Translations under genes and position numbers: made by a program | Part shown: one piece after another, positions 1 to 64,000 of the stretch | Layout of the letters: each line of letters begins with the position of its first letter | Numbering within the stretch: the first letter of the stretch is position 1 | The notes under the pieces: generated by a model | What the model saw: the letters and a program-made list of their open reading frames with translations, nothing else | Databases searched by the model: none | What the model was told of the DNA's origin: nothing | Assembly (NCBI GenBank): GCA_964035545.1 | Contig: OZ037770.1 | Location: 8,190,973-8,254,972, forward strand | DNA: 64,000 nucleotides | Source: Bugula neritina | Lineage: Eukaryota > Animalia > Bryozoa | Direction: 5' to 3'

Positions 1-83
1 AACATGTGTACCATCATATGTCCATTCTAGAGTGATGTTTGTACCTGAGGGGTTTGCTCTGGTTGGAACTACATCTGATGGAA
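1..83 (-). CDS. FN3 half-domain exon (type B) of a paralogous FN3 receptor gene, runs off window start
   Basis: Minus strand after ccaatag acceptor reads VPSDVVPTRANPSGTNITLEWTYDGTHV, near-identical to exons at 25743-25862, 30722-30841, 36841-36960 and 39200-39319. Confidence 0.75.
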
Positions 84-119
84 CTATTGGAGCAGAAGGA
101 GAAATTATTATAACTGTGT

Positions 120-1050
120 GTTAATATGTTAGTGTATACTGTATAGTATATAGTAGTTAGTATCAGTTAATATGTTAGCGTATACTGTACATTATATAGT
201 AGTTAGTATCAGTTAATATGTTAGTGTATACTGTATAGTACATAGTAGTTAGTATCAGTTAATATGTTAGTGTATACTGTATAGTATATAGTAGCTAGTA
301 TCAGTGAATAAGTTAGTGTATACTGTATAGTATATAGTAGCTAGTATCAGTTAATATGTTAGTGTATACTGTATAGTACATAGTAGTTAGTATCAGTTAA
401 TATGTTAGTGTATACTGTATAGTACATAGTAGTTAGTATCAGTTAATATGTTAGTGTATACTGTATAGTATATAGTAGCTAGTATCAGTGAATAAGTTAG
501 TGTATACTGTATAGTATATAGTAGCTAGTATCAGTTAATATGTTAGTGTATACTGTATAGTACATAGTAGTTAGTATCAGTTAATATGTTAGTGTATACT
601 GTGTAGTATATAGTAGCTAGTATCAGTTAATATGTTAGTGTATACTGTATAGTATATAGTAGTTAGTATCAGTTAATATGTTAGTGTATACTGTATAGTA
701 TATAGTAGTTAGTATCAGTTAATATGTTAGTGTATACTGTACAGTATATAGTAGTTAGTATCAGTTAATATATTAGTGTATACTGTATAGTACATAGTAG
801 TTAGTATCAGTTAATACATTAGTGTATACTGTACAGTACATAGTAGTTAGTATCAGTTAATATGTTAGTGTATACTGTATAGTATATAGTAGCTAGTATC
901 AGTTAATATGTTAGTGTATACTGTATAGTATATAGTAGTTAGTATCAGTTAATATGTTAGTGTATACTGTGTAGTATATAGTAATTATTAGCTAATATAT
1001 TAGTGTATGCGGTATATAATATAGTCAGCTAGTATTAGTTAATATGTTTA
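120..1050. repeat. 46-bp minisatellite, about 20 copies, intronic
   Basis: Unit gttaatatgttagtgtatactgtatagtatatagtagttagtatca repeated with period 46. Confidence 0.95.
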
Positions 1051-1520
1051 TCTACACTGAGCAGTAAGCTAAGTACCAGAGATGGCAATCAACCTATTAA
1101 CATCAAAGTGTCTACAATAAAAATACATATATATTATATTGTAGAATTCCAGGATCAACAATGCAAGTTAATGGTTAAAGAATTGAAAACAAATCAAATG
1201 GTTTTGATAAGTTTTTCAGTTATATTTGCTGCAGCACTTTTCAGGAAAGAAAGCAGAGGCAATGTGCTACAGGCATACTAGAAATATTTGGTTAAAGTGC
1301 AACATAATGCAGTAGGCAATACCATTTCGTTAGATAACAAGTGTAATGGTAGCTGGTGTTATAATTACACAAACTAGTGTAGGGAATAAAACAGGCAGTA
1401 AGCATTAAGAACTCAAAAAGCAGAAGATGAGAAAGCATTTTGTGAAGCTGTCTAAAGCCCCCAGCAGATACGTGTATGCAGTGTATAGAATATGGTAAGT
1501 GAATGAATACAAGGACATAC

Positions 1521-1676
1521 CCATAGTTAGCTCAGCACTATTCTCTGGTGTGGAAGGTGCATTATTACTGATTACAGTTACAGTAAATATGTACGTTTCC
1601 CCAGGAGTCAAGTTATTTATAGTAACAGAACTATCACTTCCACGAGGCACGTCTTCCACAGAAGGAAGAGGGGAAC
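1521..1676 (-). pseudogene. 5'-truncated FN3 exon (type A) of the paralog, cut by Gypsy sequence
   Basis: PSVEDVPRGSDSSVTINNLTPGETYIFTVTVISNNAPSTPENSAELTM with intact GTATGT donor; homology to other A exons stops abruptly at gggaac|tttcgcc. Confidence 0.85.
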
Positions 1677-3280
1677 TTTCGCCAACCGTTGGCCCCAAGC
1701 CAACCTCATTTGGGAGAGGGATCACAGGATGACTGAGAGGACCCCTACAGAGTCTGCCGATACTGAGTGGCAGGCACCTCCGAGATCTCGGAGACCGCAA
1801 GGTCTACCCGATCCTCCTGCCTGGCCACTCCGTGACAGGTTTGCGGAGTTGCCCGAGGAGGTTGTGAAGGAGGACTCAGATTACTTGCAAAAGTACCCCA
1901 AGCAACCCTCTCGATCTCAGAAAACCACTGTTGTCTCTAAAACAAAGAGGAGGCCCGCTGTGTGAACCCAAGTTATGTAACTCCCAGAGACTATCCGCTC
2001 CAGAAGCACTCAACCATACGGAAGCAGCTACTTCTTGCCCGGAAAAAATTTAGGTAAAGCTGCCACATTCCTACTGGACACTGGGTGCGCTACAAACCTG
2101 CTGAGTAGGCATTTCTTTGACACCCTTGGCACCCGAGAGAGAGCGAGCCTCGAGCCGTACGAAGGTGCACATGGTACGTTGGCGGACAGATCATGCATTC
2201 CTTTTTTACGATATTATCCTGCTACTTGGACGCATCCGTGGTCAGGCGATTCCTGAGACGTTTATAGTCAGCCAGCTGAAGGAAGATGCCATCCTGGGAT
2301 GCCATTCCTGGAAAAACACCAGTGTCATATGGAGTTCCAGAAGTCGGCGGTGGTGATGGCTGGGAAAGAACTTGTCTGTGTTGACAGGTTTGGCAGGCCC
2401 TTGGTGGGCGGAGTCCAGGTAGTGCAGGAGGGCATGGTTCCAGGAAGATCCCAGGCAACTCTTCGCTGCAGAGTCGACTGTAGGGAGATCGCCGACCTGG
2501 GGGTGGTTGAAGGAACGCACGGAGCAATTCGACTAGCAAACCGCCTGAATCGGCTAGACTGTTGGAGAAAGCTTCTCGCGCAGTGTATCAACCCCTTCAC
2601 GGAACCTGTTCAATTATCGGCCGGAGCGCTGGTGGGGAAGTACTACTCCATCCAATGTGGGTCCGGCATTGGAAACAGTGACCGACACCCAGAGAAACCC
2701 CCTCGAACCAGTCGAGGAGCAGTCCCGGAGAACATGGCTGACCTGTACGATGGGGCGTGTGGTAACTGTATAAGTAGTACTAAACGCCAAGTACTGGCTC
2801 AACTACACACGGAGTACAGTGATGTCTTCAGTCGTGGCGATGGAAACATGGGGCTGGCCAAGGTTATTTCCCACGAGATACCCCTGGCAGCTAGCACCAC
2901 CCCCATCAGGCAGCCAACCCGACGTCTTGGCCCGGAGAAGGAGGTGAGCCGGCAAGTGTAGGATGTTTTCGACCGGGATCTGATTAAACCTGCCCAATGT
3001 GCATAGAGCTTTCCAGTAGTCTTGGTCAAAAAGAAGGATGGTAGCTGGAGGTTCTGTGTGCACTACCGCAGACTCAACAGCGTCACCATCTAAGATGCCT
3101 ATCCTCTCCCACGGATAGATGAGTCTCTGAATGCCCTCGCGTGCAGCAAGTACTTTAATACTTTGGTTCTGCTTGGTGGATACTGGCACGTACCTCTCAG
3201 TCCTGATGCCTAGGACAAAGCAGCATTCATAACTCGCGATGGGCTCTGGAAGTGGAAAGTACTGCCATTTGGACTAAACC
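1677..3280 (+). mobile_element. Decayed Ty3/Gypsy pol fragment (pol N-terminus, protease, RT start), related to the 41851-49298 family
   Basis: LLDTG protease motif, EDAILGMPFL, DGSWRFCV, WKWKVLPFGL; in-frame stops and frameshifts; no LTRs. Confidence 0.9.
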
Positions 3281-4190
3281 TAGAACAGTCATCGTCAACT
3301 CGCCAGACTGCTTATGATGATGACATATAGAAATCTGTGTCTGCAGTCACTGGATTGTTGATTTAATTTATCACATCAATAGCAAGGGTTTTGAATTAGT
3401 TATTACGGTAATTTTTTGCCTAAAGTAATTGCCTTTTTATGATGTAGTTTGTGAACAGCATTGGGTGGTCGATAAACTGTTTTTTAGCTACCTTTCCCGT
3501 TTCTTTAATTTCCATGGCAACTTCAATCGCTTGAGTGAAAGTAAGATCTTCATCATTGAGTTTGACAAATGTTTTCAGTGTAGCCTCATTGCCAGCTGAA
3601 CATATAAATATTGTCCCGAGTGCTTCGCCTTGTGGGTCATGGATAGAGGTAAAGTCACAAGTTGTTGCGTCATGTAGAATAATAGCAGCTAGTTTAAGAA
3701 TTTTTTCTCCTGGTTTTCTTTTCATGTCGCTCCAGAGTCTGTATCTCTCTTTGATGATAGATGTCCTTGAGTAGTACTGAGTCATCATGCAGTTATAAAT
3801 ATTGTTTTTCGAGAGTTTGTTGATCTGTATCTTTGGTGTCTGTTACTCTGCCCAATCAATCAATTGCTTGTATATGGCTGTTGATTTATTCGTCAAAAAT
3901 ACTTGTGATATTTTGTCATCGGTGATGGAGTTAGTTCCAATAAATGTTATAAACGTTGATCTGCAGTTTGTCCATAGTTCAGTACTTGGGTCGAGGGAGT
4001 AAAAAGTTGGAGTGGCTGATCGAGATTTCTTTCCTGCTGACTCGGTGAGTTGTTTGATCAGCTCCTGATTTTTTGTCTCTCTGCATTTCCAACTGCCCCT
4101 TCTGTAACTCTATCTGCTTTTTCTGTTGTGTTAGCTGCTGAATTAGAAAAGCAAATTGCCGATCTGCAGGCATAGACATTGTGGATTACT
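3281..4190 (-). mobile_element. Decayed Gypsy (K02A2.6-like) gag remnant
   Basis: ERYRLWSDMKRKPGE...ATTCDFTSIHDPQGEAL...LTFTQAIEVA resembles K02A2.6-type gag; Gln-rich N-terminal piece at 3979-4179. Confidence 0.7.
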
Positions 4191-5328
4191 TCTTGTTGAT
4201 AGATGAAAGAGTTTCTGATGATAGTCAAACATTGGTGAGTGTTGTGCAGTTGGCTAGAGTGTTGAAGAAGATCTTTTAAACTGATAGCAACCTTCTCCCC
4301 AAATATTCCGTATTTTAATAGATATATATGTGTGCTTATTGCTGCAGACTGATAAAAAAAGGCAAAGAGAAAAAGTGACAAGTCATAAGTCTTATGTAAA
4401 TGAATAACAGAAAATGCTGAGTTTATATAGCAGTCTAAAAAGTTTGCTATTGTGATAAACTTGTGGGTCGAATGTAACTCAGTGCTAGAACATAACTCTT
4501 TGTAAGAGAGAACAAGAAGCGATGATGTAGTAGGTAGAAGCAATTTTTATTGTAGAGTAGAAAATAGGTCCTTCACAAGCAAGCTCCAGTGGTAGACTGA
4601 ATCTACACTGGAACTCGCCTGCTTTTATACAAACATAACAAAAGGCACGCACACAGAAGACCCTTTGTTGTTCGAAAATCGGAAGTTCCGCACTTCGGAA
4701 GGACCAAAGTTCGAAAACCCCGAATTTCGGACAACAAATATCTAGTATCAGTATTATTATAAAACGATAAAATAGCAAAAAGAAAACAACTCCGGAATGC
4801 GTATTTCAGCAATCACAATACTTAGGCATTAGAAAGCTACCTCGCTTAACTACAATTACAGCATTCAAAACGATACGCAACAAGTAATTATAATACTGAC
4901 GCACGCAGTTACTTCAGAACAAATAAAGGATGAAAATCCATTACACTATTCTGTAGTAGCCAGAATCATAGTAGAAAGAACATAATGTAGCTAACATAGC
5001 TATGATAATACAAATGAAACTGTAATTATTAAACAATTAGTTTTCCAAGCTTTTGTAATGTCCCAACAGGTCTGTTTATAGTACTCGCCAAGGCTGGTTG
5101 CACTCCAAATTTGGTTGCCTTGATTGCTGTTTGCATAGAACAAGCAGCTGTAACAGCCCTACGTGCAGCTGTGCTAGTCCTACACGCAGCTGTGCTAGCC
5201 AGCGGTCAGGGTGACAAGCACACATAAATTTAAAGAGCATGCTAAACACATTACACTAATAATCCCAACACTAAATATATGTTATGTACATACACTATGC
5301 CCCAACTCTAAATATCTCTACTATATAC

Positions 5329-8300
5329 CTACTCTGACTGATACAGGACCACGTTATTTCCCTCATAGTTTTGTTGGTTTCATAAATTATCAGTAGAGTT
5401 TCGTTGACCCAGACACCAGAAGTTAAATCTTTCAACAGACATGCATCAGCAGCTCCATCACGAGAATGGAAGATTTTTGAGCACATCTTTATCAAAGTGC
5501 CTGTAACAATAAAAAGCAAGCCAATTTGTTACAACCAAGTTGCAATAACATCACATTCTATGTCATCTGAGACCAACATTCTAAATCAATGTCCCACTAC
5601 GCTTAATTTACCGAACTTTTTAAAACAAATAATTGAAATTTGCACACGCCCTTCTTTTACAACTAAAACATACAATTTAGGCAAGTCGTGTAATAATATA
5701 TGCAATGATATCTACCATCAACAAAGTTATAGAAAAACATCGAAGCATATTTTTTGTCCAGAATACATAGCCAGTCAGGGTCTGAAGGATGCTTTAAGAT
5801 ACTTCCTTCTGGTGTTGAAACAGTAGCTGTTCTATTTGGATACCTACAATAAAATACAGTGTTTATAGCACAGATGATGGCTATTTTTAAAATGGTCCTT
5901 TGTGGTATGAGTGCTTAAAAATGTTTGCTAGATCAAACCAACACTTCAGTTAAATATTAGCTCCTACTACAAACAGCTATATGGTTTGTTACAAAAAAAT
6001 CTCGTGGTTAGTTTCTACCTGTGTTATAGTTATAATAAACCATAAATGCATTAAAACTTGTAAGTTAGTCATTTGACAACAAAACATACAAAATTAAAAC
6101 TGTCTAAAATGTTTCCAGAACTCATTTTATCAAGCTACTAAGCCAATAGTCAGCAAACTTTTACACTTTTAACTGACAACAATAATGTTGCCCCTGTAAG
6201 TTTAAAAGTGCATGTAGCTAATCTCTGTGATAAACTAGAAAGCAAAGGTTAAAGGCGTTTGCTCAATGTCTGACACTTTTTTTAAATTCCATCAAGAAAA
6301 TCAATTTTAAAAAACTTCCTTTACCTTAAGTACATCTGTGCATTCCCTGAAGAACTAAAGTCTAAACTGGTGTACTTGTTAGTTTGATATCCACTCACAT
6401 CGTATCTGTTTATCCCTTCACCAACCTTCTGCCACACAACGTCACCTACAGTCAACATATCTCCAATCCCATCAGAAATTGTGGTGGATATTTCACTGAG
6501 AGGCAGAAGGCCTGTCTGTGTGTAAGGAAGCTGAGGAGATGTTCTGCTGAACGTGTATACACCATTATCTTGTACAGAGATGAAGAAAGTATCGGCAGCT
6601 TCATAATAAGTCATACCATAGACATCTCTTGGGTCTGTGTTACTATCAAAACCGAGTGTGCTGTTACCACAGTGACCTTTGCCTATTATAGTTGTAAGAT
6701 TTGCAGCCATCCTGTCAAGTTTTCTAACACAAGATCTTTGGTCAACAAAGTAGATATACTTCTGATTTGATGTCTGATACATGTGGCTAATTCTGATCAT
6801 TGCAAACGTATCATTATCTCCATCAATAAACTCTTGTGGATCATATCTGTCAGTAAAGGTTTTAGTGGGATCTCCATACAACACTGTAAATAGAAAAACC
6901 AATTTTACTCCTTTAAACAGCATGTGAGAACAATTGTACATATTTTTTTTCAAAACTGAAATATTATGTTTTATTGAAGGATTTTCTTTTTAGATATTTT
7001 TTTAGTATATTTCTAACCAAACGTTTAACTTTTTTAGTTTGCCATATTTTTAGTCACTCTTATTATTTTCTCTCATCGAATCTAAAATCGCTTTATTAGA
7101 GAGTGACATCACTCTTAAATGAACCAGAGTTAATTTTCTTTGATAAGCAAAACACATTAGACATGTGCATGGCGTTTCTCATTTTTAATTTAGGTGGGTC
7201 AAATCTTGCTGCAATCCATGCAATTGAATAGTTTTTGATTAAACGGCAATTCACTTGTCTTGGTTAGCATAATCGCAACTTTAAGCAGATACATCCTATA
7301 TTGCATGAATAAAATTCATGGCTAACCTGTAAGAGGTTGTGTTACGTCATCAATGGGTAGATTAGAGATGGCAGCTGTTCTCTTAAGAGACACCTGAGGC
7401 ATCACAGCTATCAGCAGTTGTGAGGGATTTGTTAAATCTATCTGCATACAAAGTATAATGCGGCAAATTTTAGAACAAAGTTTACAGTCTCTGAAAAAAA
7501 AGTATAAAGAAGCAATTACAATGGCTACCTCCAACGATATCTTATATGGTGTATAAGTATACAGTATACTACTAGAATGGCTGGTTGTGTGGAATATTGA
7601 AAGTAAATATTTGGTGCTTGCTATAGAGTTGCCTTGCCAATACATAATGTGAATAGGTTATGTCAATTCTTTTCAATCATTTGTAAATATACATAAATAC
7701 ATGAGTTTATTGTCTTACGATGTTACTGAAACTATGTACAAAATTTGACTTGTGCTACTGCAATTAGATACAAGTATTGATTTGAGTAACCAAGGCGAGT
7801 TACAATTATTTACTTGAGGTTTTTCATATTAACTGCTCAAACTCAACTTAGATTTTGATAAAAAAGAGCTAAAATAACAATCTGGTCATACAAAATTAAA
7901 AAGTAATTATTAATGCTAACATCATGCATTATACTCTATCACTCAAATTCACTCTCTGAAATCAAATTTCATATTCATTGCAAAAAATTTACTCTTGCAA
8001 ACTTGAGTTATAAATTGCATAAGCTATATGTAGCCCATCAGATACCTGCATGCCACCTGTTTCCATGAAGTAGGAGGTATCTTGAGGTAGATTAGGGTAG
8101 AAAGTAGCTGTGACAGAGCTTACAACTCCATCTTCCAAATTTACCTCCACATTGTGACAGACACTGCAAGAGATTAATGAAATACTGAGTTCACACCAGT
8201 ACCATTACACAGAGGAACTTACTATTGAGGTGTAAATTAACTGCTTATATAGTGCATATTGTGTGACAGTAGAAGTAAAGTAAATTTAAGTAAAAAGCTT

Positions 8301-9378
8301 AAAGGTTGTGCTGTTGAAATTGTTGCATTACCATATTACTCGCTATTTATGTCCGTCAGTGCTGATTAGTAAAGGCTATATAGTTTTAGTTGGTAAGGAA
8401 ACTCTTTAATGTCTCACTCTCTTATAAGCCAGAGAATACAGTTACTAATATATTGCATCACTCAGCATGTCATATAATGATTGTATGCTCAAATAGCAAC
8501 ATGCACTTCCTTACAATGGCTACACGTAATTGGTCAAGTGAAACACAAACATCAACACTTGCAGAAAAATTCAAAGAGTTTCGCATCATCGTTAAGGTCA
8601 TATAAGTATTTTGTCAAATGAAACACAAACATATCAGCACTTGCAGAATAATTCAAAGAGTTTCGCATTAGTGTATAGCATGTCCATTGGACAAACGTTA
8701 GGGTCATATAAGTATGCTTATAGAGCATCTACCAATCTACATTTTAAGCTCACATAAATGCTAAAGAGGCATCAGATGTATAAACACAGGAGTTATAATA
8801 ATTTAGAGACAGTTACAAACAAAGGGCGGAGAGATTTATTGTTTTCTTTTAGCTACTCGAGTAAGTTTGATATTAAAAGAACCGCAATATGCAAAGTAAA
8901 AGTGGTATTGGAGTAGTGTGCAGCAAAAGACTCTTTAAAACATTTAAACAGAGCTGCCATAGTTTCCAATCTGTTATAACTTTGACCAACAGTTAAAACA
9001 ATGAGTGTCTGTTCGCACTATTCAAAGTGCACTAGGTGCTATTCTCTTACAGCTGAGTAGTATTGGCCTATGATAGTCAGTACACAATACTTTAACAAAC
9101 TACTTTATGATTAAAAAGCAAGCCTTGAATTTTCACAAAAGCCTTGAGTTTTTACAAGACTTTGTTTTCTAGGCTCTTGTTCATGAAGGGTCATTTCATT
9201 TATATTCAACATATTATTATAGATGTCTCAGAAGAAAAATTGAAAAGGTCTATTGTGGATGCATAAAGAATGTTAAATATAATACTAGCATAATAGTAAC
9301 AGTGTAATACAGTACTTACCTGACCAAACTCAGCAAAGCTGTAACAACTTTTAGGGAGTGGCAGTAAAACTGACTCAT
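5329..9378 (-). CDS. Multi-exon gene for a secreted NHL/beta-propeller-like protein; 3' end uncertain
   Basis: Six GT-AG exons with matching phases: 9378-9320 (MSQFYCHSLKVVTALLSLV, signal-like), 8163-8046, 7441-7327, 6883-6325 (YIYFVDQRSCVRKLD...TTIIGKG), 5843-5716, 5500-5329 (SRDGAADACL). Fold call is inference from blade-like motifs. Confidence 0.75.
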
Positions 9379-10095
9379 AGCGGCTATTGAATGATGACTC
9401 TTTAAATAATTTCCAATTCTCATAGTCTTATAATTCAGTATAAAAACACAATATCCTAGCTGCAATTCAAAAATACAAAATCTCTCTAACTGAAGAAACA
9501 ATGCAATTCTTGGACAATAAAATGTTTGCCCTAAGAAAGGTGATCTCACATATTGCCATCAGAGAACCTTCAGCACCAGATGATTTTCAGATAAAGAATC
9601 TTAGGTAACTGATACTATATGATATGTCAATAGATTTTTGACAAAGTTGCTTTATAATATACTAATATGTTATACAACAGCTAAAGAGGTGGTGATCGGC
9701 TGCTGTGCTTACAAGTTCTAGCAGATATTTACATTCAAACACTTGATAAACTTTCACTAACAATATAACTGATAGTGGTTAGGTGGCAAACAGTAATAAC
9801 CCTTATCAGTATACAAAAACTTCCTGGTAGAACACTAAGCTATAATGTGATTTGTCAGCTGCAAGCCATTGCGCAGTTGATGCCTTCGTCTTTTAAATAC
9901 CATATATGCTTACTTAACTTTGTGGCATTTCTATATCTTTTATGTTTGAAGGAGCTGGTTGTGTAGGCGATTTTTAAAGTCGGTTTCACATAGTTCCATG
10001 CACTTGTGGGAGCTGCTTAGTGATGTTATGGTGGCCTGGTAGATGATATTGGAGAGTAAGCACTTGCCATTTATTGGACAGCATGATTCCCTTAT

Positions 10096-10116
10096 ATATA
10101 AATATATATATATATA

Positions 10117-10192
<76 letters not shown>
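10096..10192. repeat. (TA)n microsatellite
   Basis: Direct. Confidence 0.98.
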
Positions 10193-10195
<3 letters not shown>

Positions 10196-10212
10196 AATAA
10201 AATAAATAAATA

Positions 10213-13200
10213 TAGTCTGGCAGAAAAACACCAATTTTTGACTTAGGTTCGCAACCCCGGATAAAGTTTTTTTCTCTTCTGATTATTCAAATATAGGGTC
10301 TAGGTAAGTGTTTCTAGGTGGGTGTGGACTTCTTACCCTTGGGAATTTCGAGAAATTCAAGATGGCCGCCAGGCACCAGATGATTTTTTATAATTCAAAT
10401 GTGTCTACCCACTAAGGCTAAATGTAAGGCTTCAATGCTTTAAAATCTTTAGAAATTGATATAATAAAGATGCATGTACCTTTATCATGTGTTTTATTGA
10501 GTAATAGGCAAATGATACCCAAGGGTAACTAAGCTAAGCCTTAATCATTCACTTTTTTAAAGTTTAACTTAGCCTTGCTGTGTTTATAATTTCCTTGCAT
10601 CTCTGCATATCAGTTTGTTCTGAATTCATGAAAATTTACTATATGGGCCCGGTGATACTATATGCTGATTACAAATATGTCCAACAAATAAAGCTGAAAG
10701 GGGTTCTGCAAAATTGAAATGCAACGTCATTGCCATATGAGCTAAATAGCAATTTATTTCAAACTAGCATGCCTATCAAAAAAGTTTGTTGAGCTGCCAA
10801 TTTGATAGTTATTTTCCGTTTTAAAGTTTTAGCTATGTTTTTTAAAGTTAGAAAAAAGGTGAACAACTTTGATAACACAACACCATGGCTTCTTAAAATA
10901 GTTTAATTGCTTTATTATGAACACATTGTTTATCTAAATATTGACTTTTTGCTTTCGAAAACTACTTTTACAATCAGCACATTTGACTTTTTTTTAAAAA
11001 CATTTGTAAACAGTTTTTTTATGAATGAGAATCTATTTAATGCTGGGGGAAGTAATACATTCATTGGAACAGTGTTCTCTACCTTTTTCATACTAATCCC
11101 CTTTCATAAACGTTTACTATTAATTTCTCCCTTTTAATGACCTATGTTGGGTGCACTGGAACATTAATGATTGAAACTTATTTCGCAAAAGTAGTTAATT
11201 CTACTTTTGGTGGTTTCTTCAAAATGCTAAATGAAAAAAGTTTCCCCAGAATGTACGGGGCATGAGAATATTGGTGGGAGAGCTGTTGAAGTCAGTCTTT
11301 GATAAAAGTGTAATCACTAGCATGGAGGACCTTAACAAGATGTTGACTAAGATTTCAGAGAGCTGAAGAACAGCAAAAACCGTGGGTCATGTGCTTTATC
11401 AGAGCAATTATTTTCCATCAAAACCCACATCATGGCTGATAAAGAAGAAGACTGGGCCTTACAGCTAGCAATGGAAAAGGAAATGTACTTATATCTGTGT
11501 AGCATGAAGGTCATGCCGCAAGATGTAAGGATTGAATTCGTGGCTGGTAACCACACAATGCATCATAAACGCAGCCAGCTCGACGGCATCTGGTCAGACA
11601 TTACCATTGAGGTGATTTTCGTGAGATTTGGTCACAGCAAGGGGGAATCATTGGCATCACCAATCAAACTGAAATTGTCAAGGTGTGGATGTACAGCAAT
11701 TCTGCATGCAACAAAATACAGTAAGGCTTCAATGACATCAGAGATGAGTCTGAAATAAATGCTTCCACTACTCATAAGGATGAGATGCAATCAAGAGTCC
11801 AATCTGATTCAAAGGACGGGGAGTCTGTTGAAAGGAAGATTGAACTCTGCAATGACCCACTCAAAAAAGGGTGCACAAGAAGTTAAGAAAATGTCCACCA
11901 AGCTAGAGGTTCTGTTATACAAGATGGCAATAAAAACTACACTGATGTATAGATATCAGACATGGCCACTGACTCAAAGACAAGAGAACAAGATAAGTGC
12001 AACTAAGATGAGGATGCTTTGTCACATTTACAATATAGAGTAGGAAGACTATATAACAAATGATAATCTAAGGAGGAGGCCAAAATAAAAGCCATTGCAA
12101 TAGGCATGAGGAGAAGACCTCTTCAATGGTATGGACATGTGCGCCGAAGAGATAGGGATGAAGATATTATAATGGTGGCTGAGATGAAGATACAGAGAAA
12201 GAGAGGGAGGCCAAAGAAAAGGTTAGTGAATACAGTGAAGGATGTCATACTTAAATGTGCCCTCTCAGATGAAGATGTTGACGACAGAATCAGATGACAC
12301 TCTCTGATAGCACTTGGTGCCCTGCAAAACCGCCACTCATCTTAGACCACAGCGTACTAGGTGAGAAAGTCCAAGACAAATTCCTATAATGGACAATTTG
12401 CTGCCGTTCCATGGCCTCTCAGGGTGTGATGTAGTGGCAACAATGTAAAATATTGGAAAGGGAGTCATACTAAATGTCTTGGTAGAAAGAAAGTGTGATT
12501 TGGTGACACTAGGGCTTTTTTCAAGATGACTATTCATACAAGCTACTAGGTTTATGCTATGTTGCTACACTTATGCAAAGTGTTCCTCCATGACATCTAC
12601 AAAACAAAAGGCTTAGAAAACCAAGGTCAGCAATGCTATTTGCGATGAGCCTTTAGCTTATGTACTTTGCCTGCTACAGATGAAGCTATTGGACAATGTC
12701 ACCAGAGCACACCTCCAAGTAGCCATATGAAACTGCGGCATTAAACCCACTAGAACATTGGCGATTTTTTACAATTTAGCTACTCTTGTATATAGATTTT
12801 AGCCTCAAACTATTGAAATTTTAGCAAATAAAACTGATTATTTAAGGCTTTTTCAATTATGCATGATTTTCTATGCGTTTTCTTAACTTATTAGTACATT
12901 GAGATATATTATATGAACTATGATGATTCACAAATATATATTTAGCTCCTATGACATGGCGCTGCGCTTAAATGTTGCAGGACCTCTTCCCAGTGTTTTT
13001 GCTATGCATAGTTAGAATCAGCAAATTCTATCACTCTATAATAGTAAGTTTTCATGAATTTTGAGCAAACTTTAAAATGTTTGATCATAATCTGCTGATG
13101 TGTACTAAATAAAGTAAAATGGTCCAAATTCATTAAATGCTCCTGTGGAAGCCAACAATCATGCAAAACAACACGATATGGCTATTCTAGTACACCTATC

Positions 13201-13830
13201 CCATGCACAGAGTTCTGTCCTTGTGAAGCAGTAACAGGAGTGTGCTGCAATGAACTAACATGTCTAACAAATGCTAATGATAGAAAAAAATGAAAAAGGT
13301 GTTTAATATGAACATGAGCAAAAGTTTGTCACATCTATTTGATTATATATATGTTCCATTTTAATTTTAGCTGAGCAATATGCCTCTATCTTTTTCACTT
13401 TTTCTTCACTGGCAATAAGCAATGTTTTTCTTTGTATATCTGTCCAAACAATTATTCAAAAACCTTGTATCATTTCTCTGTACCATATGTGATGTTTTAT
13501 TGAAGCAATTTCGATTTTTGAACTGAGCAACATGTCTCTTGGCTCTTTACTTTGGTTTTATTTGCACTGGCATGGCAAATATTCATTCCAAAACTGCACA
13601 TCTATTTGAATCATCAAAAAAATTTTGTTTTTGCAACATAATATAGACTTTATGCCTACCAGATTACGATTTTTTCATAATTGGCGGCCATCTTGGATTT
13701 TTCGAAATGCTCAAGGGTGGCAGGTCCACACCCACCTGGAAACAGTTACCTGAACCCTCAAGATAAATAATCAAAAAAGAAAAAAACTTTATCCGAGATT
13801 GCGAACCTAACCCCCAGTTCTGCCAGACTA
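10213..13830 (+). mobile_element. 3.6 kb TIR DNA transposon, Academ-like, decayed
   Basis: Ends TAGTCTGGCAGAA...TTCTGCCAGACTA with about 160-bp imperfect subterminal inverted repeats (10213-10371 vs 13682-13830); flanks share ata(aata); broken transposase-like pieces at about 11140-11860 (FPQNVRGMRILVGELL, EEDWALQL, GIWSDITIE). Superfamily call is from memory. Confidence 0.7.
11865..12370 (+). mobile_element. RTE-clade LINE 3' fragment nested in the TIR element
   Basis: LMY..QTWPLTQRQENKISATKMRML and RRRPLQWYGHVRRRD...KRGRPKKR are typical RTE C-terminal motifs; stops and frameshifts present. Confidence 0.85.
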
Positions 13831-14004
13831 ATAAATAAAATACATCTTAACATTACATCTTAACATTTTATCTGAAGATTGTGTACATTCAATGCACATG
13901 AAACTAGTAGTAATAAAGTGTTTTAAATCAAATTTTATCGTTCATTACTTTTATTTACTCTGCTCTGCACTGCATTGAGCTCTCTTTAGTGGTAAACTAT
14001 ACAC

Positions 14005-14009
<5 letters not shown>

Positions 14010-14079
<70 letters not shown>

Positions 14080-14114
14080 ATATATATAATATATATAATA
14101 TATATGTATATATA
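14010..14114. repeat. (TA)n microsatellite at the truncation point of the BEL element
   Basis: Direct. Confidence 0.95.
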
Positions 14115-17100
14115 ATTTTTCCAACGCGTACACCCTCGTAAACATGAAACCTTGTTGACTTCTTTTGGAGCATCTTGAGCACCGTTTCAGAATCTATAAG
14201 CTGATAAACTTTCTCAAACTCATAGCGCATTTCAGTCTTAATAACTTGTCTGCCTCTCTTTGACCATACGGCCGCATTGAGTTCTAGTTGAGGAATCTTG
14301 AGTTGTTGTTTCATGGGTGCTATACGACATTTAGCTGTAGCTTTGTTTACCCCTTTAGCAGTCACTTTAGATTCTGCCCTCTCATTGGTCGGAACAGGCG
14401 TGGATTGTGTGATAGAGGTACTGCTAGTAAATTCATACTTTCTTTTCTCTATAGACATAGACGTAGAGTCATTGACTTCCAAAGATCTGTTCAACTGTCT
14501 AGAACTGATTTGTTCTGCAGACTCAGTGACTGGGTCTCCCGGGCTCTGTAACGGATCCGAGTCATTGGCTGACTCAATCATACAACATTCAGTGGCGATA
14601 GTATGTGGTTCACCACAATCTATAATATGCTGAGATCTTGAAAATGACTTTGGAAACTGACTGGGAGATGCGTCGGGACTATTGACACTGCAGGCCGGCG
14701 TAGAAACTGTAGACAAGTCCAAATCACAACTGTTGAGCGTGCCGTTGTGAATGCTTTGAGCAAATTCGACTTCCTCTAACTTTTTATGCATCACGGTAGC
14801 CTGTACGTGGAAAGATGAAGATGGAAGTGTAGAAAAGTTGCTAAGGGCCGGGTGTGATCCCTGCATACACAGTCCAAAGGGTCCAGAATATACATAGAGG
14901 TGAGGCCCCGCTTGATCAACTAGGTGTTTTGGATGCAATCCAAGAAGATCGTTACCAATTAGCAGGTCGATGGGTCCCGTCTTCTTCAATAGCTTGTCAG
15001 TATCTACTTTTGGGAAGAGAGATTCGAGGATGTTTGCATCAAGTGGCCTGTTGATAGCCCCTGTGAGTTTCCGAAGACTGTAAGCTAGAATCGTAAAGGT
15101 CTTTCCCTTTGAAGTTTGTAACTTTACTTCGTAAATAGTAGAAGTTTCGCTAACTTCATGTTCACCAAGTGTGTTCATTTCTAAATTCACCTTATCTATT
15201 TGTCGCGCACCCCACGCTTTAGCGGCTCTCTCCGATATGAATGAAGCATTGGATCCGCCGTCAAAGAATATAATAGCTGTATGAGATGTACCCACTACTT
15301 GGGCCTGCTGAATGGCAAATACTGTAGCATTTCCTGGATGATTGTGCGCTCCATGATTGGGAGACACTTGGACCGTGGTGCCAACAGCGGACGCTTCAGA
15401 ATTCTCGTTACTCTTGTGCTTAATTTGATTAGTTTTTACTTTATTCTTGTTGGTATTACAATTGGTATGTGTATTAGTTTCAGCTGATTTGATACACAAT
15501 AATACATGGTGGGTTGTTTTATCACAGACTGAACAAGGGGTTCGGAAATTTGGACAGCGCTTAGGCTCATGGGCACCCAAGCACCTAACACATAGAGAAT
15601 TAGTTTTTATTAACTTGTATCTTTCATCTACAGATAACGCCAAGAAATTTCTGCACTCAACAAGACAATGACGCTCACTGCGATGAATAAAACAGTAATT
15701 CTCACTATCAATGGTTTTGTTATTATTAGTAGACCTGTTACTACTAGACTTTGGGCCACTGCTTTCAGTGTGGAACGCTTTCACCTTCTGTTTACGCATA
15801 CTGGAGGACTGCGGGTTTAGAGTTTCTATGCGTCTGAGGGCTATCTGCCGTTCCTGCTCTAGAAACCTCATGAGGTGTGGGAATGGCTTGATTCTCTCCT
15901 CGTGAGTAAGTGAGTGAAAGTGTCTATCCCAGTCCCGTCTAATGCTTGTAGGTAATAGGTCTGCAAGAGTATCGACTTGTGGCAGCGTAACAGTTTGCAA
16001 AAGTCCCACTTCACCGAGTTGGCTGTACGAACTTTCCACTGCGTTGGCCATTTTGACGAGTTCTCGTGCATCTCCTTCCTTTACTGGCTTTAGTTCTTGT
16101 AAATTGTTGAAGACTGCTTGCACACTCATGCTAGGATCGTTGTAGACCTCTTCTAATCTACACATCATTTTCTCGTAAGCTTGGGGCTGAGTTGCGAAGA
16201 TTGGCTGAACCATCTCCAGAGCTTCGCCTGTGAGAAATTTTTTTAATTCACAAGCCCTATCAACATCATCGTAAAACATAGTGGCATATCTTAGCCATAC
16301 TGACCTAAATTCCGGCCAATGGTATCTAGTGCCGTTAAATGGCTTGGGTTGTGAATGAGTTTTATGTATAGATGAATTGAAGTTATTTCCACCTGTATGT
16401 CTAGAGTCATAACTTATCTGACTAGTTCCATTAGGGTAGCTATCATATGCATTGACAACCGAGGAAGTTGCGCCGCGAATTAAAGATTCAGAATGAGCTG
16501 CACGATCAGAACTACCATGTAGATCACGTACTGAAAATGTAGAAGAACGAACATCTCTGACATTGGTACTTGCTATGACACCTGGATTTGACGCCAAAGC
16601 TTCACCGGATGTGTGATCTTCCCGTAGTACTTGCCTATCACTACCGCTTGCTGTGACACCTGGATTTGGTGCAAGAGTAGCCTCATGTGTGCTAGGGTGT
16701 GATCTAGAAGGAAACAACCGACTCGACGCGACCATAGTCGGTGCATGACTCGCGCCGTCTGAAGGTGACCCCCCACTCATACCGCTCTCCGCAAGACCGA
16801 ACCGGACCACAGACGGATCAGATTCACGGTGTTCGAAATTCATGCTCTGTGACTGAGCCCTTGACATAAGAGTAAACTTAGACATACAATAATCTAAAGA
16901 TAAAATAACTTCATCTAGTTCTAATAATAAATCAGAAAAACCTATGGTATCTGCCAAACTTTCTGAAAGAGCTACACATTTCCTATGATGTTCAGTGATA
17001 AGAGTATTGTCAGTACAATCAGCAACTAATCCATTGGCTTTCTTAATTGCTAAAATAAGGCTGTGCTTGATTTTATAGAATTTGCTATGCCAAGTATTAC

Positions 17101-17588
17101 AGTCAGAAATAGCTTTGTCATAACTAGCCTTTACAGCTTGATAGTACTCTACTGGACTCATCTTATTAACATAAGCAATGTCTTCCATAGATTCATCTGA
17201 TGAAACGTATTCCAAAAAGTCATAATGGATAGTTAGAAACTCTTGATATGTAGATTCAAGCTGAGATCGCAGGCATTCCACTTGTGTAGAGTTGCTACTA
17301 GAGATTGCTGATTCTATGAGATTAGTTAGCATTGTTACCTTAGACCTCAGAGTAGTACGTTGCTTCTTGAGATTAACTATGTCCTGTCGGTCCATGTCGC
17401 CTCAGCAATATTGGTACTGTATCGGTTTGTGTTTGTGTCTGGTTGCAAGATATGCTTTAACTGCTAACCAACTTGGCAACGGATTTGACAGTTAATAAAC
17501 TCGAAAACCCGTTGCCAAGTTGGTACTTGCTATGACACCTGGATTTGACGCCAAAGCTTCACCGGATGTGTGATCTTCCCGTAGTACT
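14115..17588 (-). mobile_element. BEL/Pao LTR retrotransposon derivative: open gag-protease ORF joined to an RNase H/Peptidase_A17 piece; RT, integrase and LTRs not seen
   Basis: ORF starting 17395: FNGTRYHWPEFRSVW (DUF1759-like), three knuckles CFIHRSERHCLVEC/CVRCLGAHEPKRC/CSVCDKTTHHVLLC, protease FFDGGSNASFI, then AKCRIAPMKQQLKIPQLELNAAV...DSETVL. Confidence 0.9.
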
Positions 17589-18065
17589 ATTGCTCTGCCA
17601 GCTAATAGTAGCTTTGGTGAAAGCTTTTGAAGCTTGAAAGCTTTAATGATTGGCTGCCTGCCAATACTTCTGGGTGGCATACCAATACAGAAGTGTAGTA
17701 TGAGTATGAAGTAATACACAATCCAAGGAAAATGTGATATACTCTCTGAAAGCAAAGTGAAGGACAGTGTTAAAAGAATTGAAAAAAGTAAAAAACATCG
17801 CATAACTTTGAGCATATATACATAACTTGATTTATTTAATATATAACACAATCACTATGTTCCTTTCCACTATGCTAATGAATTTTTTATTTGATGTGTG
17901 GAAGTGGGTTCATTGAATGAAGAGACATGAGTTAAACCAAACCGAGACCACAACTTCATTCGTACAAGTCTGACCAGACTTGGGGAACGCAGTGAAAAAA
18001 TGCCTAATTTAAATTATTACAGCCCCAAATAACTATATTTGATAATAGCAGGGTTGTTTAACTTA

Positions 18066-18408
18066 GCCTAGGGCCACAGAGTGCGTATTTTCGCATGCGA
18101 AAATTGAAATCACAAGTAGCAAAGGTGTCCACAGTGGGCGTTGAGAAAACATTCGCACTTGTCGCTCAGCATATTCAACACAAGCGGAATCGTCTCTGTC
18201 GTCGTCACCTGATTGGCTGGTAGTTATTCAGCGAGCCCAATTTCTTTATTTTAGTGCTACATTCCAGTAAATTGCGTTTTATTGAAAGCGAGTGCGATTT
18301 AAAAATGAAAGCTTTATTTATCACGCATCACTGACGCTACAGTGGACACCTTTGCTACTTGTGATTTTAATTTTCGCATGCGAAAATACGCACCGTGTGG
18401 CCCTAGGC
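18066..18408. mobile_element. PIF/Harbinger (Tourist)-type MITE, 343 bp
   Basis: Long TIR GCCTAGGGCCACA..GTGCGTATTTTCGCATGCGAAAATT; TTA target duplication at 18063-65 and 18409-11; second copy at 59450-59792. Confidence 0.92.
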
Positions 18409-18412
18409 TTAC

Positions 18413-18583
18413 TTTGTTCGCTGTTGACGACGGAAAATATACACCAGCAAAGCGAGTACTACAAGTAGGGTAACAGCAACAACCACCCCTACTATTATTG
18501 GAGTAAAGTTGACCTTAGTCTTAGCCTCAGCTATACAGTCAGAGTCACTGTATCCTGCAGAAGTGAATCCTCTCATGTAGACA
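18413..18583 (-). CDS. Transmembrane exon of FN3 receptor
   Basis: VYMRGFTSAGYSDSDC...IIVGVVVAVTLLVVLALLVYIF-RRQQRT; tttacag acceptor, GTAAG donor. Confidence 0.9.
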
Positions 18584-21500
18584 CTGTAAACATGAGTATA
18601 TACTATAATATACAGTGTGTATATACTATAATATACAGTGTTTATGATTATTATATACATGTATATACTGTAAACATGAATATATAGTATATTATACAGT
18701 GTTGATATACTATAGTATACAGTGTATATTTAGTATATTATACAGTGTGTATGATTATTATATACATATTGTATATACTGTAAACATGAATATAATATAC
18801 TATATTATACAGCGTGTATATACTATATTATACTGTGTATAAACACTGTAATACTACAGTCAGAATCTGTACAATACACAATAAACTCACCAATATTGCT
18901 GGTTGGACTTGAGTGGACCATTACATAGTCTTGTGTCTCCATCTTTACAACTTGTATCAGTTCCAACATTAATCTGGGTACTGCTTGCCACAGCCCTACA
19001 AAAATACAGACTATCCAGTAACTTACTACCAGTAACTTACTAACTACCAGTAACTCACTAACTACCAGTAACTCACTAACTATCAGTAACTTACTAACTA
19101 CACAGTAACTCACTAACTACCAGTAACTCATCAACCCCCAGTTACTTTGCAATGGGAAGTCAATGTATATTATATGTAATTTTCAGTCAAGTTCATGATA
19201 GCTTATAATACACACATATCTCAAACTCAATGATAGTGGATATAGTCAAGTCACTGGTTGTGTTACTGTAGATAGAAATATTAACCTCTGTAACAGCTTC
19301 TGACTCATTAATATTTTTGGAATATCTTAATATAATAATACATGTCAGGTGACACTGTAATTGAACATAAACTAAATATAACATCCTCAAGTTTACCTTT
19401 TCTTTCTGTTAGAATTGGTTGGCCAATCAGAAGGACTTTTCTCAGGTGCTGAAATAGCATATGGTTCTTTGAAATCATTTTTCTTAGCTTCTGCCCATGA
19501 GGCTACACCAGGAACTGCATTGCTTAGTTTATCTATATATATTTAATAAACATAATATAGATCCTGTTTGCTAGATGATTAAAATAATTCTTTGATATGA
19601 GCGGCTATATAGCACATCAAGGAACTAACCATAATGTATGTATTGGTATAGGTAACACAACTTTACTTCAAAATAAACGTCAATTTTGAATAGCCACTGA
19701 GCAAAGTTACAGATCGAGATATAGAAACACAAAGTCACTTTAATACCTATTTAATATTACATAATTATTGTAGACTGTCACAGTTTGAAGAGATGTGATG
19801 AGACTTAACACATGGGTATTACGGAAAGAAGACAACTACCACAACACAAATACATACATGTCTATATAGCTTTTACCTTCTCGGAATTGCTGATTAGAGG
19901 CTTGTCCTATAACTAGAATTTGGTATTTAATAATATTTCCTGAATTCAGAGAAAACATCGTGGTTACATCAGATGGAAGATAGAATGATATTTGGCTAAT
20001 TTGTTCATCCACACTGAGTTGTTCTTTTACTGCATCGGATACCTTAGGAACTGCTGTGGGAGCTGAAAAAGAAAATATTGAAAGGACTAAAAAGAAACAA
20101 TCAACATGATGCATAAAACAATTCTTATTTTCATTTTAATTTGTCAAACGTTATGATTGAAGAAGCCATCATACATTGATTAAGCAGAGAGAATACTATA
20201 GTGTAGACACACATATCACATAACCAACTGTTCCTATATCCATCACATAGAGAGACAGTTTGATGGTAACAAGTTACATATAATATACCAGAGCATATAT
20301 GACATCACCAACAATACAGGGAGACATACTTGATTCTAGAGTGCTGACAGTTCTAATTGCTGTTTCTCCCGAACCCTCTGGAGAATTCTGCAGATACTCA
20401 GTTCTTGCTTGTATTGATACTGTGTACTTTTTATTGTGTGAGAGACCACTGGTTAATCTATAACTCTTGGCTGTAGAGTCCACCTACATAGTTCAGTAGT
20501 GTTAAACTATATACTTATATACTAAGGCTAATATATGCTCATCTCTTACACTGAAGTTCTCACACACTCATCTCTCACCTCTTTAGTTTCTGCTCCTCTA
20601 GATGGAGGGTTTAGCACTTCTTTCCACTGAATCCTGTAACCAGTAATCACACCATTAGGTGGATTTGGCTCCTCCCAACTAATGTCTATATATGGTGACT
20701 TTATACTCCCACTAGTGTCTATCCCAGCTGATGGGTTATTTAATATTGGTTTTGTAGGAACTAATAAAACAACACAGAATACTGCATGGTAAATAAAGTT
20801 CTAGAAATCCAAGCAAACTCTCTTAATACAAATTCTACATTAAAACCACAAGCTTTAAGAATATCTGCAACTGAGAAGACTTGACATAACTGACTTGTTT
20901 ATTCTCATAATTATGAGATGCTCTTGGCATTTCTCTCCTATAAAAACTGAGAATAACACATTTCAATGCTCAGATTTTAGGAATAGATTATAAGTTGTAA
21001 ACTATTAAAACAGTTATAAACATATATTTGATGTACTTACGGTATTGTTTAGTTCTCTGGAGTATATCTCGTGAGTCACCATAACCTGCTGATGTTTTAG
21101 CTTGAACTGATACTGTGTACTCAGTATAGGGTTCAAGGCCAGTGATATTGTATTCAAGAGAATCCTACAGTAATTATTAACTTTATGTTCATAGGTCAAA
21201 AGTTTACAACACATTGAAATATATTGCCGCAGATAAAATTATTACTTTGTTCTGGAAAGTAGCAGTCAACAGGAGTTGAGAGTATGCAAATGAAAAGGCA
21301 GGTTATAGTAGAGCAAGTCATAACACAACACTATAGCACAGGAGAGTATTACCTAACATACACTGACGACTCCCACAATAAACGAGTTAAACTGAAAAAT
21401 ACTGATATCTGAGAAAAATTAATGTATCAAAGTAACTGGTACAACATATGAATTGTGGAGAATTGGCTTAACCATTACTAGACAGTTCTTGTATGTAACC

Positions 21501-24500
21501 TATCAGTAGTGATACAGAATATAACGAAGTGTAGATACAGAGTAGTTAAACTATCTGTTTCCTTCACAAAATTAGAATATTTTATGAACCTATATGTATA
21601 GCCTACATCAAGATAGCTACTACGGTCTCACAACTACAGAATTAAAATTAAGATAGTCACTTTTAGTAGGGTCTCACAAAAACAGAATCAGAATTGATAT
21701 TATTAGACACTCACATCAGCTGAGACATTTATTGATGCTGTACGACTGGGTAGAACTGATATTCTGTAACTTTTAATAACTCCAACACCTTCACTTGAGA
21801 CACTGGTCCAGTTAATATATATTGAAGAGTGAGTATATGACAGGATGTTGACAGTGTCAGGAGCATTAGGACCTGTAACAGTATGTAGGGTATCAAATAT
21901 ATCATGTGTCAACTAGTGTATATGTCAACCAGTGTATGTATCAACTAGTGTATGTGTCAACTAGTGTATGTATCAACCAGTGTGTGTGTCAACCAGTGTA
22001 TGTTTCAACTAGTGTATGTATCAACTAGTGTAAGTGTCAACTAGTGTATGTGTCAACTAGTGTATGTATCAACTAGTGTATGTGTCAACTAGTGTATGTG
22101 TCAACTAGTGTATCTGTCAACTAGTGTATGTGTCAACTAGTGTATGTGTCAACTAGTGTATATGTAAATCAGTGTATGTATCAACCACTGTATAAATCAA
22201 CCAGTGTGTGTGTCAATTATGTCAACCAAATTCTTGAATATTAATCAGCTATCATTCTAATATGACTAAAAAACCAATTACAATGTTATATATTAAAAAA
22301 ACATCACAACATTTCCAAAATTTCCTAAAAATCATAAATTTATAAATTTACTGTAGCACATATATACATAACAAACATAAAATCTAATGGCTCAAAAAGA
22401 TTAAAAAGTCTACTAAGTAACTTTGAGGAGTGAAGAGATTACTTGTAGAAAGTTAACATAACGGATTTACGTTTTTCAGTTGTGGTAGCATTTTCTTGAC
22501 TTGAAGATGGTTTTTTAGTGTTAAAGGCCCAAACAACAAATGTGTAATTGGTGAAAGGGGACAGCTTAGTTACAGTGTAGGATATGGAAGAGAAATCTGC
22601 TGACTTTAGTATTACATCACCCAGTCTATTGGTGCATTCTACAACCTTTTCATCTATTGCTGCTGTGTAGTTGTGTTCTCTTCTCTGTAACAACACAATC
22701 TCTGATTACCTGACTGTGTTGTGAGTACAAGTGACACTCTACACAGGAAGGAATTATGATTTACCCGACAGTCTTCACAGGAAATGAGAGCAGAGCTGAC
22801 ACAAGTACTATTAGAGAGTAGTTTTGTTTGAATCACATAGGCTACTACTACTCCGTTCTCTTGCACAGGTTTATTCCAAGTTAACGTGACGCTAGAGCTG
22901 GTGGCTCCAGTTGCTGTGAGGTTTGCTACTGGACCAGGTTCTTTCAGAGAGTAAATGGAATACATACATCAGAAGATATAATAAACACTATCAATATCAT
23001 ATGGTGAGCCATGTAAACAGATGAGCAAATACAACATTTTAAAAACATGATATAGTAATTCAAGTGTATAATAGTAAAATAACACAACTAAATACAGAGC
23101 TAAAGACACTTGATAGAATATATTTATATCATGTAATAGAAGTGAACATACTCTCTTCATCAGTTGTAACATCTACTTTCTCTGTATAATTACTATACTT
23201 GTAGGAGCCAGGTCTCTCTACATCTGCAGCTTGAGCTCTAACAGTGAAACTGTATAAAGTATCTGCACTCAGTGAAGAGTACTCTTTGAATGTGGTGCTA
23301 CCAGAAACTGTATCTGTTAAAGTAAAGACTACCTCATGTTACCAGATAGATATAGAATACACACTATGTATCACACTAGATGACTCTCACAGCTATATAT
23401 AAGTAGTCTAGTATCATATACAACATGTATGGCTAGTGACAGGGTGTACCTATACCCTCACCTGTGATATTCCCTTCTGGTGTGGAGAGCACAGTCTCAA
23501 ATCCATCTCTTCTACCAGTTCCTAAACTCCAAGTAAAATTCAGCATACTGCTTCTTGGAGGAATCTTCACTTCAACTGATTCTGGTTTGGTTGGAACTGC
23601 AGAGAAACGCAAAGGAATGCAGGTACGAGGAACTAGTGGTCACTAGCAAGATGGAGGGAGGTGGTAGCAAGAGTTCACAGGTAAACTTGAAGTATTTGTG
23701 AAACTTAAAAATAAATTAAGAAGAATAGATAACTTTAGATAGGTTAACACTGAGTTCTCATAAAAACAAATATACACAAAGCTAATGAGAGAATAGAGAT
23801 CAGTTACCCAATACCCAAGGAAAAATAGCGGCTATATATACAAATACTAATAAAACTTCAAACTGCATTATAATGTAATACAGGGCTGAAAGAGCATATT
23901 ATAAAAACAATCATATAGTATGTAGATGTAATCAGACAAGAGCCACTTAGTAATGATAAAATGAGAAAGTTTGCAAAAGTAAATTTAATATAACGCTAAT
24001 AACGGATGTAGTAAATTGTTAGAAGTGCAAATGATGACCACTGCAAAAACTACAAAAACAGGGGAGCCAGTCACAGTGAAATACAAACTTATCTCTAATT
24101 TTCTTCAAAATACTAATAGGCTTGCAAAAAAATAGAACAACTAGTACCAACTAATATGGGTAATAACCAACAAATTTTAAATGCTGACAACCTAGAGCTG
24201 ACTTAAAGTCATGGCAAGTCAAGTCAACTGTTAACCAAGTCAAGTTAAAAACAGCAAAACTTGAGCTGACTTGAATTAGTTTGAATAGATTTGCAAGAAA
24301 CAACTCCAATTATGCACATATTACAAAGCATGCTGGGTTATTACATGAATTTAGCATTGAAAAATATCACTATTTTGGTTCTAGCCATTTTGAAGTCAAC
24401 ATTTATTAATCAATAAGAAATAAAACCCAAAAAACTACCATAAATTAAAATAAATCAAGTCTGTTTTTCATATTAAAACCATTAAAATTATTATGATAAA

Positions 24501-27500
24501 ATTGAAAAATAAAACTAAGCAGTTTGATACTTTGACCAGCATAGAGTCTGAGCAACAAAACACTGAATATGATATTATTATTATGAATAGTACAAGTTGT
24601 AAATACAAGACATGTGGAAACAACTCACCAACTGTGTATTTAACCTCATTACTTTGTGGACTCCTATTACCGGTAGAGGAGACAAATTTAACAACAAATG
24701 TGTATCCGTGTCCCTCTGTGAGACTGTCTATGGTATAGGGGCCATTGGTATTTCCAGTAGTATTACCACTTGTAAGTTTATTATCAGACTAAAACATATT
24801 ATAAATTTACTTAAAATGTATTCACGAGATAATATTATCGCTGTCACAGCTTTTAGTAAATCAAAAAGTACAGTAGGAAACACACAAATAACAGCTGCCA
24901 ACGAATCTGAAATGAAACTGAATAACAAGTTAAACATCACTATCTCATGTGAGTGTACAGAGACTTACATCTATGTAGGTAACTTCATAATAACCAATAT
25001 CAGCCATCCCTGGAGGTTCATCCCATTTCAGAGTAACCGAGGTGTCTCTACGTTCTGTTATCATAAGATTCTCAGGAGATGATAGATCTGAACATTTATA
25101 CATTACACTGTGATTATAATATATAAATAGTTAAAATATGACTAGGAAAGAGCAGAAATAAAGAAATATAGTGATAGTATGGTCTTGAATATGTTACAGC
25201 ACACAAGAAGCTACCTGACTCAACTTCATTGAAGTCCACCCATCCACTCTGTACAGAGTCAGAAGTAGTGTTCACATAAGCTTGTATAGACACAGTATAG
25301 ACCCTTCCTAGAGTAGCACCTTGCAGAGTGTAAGTTCTCACTGTGTTATCTGGAATATCTAAAGGGAAGTTCCTATCACCACACAACCCTGTATAACAGA
25401 ATATTATACAGAATACAGCCATAGCAGAGTCTGTAATATTACAGAGACACCCAACATCTAGTAAACATACCTTCCCCTTTTTAGGAAGTGTCTGAGCTGA
25501 GAATATAAAGTAACCATGTGAGGTACATAAGCAGCAACAACATAATGGAATGACTGGTATGCAAGTGGCAACTACGTTACAAGATGATGGTTTACTTTTG
25601 ATTAGTCTTAGTTTCTGACTGTGTGAAGCTAAGTTATTGTATAGGATAATCATCAAGTTAATTACTAAATTCTTGACAGATAACATCAACTCCTTCTTAG
25701 CTATTAACATCTAATGAAAGTGTAGAAAATAAATAATCTTACCTACAGCTGGGATACAGCTCAACCTGAATCCACTGACAACATGTGTATCATCATACGT
25801 CCATTCTAGAGTGATGTTTGTACCTGAGGGGTTTGCTCTGGTTGGAACTACATCTGATGGAACTGTTGGAGCAGAAAGAGAAGACAATATACCTGTGTGC
25901 TAAGATATTTGTGTATTCTGTATAGTATATAGTAGTTGATGATTAATTTGTTAGGATATGCTGTTAGTGTCAGGTTAGTATCAGGCTAGTATTGATCAAC
26001 ATGTTAGTGTACACTGAACAGTGGGCCAAGTAATGACAATCAATCTATAAACAATTAAATGTCTACGATCAAATTATTTTATATCTAAAAGTTACAAAAT
26101 CAGCAACATGGAAATTAAAAAATCTAAAAACAAGTTCAACGGTCATGAGAGAGTTTTCAACGAATTTCACAAGAGAAAATGCGGGCAATGTGCTACGGGC
26201 ATATGTGAAGTATTCTGTCAAAGCAGAAAATGGTGCAATAGACAATACCAACTAGTTTGATAACTAGAGTAATGGTAATGTCATACTTATACCAACTAGT
26301 GCGGAGCATGTAACAGGCAGTAAGCATTAGAAACTCATAAAACAAAAGCTGAGAAAGCACTTTGTGAAGCTGTCTGAAGTCCCCAGCAAATATTTGTATG
26401 CAGTGTATGGAATATGGTAAGTGAATCAATACAAAAATTCAGTACTATTCTCTGGTGTGAAAGGTACATCATTACTGATTACAGTTACAGTAAATATGTA
26501 CGTTTCTCCAGGAGTCAAGTTATTTATAGTAACAGAACTACCACTTCCACGAGGTACACCTTCCAAAGAAGGATGGGAACATGGAGAGCTACATTTAACT
26601 TCTACTCTTACAGAATCCCAAAACATGTTAGAATGTTAGCAGTTAGAAGAAGCTCAAGTGTACATAATATAAAGCCTAGCATAAACTTGCATTCACACAA
26701 GTTTATAGCCGTCATTCCTATTAGACATCTTTGATAAAAAGGTTTTCAGTAAGTCCATCTAAGGACTTATTCAGAGGAGGCAGAGAAGCAATTATAACTG
26801 GATGCTTTTCCTCACATCACCAATGGCCTTTGTCTGGGGTTCAAACTCATGACTTCATACGACTTACTAGGCAAACGCTCTAACTCCTAGACAACGGCTG
26901 CTCCTCAAAATAGACTTGCGCAATAAAACAATATAATAAATCGGCTGAAATGCTAAGCTGTAATATTTGCATAAAAACTGCATAGTGTTAAACTCTGAAA
27001 TGTAGTAAAACAACAGGAAACGTCAAAATTAGTTGTGAGCCTCTGCCTTATTAAATCACTCAAAAACTAGCTAGAGTAGAAGAGAAACTTCAATAGCCCA
27101 AATTTTCTAACTATCTTTTTACACAGAGTTATAAATTACTTTGCATAATAAAGTATAAAACAACAATGTTTCTCCCATACTTATTCATATATATATATAT
27201 ATATATATATATCAGCAAACATGACTAATTAACCCATTGTAATGTTATATATCATATTAAACTGCATCAACATATGTATTTTATGGACTTTCTAAACTTA
27301 TAAAGTCACAGTTGTACATATAATATAAAGCATTAAACAAGCATGAAATCTAACGAATTGAGAAAATTAAAGAAGTCTACTAAATAACTTCACCAATCAG
27401 TAAAGGGAATACTTGTAGAAAGTTAACATAACAGCCTTACGCTTCTTAGTTGTGGTAGTATTTTCTTGACTTGAAGATGGTTCTTTAGTGTTAAAGGCCC

Positions 27501-30500
27501 AAACACTGAATGTGTAAGTGGTAAAAGCGGACAGCTTAGTTACAGTGTAGGATATTGAAGAGAAATCTGCTGACTTTAGTATTACATCATCCAGTCTATT
27601 GGTACATTGTACAACCTTTTCATCTATTGCCGCCGTGTAGTTGTGTTCTCTTCTCTGTAACAACACAATATTTGATTACCTCACTGTGTTGTGAGTACAA
27701 GTGACACTCTACACAGGAAGGAACTGTTACTCACTGGACAGTCTTCACAGGAAATGAGAGTAGAGCTGACACAAGTATTATTAGAGAGTAGTTTTGTCTG
27801 AATCACATAAGCTACTACTACTCCGTTCTCTTGTACCGGTTTATTCCAAGTTAACGTGACGCTAGAGCTGGTGGCTCCAGTTGCTGTGAGGTTTGCTACT
27901 GGACCAGGTTGTGTGATAGAGTAAATATAATACATACATCAGAAAGTATAACAAACACTATCAATATCATATAGTGAGCTATGTGAATAGAGGAGTAAAT
28001 TCAACATTTTAAAAACATGATATAGTAATTCAAGTGTATAATAGTAAACTAACACAACTAAATACAGAGCTAAAGACACTTGATAGAGTATATTTATGTT
28101 GTGGTAGAAGTGAACATACTATCTTCATCAGTTGTAACATCTACTCTCTCTGTATAATTACTATACTTGTAGAAGCCAGGTCTCTCTACATCTGCAGCTT
28201 GAGCTCTAACAGTGAAACTGTATGAAGTATCTGGACTTAGTGAAGAGTACTCTTTGAATGTGGTGCTACCAGAAACTGTATCTGTTAAAGTAAAGACCAC
28301 CTCATGTTACCAGATAGATATATAATACACAATATGTATCAGACTAGGTGACTCTCACAGCTATATATAAGTAGTCTAGTGTCATATACAACATGTATGA
28401 CTATTGACAGGGTGTACCTATACCCTCACCTGTGATATTCCTTTCTGGTGTAAAGAGCACAGTCTCAAATCCATCTCTTCTACCAGTTCCTAAACTCCAA
28501 GTGTAATTCAGCATACTGCTTCCTGGAGGAATTTTGACCTGAACTGATTCTGGTATAGTAGGAGCTGCAAAGGAAAATGAAGAAATGCAGGTAAAAGGAA
28601 TTATTTGTGTCTAGCAGGACGAAGGGGGGTGGTAGTAAGAGTTCACAGTTAAATTTGAAGTGTTTGTGTAATTTAAAAATGAATTATGAAGAATAGATAA
28701 CTTTAAATAGGTTAACACTGGCTTCTCATAAAAACAAATAACATACACAAAGCTAATGAGAGAATCGAGACTATTTACAAATCTCAATATAGGCCTACAA
28801 GGAAAAATAGTAGCTACATATACAAATACTAATGAAACTTTAAACTGCATTATTCTGTAATGTTATAATGTAATACAGATCTAAAAAAGAATTTTATATT
28901 CACAAGCATATAGTATGTAGATGTAATCAGACAAGAGCCACTTAGTAATAATAAAATGAGAAAGTTTGCAAAAGTAAATTTATTATAGCGCTAATAACGG
29001 ATGTATTAAATTGTTAGGAGTGCAAATGGTGATCACTGCAAAAACTGCAAAAACAGGGAGCCAGTCATAGTGAAATACAAACTTATCTACAATTTTCTTC
29101 AAAATAAAAACAGGCTTTCAAGAAAAATAGAACAACTAGTACCAACTTTAATGGTCAAAAACAAACACATTTTAAATGCTGACAACCTAGAGCTGGCTCA
29201 AGGTCATGGCAAGTCAAGTCAACTGTTAACCAAGTTAAGTTAAAAACAGCAGAACCTGAGCTGACTTGAATTAGTTTGAATAGATTTGCAAGAAACAACT
29301 CCAATTATGCACATATTACAAAGGGTGCTGGGTTATTACATGAAATTAGCATTGGAAAAATATCACTATTTTGGTTCTAGCCATTTTAGAATCAACATTT
29401 ATCAATCAATAAAAAATAAAACCAAAACAACTACCATAAATTAGAATATATCAAGTCTGTTTTTCATGTAAAAACCATTAAAATACTTATGATAAACTTG
29501 AAAAATAAAACTAAGAAATTTGGGACTTTGACCGGCTTAAAGTCTGAGCAACAAAACATTGAATATGATATCATTATTATGAATAGTACAGGATGTAAAT
29601 ACAAGACATGTGGACACGACTCACCAACTGCGTATTTAACCTCATTACTTTGTGGACTCCTTTTACCCGTAGAGGAAACAGATTTAACAACAAATGTGTA
29701 TTCGTGTCCTTCTGTGAGGTTGTCTATTATTAAGGGGCCAGTGGTATTTCCAGTGGTATTAACACTTGTAAGTTTATTATCAGACTAAAACATATTATAA
29801 CTTTACTTAGAATGTATTGACGAGATAATATTATCTGTCACAGCTTTTAATAAATCAATAGCCTACAGTAAGAAACACACAAATAACAGCTGCCAACGAA
29901 TCTGAAATGAAACTGAATAACAAGTTAAACATTACTATCTCATGTGAGTGTACAGAGACTTACACCTGTGTAGCTGACTTTATAATAACCAATATCAGCC
30001 ATTCCTGGAGGTTCATCCCATTTCAGAGTAACTGAAGTGTCTCTACGTTCTGTTATCATAACATTCCCGGGAGATGATAGACCTGAACATTTGTAATTGG
30101 AATTATAATCTATACGAATAGTTAAAATATGACTATGTAAGTGTTGAAATAAAGGAATATAGTAATACTGTGGTATAGGATATGGTACAGCACACAAGAA
30201 GCTACCTGGCTCAACTTCATTGAAGTCCACCCATCCACTCTGTACAGAGCTAGATGCAGTGTTCACATAAGCTTGTATAGAGACAGTATAGACTCTTCCT
30301 CTAGTAGCACCTTGCAGAGTGTAAGTTCTCACTGTGTTATCTGGAATATCTAGAGGGGAGCTCCTATCACCACACAACCCTGTGTAACAGAATATCATAC
30401 AGAATACAGCCATAACAGTCTGTAACATCACAGAGATCCACAGCATGTAGTAAACATACATTCCCCTTTCTAAGAAGTGTTTTAACTGAAAATATGACAT

Positions 30501-33500
30501 AACCATGTGAGGTACATGAGCAGCAACAACATAATAGAATGACTGGTATGCAAGCAGCAACTACGTTACATGCTGATGGTTTATTTGTAAGTTTCTATTT
30601 GTAAGTGTGGAGCTATATTACTAGAGAGGGGAAATTATCAAATTATTACCTAAACCCCTAATAGATAATCCCTTCCTAGTTCATAACATCTGATGAAAGT
30701 GTAGACAATAAATAATCTTACCTACAGCTGGGATACAGCTTAACCTGAATCCACTGACAACATGTGGATTGTTATATGTCCATTCTAGAATGATGTTTGT
30801 ACCTGAGGGGTTTGCTCTGGTTGGAACTACATCTGCAGGAACTATTGGAGCAGAAGGAAAAGACAATATACATCTGTGCTAAGATTTTTGTATATAGTAA
30901 AAAAAACTCATGCAAGTTTATAGTTCTTGTGAGAAATCCATGATGGAAAGGGTTTTTGTTGAAGGACTTATTTAAATGAGGCACAAGAGCATTATGACTG
31001 GATGCTCCTCCTAACATCACCAATGGCCTGTGTCCAGACTAGAACCCATGACCCCGTGTTCACTATGCAAACGCTCTAACCCCTAGACCTCGGCTGCTCC
31101 CTTCTGTATAGTATATTATAGTAGTTGATGGTAAATTTGTTAGAACATATTTTTTAGTATATAGTAAGTTAGGACTGATCAACATTTTGGTGTACACTGA
31201 ACAGTAGGCCAAGTAATGACAATCAATCTATAAACAATTAAATGTCTACGATCAAATTATTTTATATCTTAAAATTACAGGATCAGCAACATGGAATTTA
31301 AAAAATCTAAAAACAAGTCCAACGGTCATGAGAGAGTTTTCAGCGAATTTCACAAGAGAAAAATTGTGCCATGTGCTACGGGCATACTTAAAGTATTCTG
31401 TCGAAGCGGAAAATGGTGCAATAGAAAATACCATCTAGTTTGATAGCTAGAGTAATAGTAATGTCATACTTATACCGACTAGTGCAGAGATTAAAACAGG
31501 CAGTAAGCATTAGAAACTCATAAAGCAGAAGCTGAGAAAGCGTTTTGTGAAGCTGTCTAAAGCCTCCAACAGATACTAGTATGCAGTGTATGGAATATGG
31601 TAAGTGAATCAATACAAGGACATACCCATAGTTAGCTCAGTACTATTCTCTGGTGTGGAAGGTACATTATTACTGATTACAGCTACAGTAAATATGTATG
31701 TTTCTCCAGGAGTCAAGTTATTTATAGTAACAGAACTACCGCTTCCATGAGGTACATCTTCCACAGAAGGAGAAGGAGGGGAACATGGAGAGTTACAGTT
31801 AATTTCTACTCTTACAGAATCCCACACAGTGTTAGGATTACTCCATGTTATAATAGCAGTGTTTGTACCAACAGGTGGGGATAACTCTGCTGTTACATTA
31901 GTCACAGGGGAAGGAGCTACAGAGAAAAGAAAATACAACACACTAACTACAAGCTACAAACACAGCACTACAAACATGTTAGAGTAGCAGTTAGAAGAAG
32001 CTCAAGTGAACACTATACAAAGCCTAGAAGATATTTGCAGAGGAAAATACTACCTCTAAGGAGATGAAATGCTAATTTGTACAATTTCTATGACAACAGC
32101 ATAGCGTTAAGTAAAACTCTAAAGCGAAGCGAAGTAAAAGGAAACGTTTAAAACAGCTGTGAGATTGACCATGTTGTCAGTCATAAATTATCAAAACGTA
32201 ATTTGAGTAATTTAAGTTCTAAAAGAATTTTTTTTACAAACTACAGGCTAAAATCTCCAAAAACAATAGTCTTTTGTTTAAAACATGTGCTTTACTACAG
32301 ATTTGTTCAACTTTTTCTAATACATTAGGGACTTCCAACTAATTAGTTGGGTGGTTGAAGAAAAGGCAGACAACTGAGTGTTATGGCTATTGGCTACATG
32401 CAGATGAGCAATGAGTGACTTATTACATGGTATTTGTTTTAAATATCTGGTTCAACTTAATTAAAGTTTAATGTACACCAAGTCTGTTACTTAAAACTAG
32501 CAAAGCCAAGGGTTAGGTTGAAAGAGGCTAAAGGACATACCCATAGTTAGCTCAGTACTATTCTCTGGTGTGGAAGGTACATTATTACTGATTACAGTTA
32601 CAGTAAATATGTACGTTTCTCCAGGAGTCAAGTTATTTATAGTAACAGAACTACCACTTCCATGAGGTACATCTTCCACAGAAGAAGAAGGAGGGGAACA
32701 TGGAGAGTTATATTACGAACTGTTTTACAAGTGACTGTCAACTAAAGTTAGAATGATTGAGGAGAAGGGAGACTGTAGAGTGAAATGTAGATACTAATCT
32801 TGGGAAACACTCAGCCCAGTTTATAGACAGTGAGTGATGTATTAAGTAGTATCTATTTTTAATTACTTGAAGTTTAATGTACACTAAATTAGTTACTAAA
32901 AAGAACAAAGGCCAAGGGTTAGGTTGAAAGAGGCTAAAGGACATACCCATAGTTAGCTCAGTACTATTCTCTGGTGTGGAAGGTAAATTATTACTGATTA
33001 CAGTTACAGTAAATGTGTACGTTTCTCAAGGAGTCAAGTTATTTATAGTAACAGAACTACCACTTCCACGAGGTACATCTTCCACAGAAGGAGGGGAACA
33101 TGGAGAGCTACATTTAACTTTTACTCTTACAGAATCCCACACAGTGTTAGGATTAGGATTACTCCATGTTATAATAGCAGTGTTTGTACTACAAGGTGGA
33201 GATAACTCTGCTGTTACATTAGTCACAGGGGAAGGAGCTACGGAGGAAAGAGAATACAACACACCCACTACAAACTACCAACACAGCATTATAAACATGT
33301 TAGAATTTTAGCAGTTAGAAGAAGCTGAAGTGTACATTATATAAAACCTTGCATAAACTTGCATTCACACTAGTTTATAGTTGCCATTCCTGTTAGAAAA
33401 TTTTGATAAAAAGGTTTTTAGTATGTGTACGGCCACACGACGCGTTTTACTTGTTCAAGAATATGCGCTAGTGCGTGTGTTGCCAATGCAAAAAAAATTA

Positions 33501-36500
33501 TTACCCATTGATGTTGGCATTAAACTTTACTGCTTGCCTACAGGTGTTTGTTTTTAAAACTACGTCATCGGCAAAGTGATTTGGATATTATAAAAGTGGA
33601 AATACAAACTATATAAAACTGCTTTAATTCAGCTTGCCAGAAGTTTAATCACAAATTAAAATAAAAAAGTGTGCTCGCTAAATATTACATGATAATGAGC
33701 TAATTAGATCAAACACGCACAAGTGTGCCGCTGAGCTCGCTCAGCGGCACACTTGTGCTAGCCATACAATTGGTCCATTTGAGATTTTATATGAATAAAC
33801 TTCTGGCAACTTGAACCCAGCTGATGACTATAGTCAGTGGAATGTGATTCAGAGTGTACCTTACAGAGTCTCAACATATGAATATCATTTACCAACTGCT
33901 GTCTATGCACAGTATGTAGCTGTTATAGAGAAAGAAGATCCTCTACAACCTGAATACGGACAGAGCTAGACGCAAGTGAAAATCCCGCTCATGACGTCCA
34001 ATTTTTGGGCTAAACGTGATTTCTCGCACGCCATGCGTGTGTTAAATGCGTCGTGTGGCCCTACACTAAATCAGGCTAAGGACTTATTCAGATCAGGCAC
34101 AGAAGCAATTATGACTGGATGCTCTTCCTTACATCACCAATAGCCTTTGCCGAAGTTCAAACCCATGACTTCGTATTTACTAAGCAAAAGTTCTAACCCC
34201 TTGACCACGGCTGCTACTCAGAATAAGCTTGCACAATAAAATAATATAATCTTAGATGGGCTGAAATACTAGGCTGTAATATTCCCATAAAAACCACATA
34301 GCGTTAGACTCTAAAATAGAGTAAAACAACAGGAAACGTTAAAATTAATTGCGAGCATTTGCCTTATTTTACCATTCAAAAATTTAGCTGCAGTAAAAGA
34401 GAAACTTCAATAGCCTAAAATCTCTGGCTATCTTTTTGCACAGAGTGCGAGCTAAAATCTCAAAAATCACAGTTTACTTTGTTCAAAACATGAGCTTTGC
34501 ACAATTTTGTTCAATCAGTTACCTATGTAATTTGGTCACACCAGCTCAACCTGTTTTATCAGTTACTGTGAACCAAAGTTAGAATAACTGAAGAGAAAGG
34601 AGACAGCTGGGTGAGATGTAAATACTAATCTTGAAAACACTCAACACATTTTATAAACAGTGAGTGATCTATTATATATGGTATGAATTCCAACTTTCCT
34701 TTTTCACCTAATTCAAGTTCATTGTACACTAAACTAGTAACTAAAAAGGAACAAAGGCCAAGGGTTAAGTAGAAAGAGGCTAAAGAACATACCCATAGTT
34801 AGCTCAGCACTATTCTCTGGTGTGGAAGGTACATTATTACTGATTACAGTTACAGTAAATATGTACGTTTCTCCAGGAGTCAACTTATTTATAGTAACAG
34901 AACTACCACTTGCACGAGGTACATCTTTCACAGAAGAAGGGGAACATGGAGAGCTACATGTAACTTCTACTCTTACAGAATCCCACACAGTGTTAGGATT
35001 ACTCCATGTTATAATAGCAGTGTTTGTACTATCAGGTGGGGATAACTCTGCTGTTACATTAGTCACAGGGGAAGGAGCTACAAAATGAAAAAACTCCTAA
35101 CATGAACATTAGAGTCAAAAGCTATATTTGCAATAAAATATAATATTCAGTTGCAATATCATCTTATAGAGCCAAACAAAATTCTGTGTATTGCACACAG
35201 AAAGTTACCTAATTTAACTGTGTCAAACTCCACCCATCCACTCTGTACAAAACCAGAAGTAGTGATCACATAAGCTTGTATAGACACATTATAGTCTTGT
35301 CCTGGAGTAGCACCTTGCAGAGTGTAAGTTCTCACTGTATTGTCTGGAATATCTAGAGGGGAGCTCCTATCACCACACAACCCTGTATAATATAAAATTA
35401 GAGGTAAAAATGTAATACATAGCTAAATAAACACATACAGCCTTCAATGAAGAGAAACATGCATAGAAGATTAGGAGTTATATTATCTGGCAACAGAAGT
35501 TGAATTTCTATATAATATACAAAGATAAGCCCCAGATTAAAACTAAAATCTTATCTAAAATGGCACAAAATACTAGATGTGATGATTGAGTGCTGATTCT
35601 ACATAAGAAATAACTGACCTAAGTTAAAGTGTTATTAAGACAAGCAGTTAGAGTAATCTAGTAATAAACTAGTGATGTCATATCTTGTATATGTGAACAC
35701 TACCCTAGACACTGATCATTGGTCATGACATCCACTAAGTTTAAACACAAATCAAGAAACTATCTCCAATGCAATTATATGTTTAAGCCAATCTCCAGGA
35801 CTTGTATTGTTTATATTATTGCAGGAAATAAACTAGGCACCCCTTACTTTTCTTATTGATCATATGCTATACATGCTATTTTATAAATAATCACATTTTA
35901 CTATTTTGCCAACTTTTGGAAAGATTAATTACTTTTTAAGTTTTGGTTTGGTTGGGACTCAACTTGAACAATAAAATTTTCCAGATTTAAATAGGAAAAA
36001 CTAAATCTGCAGGAATCACTTTCGATAGCTTCAAGCACATTCTCATATAAACTTTTAACTTCTTAACCACTCACTATAACTATAATATTAGTTATTGTCA
36101 GTTCAGTATTGAGTATTGAATGTGGGTGTTTTAAAATATGTGGGTATTGTGAGTACAAATACATTCTTATTTTATTAGAATATAGTGTAATTTTTTGTTT
36201 TATTTCATTATAAAAATATATATACCTTAAATTTAAAATTCTCCCTGCTACTTACACTTTAATTAAGAATATTTTATCAGGTAAAGAGGCTGGCACTAAG
36301 ACCTTAATAAACCTACTACAAAATTGAGCAACTTAACAAAGAAACAGATGGAGAGTTATCTTCTCTACAGAAGCATATCTAAAGTGTTACGACGATGCCA
36401 ACTGAATACTTTACTTATCAGAGAATCAATATCACTGCATTTCAATTGCTTCAATTGGATCCATACAAATGCTACCATGGCTGGAGTCGTGGTTGCATTT

Positions 36501-39500
36501 TGCAATAACTTATGGTTTTGGTTTCATTAGATGCAACTGTTCCCAAATATTGAGTGAAATATCTACTGGAATAATAGAGAGAGACGCAATAAGAAAGCAG
36601 TTTATATGTAGTCTGCAGTGTTTATATACAGTAAAATAATAATTAGTATCATTGGCAAGTCGCATGCAAAGCTTACTTAGGATCACTTCTGATTAGCTCA
36701 AGTTTATAGCATTAGTTTGAGAACTAAACTAATAGACAGGAGAATATACAAACTTTCATTCACTAAACCCCTGACAGATAATACAAACTCCTTCCTTCTT
36801 ATTAACATCTGGGGAAAGTGTAGACAATAAATAATCTTACCTACAGCTGGGATACAGCTTAACCTGAATCCACTGACAACATGTGTACCATCATATGTCC
36901 ATTCTAGATTGATGTTTGTACCTGAGGGGTTTGCTCTGGTTGGAACTACATCTGCAGGAACTATTAGAACAGGGAAAATAAAAATATATTCTAAATTTAT
37001 GATAGATATTTTTCTCTTATAAATGCTTAAATGGAACATTACAATGTACTATTTGGTAATATAAAAAGCTCAATATTTACATATCCTTTTATATAGTATA
37101 AGTATAACTATAATTTGTGATAAATAAAACAGAAAGAGGCATTTACCCATAGTTAGCTCAGCACTGTTCTCTGGTGTGGAAGGTACATTATTACTGATTA
37201 CAGTTACAGTAAATATGTACATTTCTCCAGGAGTCAAGTTATTTATAGTAACAGAACTACCACTTCCGCGAGGTACATCTTCCACAGAAGGAGAAGGAAG
37301 GGAACATGGAGAGTTACATTTAACTTCTACTCTTACAGAATCCCACACAGTGTTAGGATTACTCCATGTTATAATAGCAGTGTTTGTACTATCAGGTGGG
37401 GATAACTCTGCTGTTACATTAGTCACAGGGGAAGGAGCTACAAAATGAAAAAACTCCTAACATGAACATTAGAGTCAAAAGCTATATTTGCAATAAAATA
37501 TAATATTCAGTTGTAATATTATCTTATAGAGCCAAACAAAATGCTGTGTATTACACACAGAAAGTTACCTAATTTAACTGTGTCAAACTCCACCCAACCA
37601 CTCTGTACAGAGACAGAAGTAGTGTTCACATAAGCTTGTATAGAGACAGTATAGTCCTGTCCTGGAGTAGCACCTTGCAGAGTGTAAGTTCTCACTGTGT
37701 TATCTGGAATATCTAGAGGGGAGCTCCTATCACCACACATCCCTGTGTAATATGAAAATAGAGTTAAAAATGTAATAAATAGCTAAATAGACACGTACGG
37801 CCTTCAATGAAGAGAAACATGCATAGAAGATTAGGAGTTATATTATCTGGCAACAGAAGTTGAATTTCTATATAATATACAAAGATAAATCCTAGATTAA
37901 AACTAAAATATTATCTACAATTGCACAAAACACTAAATGTGATGATTGAGTGCTGATTCTACATAAGAATTAACTAACCTAGGTTAAAGTGTTATTAGCA
38001 CAAGCAGGTAGAGTAATATAATAATAAACTAGTGAGGTCATATCCTGTATATATGAACACTACCCTAGACACTGATCATTGGTCATAACATTCACTCGGT
38101 TTAAATACACATCAAGAAATTATTTTCAATGCTATTTATATGTTTAAGTCAATATTCAGGACTCGCATTGTTTATATTATTGCAGAAGATAAACTAGGCA
38201 CCCTTTCCCTTTTTTATTTATCATATGCTATACATGCGATTTTATAAATAATCACATTTTACTATTTTGCCAACTTTTGAAAAGATGGATTACTTTTTAA
38301 GTTTCAGTTTGGTTGGGACTCAACTTGAACAATAAAATTCCCTAGATTTAAATAGGAAAAACTAAATCTAGAAGAATCACTTTTGATAGCTTCAAGCACA
38401 TTCTCATATAAACTTTTAACTTTTTAACCACTTGCTATAAATATAATATTAGTTGTCAGTTCAGTATTGAGTAATGAATGTGGGTGTTTTAAAATATGTG
38501 GGTATTGAGATTACAAACAAATTCTTATTTTATTAGACTATATCGCTATTTTATTTTATTTAATTATAAAAATATATATACTTTTTATTTAAAATTCTCT
38601 CTGCTACTTACACTTTAATTAAGAATATTTCGCCAAGTAGAGAGACTGACACTAAGAACTCAATAAACCCACTACAAAAGTGAGTGATTTAACAAAGAGG
38701 CAGAAGCAGAGTTATCTTCCCTACACAAGCATATCTCAAGTTTTACAACTATGCCAACTGAATACTTTACTTATCAGAGAACCAATATTACTGCATTTCC
38801 ATTGCTTCAATTGGATCCATACGAAAGCTAGCATAGATGGAGTTGTGGTTGAGTTTTGCAATAACCTATGATTTTCGTTTTATTAGATGCAACTTTTCCC
38901 AAATATTGAGTGAAAAATCTATTGGAATAATAGAGAGAGACGCAATAGGAAAGCAGTTTATATGTAGTCTGCAGTGTTTATATACAGTAAAATAATAATA
39001 ATTAGTATCATTGGCAAATTGTATGCAAAGCTTACTTGAGGTCACTTCCGATTAGCCCAAGTTTATAGCATTAGTTTGAGTACTAAACTAATGGACAGGA
39101 GAATATACAAATTTTCATTTACTAAACCACTGAGAGATAATATAAACCCCATCCTAGTTAATAACGTCTGATGAAAGTGTAGACAATAAATAATCTTACC
39201 TACAGCTGGGATACAGCTCAACCTGAATCCACTGACAACATGTGTATCATTATATGTCCATTCTAGATTGATGTTTGTACCTGAGGGGTTTGCTCTAATT
39301 GGAACTACATCTGATGGAACTATTAGAGCAGGGAAAATAAAAACATATTATAAATTTATAAGATATATTTTTCTCTTATAAATCCTTAAATGGAACATTA
39401 CAATGTACTATTTGGTAGTATAAAAAGCTCAATATTTATATATCCCTTTATATAGTATTAGTATAACTATAATTTGTGATAAATAAAACAGAAAAAGGCA

Positions 39501-42500
39501 CATACCCATAGTTAGCTCAGTACTATTCTCTGGTGTGGAAGGTACATTATTACTGATTACAGTTACAGTAAATATGTATGTTTCTCCAGGAGTCAAGTTA
39601 TTTATAGTAACAGAACTACCACTTCCATGAGGTACATCTTCCACAGAAGGAGGGGAACATGGAGAGTTACATTTAACTTCTACTCTTACAGAATCCCACA
39701 CAGTATTAGGATTCCTCCATGTTATAATAGCAGTGTTTGTACTACCAGGTGGGGATAACTCTGCTGTTATATTAGTCACAGGGGAAGGAGCTACAGAGGA
39801 AATGGATAACACACCCTAACACATAGGAATACAAACACCACAGAAGAGAGTCAGCAGGTGCACACCAGTTAGAAAATCATTATATGATTATAAAGAAGCA
39901 TGTAATAATGTTTTGGGTGCCTCACAATTACAAAGAAAGAAACTGATAATATATGACTTTGAACTGTTTAGGTGAAGTTATCTTCTTTATTTGCTACATA
40001 CAACATTTAATGTAACAACACGACTATCACTTGTTATTAAGTTAAAGCCAGATAGGGTGGTGGTAAAGATTAGATAAATAAAAGTGACTTAGCTTTATGT
40101 AGCTGACATATGGTCGGATGAAGAAATATTCCACAAGAGGAGATAATTTCAGTTTTCCGACTCATATTAGCAACAGTTATAAAAATTATTATTAAATTTT
40201 ACACCACAACATAAAGCAATGTGCAACTGTAAATACCAGAGAAGTGTGAATTAAACAAACCACAATCAAGGCAGGAATTGATGCAATGTCTAAGAAAGTC
40301 AACAGATGTGTTTAAACAAACTTTAATTGCTTTAGTAAAACTAATTGATATAGGTAATATATTGCATGTCATTTGAAAAAAATCTCCAACCTAATATGTT
40401 GCTGCCGAATAAGCTAGGAACTCTCCGTATGAAGCATGTGTTACATTGATAATAATACATACACAGTTATGTTGGTATCATGTAACAAACCTGCATTGAA
40501 TGTCACATTATTACTTTCCACACCATCATCTCCTAAGGTAGAGTTCATATAGTTGAATGCCAGCACCCTGACAGTGTACTCAGCTCCGGGTGTGGGCAGG
40601 GAGATAGTTTGAGGAGAAGTCTGAGTTCTTGTATCAAGACTGTCTTTAAACATAGCTGAGGTTCCATCGCTATACTGAACCTGGAAGAAGGGAGGGAGTC
40701 ATATATTCTGATATAAAACGCATTAGGAGATCACTGTGCAGTTTGAAAACCAAAGATATTTTCAGCTGGTTATGCTATAATAATTAAACTTTCCATCCAT
40801 CAAGATAAATATCTTAGAAGAGAAGCATGTGTTAGACATAATCTCTGTATACATGGCCATACGATGTAGACATGGAGTTGTGTTACTCACCATGTAGTAA
40901 ACATCTGCTTCTGTAGTCCAAGATACAGTGATGGAGTCTGTTTGTGGGTTTGAGACACTTACATCAGTTGCAGCATCTACAAACAGAAATACTTTACTAT
41001 AAAGCTACAACTTTGCTAACCAATATGTTGGTGTGTTATGTACTTGTAACAGTATGAGTACATGTGTACTTGTAACAGTATGAGTTCATGCATACTTGTA
41101 ACAGTATGAGTACATGAGTATATACTGTAGGCTATTGTACTATACACACAACATACCATACTACACTATACAATACAGTATATGCGATACTATACTTTAC
41201 TGTACTACACTGCACTGTGCTATACAATAAAGTTATGGCCTTGAAACTTGTAAGTGTGGACTTGCTTTCATATAGATATAATACTATCCCTAACTGCATT
41301 ATACTTTATCACAATGTATTATACCACTTTATTGCAATATATTCTATTTTATTCTATTCTATTACACTATATATACTATGCCTAACTGCACTATACTCTA
41401 TCATAATATGTTACATGTATGCCATATCACAATATATTATACTAACTTGGCATCAAAAATACAGGTTACACTTATTTACATTGGAACACTCACTGGGTGG
41501 TGCCAAGGTAGTAGTGGTGGTGGTAGTGCTGGTTGACTGTGCGGATGATGAATAATTCAGAGTTACACACAGAACAATCTGTAAATATAACGCTCAACAT
41601 CTTTATATATTCATACACTATATTTTACTACATCTAAAAAAAGAAAACTAAAAAGAAGCATGTTAAGATAACTCTGAATAACATTCTATAACTCCTTTCA
41701 TCAAATAGCACTTTACAAAAGATATCAAAGTCTTAAACACTAGTAAAATAAGTGATAGTTATATCCACATAATTGTATATGTCGGATATGTGTATAGGAA
41801 ATGCAGAAAATTCAAACACTGAATTCAAATAGCTTTTTTAGAGATGATAGTGTTAAGATTTTCAGATTTAGGGTTGATGTGCCACCAAGAGAGTCTATTT
41901 ATCACTCGAGAAACTGCACCGAGTTAAGTCGAGTAGATATCGTTATATTTTAATACAAGAATACATAATAAAATCTAATGTACAACAGTAATGATACGCA
42001 CGTCTATTTAATTTACAGCACTATCCTCAACTGAGCTAGTAGCGCGAAGCTGCTACTATTATTCATAAAACAGCCTAGCTAATTGGCTAATACATTGTTC
42101 CGGGTCAATACGCAACCTTGCGTATTGTGTTGCTGGTAGCTCCACGAGCCACCACACTGCCCCCTCCAGCAGAAAGCCCTCTTTCTGATAAAAATAAAAT
42201 TCACATAAAAAAACGTATACTTTGTTGTGGGGGGGTAAGAGAACAGTATGAAAGTATATAAAAAAAAACAACAACTGATAAAATATACAGGTATATATAA
42301 CGTGCACAATATGTAATAAGTAAGAGAAGGTCCTATCTACATGTAGAGTACGTGCCACCATAACGGTAGGGAATGCCACAGAGAGGTAGGGAAAGAGTAG
42401 TATGGAGTTGGAGATAGACTCAAGTTAACTGCGAGCCGCACGCTTCATGCGTTTAATAGACTCCTGTAAATATTTGAGTTCACTGGATGCAGCCTGCACC

Positions 42501-45500
42501 CGTGGGGCCAGTCTGTACACTTCTTGCTCCAAGTCGTGTGCCCTAGCTTTTACTTCACGTAGGTTGCGGGCCCAGGGGGACGAGCGAGAGGAAGTCGGCT
42601 GTCTGTGTCTTTTCCGCTCGGAGGATGGAAGGGGAGGAGGGAGTGTATACGCATTTGTGTCTACCCTCTGTAGTACGACACGAGGAAAGGTATGCGGTAT
42701 GCGTAGAGGACTGTGAGGTGGAGAGTTAGTAGACTGTGTAGGTTTATCTGCGGCTCCAGAGATGATGGGTCGCGGGGAAGGGAAGCCTTGCTCCAGGCGA
42801 GATAGCCGAGCTGGGTCAGTGATGAGTGGTTTGATGGCGTTGAGAAATGCAGGATAGGATGATTCGTCTACTTCATAGACATGTCCTTGATAACACTGCA
42901 TAGTACGTTGGTGACGCAGTAGGTAATCACGATTGTAGCTATATTCTCCGCAAGGGCAGAAAGTGGTGATGTAATGTTGCGGCAAGTGTACTTTCAGTCT
43001 GCGGTGGGTTGTAAATCGCTGCTGGCAGAGGTTGCATTCGCGATTACTCTCACCTCCTTGATGAGTCCTAATCTCTCTTTCTGTGGCAGGGGTAATCCAG
43101 TTGGAGGTTGCTTCCAACTGGGGTGGCAGTTGCCTGGTTGTAGAAGTTGTTGGGGCCGGCTCTGGGCCCCACGCCATCTCTAGAGAAGGCATGCCCGGAG
43201 AGACGGGAGCGAGTGTGTCTACAAAAGTAGAATTATTGTTAGATCGCGGTGGATCTTTACAACATAATTCTAGTGACTGTCGACCGTTGCTAGCCTGAGA
43301 GTCACAGCTTTTGAAATGCACTCGAGGAACCGATGAATCATGTGTGGACTGACCAAGAACAGTGTCTAGCTCCAGGTCTAACAGACTGTCGGCCATTACA
43401 GTGTCTTCATCATCATTCACATGAAACGTGGTTCCCAGTAATTCTGATTCAATCTGCTGAGTTAGTTCAGAATTTACTGGCATCGAGCCCGTTTCCATGA
43501 ATAGGAATACAAGACTTATACTGGCTTACCTGGGAACTCGGTATTAATGTCCATACTCAACGTTCTTGGTAAGATTGGAGCTGGTTGTGAGATACGTCTG
43601 CCTTTGGCGATGTCAGCATAAGAAAAGGCTGAGCATCGTTTCTGAGGCACGAGGTCGGAACTATTTGCTTTACGCGCATTAATTCCTCCCACTATTCCGC
43701 CCTCGCAAAAGTTGATATTTGCGTGGGGTTCACAACTCCAACATTTTATCGTACGGTCTTCCCCTAGACTTTCATGTGCGCCGCTTCTAATGCAGTCACA
43801 TACGAAGTCTTTTAAATATGGTGGGGGTTTCCTCGTACGCTGTCCCCTTTCTAGGGGGGGTGACACGCTTGCCGGTTCGTTAGTAGGGGCCTCTAATGGC
43901 GTCTCTACTTCACCGTTAGCGGTCACCTCTTCTTGTTCTCCGGATGGAGCCCCTCCCTCCATGGGGGTTTGCACTTCCGGAACCGCCTCGGTTTCTGGAA
44001 GTGATGGAATTAGACTTGGCGGTGGCAGACACGCTTCTGTTGACAAAAGCTGCCGCTCCTCTCTCACCAAGTTTTCTTCCCGCGGTATGACCACTTCGTA
44101 TTCAGGTCCATGCCGCCGTCGCCCGCGCGTTGTTGTCTGCCTCCTGGGCCCTAACAACAGGGGGGCTTCTTCCACTCCGTCGGGGCTAGCCCAATACGGT
44201 TTCAAGCGAGACTCATTCTGGATAGACACCTGTCCTGAGCGCTCGATCTTGTACGTATGATTGGGCATAGCCTCGACGACCACGTAGGGGCCTACGAACT
44301 TAGGCTTCAGTTTATCAGCCTGTCCGCGACGCCTACGGTAATTGACCATCCACACCTTATCTCCCGTTTGATAGAGAGGTGGTTCATCGGAATCTTCGTG
44401 CCGCACCTTCCACTGCTGTTGGCGCAGTATATCGTGTGCGGTCTTCATCCGTTCCACTAGTTCACTGGCATACTCGTGAACCGAGTTGTCTTGCTCTGGA
44501 ACGTGATAGGTGAGATGGTCAGGGACACGAGTCTCTCTCCCGAGCATCAAGAGGTTTGGGGTCTCACCAGTACTGGTGTGTGGGGTGCTACGGTATGCAC
44601 GCATGACCTGCGGCAACACCGTATCCCATTCCTCTTGACCTCGTCCAAGGAGGAGACTCCGGAGTGCATCACCTAGCATCCGGTTGTTGCGCTCCACCAC
44701 CCCGTTACCTTGAGGGTGGTAGGGGGTGGTCCTGCTCTGATTTACTCCCCAGAGGTGACAAAGGTCGCTCATCAGTTGGGACTGAAATTGAGCGCCTTGA
44801 TCAGAGTGTATCTGTTCGGGAAGCCCAAAATAACAGAATACATGTTGGTCTAGTGCCCTGGCCACTGTTGGGGCTGACGCATCTGGGATAGCCAGAGCAT
44901 CCGCCCACCTAGTAAAGTGGTCGGTTAGTACTAGGATCCAATTATTGCCTCTGGGGGTCAGGGGCATGGGTCCGACCAGGTCTACAGCGACTACTTGCCA
45001 GGGCCTACCAGCATATAGCCTCCGCCGTCCTGCTTCACCAGGGGGGCGGCTATGCTTACTGGCCTGGCAGATCTCACACTGTTTAACTCTGAGCCGGACG
45101 TCACGCTCCATTTGTGGCCAGTACCACCGGAGTCGTAATTTGGATATCACTCTCTTGACCCCTGCGTGGGCCTGTTTGTGAGTATCCCAAATCAACTCAC
45201 GGCGGATGGCCGTGGGGCAGACTACCCTCTTCCTTTCCGGGTGTCTGCCGCTGGCAGCTAGGGAGTTGGTGAGTAACCCATCCTGCCCGATCCGCAGCGA
45301 GTCCCAACGCTGACAGTATAGCCGGAACTCGGCGCATCCCTGTCGTATGCGTTCTTCGCTGGGTCGTCGCCCTTCCTTTTTGGCCCGGTATATGTCTGCC
45401 ACGACTCCAGGCAGCTCTTCTTGGAGCTTCTTCAGCTCTCGAACATTACCGGCCAGTACAGGGTTGGCGCGGAGGTTTTGTACATCCTCCGGGGACTCAT

Positions 45501-48500
45501 CAACTCCTTGCCTGAGTTGACCCTGGTCCCAGTCAAACGGTGCTCCGTGCTGAGCCAGCGTCTCCAACTCACATCGCGGGGGACCTCCATCCCTCCGCTC
45601 GATGTTGAGACACTGTTTGCAACCTCCGTCAGGTCGGCGACTCGACCCATCCGCATTGCTGTGTCTCTTGCCCGGTCGATGTTCGATCCGGTATGAGAAT
45701 TCAGCTAGGATTTCGAGCCACCGGACGACCTGACTAGAGGGCTCTGCTCTCTTGCACAACCAGATCAGCGAGGCATGATCCGTACGCAGCCGGAACTTCC
45801 TGTCGTATAGGTATGGTCTGAAGTGCTTCACTGACTTGATTACTGCCAGCAGCTCCTTGCGGGTAGTGCAGTAATTTCGTTCAGCGGGTGAGAGAGACTT
45901 GCTGTAGTAGGCTACTACTACCTCTCGGCCTTCCTGCACTTGTGACAGCACAGCGCCAACATTTTGGTCACTGGCGTCCGTGTCGAGGATGTACTCCAGA
46001 GTGGGGTCTGGGTAGGCCAAGATGGGCGCCGTTAGTAGGCAGCCCTTGAGGCGGTCGAACGCTCCTTGTTCGACTGGGGTCCACTGCCACGTCACTCCCT
46101 TTGCGGTGAGCCGGTTTAACGGCTGGGCTATGCCCGCAAAGTCCGGTATGTATTGCCTGTAATACCCTACCAGCCCCAAGAAAGCCCGGAGTCCGGTCAA
46201 GTCTTGGGGGGGTGACCCAGTCTTCTACCGCCCGTACCTTTTCGGGATCCGTTGCCACGCCGTTTCGACCGACAACGTGCCCCAGGTACTTGACCTCCGG
46301 CTGCAATAGAGCGCACTTGGAAGGTTTGAGCTTAAGACCGGCACTTCGGAGTCTCTCGAAAACCTCCTGCAGACGACTGACATGTGTCTCGAAGTCTGGA
46401 GAGATTACGATGACATCATCGAGGTAGACCAGCAGTGTCTTCCAATGGAGTCCGCTAAGGACTTGTTCCATCAGCCTATGGAAGGTGGCTGGGGCGGAGG
46501 TTAACCCGAAGGGTAGCACCTTCCACTTCCACAAACCGTCCCGTGTGATAAACGCCGCTTTCTCTTGGGCGTCGGGACTCAGAGGAACCTGCCAATAGCC
46601 GCTTAGCAAGTCTAACGTACTGAAGTACTTGCTGCCGGCTATGGCGTCCAATGACTCGTCAATACGAGGTAGATGGTAAGCGTCCTGTATGGTTACGCTA
46701 TTGAGTTTGCGGTAATCCACACAGAACCGCCAACTGCCGTCTTTCTTCCGGACCAGTACGACTGGCGAGCTCCACGCACTATGGGCGGGCTCTATCAGTC
46801 CCCGGTCCAGAAGATCCCGTACTTGTCGGCTAACTTCCTTCTCTTTTTCCGGCCCCAGCCTGCGTGTGGGCTGCCGGACAGGGACTGTCCCTGCAGTCAG
46901 CGGTATTTCGTGTCTGACAACTCCAGTCAGCCCCACGTCATTATCTCCGCTACTGAACACATCACCGTAGTCGCGTAGCAGCTTCGCCATGACTTGGCGT
47001 TCCTTGTTGCTCGCGCAGCCGCCACTGGCTGTTTCGTATAACTCCCGGAGATGTGTTGGGACTGCCCCTCGTCCCTGAATAGGGTGTCGAGGGGGTGCCT
47101 CCGTCGCGTCACCCAGCGACGGGCCCACGTCCTCTTCCTGGACGGAATGGAATCGGCCCAGCATTGACCCAGCTGGGAGCTCAATGGGCTCGGTAAAGGG
47201 GTTGACACACTGCACTAAGACCTCCCCTCGCTCAGTTAGTCGGTTTAAACTACTGGCGAGTTGGATCCTTTCGTGCGCGCCTTCAACGACCCCGAGCCTG
47301 GCTATCCGGTTGCTGTTCACTCGGCAGTGGATAGTAGCTCTGGAGCGTCCGGGCACGGTGCAGTTTCGAACTACCTGAACACCGCCCACCAGAGGACGTC
47401 CAAACTTATCCACACAGGCGAGTTCTCGCCCGCCCATCAGCACCACCGACTTACTAAAATCTATTCGGCACTGGTGTTGCTTCAAGAAGGGCATTCCGAG
47501 GATAGCATCTTCCTCCAGTTGACCTATGATAAAGGTCTCCTGTACAGCCTGGTCTCGGACACGCCCAGGGAGCTCGATAATACCATAAAAGGGAATACAT
47601 GACCCGTCTGCCAGGGTGCCATGTTCCCCAGTATACGGTCGTACTCTATCCCTGTCCCGGCGGGGCAGTGCCTCAAAGACTCTACGACTGAGAAGGTTGG
47701 TAGTACAACCGGAGTCGAGCAGGAAAGTGACGGCGTTGCCGGCCACCTTTCCGGGTAGGAAATAGCTCTCTCCATGTGGTTGTACTTTCACCCCCCCCCG
47801 CATGTGCTGTCCTGGATTGACAGGACGGCGGGGGTTTCACCCGTGGTTTACGGGGCTTCCGGCGGCGAGGTTGGTGCCGGCGGGGTTTGGGGCTCTCCAC
47901 TGGGCCTTCTGGCTCCATTTCAGTGGCGGGCTCCTCTTCCCGAGGTAAGCGGTGAAACCGGTTAGCGAGTGGCAGGGAGAAGGTACTTGGCCGTTGTGCG
48001 GGCCTACTAGTCCTGCGTGGTACCTGCCACTCGGGTGGAGTGTTCCGTCGTGTCCGTACGGACAGACGACGGCGTGTTCCACCATACTTCTTCAGTTGCG
48101 GCCCGCGGGGAGGGAGAGTGTCCGCGGGCCGTGACAGTTTAACGCCCCCTGGTATTGGGGTCGTCCTTTCTGTCCCTGGTCCTGGTCAGCGCTACTCCAG
48201 CCCTGCCCCACAGGTGTTGGGGGCACCCGCAGGGCCTGACCGGGGCCAGCACCGGCCAGAATGGTTACCAGTTGTCCCAGCATCTCTACCATACGGTCCA
48301 CTTCGGCTTCCAGCGGGAGGGCTTCGGGACCTGTAGTAGCCCTGGCAGCGCTGGCTCCAACTACTGGTGGGTTCCGTTGTGCTCTATGCATTTGGGTAGC
48401 CAACAGGTAAGCTTCTCCAGCCTTCAGGGCATCCTCTATTCTGGTTATCCCCTTAGCTCGTAGTTGATGGTGTAGGCCCAGGTCGTTTAGTGACTGGACA

Positions 48501-50306
48501 AAGGCGTCATAGGTGTAACGCTCTTGGTGCTGTGCTGGCAGATCGCTATATGCAATCTGCGCCAGCCTCTTCACTGTCGCGGCATGTTCTTGCAGCGAGG
48601 TTTGCGGGGTGCGGCACAATCTCTCTAGCTTGGTCCTAGCGTCTATTGCGGAGATGCCAAAACGGGCCCGCAGCGCAGCCAGTATCCCGTTTACGTCCGT
48701 TCCCACTCCGTACGGCTTGGCTTGTTTCGTCACCGCTCTCCGCAATTGGATAAGGGCCACTCTATGCGGCCATTGAGCAACCTCCATTACCTCTCTAAAT
48801 TCTTGTATAAATTGTTCGACATCTTCCGACCCAGTAAAGGTGGGAGCTTTCAAGCAATGTCTATAAGCTTCTTCTCCCTCACGATTCACAGGATTAACAG
48901 CATTTCTACGCTCACCTTCTACTGGGGGTGGTTGCATTCTAGCATTTTCAGTCTCCATCTTTGATGTACACAAATCCCACCGCTGCCACCACTGTTAAGA
49001 TTTTCAGATTTAGGGTTGATGTGCCACCAAGAGAGTCTATTTATCACTAGAGAAACTGCACCGAGTTAAGTCGAGTAGATATCGTTATATTTTAAGACAA
49101 GAATACATAATAAAATCTAATGTACAACAGTAATGATACGCACGTCTATTTAATTTACAGCACTATCCTCAACTGAGCTAGTAGCGCGAAGCTGCTACTA
49201 GTACTCATAAAACAGCCTAGCTAATTGGCTAATACATTGTTCCGGGTCAATGTGCAACCTTGCGTATTGTGTTGCTGGTAGCTCCACGAGCCACCACAAT
49301 AGCCACATTTAACTCAGAAATGTCCTAATGCAGACAAACTTCAAATAATAACACACCATGGAAGCTATACTTAACAATTTTGTGCAATACCCGGCACTGG
49401 TGTGATCTATAGAGAATACTCATATTAGTTACTAACATGCAAAATTACATGCAAGTTTCAAGTTTTATTAAAACTAACTTTGCTAAAAAAACAACCCAGT
49501 ATTACCATACCACAAGTGTGATGAGAGACTTTGATATCTCCATGTTAAACAGTCCTGTGTTATTCATGAGCTAGTACTTCACCATAGTCAGTCACTCTAA
49601 AGAATAGAAATGTCAACACTTAGTTTTAGACACCCTGGCTATACACCTGCTGGGCAGCAGACAGACACATGGGTTCCAGTACACCTGTCTTAGCAAGGCA
49701 CACAACCTAGTGCTCCAAGTCATTGATCCTTTTAATGTAAGAGTTGTATAGGTATAAAAAAACCTTCCATTGTGAGCAGTTCTAAAGTAGTTGAAAAGGT
49801 TTTAAACAAGGCTGTATTGTTGAGATAAAAGATATTCATAGCTCTACATTTGTGTTTCTACTATTCAATGACTATCAATGTAATATATTGCAGTTTAAAC
49901 ATACAGCATCTTCCCACTCAGCCATGACAGGCCTACATGTTCAGTTTATCAGAGTACAGTCTGTGAAATATAAAACAAACTAGCTAATTTTGACAAAATC
50001 ACAAAACTTCCAAATTCAATTCCGAGAGAACCATCGAAGCTGCACATCTGGTAAAATTATACAGTAGCTTCAGTATCTATTATTCATGAGTGAAGTTTGG
50101 TGGGGGGTTGACATAACATCACCTTAAAACTACTACTTCTCCTTATAACTAAATGAGGAAATACTGAATGGGTTGACAACACCACACATACATCTGGTGA
50201 CTATATCTGACAATAAACTCTAGAATACAGGACAGTATTACCATACCACAAGTGTGATGAGAGACTTTGATAGCTTCATGTTCAACAGCAGTCCTGTGTT
50301 ATTCAT
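18413..50306 (-). CDS. FN3-repeat type I membrane protein with receptor-type tyrosine phosphatase R3 (PTPRB/PTPRJ/PTP10D-like) ectodomain; whole gene span
   Basis: More than 30 phase-compatible GT-AG exons: signal peptide, Thr-rich linker, about 16-17 FN3 modules, PTP_tm-like juxtamembrane domain, TM helix. No catalytic exon found. Confidence 0.85.
18891..20062 (-). CDS. Three exons of the R3-RPTP membrane-proximal domain (20062-19877, 19532-19397, 18995-18891)
   Basis: FSLNSGNIIKYQILV, SWAEAKKNDFKEPYAIS, NRKKR, INVGTDTSC...LCNGPLKSNQQY; intron phases 1/2/2 are consistent. Confidence 0.85.
19015..19142. repeat. 18-bp tandem repeat, about 7 copies, intronic
   Basis: Unit cagtaactcactaactac. 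Confidence 0.85.
20330..20760 (-). CDS. Last FN3 module (exons 20760-20579, 20483-20330)
   Basis: ISWEEPNPPNGVITGYRIQW...LSHNKKYTVSIQART. Confidence 0.9.
21041..21872 (-). CDS. FN3 module (exons 21872-21715, 21164-21041)
   Basis: PNAPDTV...SIYINW...SYRISV; YNITGLEPYTEYTVSVQAKTSAGYG. Confidence 0.9.
21905..22228. repeat. 16-bp tandem repeat, about 20 copies, intronic
   Basis: Unit tcaactagtgtatgtg. Confidence 0.93.
22471..25862 (-). CDS. Four FN3 modules of the downstream 5-kb unit (exons B 25862-25743, C 25388-25215, D 25087-24969, E 24788-24629, F 23596-23462, G 23313-23152, H 22940-22765, I 22684-22471)
   Basis: All splice sites canonical; exon lengths match the upstream unit; motifs SVTLTWNKP..NGVVVAY and LSPFTNYTFVVWAFN. 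Confidence 0.88.
26438..26620 (-). pseudogene. Type A FN3 pseudo-exon lacking both splice sites
   Basis: Relative to 31626-31916, the acceptor plus 5' part and the donor are deleted. Confidence 0.85.
26695..26904 (-). mobile_element. tRNA-derived SINE
   Basis: Minus head GGAGCAGCCGTTGTCTAGGAGTTAGAGCG...GAGTTTGAACCCC (A/B-box like); related copies at 30910-31100 and 33370-34218. Confidence 0.65.
27441..31916 (-). CDS. Upstream 5-kb unit, five FN3 modules (exons A 31916-31626, B 30841-30722, C 30379-30206, D 30082-29964, E 29784-29625, F 28564-28430, G 28281-28120, H 27910-27735 with dead acceptor, I 27654-27441)
   Basis: Exon-for-exon paralogous to 22471-26620 at an offset of about 4970-5000 bp. 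Confidence 0.85.
30910..31100 (-). mobile_element. tRNA-derived SINE, absent from the paralogous intron near 25915
   Basis: GGAGCAGCCGAGGTCTAGGGGTTAGAGCG...GGGTTCTAGTC head; the flanks join directly in the paralog. Confidence 0.7.
32541..32710 (-). pseudogene. 3' half of a type A exon (no acceptor)
   Basis: Homology ends at tggagagtta; donor retained. Confidence 0.8.
32947..33237 (-). pseudogene. Type A FN3 exon with in-frame stop
   Basis: Splice sites intact but LTPG codon GGA changed to TGA at 33026-33028; NPNP micro-duplication. Confidence 0.85.
33425..34066. mobile_element. Harbinger-type MITE (642 bp) inserted in a SINE
   Basis: TIR GTGTA(C/G)GGCCACACGACGC; flanks tat/taa; empty TAA site in the related SINE copy near 26750. 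Confidence 0.85.
34793..39790 (-). CDS. Five FN3 modules from 2.36-kb A-B-C tandem units (exons A 39790-39506, B 39319-39200, C 37742-37569, A 37437-37147, B 36960-36841, C 35382-35209, A 35077-34793)
   Basis: Canonical phase-1 splice sites, open frames; exon offset 2359-2360 bp and introns alignable. Confidence 0.88.
40491..40976 (-). CDS. First FN3 module (exons 40976-40891, 40680-40491)
   Basis: TDVSVSNPQTDSITVSW...PTPGAEYTVRVLAFN. Confidence 0.85.
41038..41120. repeat. 26-bp tandem repeat, 3 copies
   Basis: Unit tgtacttgtaacagtatgagtacatg. Confidence 0.8.
41494..41578 (-). CDS. Exon: end of signal peptide plus Thr-rich linker
   Basis: tttacag|IVLCVTLNYSSSAQSTSTTTTTTTLAPP|gtgagt; phase 0 in, phase 1 out. 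Confidence 0.8.
41851..42156 (-). repeat. 3' LTR, preceded on minus strand by PPT GGAGGGGGCAG
   Basis: Direct repeat of 48993-49298. Confidence 0.96.
42425..43498 (-). CDS. Gypsy ORF3: 357-aa C2H2 zinc-finger / coiled-coil protein in env position
   Basis: Intact ATG-to-stop ORF between pol and PPT; CNLCQQRFTTHRRLKVHLPQH, CPCGEYSYNRDYLLRHQRTMQC, RKRHR, C-terminal heptads; no signal peptide or TM. Confidence 0.85.
   Translation of the reverse strand: METGSMPVNSELTQQIESELLGTTFHVNDDEDTVMADSLLDLELDTVLGQSTHDSSVPRVHFKSCDSQASNGRQSLELCCKDPPRSNNNSTFVDTLAPVSPGMPSLEMAWGPEPAPTTSTTRQLPPQLEATSNWITPATEREIRTHQGGESNRECNLCQQRFTTHRRLKVHLPQHYITTFCPCGEYSYNRDYLLRHQRTMQCYQGHVYEVDESSYPAFLNAIKPLITDPARLSRLEQGFPSPRPIISGAADKPTQSTNSPPHSPLRIPHTFPRVVLQRVDTNAYTLPPPLPSSERKRHRQPTSSRSSPWARNLREVKARAHDLEQEVYRLAPRVQAASSELKYLQESIKRMKRAARS
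43516..48143 (-). CDS. pol: Gypsy pol (protease LLDSG, RT YLDD, RNase H, integrase HHCC/DDE/GPY) with two homopolymer frameshifts near 47795 and 46210
   Basis: ORFs 45968-47803 and 43516-46200 plus the -1-frame N-terminal segment. Confidence 0.93.
48092..48958 (-). CDS. gag: Gypsy gag
   Basis: ORF directly after the PBS; KAPTFTGSEDVEQFIQEF capsid-like start; conserved in the second copy. Confidence 0.9.
   Translation of the reverse strand: METENARMQPPPVEGERRNAVNPVNREGEEAYRHCLKAPTFTGSEDVEQFIQEFREVMEVAQWPHRVALIQLRRAVTKQAKPYGVGTDVNGILAALRARFGISAIDARTKLERLCRTPQTSLQEHAATVKRLAQIAYSDLPAQHQERYTYDAFVQSLNDLGLHHQLRAKGITRIEDALKAGEAYLLATQMHRAQRNPPVVGASAARATTGPEALPLEAEVDRMVEMLGQLVTILAGAGPGQALRVPPTPVGQGWSSADQDQGQKGRPQYQGALNCHGPRTLSLPAGRN
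48099..48143 (-). promoter_or_regulatory. Putative -1 ribosomal frameshift signal (G_UUA_AAC, 5-nt spacer, 10-bp GC stem)
   Basis: GTTAAAC tgtca CGGCCCGCGG-13nt-CCGCGGGCCG near the gag end; the -1 frame is open into pol. Confidence 0.75.
48974..48991 (-). promoter_or_regulatory. Primer binding site, tRNA-Leu
   Basis: TGGTGGCAGCGGTGGGAT is complementary to the 3' end of metazoan tRNA-Leu(AAG/UAG), ATCCCACCGCTGCCA-CCA. Confidence 0.88.
48993..49298 (-). repeat. 5' LTR
   Basis: Direct repeat of 41851-42156, adjacent to PBS. Confidence 0.96.
49511..49567 (-). CDS. Candidate first coding exon, copy a (MNNTGLFNMEISKSLITLV)
   Basis: ctttag acceptor at 49597, GTATGG phase-0 donor; joins IVLCVTLNYSSSA to complete a signal peptide. 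Confidence 0.6.
49628..49730 (-). mobile_element. Short SINE-like remnant
   Basis: gttgtgtgccttgctaagaca...gtactggaaccc resembles common tRNA-SINE core sequence. Confidence 0.35.
50247..50306 (-). CDS. Candidate first coding exon, copy b (MNNTGLLLNMKLSKSLITLV)
   Basis: Duplicate of 49500-49620 with the same splice sites. Confidence 0.6.
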
Positions 50307-50521
50307 ACTAGCACTTCACCATAGTCAGTCACTCTAAAGAATAGAAATGTCAACACTCAATGTTATCTTTATTCTCAACATTTACACACTCTCCCAACAA
50401 GAAGGAAGTTGCTGTTTAGCAGCTTAGCCACTAGCTGAATATCAGCCAATCACATCTTAATTATCACTTAAAATGAATGATGCAATATGCAAACAAATGC
50501 CTATATAGTACAGTTACATCA

Positions 50522-50846
50522 TGTATGACTTCTGTAATATTTGTGACCTCAGGTGTATGACTTATTATATTTGTGACCTCAGGTATATGACTTATTATAT
50601 TTGTGACCTCAGGTATATGACTTATTATATTTGTGACCTGAGGTATATGACTTATTATATTTGTGACCTCAGGTATATGACTTATTATATTTGTGACCTC
50701 AGGTATATGACTTATTATATGTGTGACCTCAGGTATTGTGACTTATTATATTTGTGACCTCAGGTATATGACTTATTATATTTGTGACCTCAGGTATATG
50801 ACTTAGTATATTTGTGACCTCAGGTATATGACTTATTATATTTGTG
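50522..50846. repeat. 30-bp minisatellite, about 11 copies
   Basis: Unit gtgacctcaggtatatgacttattatattt. Confidence 0.95.
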
Positions 50847-52279
50847 TGGAATGTGAAACTGAATGTTGAAAGTAAAAGAGAACAACTCCTCATTGTAGAA
50901 AACATTTTGAAACTTTTGTTCTATTCTTGTACTTAGTGATCTCTTAATGTAGTAATCAATAGCTTATAATATGTTAAATGTTTGCACTGTTTACTGCCCA
51001 CTTCAGAAGAGACGTCAAAATCATTACATATATGTGTATTTACAGCTTCTCTGTAGTTCTTGAATTGGATTTATTGTCTCTTGGTTTTCTGTAGACGCCA
51101 TGGGAAAATTGCAGAAATTAATAAATAAATTACTTAAACTTCAGTCACATAAACCCTGGTTTCAGCAATTGTACTATAAACTTATCCTAAAACACTGAAC
51201 GACTTAAATGATATTTAAAAATAATTCATTAAAATCTGATCCAAATGAAAAAAAACATGAAATTGTGTTTTCTAAGAAACTACTCAATTGGCACCAAGAG
51301 CAAGTTAAAATATTTTAACTGTCATTAGCTTAAGCATGAATTCGTCAGTAGTCAGTCAAATCAGTAGATGAACCTCACAATAACCCCAAGTAAGGCCATG
51401 GCTTGTCTAGTTGTAATTATGTCACAAACCAAGCTCTTCGGCCATGTAGTAAGTATCGTTTATTTTTTATTTGATTCAATCAATTTTGACGGAATCCATA
51501 AATGAGTTTCAACAGAATTATATTTGCTGCTTTGTCACCTTAAAAATATTCAATTCCATGCCTAGCAGTCGTAGCTTACAAAGTACATGTTATATAAAAT
51601 ATATTGTTTGAAATCCTTAGAGAAGTTCTATATAGATGTTGGTAAAGACTCAATTCTAACAATCAAAAGTTCTAGAACACTTATAGAAAAGCAGCAATAG
51701 TTTGAGGAGTTGATTTACATACAGGTCTCTCATCTTTATTTAAGATAAAACCACAGTTTAAGTTCTAGAACAGTGATGAAGGCTAACAGAAAATTTCATG
51801 TTTACATTCAACAGAAATTAGATAAATAAAATATACACACATTCTATATAAAAAAATTTAAATTTCAGTATAACATATTAGTTATAGTAATATAACATGC
51901 AATAATAAAATGAACAGCAAAATAATAGATAGTAACATAGCTTACAGCATTTTGATATACTTATTGTAGCATTCAGTTATATAGAACAGAGTAATATAAA
52001 CTATAGCAGTGAGCATTTACAGAATTGTGAATGTTGAGGATAACATCATAAATAGCAAAGAACTTAAGATTTAAATGACCGAAAATGGGCTAAAGTTCAA
52101 TACACAGGTTTTAGTACCAATATTTTGTATTTTAAACTCTTTTGGCTGAATACTAACGGAAAAAGAATCTCTTCAACCCTGCTGCCCTCTTGTTGAAGTT
52201 TTTACAGCTTCCTGGGCTATTTGGCATGTTGATAATTATAGTTGCTAAATACTTACTTAAAAATGGGTCGAGTTATGCA

Positions 52280-53575
52280 AGTATCTACTGTTACGTGAAT
52301 CAGAGTTAGTACTGTTATATGAATTAGAGTAAGTACTGTTATGTGAATAACAGTAAATACTGTTATGGGAATAAGAGTAAGTACTGTTGTGTGAATAAGA
52401 GTAAGTACTGTTATATGAATAAGAGTAAGTACTGTTATGTGAATAAGAGTAAGTGCTGTTATGTGAATAAGAGTAAGTACTGTTACATGAATAAGAGTAA
52501 ATACTGTTATGTGAATAAGAGTAAGTACTGTTATATGAATAAGAGTAAGTACTGTTATGTGAATAAGAGTAAGTAATGTTATATGAATAAGAGTAAGTAA
52601 TGTTATGTGAATAAGGGTAAGTACTGTTGTATGAATAAGAGTAAGTACTGTTATGTGAATAAGAGTAAGTACTGTTGTATGAATAAGAGTAAGTACTGTT
52701 ATGTGAATAAGAGTAAGTACTGTTGTGTGAATAAGAGTAGATACTGTTATATGAATAAGAGTAAGTGCTGTTATATGAATAAGAGTAAGTACTGTTATGT
52801 GAATAAGAGTAAGTGCTGTTATGTGAATAAGAGTAAGTACTGTTACATGAATAAGAGTAAGTACTGTTATGTGAATAAGAGTAAGTACTGTTAATTGAAT
52901 AAGAGTAAATACTGTTATGTGAATAAGAGTAAGTGCTGTTATGTGAATAAGAGTAAGTACTGTTGTGTGAATAAGAGTAGATACTGTTATATGAATAAGA
53001 GTAAGTGCTGTTATGTGAATAAGAGTAAGTACTGTTATGTGAATAAGAGTAAGTAATGTATGTGAATAAGAGTAAGTACTGTTATGTGAATAAGAATAAG
53101 TACTGTTATGTGAATAAGAGTAAGTACTGTTAATTGAATAAGAGTAAATACTGTTATGTGAATAAGAGTAAGTGCTGTTATGTGAATAAGAGTAAGTACT
53201 GTTATGTGAATAAGAGTAAGTACTGTTATGTAAATAAGAGTAAGTAATGTTATATGAATAAGAGTAGATACTGTTATGTGAATAAGAGTAAGTACTGTTA
53301 TGTGAATAAGAGTAAGTACTGTTATGTGACTAAGAGTAGGTATTGTTATGTGAATAAGAGTAGGTAATGTTATGTGAATAAGAGTAAGTACTGTTATGTG
53401 AATAAGAGTAAGTACTGTTATGTGAATAAGAGTAAGTACTGTTATGTGACTAAGAGTAGGTAATGTTATGTGAATAAGAGTAGGTAATGTTATGTGAATA
53501 AGAGTAAGTACTGTAATATGAATAAGAGTAAGTTTTGTTATGTGAGTAAGGGTAGACATTGTTATGTGAATAAGA
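52280..53575. repeat. 24-bp minisatellite, about 53 copies
   Basis: Unit gtgaataagagtaagtactgttat. Confidence 0.97.
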
Positions 53576-53630
53576 CCTAAAATGCCAGCCATTTTAATGT
53601 GTCTGTGCGGAAGTTTTTTTATCTAACAGT

Positions 53631-53982
53631 AGCTCGCCGCAATTTATTTGAATCAAGCAGTGCTTGATCCTGACATTGTACAAGAAGCTTAGACATTTGT
53701 AAAAATGGCTAATATTTGCTGTTACAGCGTACGGTACTACAACTGTGAATGAGGGGTTAGACACATTGTGCCATAACGTAAAATGTGAGCCATTCTTACC
53801 AAGTTTCGAGCTTCCTGTACGGCATTGTGGTATGTCAGCATCAAGCACTGCTTGATTCAAACAAATTGTGGCGGGCTCCTATTGGAGAGGAAGACATTCA
53901 CGTCAATTTATTGGATATAACTGTCCAATGAGGTGCTATAGATTGTACCCAATAGCACACTTTGAGAACTTTAGCTCGGACA
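53631..53982. mobile_element. Two oppositely oriented fragments of the MITE family seen at 58842-59144
   Basis: 53631-53668 is inverted against 53840-53876; both align to 58890-59080; gtgaatgaggggtta end motif at 53745. Confidence 0.6.
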
Positions 53983-54296
53983 CATGTTGTATTAGGATTT
54001 ATAAGTATGTGTAGTTGTTTCCTCTTGTTGTTGCGTGTGTTTGGGATGCACAACTCTAAGATTAACATAGATATTAGATATGGCGTGGGTGTGGCTTGTG
54101 TAAGTGTTGTAGCTATAAAACCTAGTGTAAATGGGAGAATTGAAAGAATGTAGACAGGTTGAGGAACGATTGAGGATATTTGTATAGAATGTATGCGACC
54201 CAATTAGAATGTGTTAATAGTACGTTAGTGAGTGCTAGCTCAGGATCATAGACTGAAGAGCACCATCAGCCAACTATCCTAACCCGAAGTCTTAAC

Positions 54297-57200
54297 TGTT
54301 TTATTCTCTTGATGTCTATTTATCTAGCAATTATTAGTGGATTAGTTTTCATCTTCAAATTGTTTTAATCAAGCATTATAGTTAGTCAAACAGGAAGTGA
54401 CTATCTTTTTCAAAAACACAATAATAATTGATCAGCTAAAACATCAAGAAAAGGTAACTCCAAGTTTACATAAACTGTGTAAATATCACAACATCCCTTC
54501 TTTAGTTTCAGGCTACAACAAACAAAAAATAACACACAAAAGAAACGGTTTGACAACAGTAATTAAATCAAGTGCAACTTATACTACAGGCGTGGATAAT
54601 AAATTATGTACAATCAAAATCTGTTGAATAGCGTGGCACTTTTCTGGTTCGCTCAGAACATCGTGTTGGGATATTAGTTATGTCAGCTCTGTTACGTATT
54701 AAAGGTTCAGTGTCAGTCATGGCATTTGTTCGACGAGTAATATTATCTGAAGAAGAGGCAGCATAGCCTTCTCTTTGCATATCTCTCACCATCACATTGT
54801 CTCCGTTATTTACTGGCAAAAGAAGGCGCACTTTAGGATTTTGGTCATGATTTTCTTTCATTTTCTCTTTATACTGATCGTTGCTCCTTTTGAATAAGTC
54901 ATGGTCAGAAAGTTCAGGTTTGAGCTTATCCGGATGGATGGGTACAGTGGATCTCAATTTTCTACCCATTAACAATTCTGCTGGAGAGTATGAGCTAAAC
55001 TGCGGTGAGGATCTATAGGCTAACAAAGCCAAATAAGGATCTTTTTTTTGCAAGCATGCTTTTGATAGTCCTTACTCCTCGCTCAGCTGCTCCATTCGCT
55101 CTGTGATAATGTGGACTGCTAGTCACATGGGTAAATCCATACTCGACAGAAAAATGTTTAAATTCTGCACTTGCATATTGCGGGCCGTTATCTGACAGTA
55201 GTATTTCAGGTATGCCATGTCGTGAAAAAATAGATTTCAAGTGTGTTATTACTTTACTTGAGGAAAAGTCAGAGTTTCCCAGGATACCTTGAATAATTAT
55301 CAATAACCAGAAGATATACTTGGCCTTTATAGGTCAATAAATTGGTGCTAAGGTGTTGCCAAGGTCTATTTGGAGTTGCAGAAGGACGTAATGGCTCTGT
55401 AATTTTAGCTGCATGGATTTTGCATTCAGCACAATTGCCGATCATAGCCTCAATAGCCTTTGACATAGAAGGCCACCATACGCTATCTCTAGCCCGTGCT
55501 TGACATTTTGTAATGCTCAAGTGTCCTCTATGTAAATCTTGCAACACCTGTTCTCTTTGAGCTAACGGTAACACCAATCGATTGCCAAGTGTCAAGAATC
55601 CTTTGTTCATTGTTAAAAGAGATCTTCTTTCAAAATAGGGCTTCAGAAGGACATCTTCAGTGGACAAATACCCTGGCCATCCATTTTCTACTAGTTTAAT
55701 TACTTTTGACAGTATTTCATCTTCATGCTGTTCTAAACGAAGCTGCTCCAACCTGCTATCAGATCCATCTTGGTAGATGTTATCGATATAAAGTTCAATT
55801 TCCCTTTCTCTTGCTATATCAATCTCATTTGCTTCAGCAGTGTTATACTTGGAGAGAGCATCAGCTGCAACATTCTAAGACCCCCTCACATGTCTGATAG
55901 TATACTGAAATCTTTGAAGTCTAAGTTTAAACCCTTGAATTCTTGGTGTAAGCCTGTCTAGAAAGATATTCCTGAACAAAGTAACTAGTGGACGGTGATC
56001 AGTTTCAATAATCACATTCTTCATACCTAGTATATATGGAGAAAACTTTTCCATAGCCCAACAGACTGCTAAACTTTCTTTTTCTATGGCTGCATAACGC
56101 TTTTCGGTCTCTGTTAAAGATCGACTTGCAGCAGATATCAAGCGCCGAGAGCCATCTTGTTGAATTTGACATAGTGTTGCCCTTAGACCTGCATTGCTAG
56201 CATCTGTTGTGATTATGGTGTCTTTGTCTACATCATAGACTGCTAGAACTGGGGAATTTTGAAATATTTCTTTTATTCTCTTGAAAGAGTTTTCTTTTTT
56301 GTTGGACCAGTGCCATGGAACATTTTTCTTCAACAGCAATCTAATTGGTTCACTCACAGCAGCTAATTCTTCGAAAAACTTAGCATACTGGTTGGCCATT
56401 CCAAGAAAACTTCGTACTGAGGTTACATTTTTCGGAGTAGGAAAATCTACTATTCCTTGAACTCGAGGGCCAACATGTATACCAGACTGATCTATGACAT
56501 AACCAAGAACATTAACAGATGGTACTCCAAATTTACATTTGTCTTTATTGAGCGTAATGCCTGAAGCTTTAAGTTTTTCCAACACTATTTGCAATCTTGT
56601 GTCATGTTGCTCCTTGCTCTCACCAAAAACCAGTATGTCATCCATATGTATAACCACACCATCAACATCCTTTAAAATATTGTTCATTTCAGCAACAAAA
56701 AATTCTGGTGCACTGCATAAGCCTTGAGGCAGTCGCAAATAGCGATGTCGCCAAGAATGAGTCAGAAATAATGTTAGTTTGCTAAATTCTTTGCTTAAAG
56801 GAATTTGCCAAAATCCACTGTTTGCATCAATCTTGAAAAAAAATTTGTCCTTGTCCTAATTGAGCTAAGCTGCTATCTACTGTTGCCATGGGATGGAATT
56901 CTCTCAAAATATGCTTGTTTAGCTCTGTATAATCTGTGCAAATTCTCACCTTGTTTTGGCCAGGTTTAGGAACTACTACCATAGGCGCCACCCATGGAGT
57001 AGGTTAATCAACTTTAACAATTACTCTATCCTCAATCATTTTCATCAATGCTTCATCTGCTAACTTTCTTCTAGGAAAAGGTATGGGTCTGGGAACATGG
57101 ATAGCAAATGGTTTAGCATCTCCTTTTAACGTAATGACATGCTCTGTATTTACTTTCCCTAATCCTTGAAACAGCTTCTCATCAACACACACATTCTCTA

Positions 57201-58632
57201 TTTGGCATTGAGATGAATCTACAGAGATGAGGTTTAGTTTCTCGCATGCACTACGGCTAAGCAATGGTGTAGTTTGATCTTGAATAACATAAAGGTCTTC
57301 ATTTATGCGCTCATTCTTTGATGTTATCTGGCACTTTATTGTTCCTAAACATGTCAAAAGTGTCTGCCCTGGGCCGTACAAGTTTTTGCTCGTTGAGATT
57401 AGCTCCCCTGAGATGTGATGTGGACCACATACACTAAGAGACGCACCAGTATCTAATTTAAATTTGATTCTTTGTCCTTTGTGTTTGTTGGTGCTTACTC
57501 TGAGATTGCTGTACCAGGATTGAGAATCTATGGAGTTATTGAGATGTGTCTCTCCTAGATAAAAATCTGTGTCACCCTTTTCTGGCTGTACTTCATTAAC
57601 CCTATTCAAATTCCTACACACTCTGGCCAAGTGGTTGAATTTATTGCATTTCGCACATTTAGTTCCATAAGCTGGACCTCTCTGACTTTTGTAATGGCTT
57701 TTCCCACCTTGCTCACATCTGTTCTTAGAATGTTTATCATAAGCAACTTCAGAAGGGATTCTTGACTTCCTATTATCGACATTTTGCACTCCGTTCACTT
57801 CCTCGGGTTTGGGGTCTGGTAGCGTTATCGCTTTAGGTCTTGAAAACTTCTCAGCCACTCTCAGTGACTTAATCACAAAATCTAAACTTAGTTTTTCATC
57901 AACCTCTTTCATTAGTTTTTCTCTTTCATTTGAATCAATAATTCCAAAAAGCAGTTTATCTCTTATCATTGAATCTCTTTGATTGCCAAATTCACAACCT
58001 TTCGCCAGCCTTCGCAATTTCATCAAGTATACATCAATTGTATCTTCACTTTGGCTACTGTTATGAAATTGAAATCTATTCAGCACAATACTAGTGCGAG
58101 GATTACAGTACTCATAAAAACGCTTAATTACATCTTCTAGCATTCTCCCAGCAACCCCTTCTTCAATTTCAGTAATTTCTCCACTAACTTCTAGATTAAA
58201 TTCCATTTGAGAATAAATTTCACGTACATCTTCACCACCATAATGTCTGAATAAGGCTAATTTCCTTTTTTCTGCGGCTCTTGAGTTAGCAGTTAGGTCT
58301 ATTGCTAGCAAATAATCAAATGACCTAATCGAACGCCGCTATTCTCCTGACAAATCTTCTGCTCTTAAATTCAATTGTCCAGGTGGTGAAATGCCTTCCA
58401 TCTTTTAAACTAACCATTAAATTACGCTGCCACCATGTTTTATTCTCTTGATGTCTATTTATCTAGCAATTATTAGTGGATTAGTTTTCATCTTCAAACT
58501 GTTTTAATCAAGCATTATAGTTAGTCAAACAGGAAGTGACTATCTTTTTCAAAAACACAATAATAATTGATCAGCGAAAACATCAAGAAAAGGTAACTCC
58601 AAGTTTACATAAACTGTGTAAATATTACATTA
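54297..58632 (-). mobile_element. Compact Ty3/Gypsy (Mag/K02A2.6-like) LTR retrotransposon, 4336 bp, disabled
   Basis: 197-bp LTRs 54297-54493 and 58436-58632, TTAAC 5-bp target duplication, PBS TGGTGGCAGCG, PPT AAAGAAGGGA; gag knuckle CAKCNKFNHLARVC, FKLDTGA, IHMDD, RNase H, integrase; several stops and frameshifts. Confidence 0.95.
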
Positions 58633-58841
58633 TTAACTTCACCCCTACGGACGAACGGGAGCTGGAGTTACCTAGCAGCTGAGCCATTAACCCGTAACTG
58701 TATACTGGCCCCAAGCTCTCCCAAAGGCTACAACATATATATTATTCGGTAGGTTTACGATACTCTAAATTGTAAAAACACACCATAAGACACATAACCA
58801 ATGGCTGACATTTTACGTTAAGGCGCACGGTAATGCAATTA

Positions 58842-59144
58842 CCTCTCATTCACACTTGGCTGCATCGTATGCCGTAACCTAAAATATAAGCCAGTTTTGC
58901 AAATGTCTGAGCTTATTGTACAGTGCTACGGTATGCTAGGACCAAGCACTGCTTGATTCAAATAAGTTGCTGCTGGCTCCTATCAACAGAAAGACTTTTG
59001 CGTTAACTCATTGGATATAGCTGTTCAATGAAGTGTCATAAATCATACCTATTAGCGAACTTTGAAAACTTCAGCCCGGACAAATTAAAGATTGACTGAC
59101 ATTTTACGTTTCTGCGTACGATATGGCAAAGTGTGAATGAGGGG
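58842..59144. mobile_element. Harbinger-type MITE, 303 bp
   Basis: TIR CCTCTCATTCACACTT / AAGTGTGAATGAGGGG, TTA on both sides. Confidence 0.7.
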
Positions 59145-59449
59145 TTAGTGTGTCTAGGTGGTAAGCTAAAAACAACTATGATACATGTATATATTGTGGA
59201 TCATTTTACAAGAGTAATTTGCCATTTGCGTCATTTTCTAATTTAGGAAATCATAGATATATTTAGTCAGAAATAATTTGTTCTATAAATAAGCAAGTAC
59301 CATTACACGTTTGCTGTATTAGATTAGAATAGATCACCGAAACCACATAAATATGCAATATTAGTTCATACAAACTGTACATATCTAAGCACACTACACT
59401 TAATAAACCTTGTCTCAATGATGTCCCGTCGCAGTTTGCGTACTACTAA

Positions 59450-59792
59450 GCCTAGGGCCACACTGTGCGTATTTTCGCATGCAAAAATTAAAATCACGAG
59501 TAGCAAAGGTGTCCACTGTAGCGTCAGTGATGCGTGATAAATAAAGCGTTCATTTTTAAATCGCACTCGCTTTCAATAAAACGCAATTTACTGGAATATA
59601 GCACTAAATAAAGAAATTGGGCTCGCTGAATAGCTACCAGCCAATTAGGTGACGACGACAGAGACGATTCGCACTTGCGTTGAAAATGCAGAGCGACAAG
59701 TGCGAAGGTTTTCTCAACGCGCACAGTGGACACCTTTGCTACTTGTGATTTCAATTTTCGCATGCGAAAATACGCACCGTGTGGCTCTAGGC
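59450..59792. mobile_element. Second copy (inverted) of the 343-bp MITE at 18066
   Basis: Same TIRs, TAA target duplication. Confidence 0.92.
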
Positions 59793-59835
59793 TAAGTTGG
59801 GTGTTATTTCTCGTTAGTAATTACTGCATATACAC

Positions 59836-60209
59836 TGTGAGGTTATGCGAAGAGCCAAACTAGTTTATCATTTATTAAGAGAACAGTATTGTTAATCAAT
59901 TACGCATGATAAAATCAGTAAAAGTATAAAAGAGAAACAGGTAAAATAGCTGAACAATTACATAAAGTCATCCTAGTTATTTACTAATAGTGTCTAAGAT
60001 TGCTGTCGGCGCCGGAAGGCATTGCTTATATATACAGGGTGGATTCTGATTTGATAAACACAATATTCCGGCGGTGACATCCGTAGTTACTAACAGGGCA
60101 CCGCATAGACATGCACTAAGGGCTTGCGGAGTTGTCGTCCTTGACGTTCGTTTCACCATAATCTATAGAGGCATGTTTATCAGGGGACACTGGGGGGGGG
60201 GGTATATAT
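59836..60209 (-). mobile_element. Possible LTR of a third family, interrupted by the Gypsy insertion
   Basis: Starts TGT; minus-strand TATA (gtatatataag) then AATAAA in LTR-like order; other end not in window. Confidence 0.35.
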
Positions 60210-60547
60210 TGTGGTGGCTCGTGGAGCTACCAGCAACACAGTACGCAAGGTTGCGTATTGACTCGGAACAATGTATTAGCCAATTAGCTAGGCTGCTTTA
60301 TGAGAGTAGTAGCAGCTTCGCGCTACTAGCTCAGTTGAGGATAGTGCTGTAAATTAAATAGACGTGCGTATCATTACTGTTGTACATTAGATTTTATTAT
60401 GTATTCTTGTATTAAAATATAACGATATCTACTCGACTTAACTCGGTGAAGTTTCTCTAGTGATAAATAGACTCTCTTGGTGACACATCAACCCTAAATC
60501 TGAAAAACATAACAGTGGTGGCAGCGGTGGGATAGTGTATATCAAAG

Positions 60548-61414
60548 ATGGAGACTGAAAATGCTAGAATGCAACCACCCCCAGTAGAAGGTGAGCGTAG
60601 AAATGCTGTTAATCCTGTGAATCGTGAAGGAGAAGAAGCTTATAGACATTGCTTGAAGGCTCCCACCTTTACTGGGTCGGAAGATGTCGAACAATTTATA
60701 CAAGAATTTAGAGAGGTAATGGAAGTTGCTCAATGGCCGCATAGAGTGGCCCTTATTCAATTGCGGAGAGCGGTGGCGGAGCAAGCCAAGCCGTACGGAG
60801 TGGGAACGGACGTAGACGGGATACTGGCTGCGCTGCGGGCCCGTTTTGGCACCTCCGTAATAGACGCTAGGACCAAACTAGAGAGATTGTGCCGCACCCC
60901 GCGGACCTCGCTGCAAGAACATGCCACGACGGTGAAGAAGCTGGCGCAGATTGCATATAGCGATCTGCCAGCACAACACCAAGAGCGTTACACCTATGAC
61001 GCCTTTGTCCAGTCACTAAACGACCTGGGCCTAAACCATCACCTACGAGCTAAAGGGATAACCAGAATAGAGGATGCCCTGAAGGCTGGAGAAGCTTACC
61101 TGTTGGCTACCCAAATGCATCGAGCACAAAGGAACCCACCAGTAGTTGGAGTCAGCGCTGCCAGGGCTACGACAGGCTCCGAAGCCCTCCCGCTGGAAGC
61201 CGAAGTGAACCGTATGGTAGAGATGCTGGGACAACTGGTAACCATTCTGGCCGGTGCTGGCCCCGGTCAGGCCCTGCGGGTGCCCCCAACACCTGTGGGG
61301 CAGGGCTGGAGTAGCGCTGATCAGGACCAGGGACAGAAAGGACGATCCCAATACCAGGGGGCGTTAAACTGTCACGGCCCGCGGACACTCTCCCTCTCCG
61401 CGGGATGCAACTAA
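60548..61414 (+). CDS. gag: Gypsy gag (copy 2)
   Basis: 288-aa ORF nearly identical to 48092-48958. Confidence 0.9.
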   Translation: METENARMQPPPVEGERRNAVNPVNREGEEAYRHCLKAPTFTGSEDVEQFIQEFREVMEVAQWPHRVALIQLRRAVAEQAKPYGVGTDVDGILAALRARFGTSVIDARTKLERLCRTPRTSLQEHATTVKKLAQIAYSDLPAQHQERYTYDAFVQSLNDLGLNHHLRAKGITRIEDALKAGEAYLLATQMHRAQRNPPVVGVSAARATTGSEALPLEAEVNRMVEMLGQLVTILAGAGPGQALRVPPTPVGQGWSSADQDQGQKGRSQYQGALNCHGPRTLSLSAGCN

Positions 61415-64000
61415 AGGAGTATGGTGGAACACGCCGTCGTCTGTCCGTACGGACACGGCGGAACATTCCACCCGAGTGGCAGGTACCACGCAGGACTAGT
61501 AGGCCCGCACAACAGCCCAGTACCTTCTCCCTGCCGCTCGCTAACCGGTTTCACCGGTTACCTCGGGAAGAGGAGCCCGCCACTGAAATGGAGCCAGAAG
61601 GCCCAGTGGAGAGCCCCAAACCCCGCCGGCACCAACCTCGCCGCCGGAAGCCCCGTAAATCACGGGTGAAACCCCCGCCGTCCTGTCAATCCAGGACAGC
61701 ACATGCGGGGGGGGGGTGAAAGTACAACCACATGGAGAGAGCTATTTCCTACCCGGAAAGGTGGCTGGCAACGCCGTCACTTTCCTGCTCGACTCCGGTT
61801 GTACTACCAACCTTCTCAGTCGTAGAGTCTTTGAGGCACTGCCCCGCCGGGACAGGGATAGAGTACGACCGTATACTGGAGAACATGGCACCCTGCAGAC
61901 GGGTCATGTATCCCCTTTTATGGTATTATCGAGCTCCCTGGGCGTGTCCGAAATCAGGCTGTACAGGAGACCTTTATCATAGGTCAACTGGAGGAAGATG
62001 CTATCCTCGGAATGCCCTTCTTGAAGCAACACCAGTGCCGAATAGATTTCAGTAAGTCGGTGGTGCTGATGGACGGGCGAGAACTTGCCTGTGTGGATAA
62101 GTTTGGGCGTCCTCTGGTGGGCGGTGTTCAGGTAGTTCGAAACTGCACCGTACCCGGACGCTCCAGAGCTACTATCCACTGCCGAGTGAACAGCAACCGG
62201 ATAGCCAGGCTCGGGGTCGTTGAAAGCGCGCACGAAAGGATCCAACTCGCCAGTAGTTTAAACCGACTAACTGAGCGAGGGGAGGTCTTAGTGCAGTGCG
62301 TCAACCCCTTTACCGAGCCCATTGAGCTCCCAGCTGGGTCAATGCTGGGCCGGTTCCACTCCAGCCAGGAAGAGGACGTGGGCCCGTCGCTGGGTGACGC
62401 GACGGAGGCACCCCCTCGACACCCTATTCAGGGGCGAGGGGCAGTCCCAACACATCTCCGGGAGTTATACGAAACAGCCAGTGGCGGCTGCGCGAGTAAC
62501 AGAGAACGCCAAGCTATGGCCAAGTTACTACGCGACTACGGTGATGTGTTCAGCAGCGGAGAGCATGACGTGGGACTGACTGGAATTGTCAGACACGAAA
62601 TACCGCTGACTGCAGGGACAGTCCCTGTCCAGCATCCCACGCGCAGGCTGGGGCCGGAGAAAGAGAAGGAGGTTAGCCGACAAGTACGGGATCTTCTGGA
62701 CCGGGGACTGATAGAGCCCGCCCATAGTGCGTGGAGCTCGTCAGTCGTACTGGTCCGGAAGAAAGACGGCAGTTGGCGGTTCTGTGTGGACTACCGCAAA
62801 CTCAATAGCGTAACCATACAGGACGCCTACCCTCTACCTCGTATTGACGAGTCATTGGACGCCCTAGCCGGCAGCAAGTACTTCAGTACATTAGACTTGC
62901 TAAGCGGCTATTGGCAGGTTCCTCTGAGTCCCGACGCCCAAGAGAAAGCGGCGTTTATCACACGGGACGGTTTGTGGAAGTGGAAGGTGCTGCCCTTCGG
63001 GTTAACATCCGCCCCAGCCACCTTCCAGAGGCTTATGGAACAAGTCCTTAGCGGACTCCATTGGAAGACACTGCTGGTTTACCTCGATGATGTCATCGTA
63101 ATCTCTCCAGACTTCGAGACACATGTCAGTCGTCTGCAGGAGGTTTTCGAGAGACTCCGAGTTGCCGGTCTTAAGCTCAAACCTTCCAAGTGCGCTCTAT
63201 TGCAGCCGGAGGTCAAGTACCTGGGGCACGTTGTCGGTCGAAACGGCGTGGCAACGGATCCCGAAAAGGTGCGGGCAGTAGAAGACTGGGTCACCCCCCA
63301 AGACCTGACCGGACTCCGGGCTTTCTTGGGGCTGGTAGGGTATTACAGGCAATACATACCAGACTTTGCGGGCATAGCCCAGCCGTTAAACCGGCTCACC
63401 GCAAAGGGAGTGCCGTGGCAGTGGACTCCAGTCGAACAAGAAGCGTTCGACCGCCTCAAGGGCTGCCTACTAACGGCGCCCATCTTGGCCTACCCAGACC
63501 CCACTCTGGAATACATCCTAGACACGGACGCCAGTGACCAGAATGTTGGCGCTGTGCTGTCACAAGTGCAGGAAGGCCGAGAGGTAGTAGTAGCCTACTA
63601 CAGCAAGTCTCTCTCTCCCGCTGAACGAAATTACTGCACTACCCGCAAGGAGCTGCTGGCAGTAATCAAGTATGTGAAGCACTTCAGACCATACCTATAT
63701 GGCAGGAAATTCCGGCTGCGTACGGATCATGCCTCGCTGATCTGGTTGTGCAGGAGAGCGGAGCCCTCTAGTCAGGTCGCCCGGTGGCTCGAAATTCTAG
63801 CTGAATTCTCATACCGGATCGAACATCGACCGGGCAAGAGACACAGCAATGCGGATGGGTTGAGTCGCCGACCTGACGGAGGTTGCAAACAGTGTCTCAA
63901 CATCGAGAGGAGGGATGGAGGTCCCCCCCGATGCGAGTTGGAGACGCTGGCTCATCACGGAGCACCGTTTGACTGGGATCAAGGTCAACTCAGGCAAAGA
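61363..64000 (+). CDS. pol: Gypsy pol (copy 2), partial, with frameshifts near 61710 and 61895
   Basis: LLDSG, WRFCVDYRKLN, YLDD, RNase H DTDAS motifs. Confidence 0.9.

Follow-up and report, generated by a model that had tools for sequence, protein, structure and literature searches.

Structure of the host element and location of ORF3

The window, that is, the whole 64,000-nucleotide stretch of Bugula neritina DNA analysed here, contains a young Gypsy retrotransposon that carries an additional gene, ORF3, between pol and the 3' LTR (Table 1). Its two LTRs of 306 nt each are 98.0% identical, and the TG...CA ends, target duplication, primer-binding site, polypurine tract, and a pol with protease, reverse transcriptase, RNase H, and integrase in that order are those of Ty3/Gypsy elements. 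The primer-binding site is presumably of the tRNA-Leu type. The pol of this copy is frameshifted and lies in separate overlapping open frames. No chromo family, which a chromovirus would show at the C-terminus of its integrase, was matched by the integrase ORF in Pfam at E ≤ 1, and no env family is among the Pfam matches of the element. Its integrase follows the reverse transcriptase, unlike Gmr1 as described in PMC8220671.

Table 1. Coordinates of the ORF3 element and its features in the window
Feature	Position	Strand	Remarks
3' LTR of ORF3 element	41851..42156	-	306 nt
Inverted repeat, perfect 10-bp, 2-nt spacer	42106..42127	.	near LTR start; candidate dimer site or RNA hairpin
Polypurine tract	42157..42169	-
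ORF3 (P0001)	42425..43498	-	357 aa, uninterrupted
C-terminal heptad helix, residues 308-356	42431..42577	-	predicted coiled coil
Basic patch RKRHR, residues 295-299	42602..42616	-	candidate nuclear localisation signal
PRVVLQR, residues 272-278	42665..42685	-	PxVxL, HP1 chromoshadow-type, in disordered linker
Two-zinc domain, residues 124-248	42755..43129	-	family-defining; predicted compact
Finger 2, C-x-C...H...C, residues 181-202	42893..42958	-
Finger 1, canonical C2H2, residues 155-175	42974..43036	-
Acidic N-terminus, residues 1-50	43349..43498	-	12 D/E, no K/R; includes MADSLLDLEL
Candidate splice acceptor CCAG	43477..43480	-	ORF3 codons 7/8, phase 1
pol	43516..47836	-	PR-RT-RNaseH-IN order (Pfam matches and coordinates)
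Donor-like CAG/GTAAGC	43524..43532	-	pol tail, phase 1
gag	48092..48958	-
Donor-like AAG/GTGAGC	48910..48918	-	gag codon 15, phase 1
Primer-binding site TGGTGGCAGCGGTGGGAT	48974..48991	-	same 18 letters present in L018
5' LTR of ORF3 element	48993..49298	-	306 nt; TG...CA ends
CTAT target duplication	49299-49302 and 41847-41850		flanks LTRs of ORF3 element
Second element copy	60210..64000	+	96.4% identical; window ends before its integrase and ORF3

An initial sequence-only reading had described ORF3 as an intact frame inside the LTRs, on the pol strand and 17 nt past the pol stop, and the coordinates (ATG at 43498, pol stop at 43518-43516) confirm this. The parts that it had named, an acidic N-terminus, a C2H2 finger, an atypical second finger, RKRHR, and a (predicted) C-terminal helix, were all located in ORF3. 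Finger 1 reads C155-x2-C158-x3-F162-x5-L168-x2-H171-x3-H175, and finger 2 reads C181-x-C183-x12-H196-x5-C202; both are present, but instead of standing free they are predicted to be packed into one domain of about 125 aa. Residues 1-50 are a candidate activation-like region by composition, to which an NES-like register fits as well. A bZIP was considered and rejected, because by eye the basic patch is out of register with the helix and the helix contains a conserved proline.

ORF3 is not an env protein. Because its highest 19-aa Kyte-Doolittle mean is only 0.58, it has neither a membrane span nor a signal-peptide core, and thus lacks the signal peptide and membrane anchor of errantivirus env. 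The proposed absence of a furin site needs correction, since one R-x-K-R word occurs (RMKR, residues 350-353), which is meaningless as a furin site in a protein without signal peptide.

Gene family, Gypsy linkage, and selection

ORF3 has 61 close relatives and belongs to a large family without a name in the libraries searched. No published account of it was found in the full-text literature, while Repbase, GyDB, subscription journals, or supplementary element tables may hold one. The gene is under purifying selection: 21 of the 29 listed differences common among copies are synonymous, compared with 31% expected (p 6.5e-6; part of the 29 come from one divergent contig and hence are not independent), pN/pS is about 0.17, no common difference creates a stop, and all four in the zinc domain are synonymous. 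The outcomes that would have spoken against the initial proposal were not encountered, as ORF3 is found in many copies and is not freely disrupted, pN/pS is not near 1, and the top matches are not a host gene captured once.

Linkage to Gypsy was supported by a distant relative, L018 (domain E 1e-31, 35% over the domain), which occupies the same slot in another, related Gypsy, about 25-30 nt before its polypurine tract and LTR; past this LTR lie the same primer-binding site, gag (39%), and protease (65%). L018 is the sole clear member among the 6 viral and 21 metagenome loci matching a degenerate finger pattern. L013, with an E of 4e-6 across 34 profile positions and without a neighbouring Gypsy gene, was set aside as chance together with the remaining 25 loci. 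Patterns of the close family gave 155 matches in metagenome contigs and one in viral contigs, none of which was confirmed.

The predicted two-zinc domain

Residues 124-248 are predicted as a single compact unit (pLDDT 95.5, pTM 0.86). Neither the whole ORF3 nor the domain had a Foldseek match at E ≤ 0.001 in the PDB or in viral models, which is no proof of a new fold, and the Atlas returned solely unnamed clusters and generic C2H2 clusters. With VIA, the domain gave a best Z of 3.5; the helix on its own reached about 5.8, against generic coiled coils. The finger pair overlays weakly on the DNA-bound C2H2 pair of Kaiso (Z 3.5, rmsd 2.7 Å, 57 residues), and the pairs of Kaiso, ZBTB7A, CTCF, and SALL4 have in common with ORF3 the finger 1 motif and a similar predicted pose (Z about 3-3.5, rmsd 2.3-2.9 Å, 50-57 residues). 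The best PDB sequence match is to the ZBTB7A fingers (E 7e-6), and of the 44 members fitting the pattern, 41, 39, and 38 carry Arg at helix positions +2, +3, and +5 of finger 1, respectively. Unlike tandem C2H2 pairs, ORF3 has a second finger of the CxC type, a five-residue linker (YITTF) instead of TGEKP, and extra helices that enclose the finger pair in one predicted compact domain without PDB match. Finger 1 fits the classical motif, whereas the ORF3 fingers score 15.7 bits against a Pfam cut-off of 25.2. Owing to this low score and the lack of a TGEKP linker, RNA or protein binding is possible too.

Short motifs, U3 palindrome, and splice-like sites

The conserved PxVxL motif, the acidic xLL N-terminus, the U3 palindrome in both lineages, and the in-phase splice-like sites are new here. 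According to PMC7465937, described chromoshadow ligands include PxVxL, LxVxL, and CxVxL. P272, V274, L276, and R278 of ORF3, unlike the x positions, do not vary among 17 close sequences, the motif is the best-conserved 9-mer of linker 249-309 (0.90 vs about 0.6), and [PL]xVxL is kept in 32 of the 35 close relatives (of 60) in which the segment was found. The close family therefore has a conserved ligand-type motif in a disordered region, as expected of an HP1 chromoshadow ligand. Family-wide, the enrichment of [PLC]xVxL is modest (11/34 vs 6.0 ± 2.2 expected, reached in 15/500 shuffles; 8/27 vs 4.9 and 40/500 shuffles at a stricter cut), and neither the Bugula protein P0208 nor a large subfamily of short forms (P0233, P0239) has the motif. 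Upstream of the domain, acidic [DE]xLL occurs in 15 of 32 de-replicated members compared with 6.3 ± 2.0 after shuffling (0/400), the pattern having been picked after looking at the sequences.

The perfect 10-bp inverted repeat near the LTR start was matched by 0/300 shuffles in the window and 3/300 in L018, with different sequences in the two. Of the three LTRs in the window, two have it in imperfect form, and it could alternatively act as an RNA hairpin. Among 110 acceptor pairs, codons 7/8 are the sole pair compatible in all 47 sequences; this test discriminates weakly, with eight others in the top ten at 0.89-0.97. RNA run X1 yielded low-depth contigs over parts of ORF3 outside the splice-like sites, and such contigs cannot reveal transcription, strand, or splicing. 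A programmed frameshift into ORF3 was rejected, as the short frame overlap holds no slippery word.

Comparison with known systems

According to PMC10309623, CERV of Cer1, a Ty3/Gypsy element of C. elegans, is translated from a spliced message whose first exons are common to gag, is needed for export, and combines a Cys finger and a leucine zipper with an NLS and a candidate NES. CERV, which is nuclear, and ORF3 are thus both accessory proteins of animal Gypsy elements with a zinc-binding part, a basic NLS (a candidate one in ORF3), and a leucine-zipper-like helix, and the in-phase sites of ORF3 would allow splicing from gag likewise. By description only, CERV differs in its C4-type loop, its G-protein-like domain, and its overlap with gag, whereas ORF3, which follows pol, has PxVxL and a domain made up of C2H2 and CxC-H-C fingers; homology to CERV was, as reported there, not found outside nematodes. 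Because nuclear Gypsy accessory proteins are known and ORF3 is no env, the likeness to a complex retrovirus drawn at the outset was overstated.

Rotifer LTR elements have been described with non-env ORF3s (GDSL esterase, DEDDy nuclease; PMC5408684), likewise captured genes at the env position of an invertebrate Gypsy; unlike ORF3, these are enzymes or membrane proteins, and the words 'zinc' and 'finger' are absent from the main text of that paper. Errantivirus env shares with ORF3 the position after pol and possibly a spliced message (PMC13524379), but ORF3 has no fusion-protein fold and neither a membrane span nor a signal peptide; in the bryozoan env elements described in the same source, the order is gag-env-pol. 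VANC of VANDAL DNA transposons is described as acting on its own family via short element motifs (PMC6719617), a mode that by analogy may apply to ORF3, although VANC belongs to plant DNA transposons and DNA methylation.

Proposed function of ORF3

We tentatively propose, with a probability of about 0.4, that ORF3 is an element-encoded nuclear regulator, which binds its own LTR and HP1 so that the element stays expressed. The ORF, its position, selection, family, and motif conservation are observed, and the compact fold and coiled coil are predicted. The predicted two-zinc domain would bind LTR DNA, with the U3 palindrome as the putative site; HP1 would be bound via the PxVxL motif, and coactivators would be recruited by the acidic N-terminus, whereby the element would likely be kept transcribed in silenced chromatin. 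ORF3 would be located in the nucleus, may pair via its C-terminal helix, and may be translated from a spliced message in which ORF3 is joined onto the first codons of gag. Since repression is the usual consequence of HP1 binding, activation by ORF3 is something that we infer. The nuclear regulator suggested at first is thus supported in part, as a non-env, selected, element-linked ORF with regulator anatomy and a putative regulatory role. It is doubtful that the following wider picture holds as a whole: a Gypsy lineage widespread in marine invertebrates whose HP1-docking, LTR-binding zinc activator is an animal anti-silencing protein with a new two-zinc fold, passing between integrase-fused and free-standing forms and domesticated in bryozoans.

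Possible, though on balance doubtful, is that ORF3 serves as an integration tether. As a C-terminal, detachable part of integrase, it would accompany the pre-integration complex and steer insertion by binding chromatin, via HP1 (PxVxL) or via the ET domain of BET proteins, the latter likewise through this basic-hydrophobic strand. In this it would correspond to the chromodomain of chromoviruses or to the MLV integrase tail, which tethers to BET according to PMC8149907. P0097 (E 1e-9), P0144 (7e-4), and P0202 (0.001) start, in pairwise comparison, with an integrase-tail-like stretch in frame with the domain, P0113 (0.13) and P0067 (0.32) do so weakly, and P0197 by motif pattern only; up to six such relatives suit a tether better than a regulator. 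The candidate acceptor lies 53 nt from the donor-like word just ahead of the pol stop and is, like it, in phase 1, and the integrase of the ORF3 element is without chromodomain match. However, ORF3 of the close family begins at its own conserved Met, no common indel occurs from the pol stop to ORF3 in 487 contigs, the overlap offers no slippery site, the acidic activation-like N-terminus would be superfluous, and the in-frame fusions may stem from decayed copies. A search for fusions at 694-2000 aa gave none among 2133 candidates; since P0197 (894 aa) and P0202 (710 aa), both known members, escaped it as well, this result is uninformative.

It is unlikely that ORF3 is an exporter resembling Rev or CERV, which, made from a spliced message, would bind unspliced genomic RNA (e.g., at the U3 hairpin) and license its export. 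The donor-like word in gag codon 15 and the candidate acceptor agree in phase, and M35-x3-L-x2-L-x-L fits an NES consensus register in 32 of 43 close relatives; but the register is broken in the other 11, the family shows no enrichment (11/32 vs 9.6), the finger pair resembles DNA-bound pairs, and PxVxL is left without explanation. Slightly less probable still is a self-repressor, whose DNA- and HP1-binding parts would bring heterochromatin to its own LTRs and limit copies or cell types. PxVxL ligands are mostly heterochromatin partners, and PMC6719617 deals with strategies by which transposons control themselves, whereas the conserved acidic xLL N-terminus suits activation and many family members are without PxVxL. 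We consider a captured host zinc-finger gene, carried as a passenger without role in the element, very improbable. Relatives are annotated as genes in Watersipora subatra (XP_067940963/4, two domain copies and isoforms) and B. neritina (KAF6037488, KAF6040922), but ORF3 copies are under purifying selection, the same slot is occupied in a distant Gypsy, and Gypsy-linked members fall on both sides of the midpoint of a quick, poorly resolved tree (7/81 branches at 95 or more).

Implications

Counter-silencing proteins encoded by elements are well documented in plants (VANC), and a 2019 review (PMC6719617) reports, in the available parts of its text, none against animal piRNA or KRAB-ZFP pathways. 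Since ORF3 comes with a docking motif of five residues, a candidate DNA site, and a small domain that is predicted well, the question of counter-silencing by a putative nuclear regulator of this kind becomes testable. Under the rival readings too, ORF3 defines an animal Gypsy protein family without a name in the libraries searched, and the env slot can house a chromatin factor.

Position of ORF3 and its surroundings

The Gypsy element that bears ORF3, the zinc-finger/coiled-coil gene in the env slot, is flanked by a duplicated CTAT target site and contains a polypurine tract together with a PBS of 18 nt. According to the Pfam search of the element, pol runs in the order PR-RT-RNaseH-IN without any chromodomain, and frameshifts interrupt it in this copy. 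ORF3 follows the pol stop at a distance of 17 nt. Every motif attributed to ORF3 by the sequence-only reading, such as the C2H2 finger, the atypical finger, the basic patch and the heptad helix, was recovered, and its view that ORF3 is not env holds, because no hydrophobic segment was found when the whole protein was scanned (maximum KD19 0.58).

Features of the window around the ORF3-bearing element
Feature	Position	Strand	Remarks
ORF3, 357 aa	42425-43498	minus	unbroken
LTRs of 306 nt	41851-42156 and 48993-49298	minus	6 differences between the pair; TG...CA ends
Second element copy	starts 60210	plus	96.4% identical; exits window ahead of integrase
Truncated older relative of the element	2011-3272	plus	66% identical across protease-RT; no ORF3 seen
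Broken unrelated Gypsy	54604-58206	minus	between both ORF3-element copies; RT and RNaseH matches; no ORF3 relative found
Fibronectin type III host gene (Pfam fn3)	about 22600-39800	minus	adjoins ORF3 element; exons duplicated in ~2.36 kb and 5 kb blocks, introns included
BEL/Pao element, 1128-aa ORF	14009-17395	minus	DUF1759, DUF1758, Peptidase_A17; interrupted by AT microsatellite
Tandem arrays, unit lengths 46 nt and 24 nt	28-1109 and 52148-53500
Long open frame of the 24-nt array	53035-53592	minus
MITE-like pair, ~350-nt element	18060-18414 and 59445-59798		~75-nt terminal inverted repeats

Copies and selection

An intact frame in a young copy proves little; therefore, other copies were examined. 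Contigs of sequencing run X2 span the entire element, with summed depths of 23,000-42,000 over ORF3, 35,000-40,000 over gag and 350-2,100 over the flanks; summed contig depth does not equal copy number and is read solely as presence, and ORF3 is present in many element copies. Among 487 X2 contigs and four contigs of a second run (X1), 29 ORF3 differences reach a share of at least 20% in either run, with no indel listed at that share and no stop codon created. Synonymous changes account for 21 of the 29, against an expectation of 31% once the observed share of transitions is allowed for (p 6.5e-6 in a binomial test, an optimistic value because several differences share one divergent contig), pN/pS is about 0.17, and all four zinc-domain differences are synonymous. 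The dN/dS-type comparison suggested earlier thus reveals purifying selection, and ORF3 is a real, selected gene. Its retention across copies was confirmed in part: it occurs in many of them with no listed indel, but isolated contigs of low depth leave out 42191-43767 and 42823-43164, and therefore ORF3-deleted copies exist.

The protein family and its linkage to Gypsy elements

Of 1745 candidates from a word-seeded search, 61 proved to be relatives, with identities of 35-73%; none carries a name, and their sources are all JGI, ENA or Logan assemblies. An exhaustive search widened this to 214 cluster representatives (E<=0.001), of which 69 pass 1e-10, with ordinary poly-C2H2 proteins in the tail; a profile search accepted 124 of 3600 and enlarged the set further. 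The family core (residues 124-248) opens with a Trp and a helix, continues through finger 1, a short linker and the CxC...H...C finger, and closes with YEVD, a pair of helices and PxxRP. A heptad helix ends most members. No Pfam family covers the core, on which zf-C2H2 scores 15.7-19 bits, under its cut-off of 25.2; the family is apparently undescribed.

Only three named clusters, all bryozoan, were met among 20 proteins looked up; named members are Watersipora subatra XP_067940963/4 (two domain copies, isoforms) and Bugula neritina KAF6037488 and KAF6040922. Host-like forms (P0204/P0063, P0211, P0138, P0088 and P0123), which show a doubled domain, isoforms or an additional N-terminal stretch in common and carry names in two bryozoans, are candidates for domesticated ORF3. 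A large short-form subfamily (P0104, P0218-P0314; about 245 aa) consists of the zinc domain and C-terminal helix only, without the acidic N-terminus and without PxVxL, the HP1 chromoshadow-type docking motif.

A degenerate finger pattern matched six viral and 21 metagenome loci, among which only the contig locus L018 clearly belongs to the family (E 1e-31). Its domain, 35% identical to that of the window's ORF3, lies inside a frame of 726 codons that is still open where the contig ends; after its stop come a polypurine tract, ~720 nt of LTR-like sequence starting TGTGTGGTGG, a PBS identical to the window's, gag (39%) and protease (65%). Either a tandem pair or a collapsed assembly would produce this order, ORF3-LTR-PBS-gag. 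A start like the integrase tail of the window's element, in frame with the domain, was found in P0097, P0144 and P0202, a weak likeness in P0113 and P0067, and one by motif only in P0197. In a quick, poorly resolved tree of 84 domains, which were retained from 244 domain copies by a limit of 65% identity, six Gypsy-linked members are spread over both halves about the midpoint. Gypsy linkage is thus shown at two loci, and six proteins suggest it.

Predicted structure and short motifs

AlphaFold2 orders about 121-248 and 306-357 of full ORF3 and leaves the remainder disordered; modelled alone with 50 aligned sequences (pLDDT 95.5, pTM 0.86), the zinc domain is predicted to be a single compact unit. 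Only the finger pair matches known folds, weakly, namely DNA-bound C2H2 pairs (Kaiso Z 3.5, rmsd 2.7 A, 57 residues). The helix of finger 1 has Arg at +2, +3 and +5 in 41, 39 and 38 of 44 members, a pattern that suits nucleic-acid binding and fits DNA and RNA alike.

The best-conserved 9-mer in the disordered linker is PRVVLQR. All of 17 close sequences share P272, V274, L276 and R278 but differ at the intervening residues, and [PL]xVxL is kept in 32/35 close relatives having the segment. According to the available text of PMC7465937, it fits the HP1 chromoshadow ligand pattern. Family-wide the signal is weaker: [PLC]xVxL occurs in 11/34 members vs 6.0 in local shuffles (15/500), or 8/27 at a stricter cut (40/500 shuffles); with a following Arg/Lys, a pattern picked after looking, it occurs in 7/34 vs 0.9 (0/500). 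Three control patterns were not enriched in the same test. In distant members the same strand reads PLRVVVTR or VRINLVRL, which is also reminiscent of the BET-binding tail of MLV integrase. BET tethering by that tail is described in the available part of PMC8149907. The word [YF]xIP[KR][RK], recurring in the linker of distant P0141, P0170, P0177, P0178, P0179 and P0135, is a candidate second short docking motif.

The ORF3 N-terminus is acidic. Upstream of the domain, [DE]xLL was found, post hoc, in 15/32 sequences vs 6.3 (0/400 shuffles), and an NES pattern was not enriched (11 vs 9.6). A perfect 10-bp inverted repeat lies near the start of the 3' LTR of the ORF3-bearing element (0/300 shuffles) and of the L018 LTR (3/300 shuffles); the two remaining LTRs in the window have it in imperfect form.

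Candidate splicing

With a strict donor pattern, only two donor-like words were found on the sense strand of the element, at gag codon 15 and immediately ahead of the pol stop. CCAG at ORF3 codons 7/8 is in phase 1, like both of them; residues compatible with a kept YAG there occur in 47/47 relatives, a test that discriminates weakly. If used, these candidate sites would allow a gag-leader-ORF3 message, like that of CERV, the accessory protein of the C. elegans element Cer1, or an integrase-ORF3 fusion.

Proposed function

We propose, with a probability of about 0.4, that the ORF3 protein acts in the nucleus, probably as a pair, to regulate its own element: it would bind the element's LTR, dock on HP1 and recruit coactivators. 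The same parts could instead serve an integration tether, a reading that we hold to be rather unlikely, or a CERV/Rev-like exporter, which seems improbable; a self-repressor built from them ranks just behind the exporter. A passenger host gene fits the selection data poorly and is very improbable.

Non-env third ORFs in rotifer Gypsy elements, a nuclear accessory protein in Cer1 and anti-silencing proteins of plant DNA transposons are already known from the available text of PMC5408684, PMC10309623 and PMC6719617, respectively. The portions available of PMC13524379, PMC8220671, PMC8556966, PMC2836005, PMC5029228 and PMC6431247 make no mention of an ORF of this type, and searches of the full-text literature, covering the main text of papers, found no description of ORF3. 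The ORF3 family itself is apparently undescribed, and the chromatin mechanism proposed for it would be testable.
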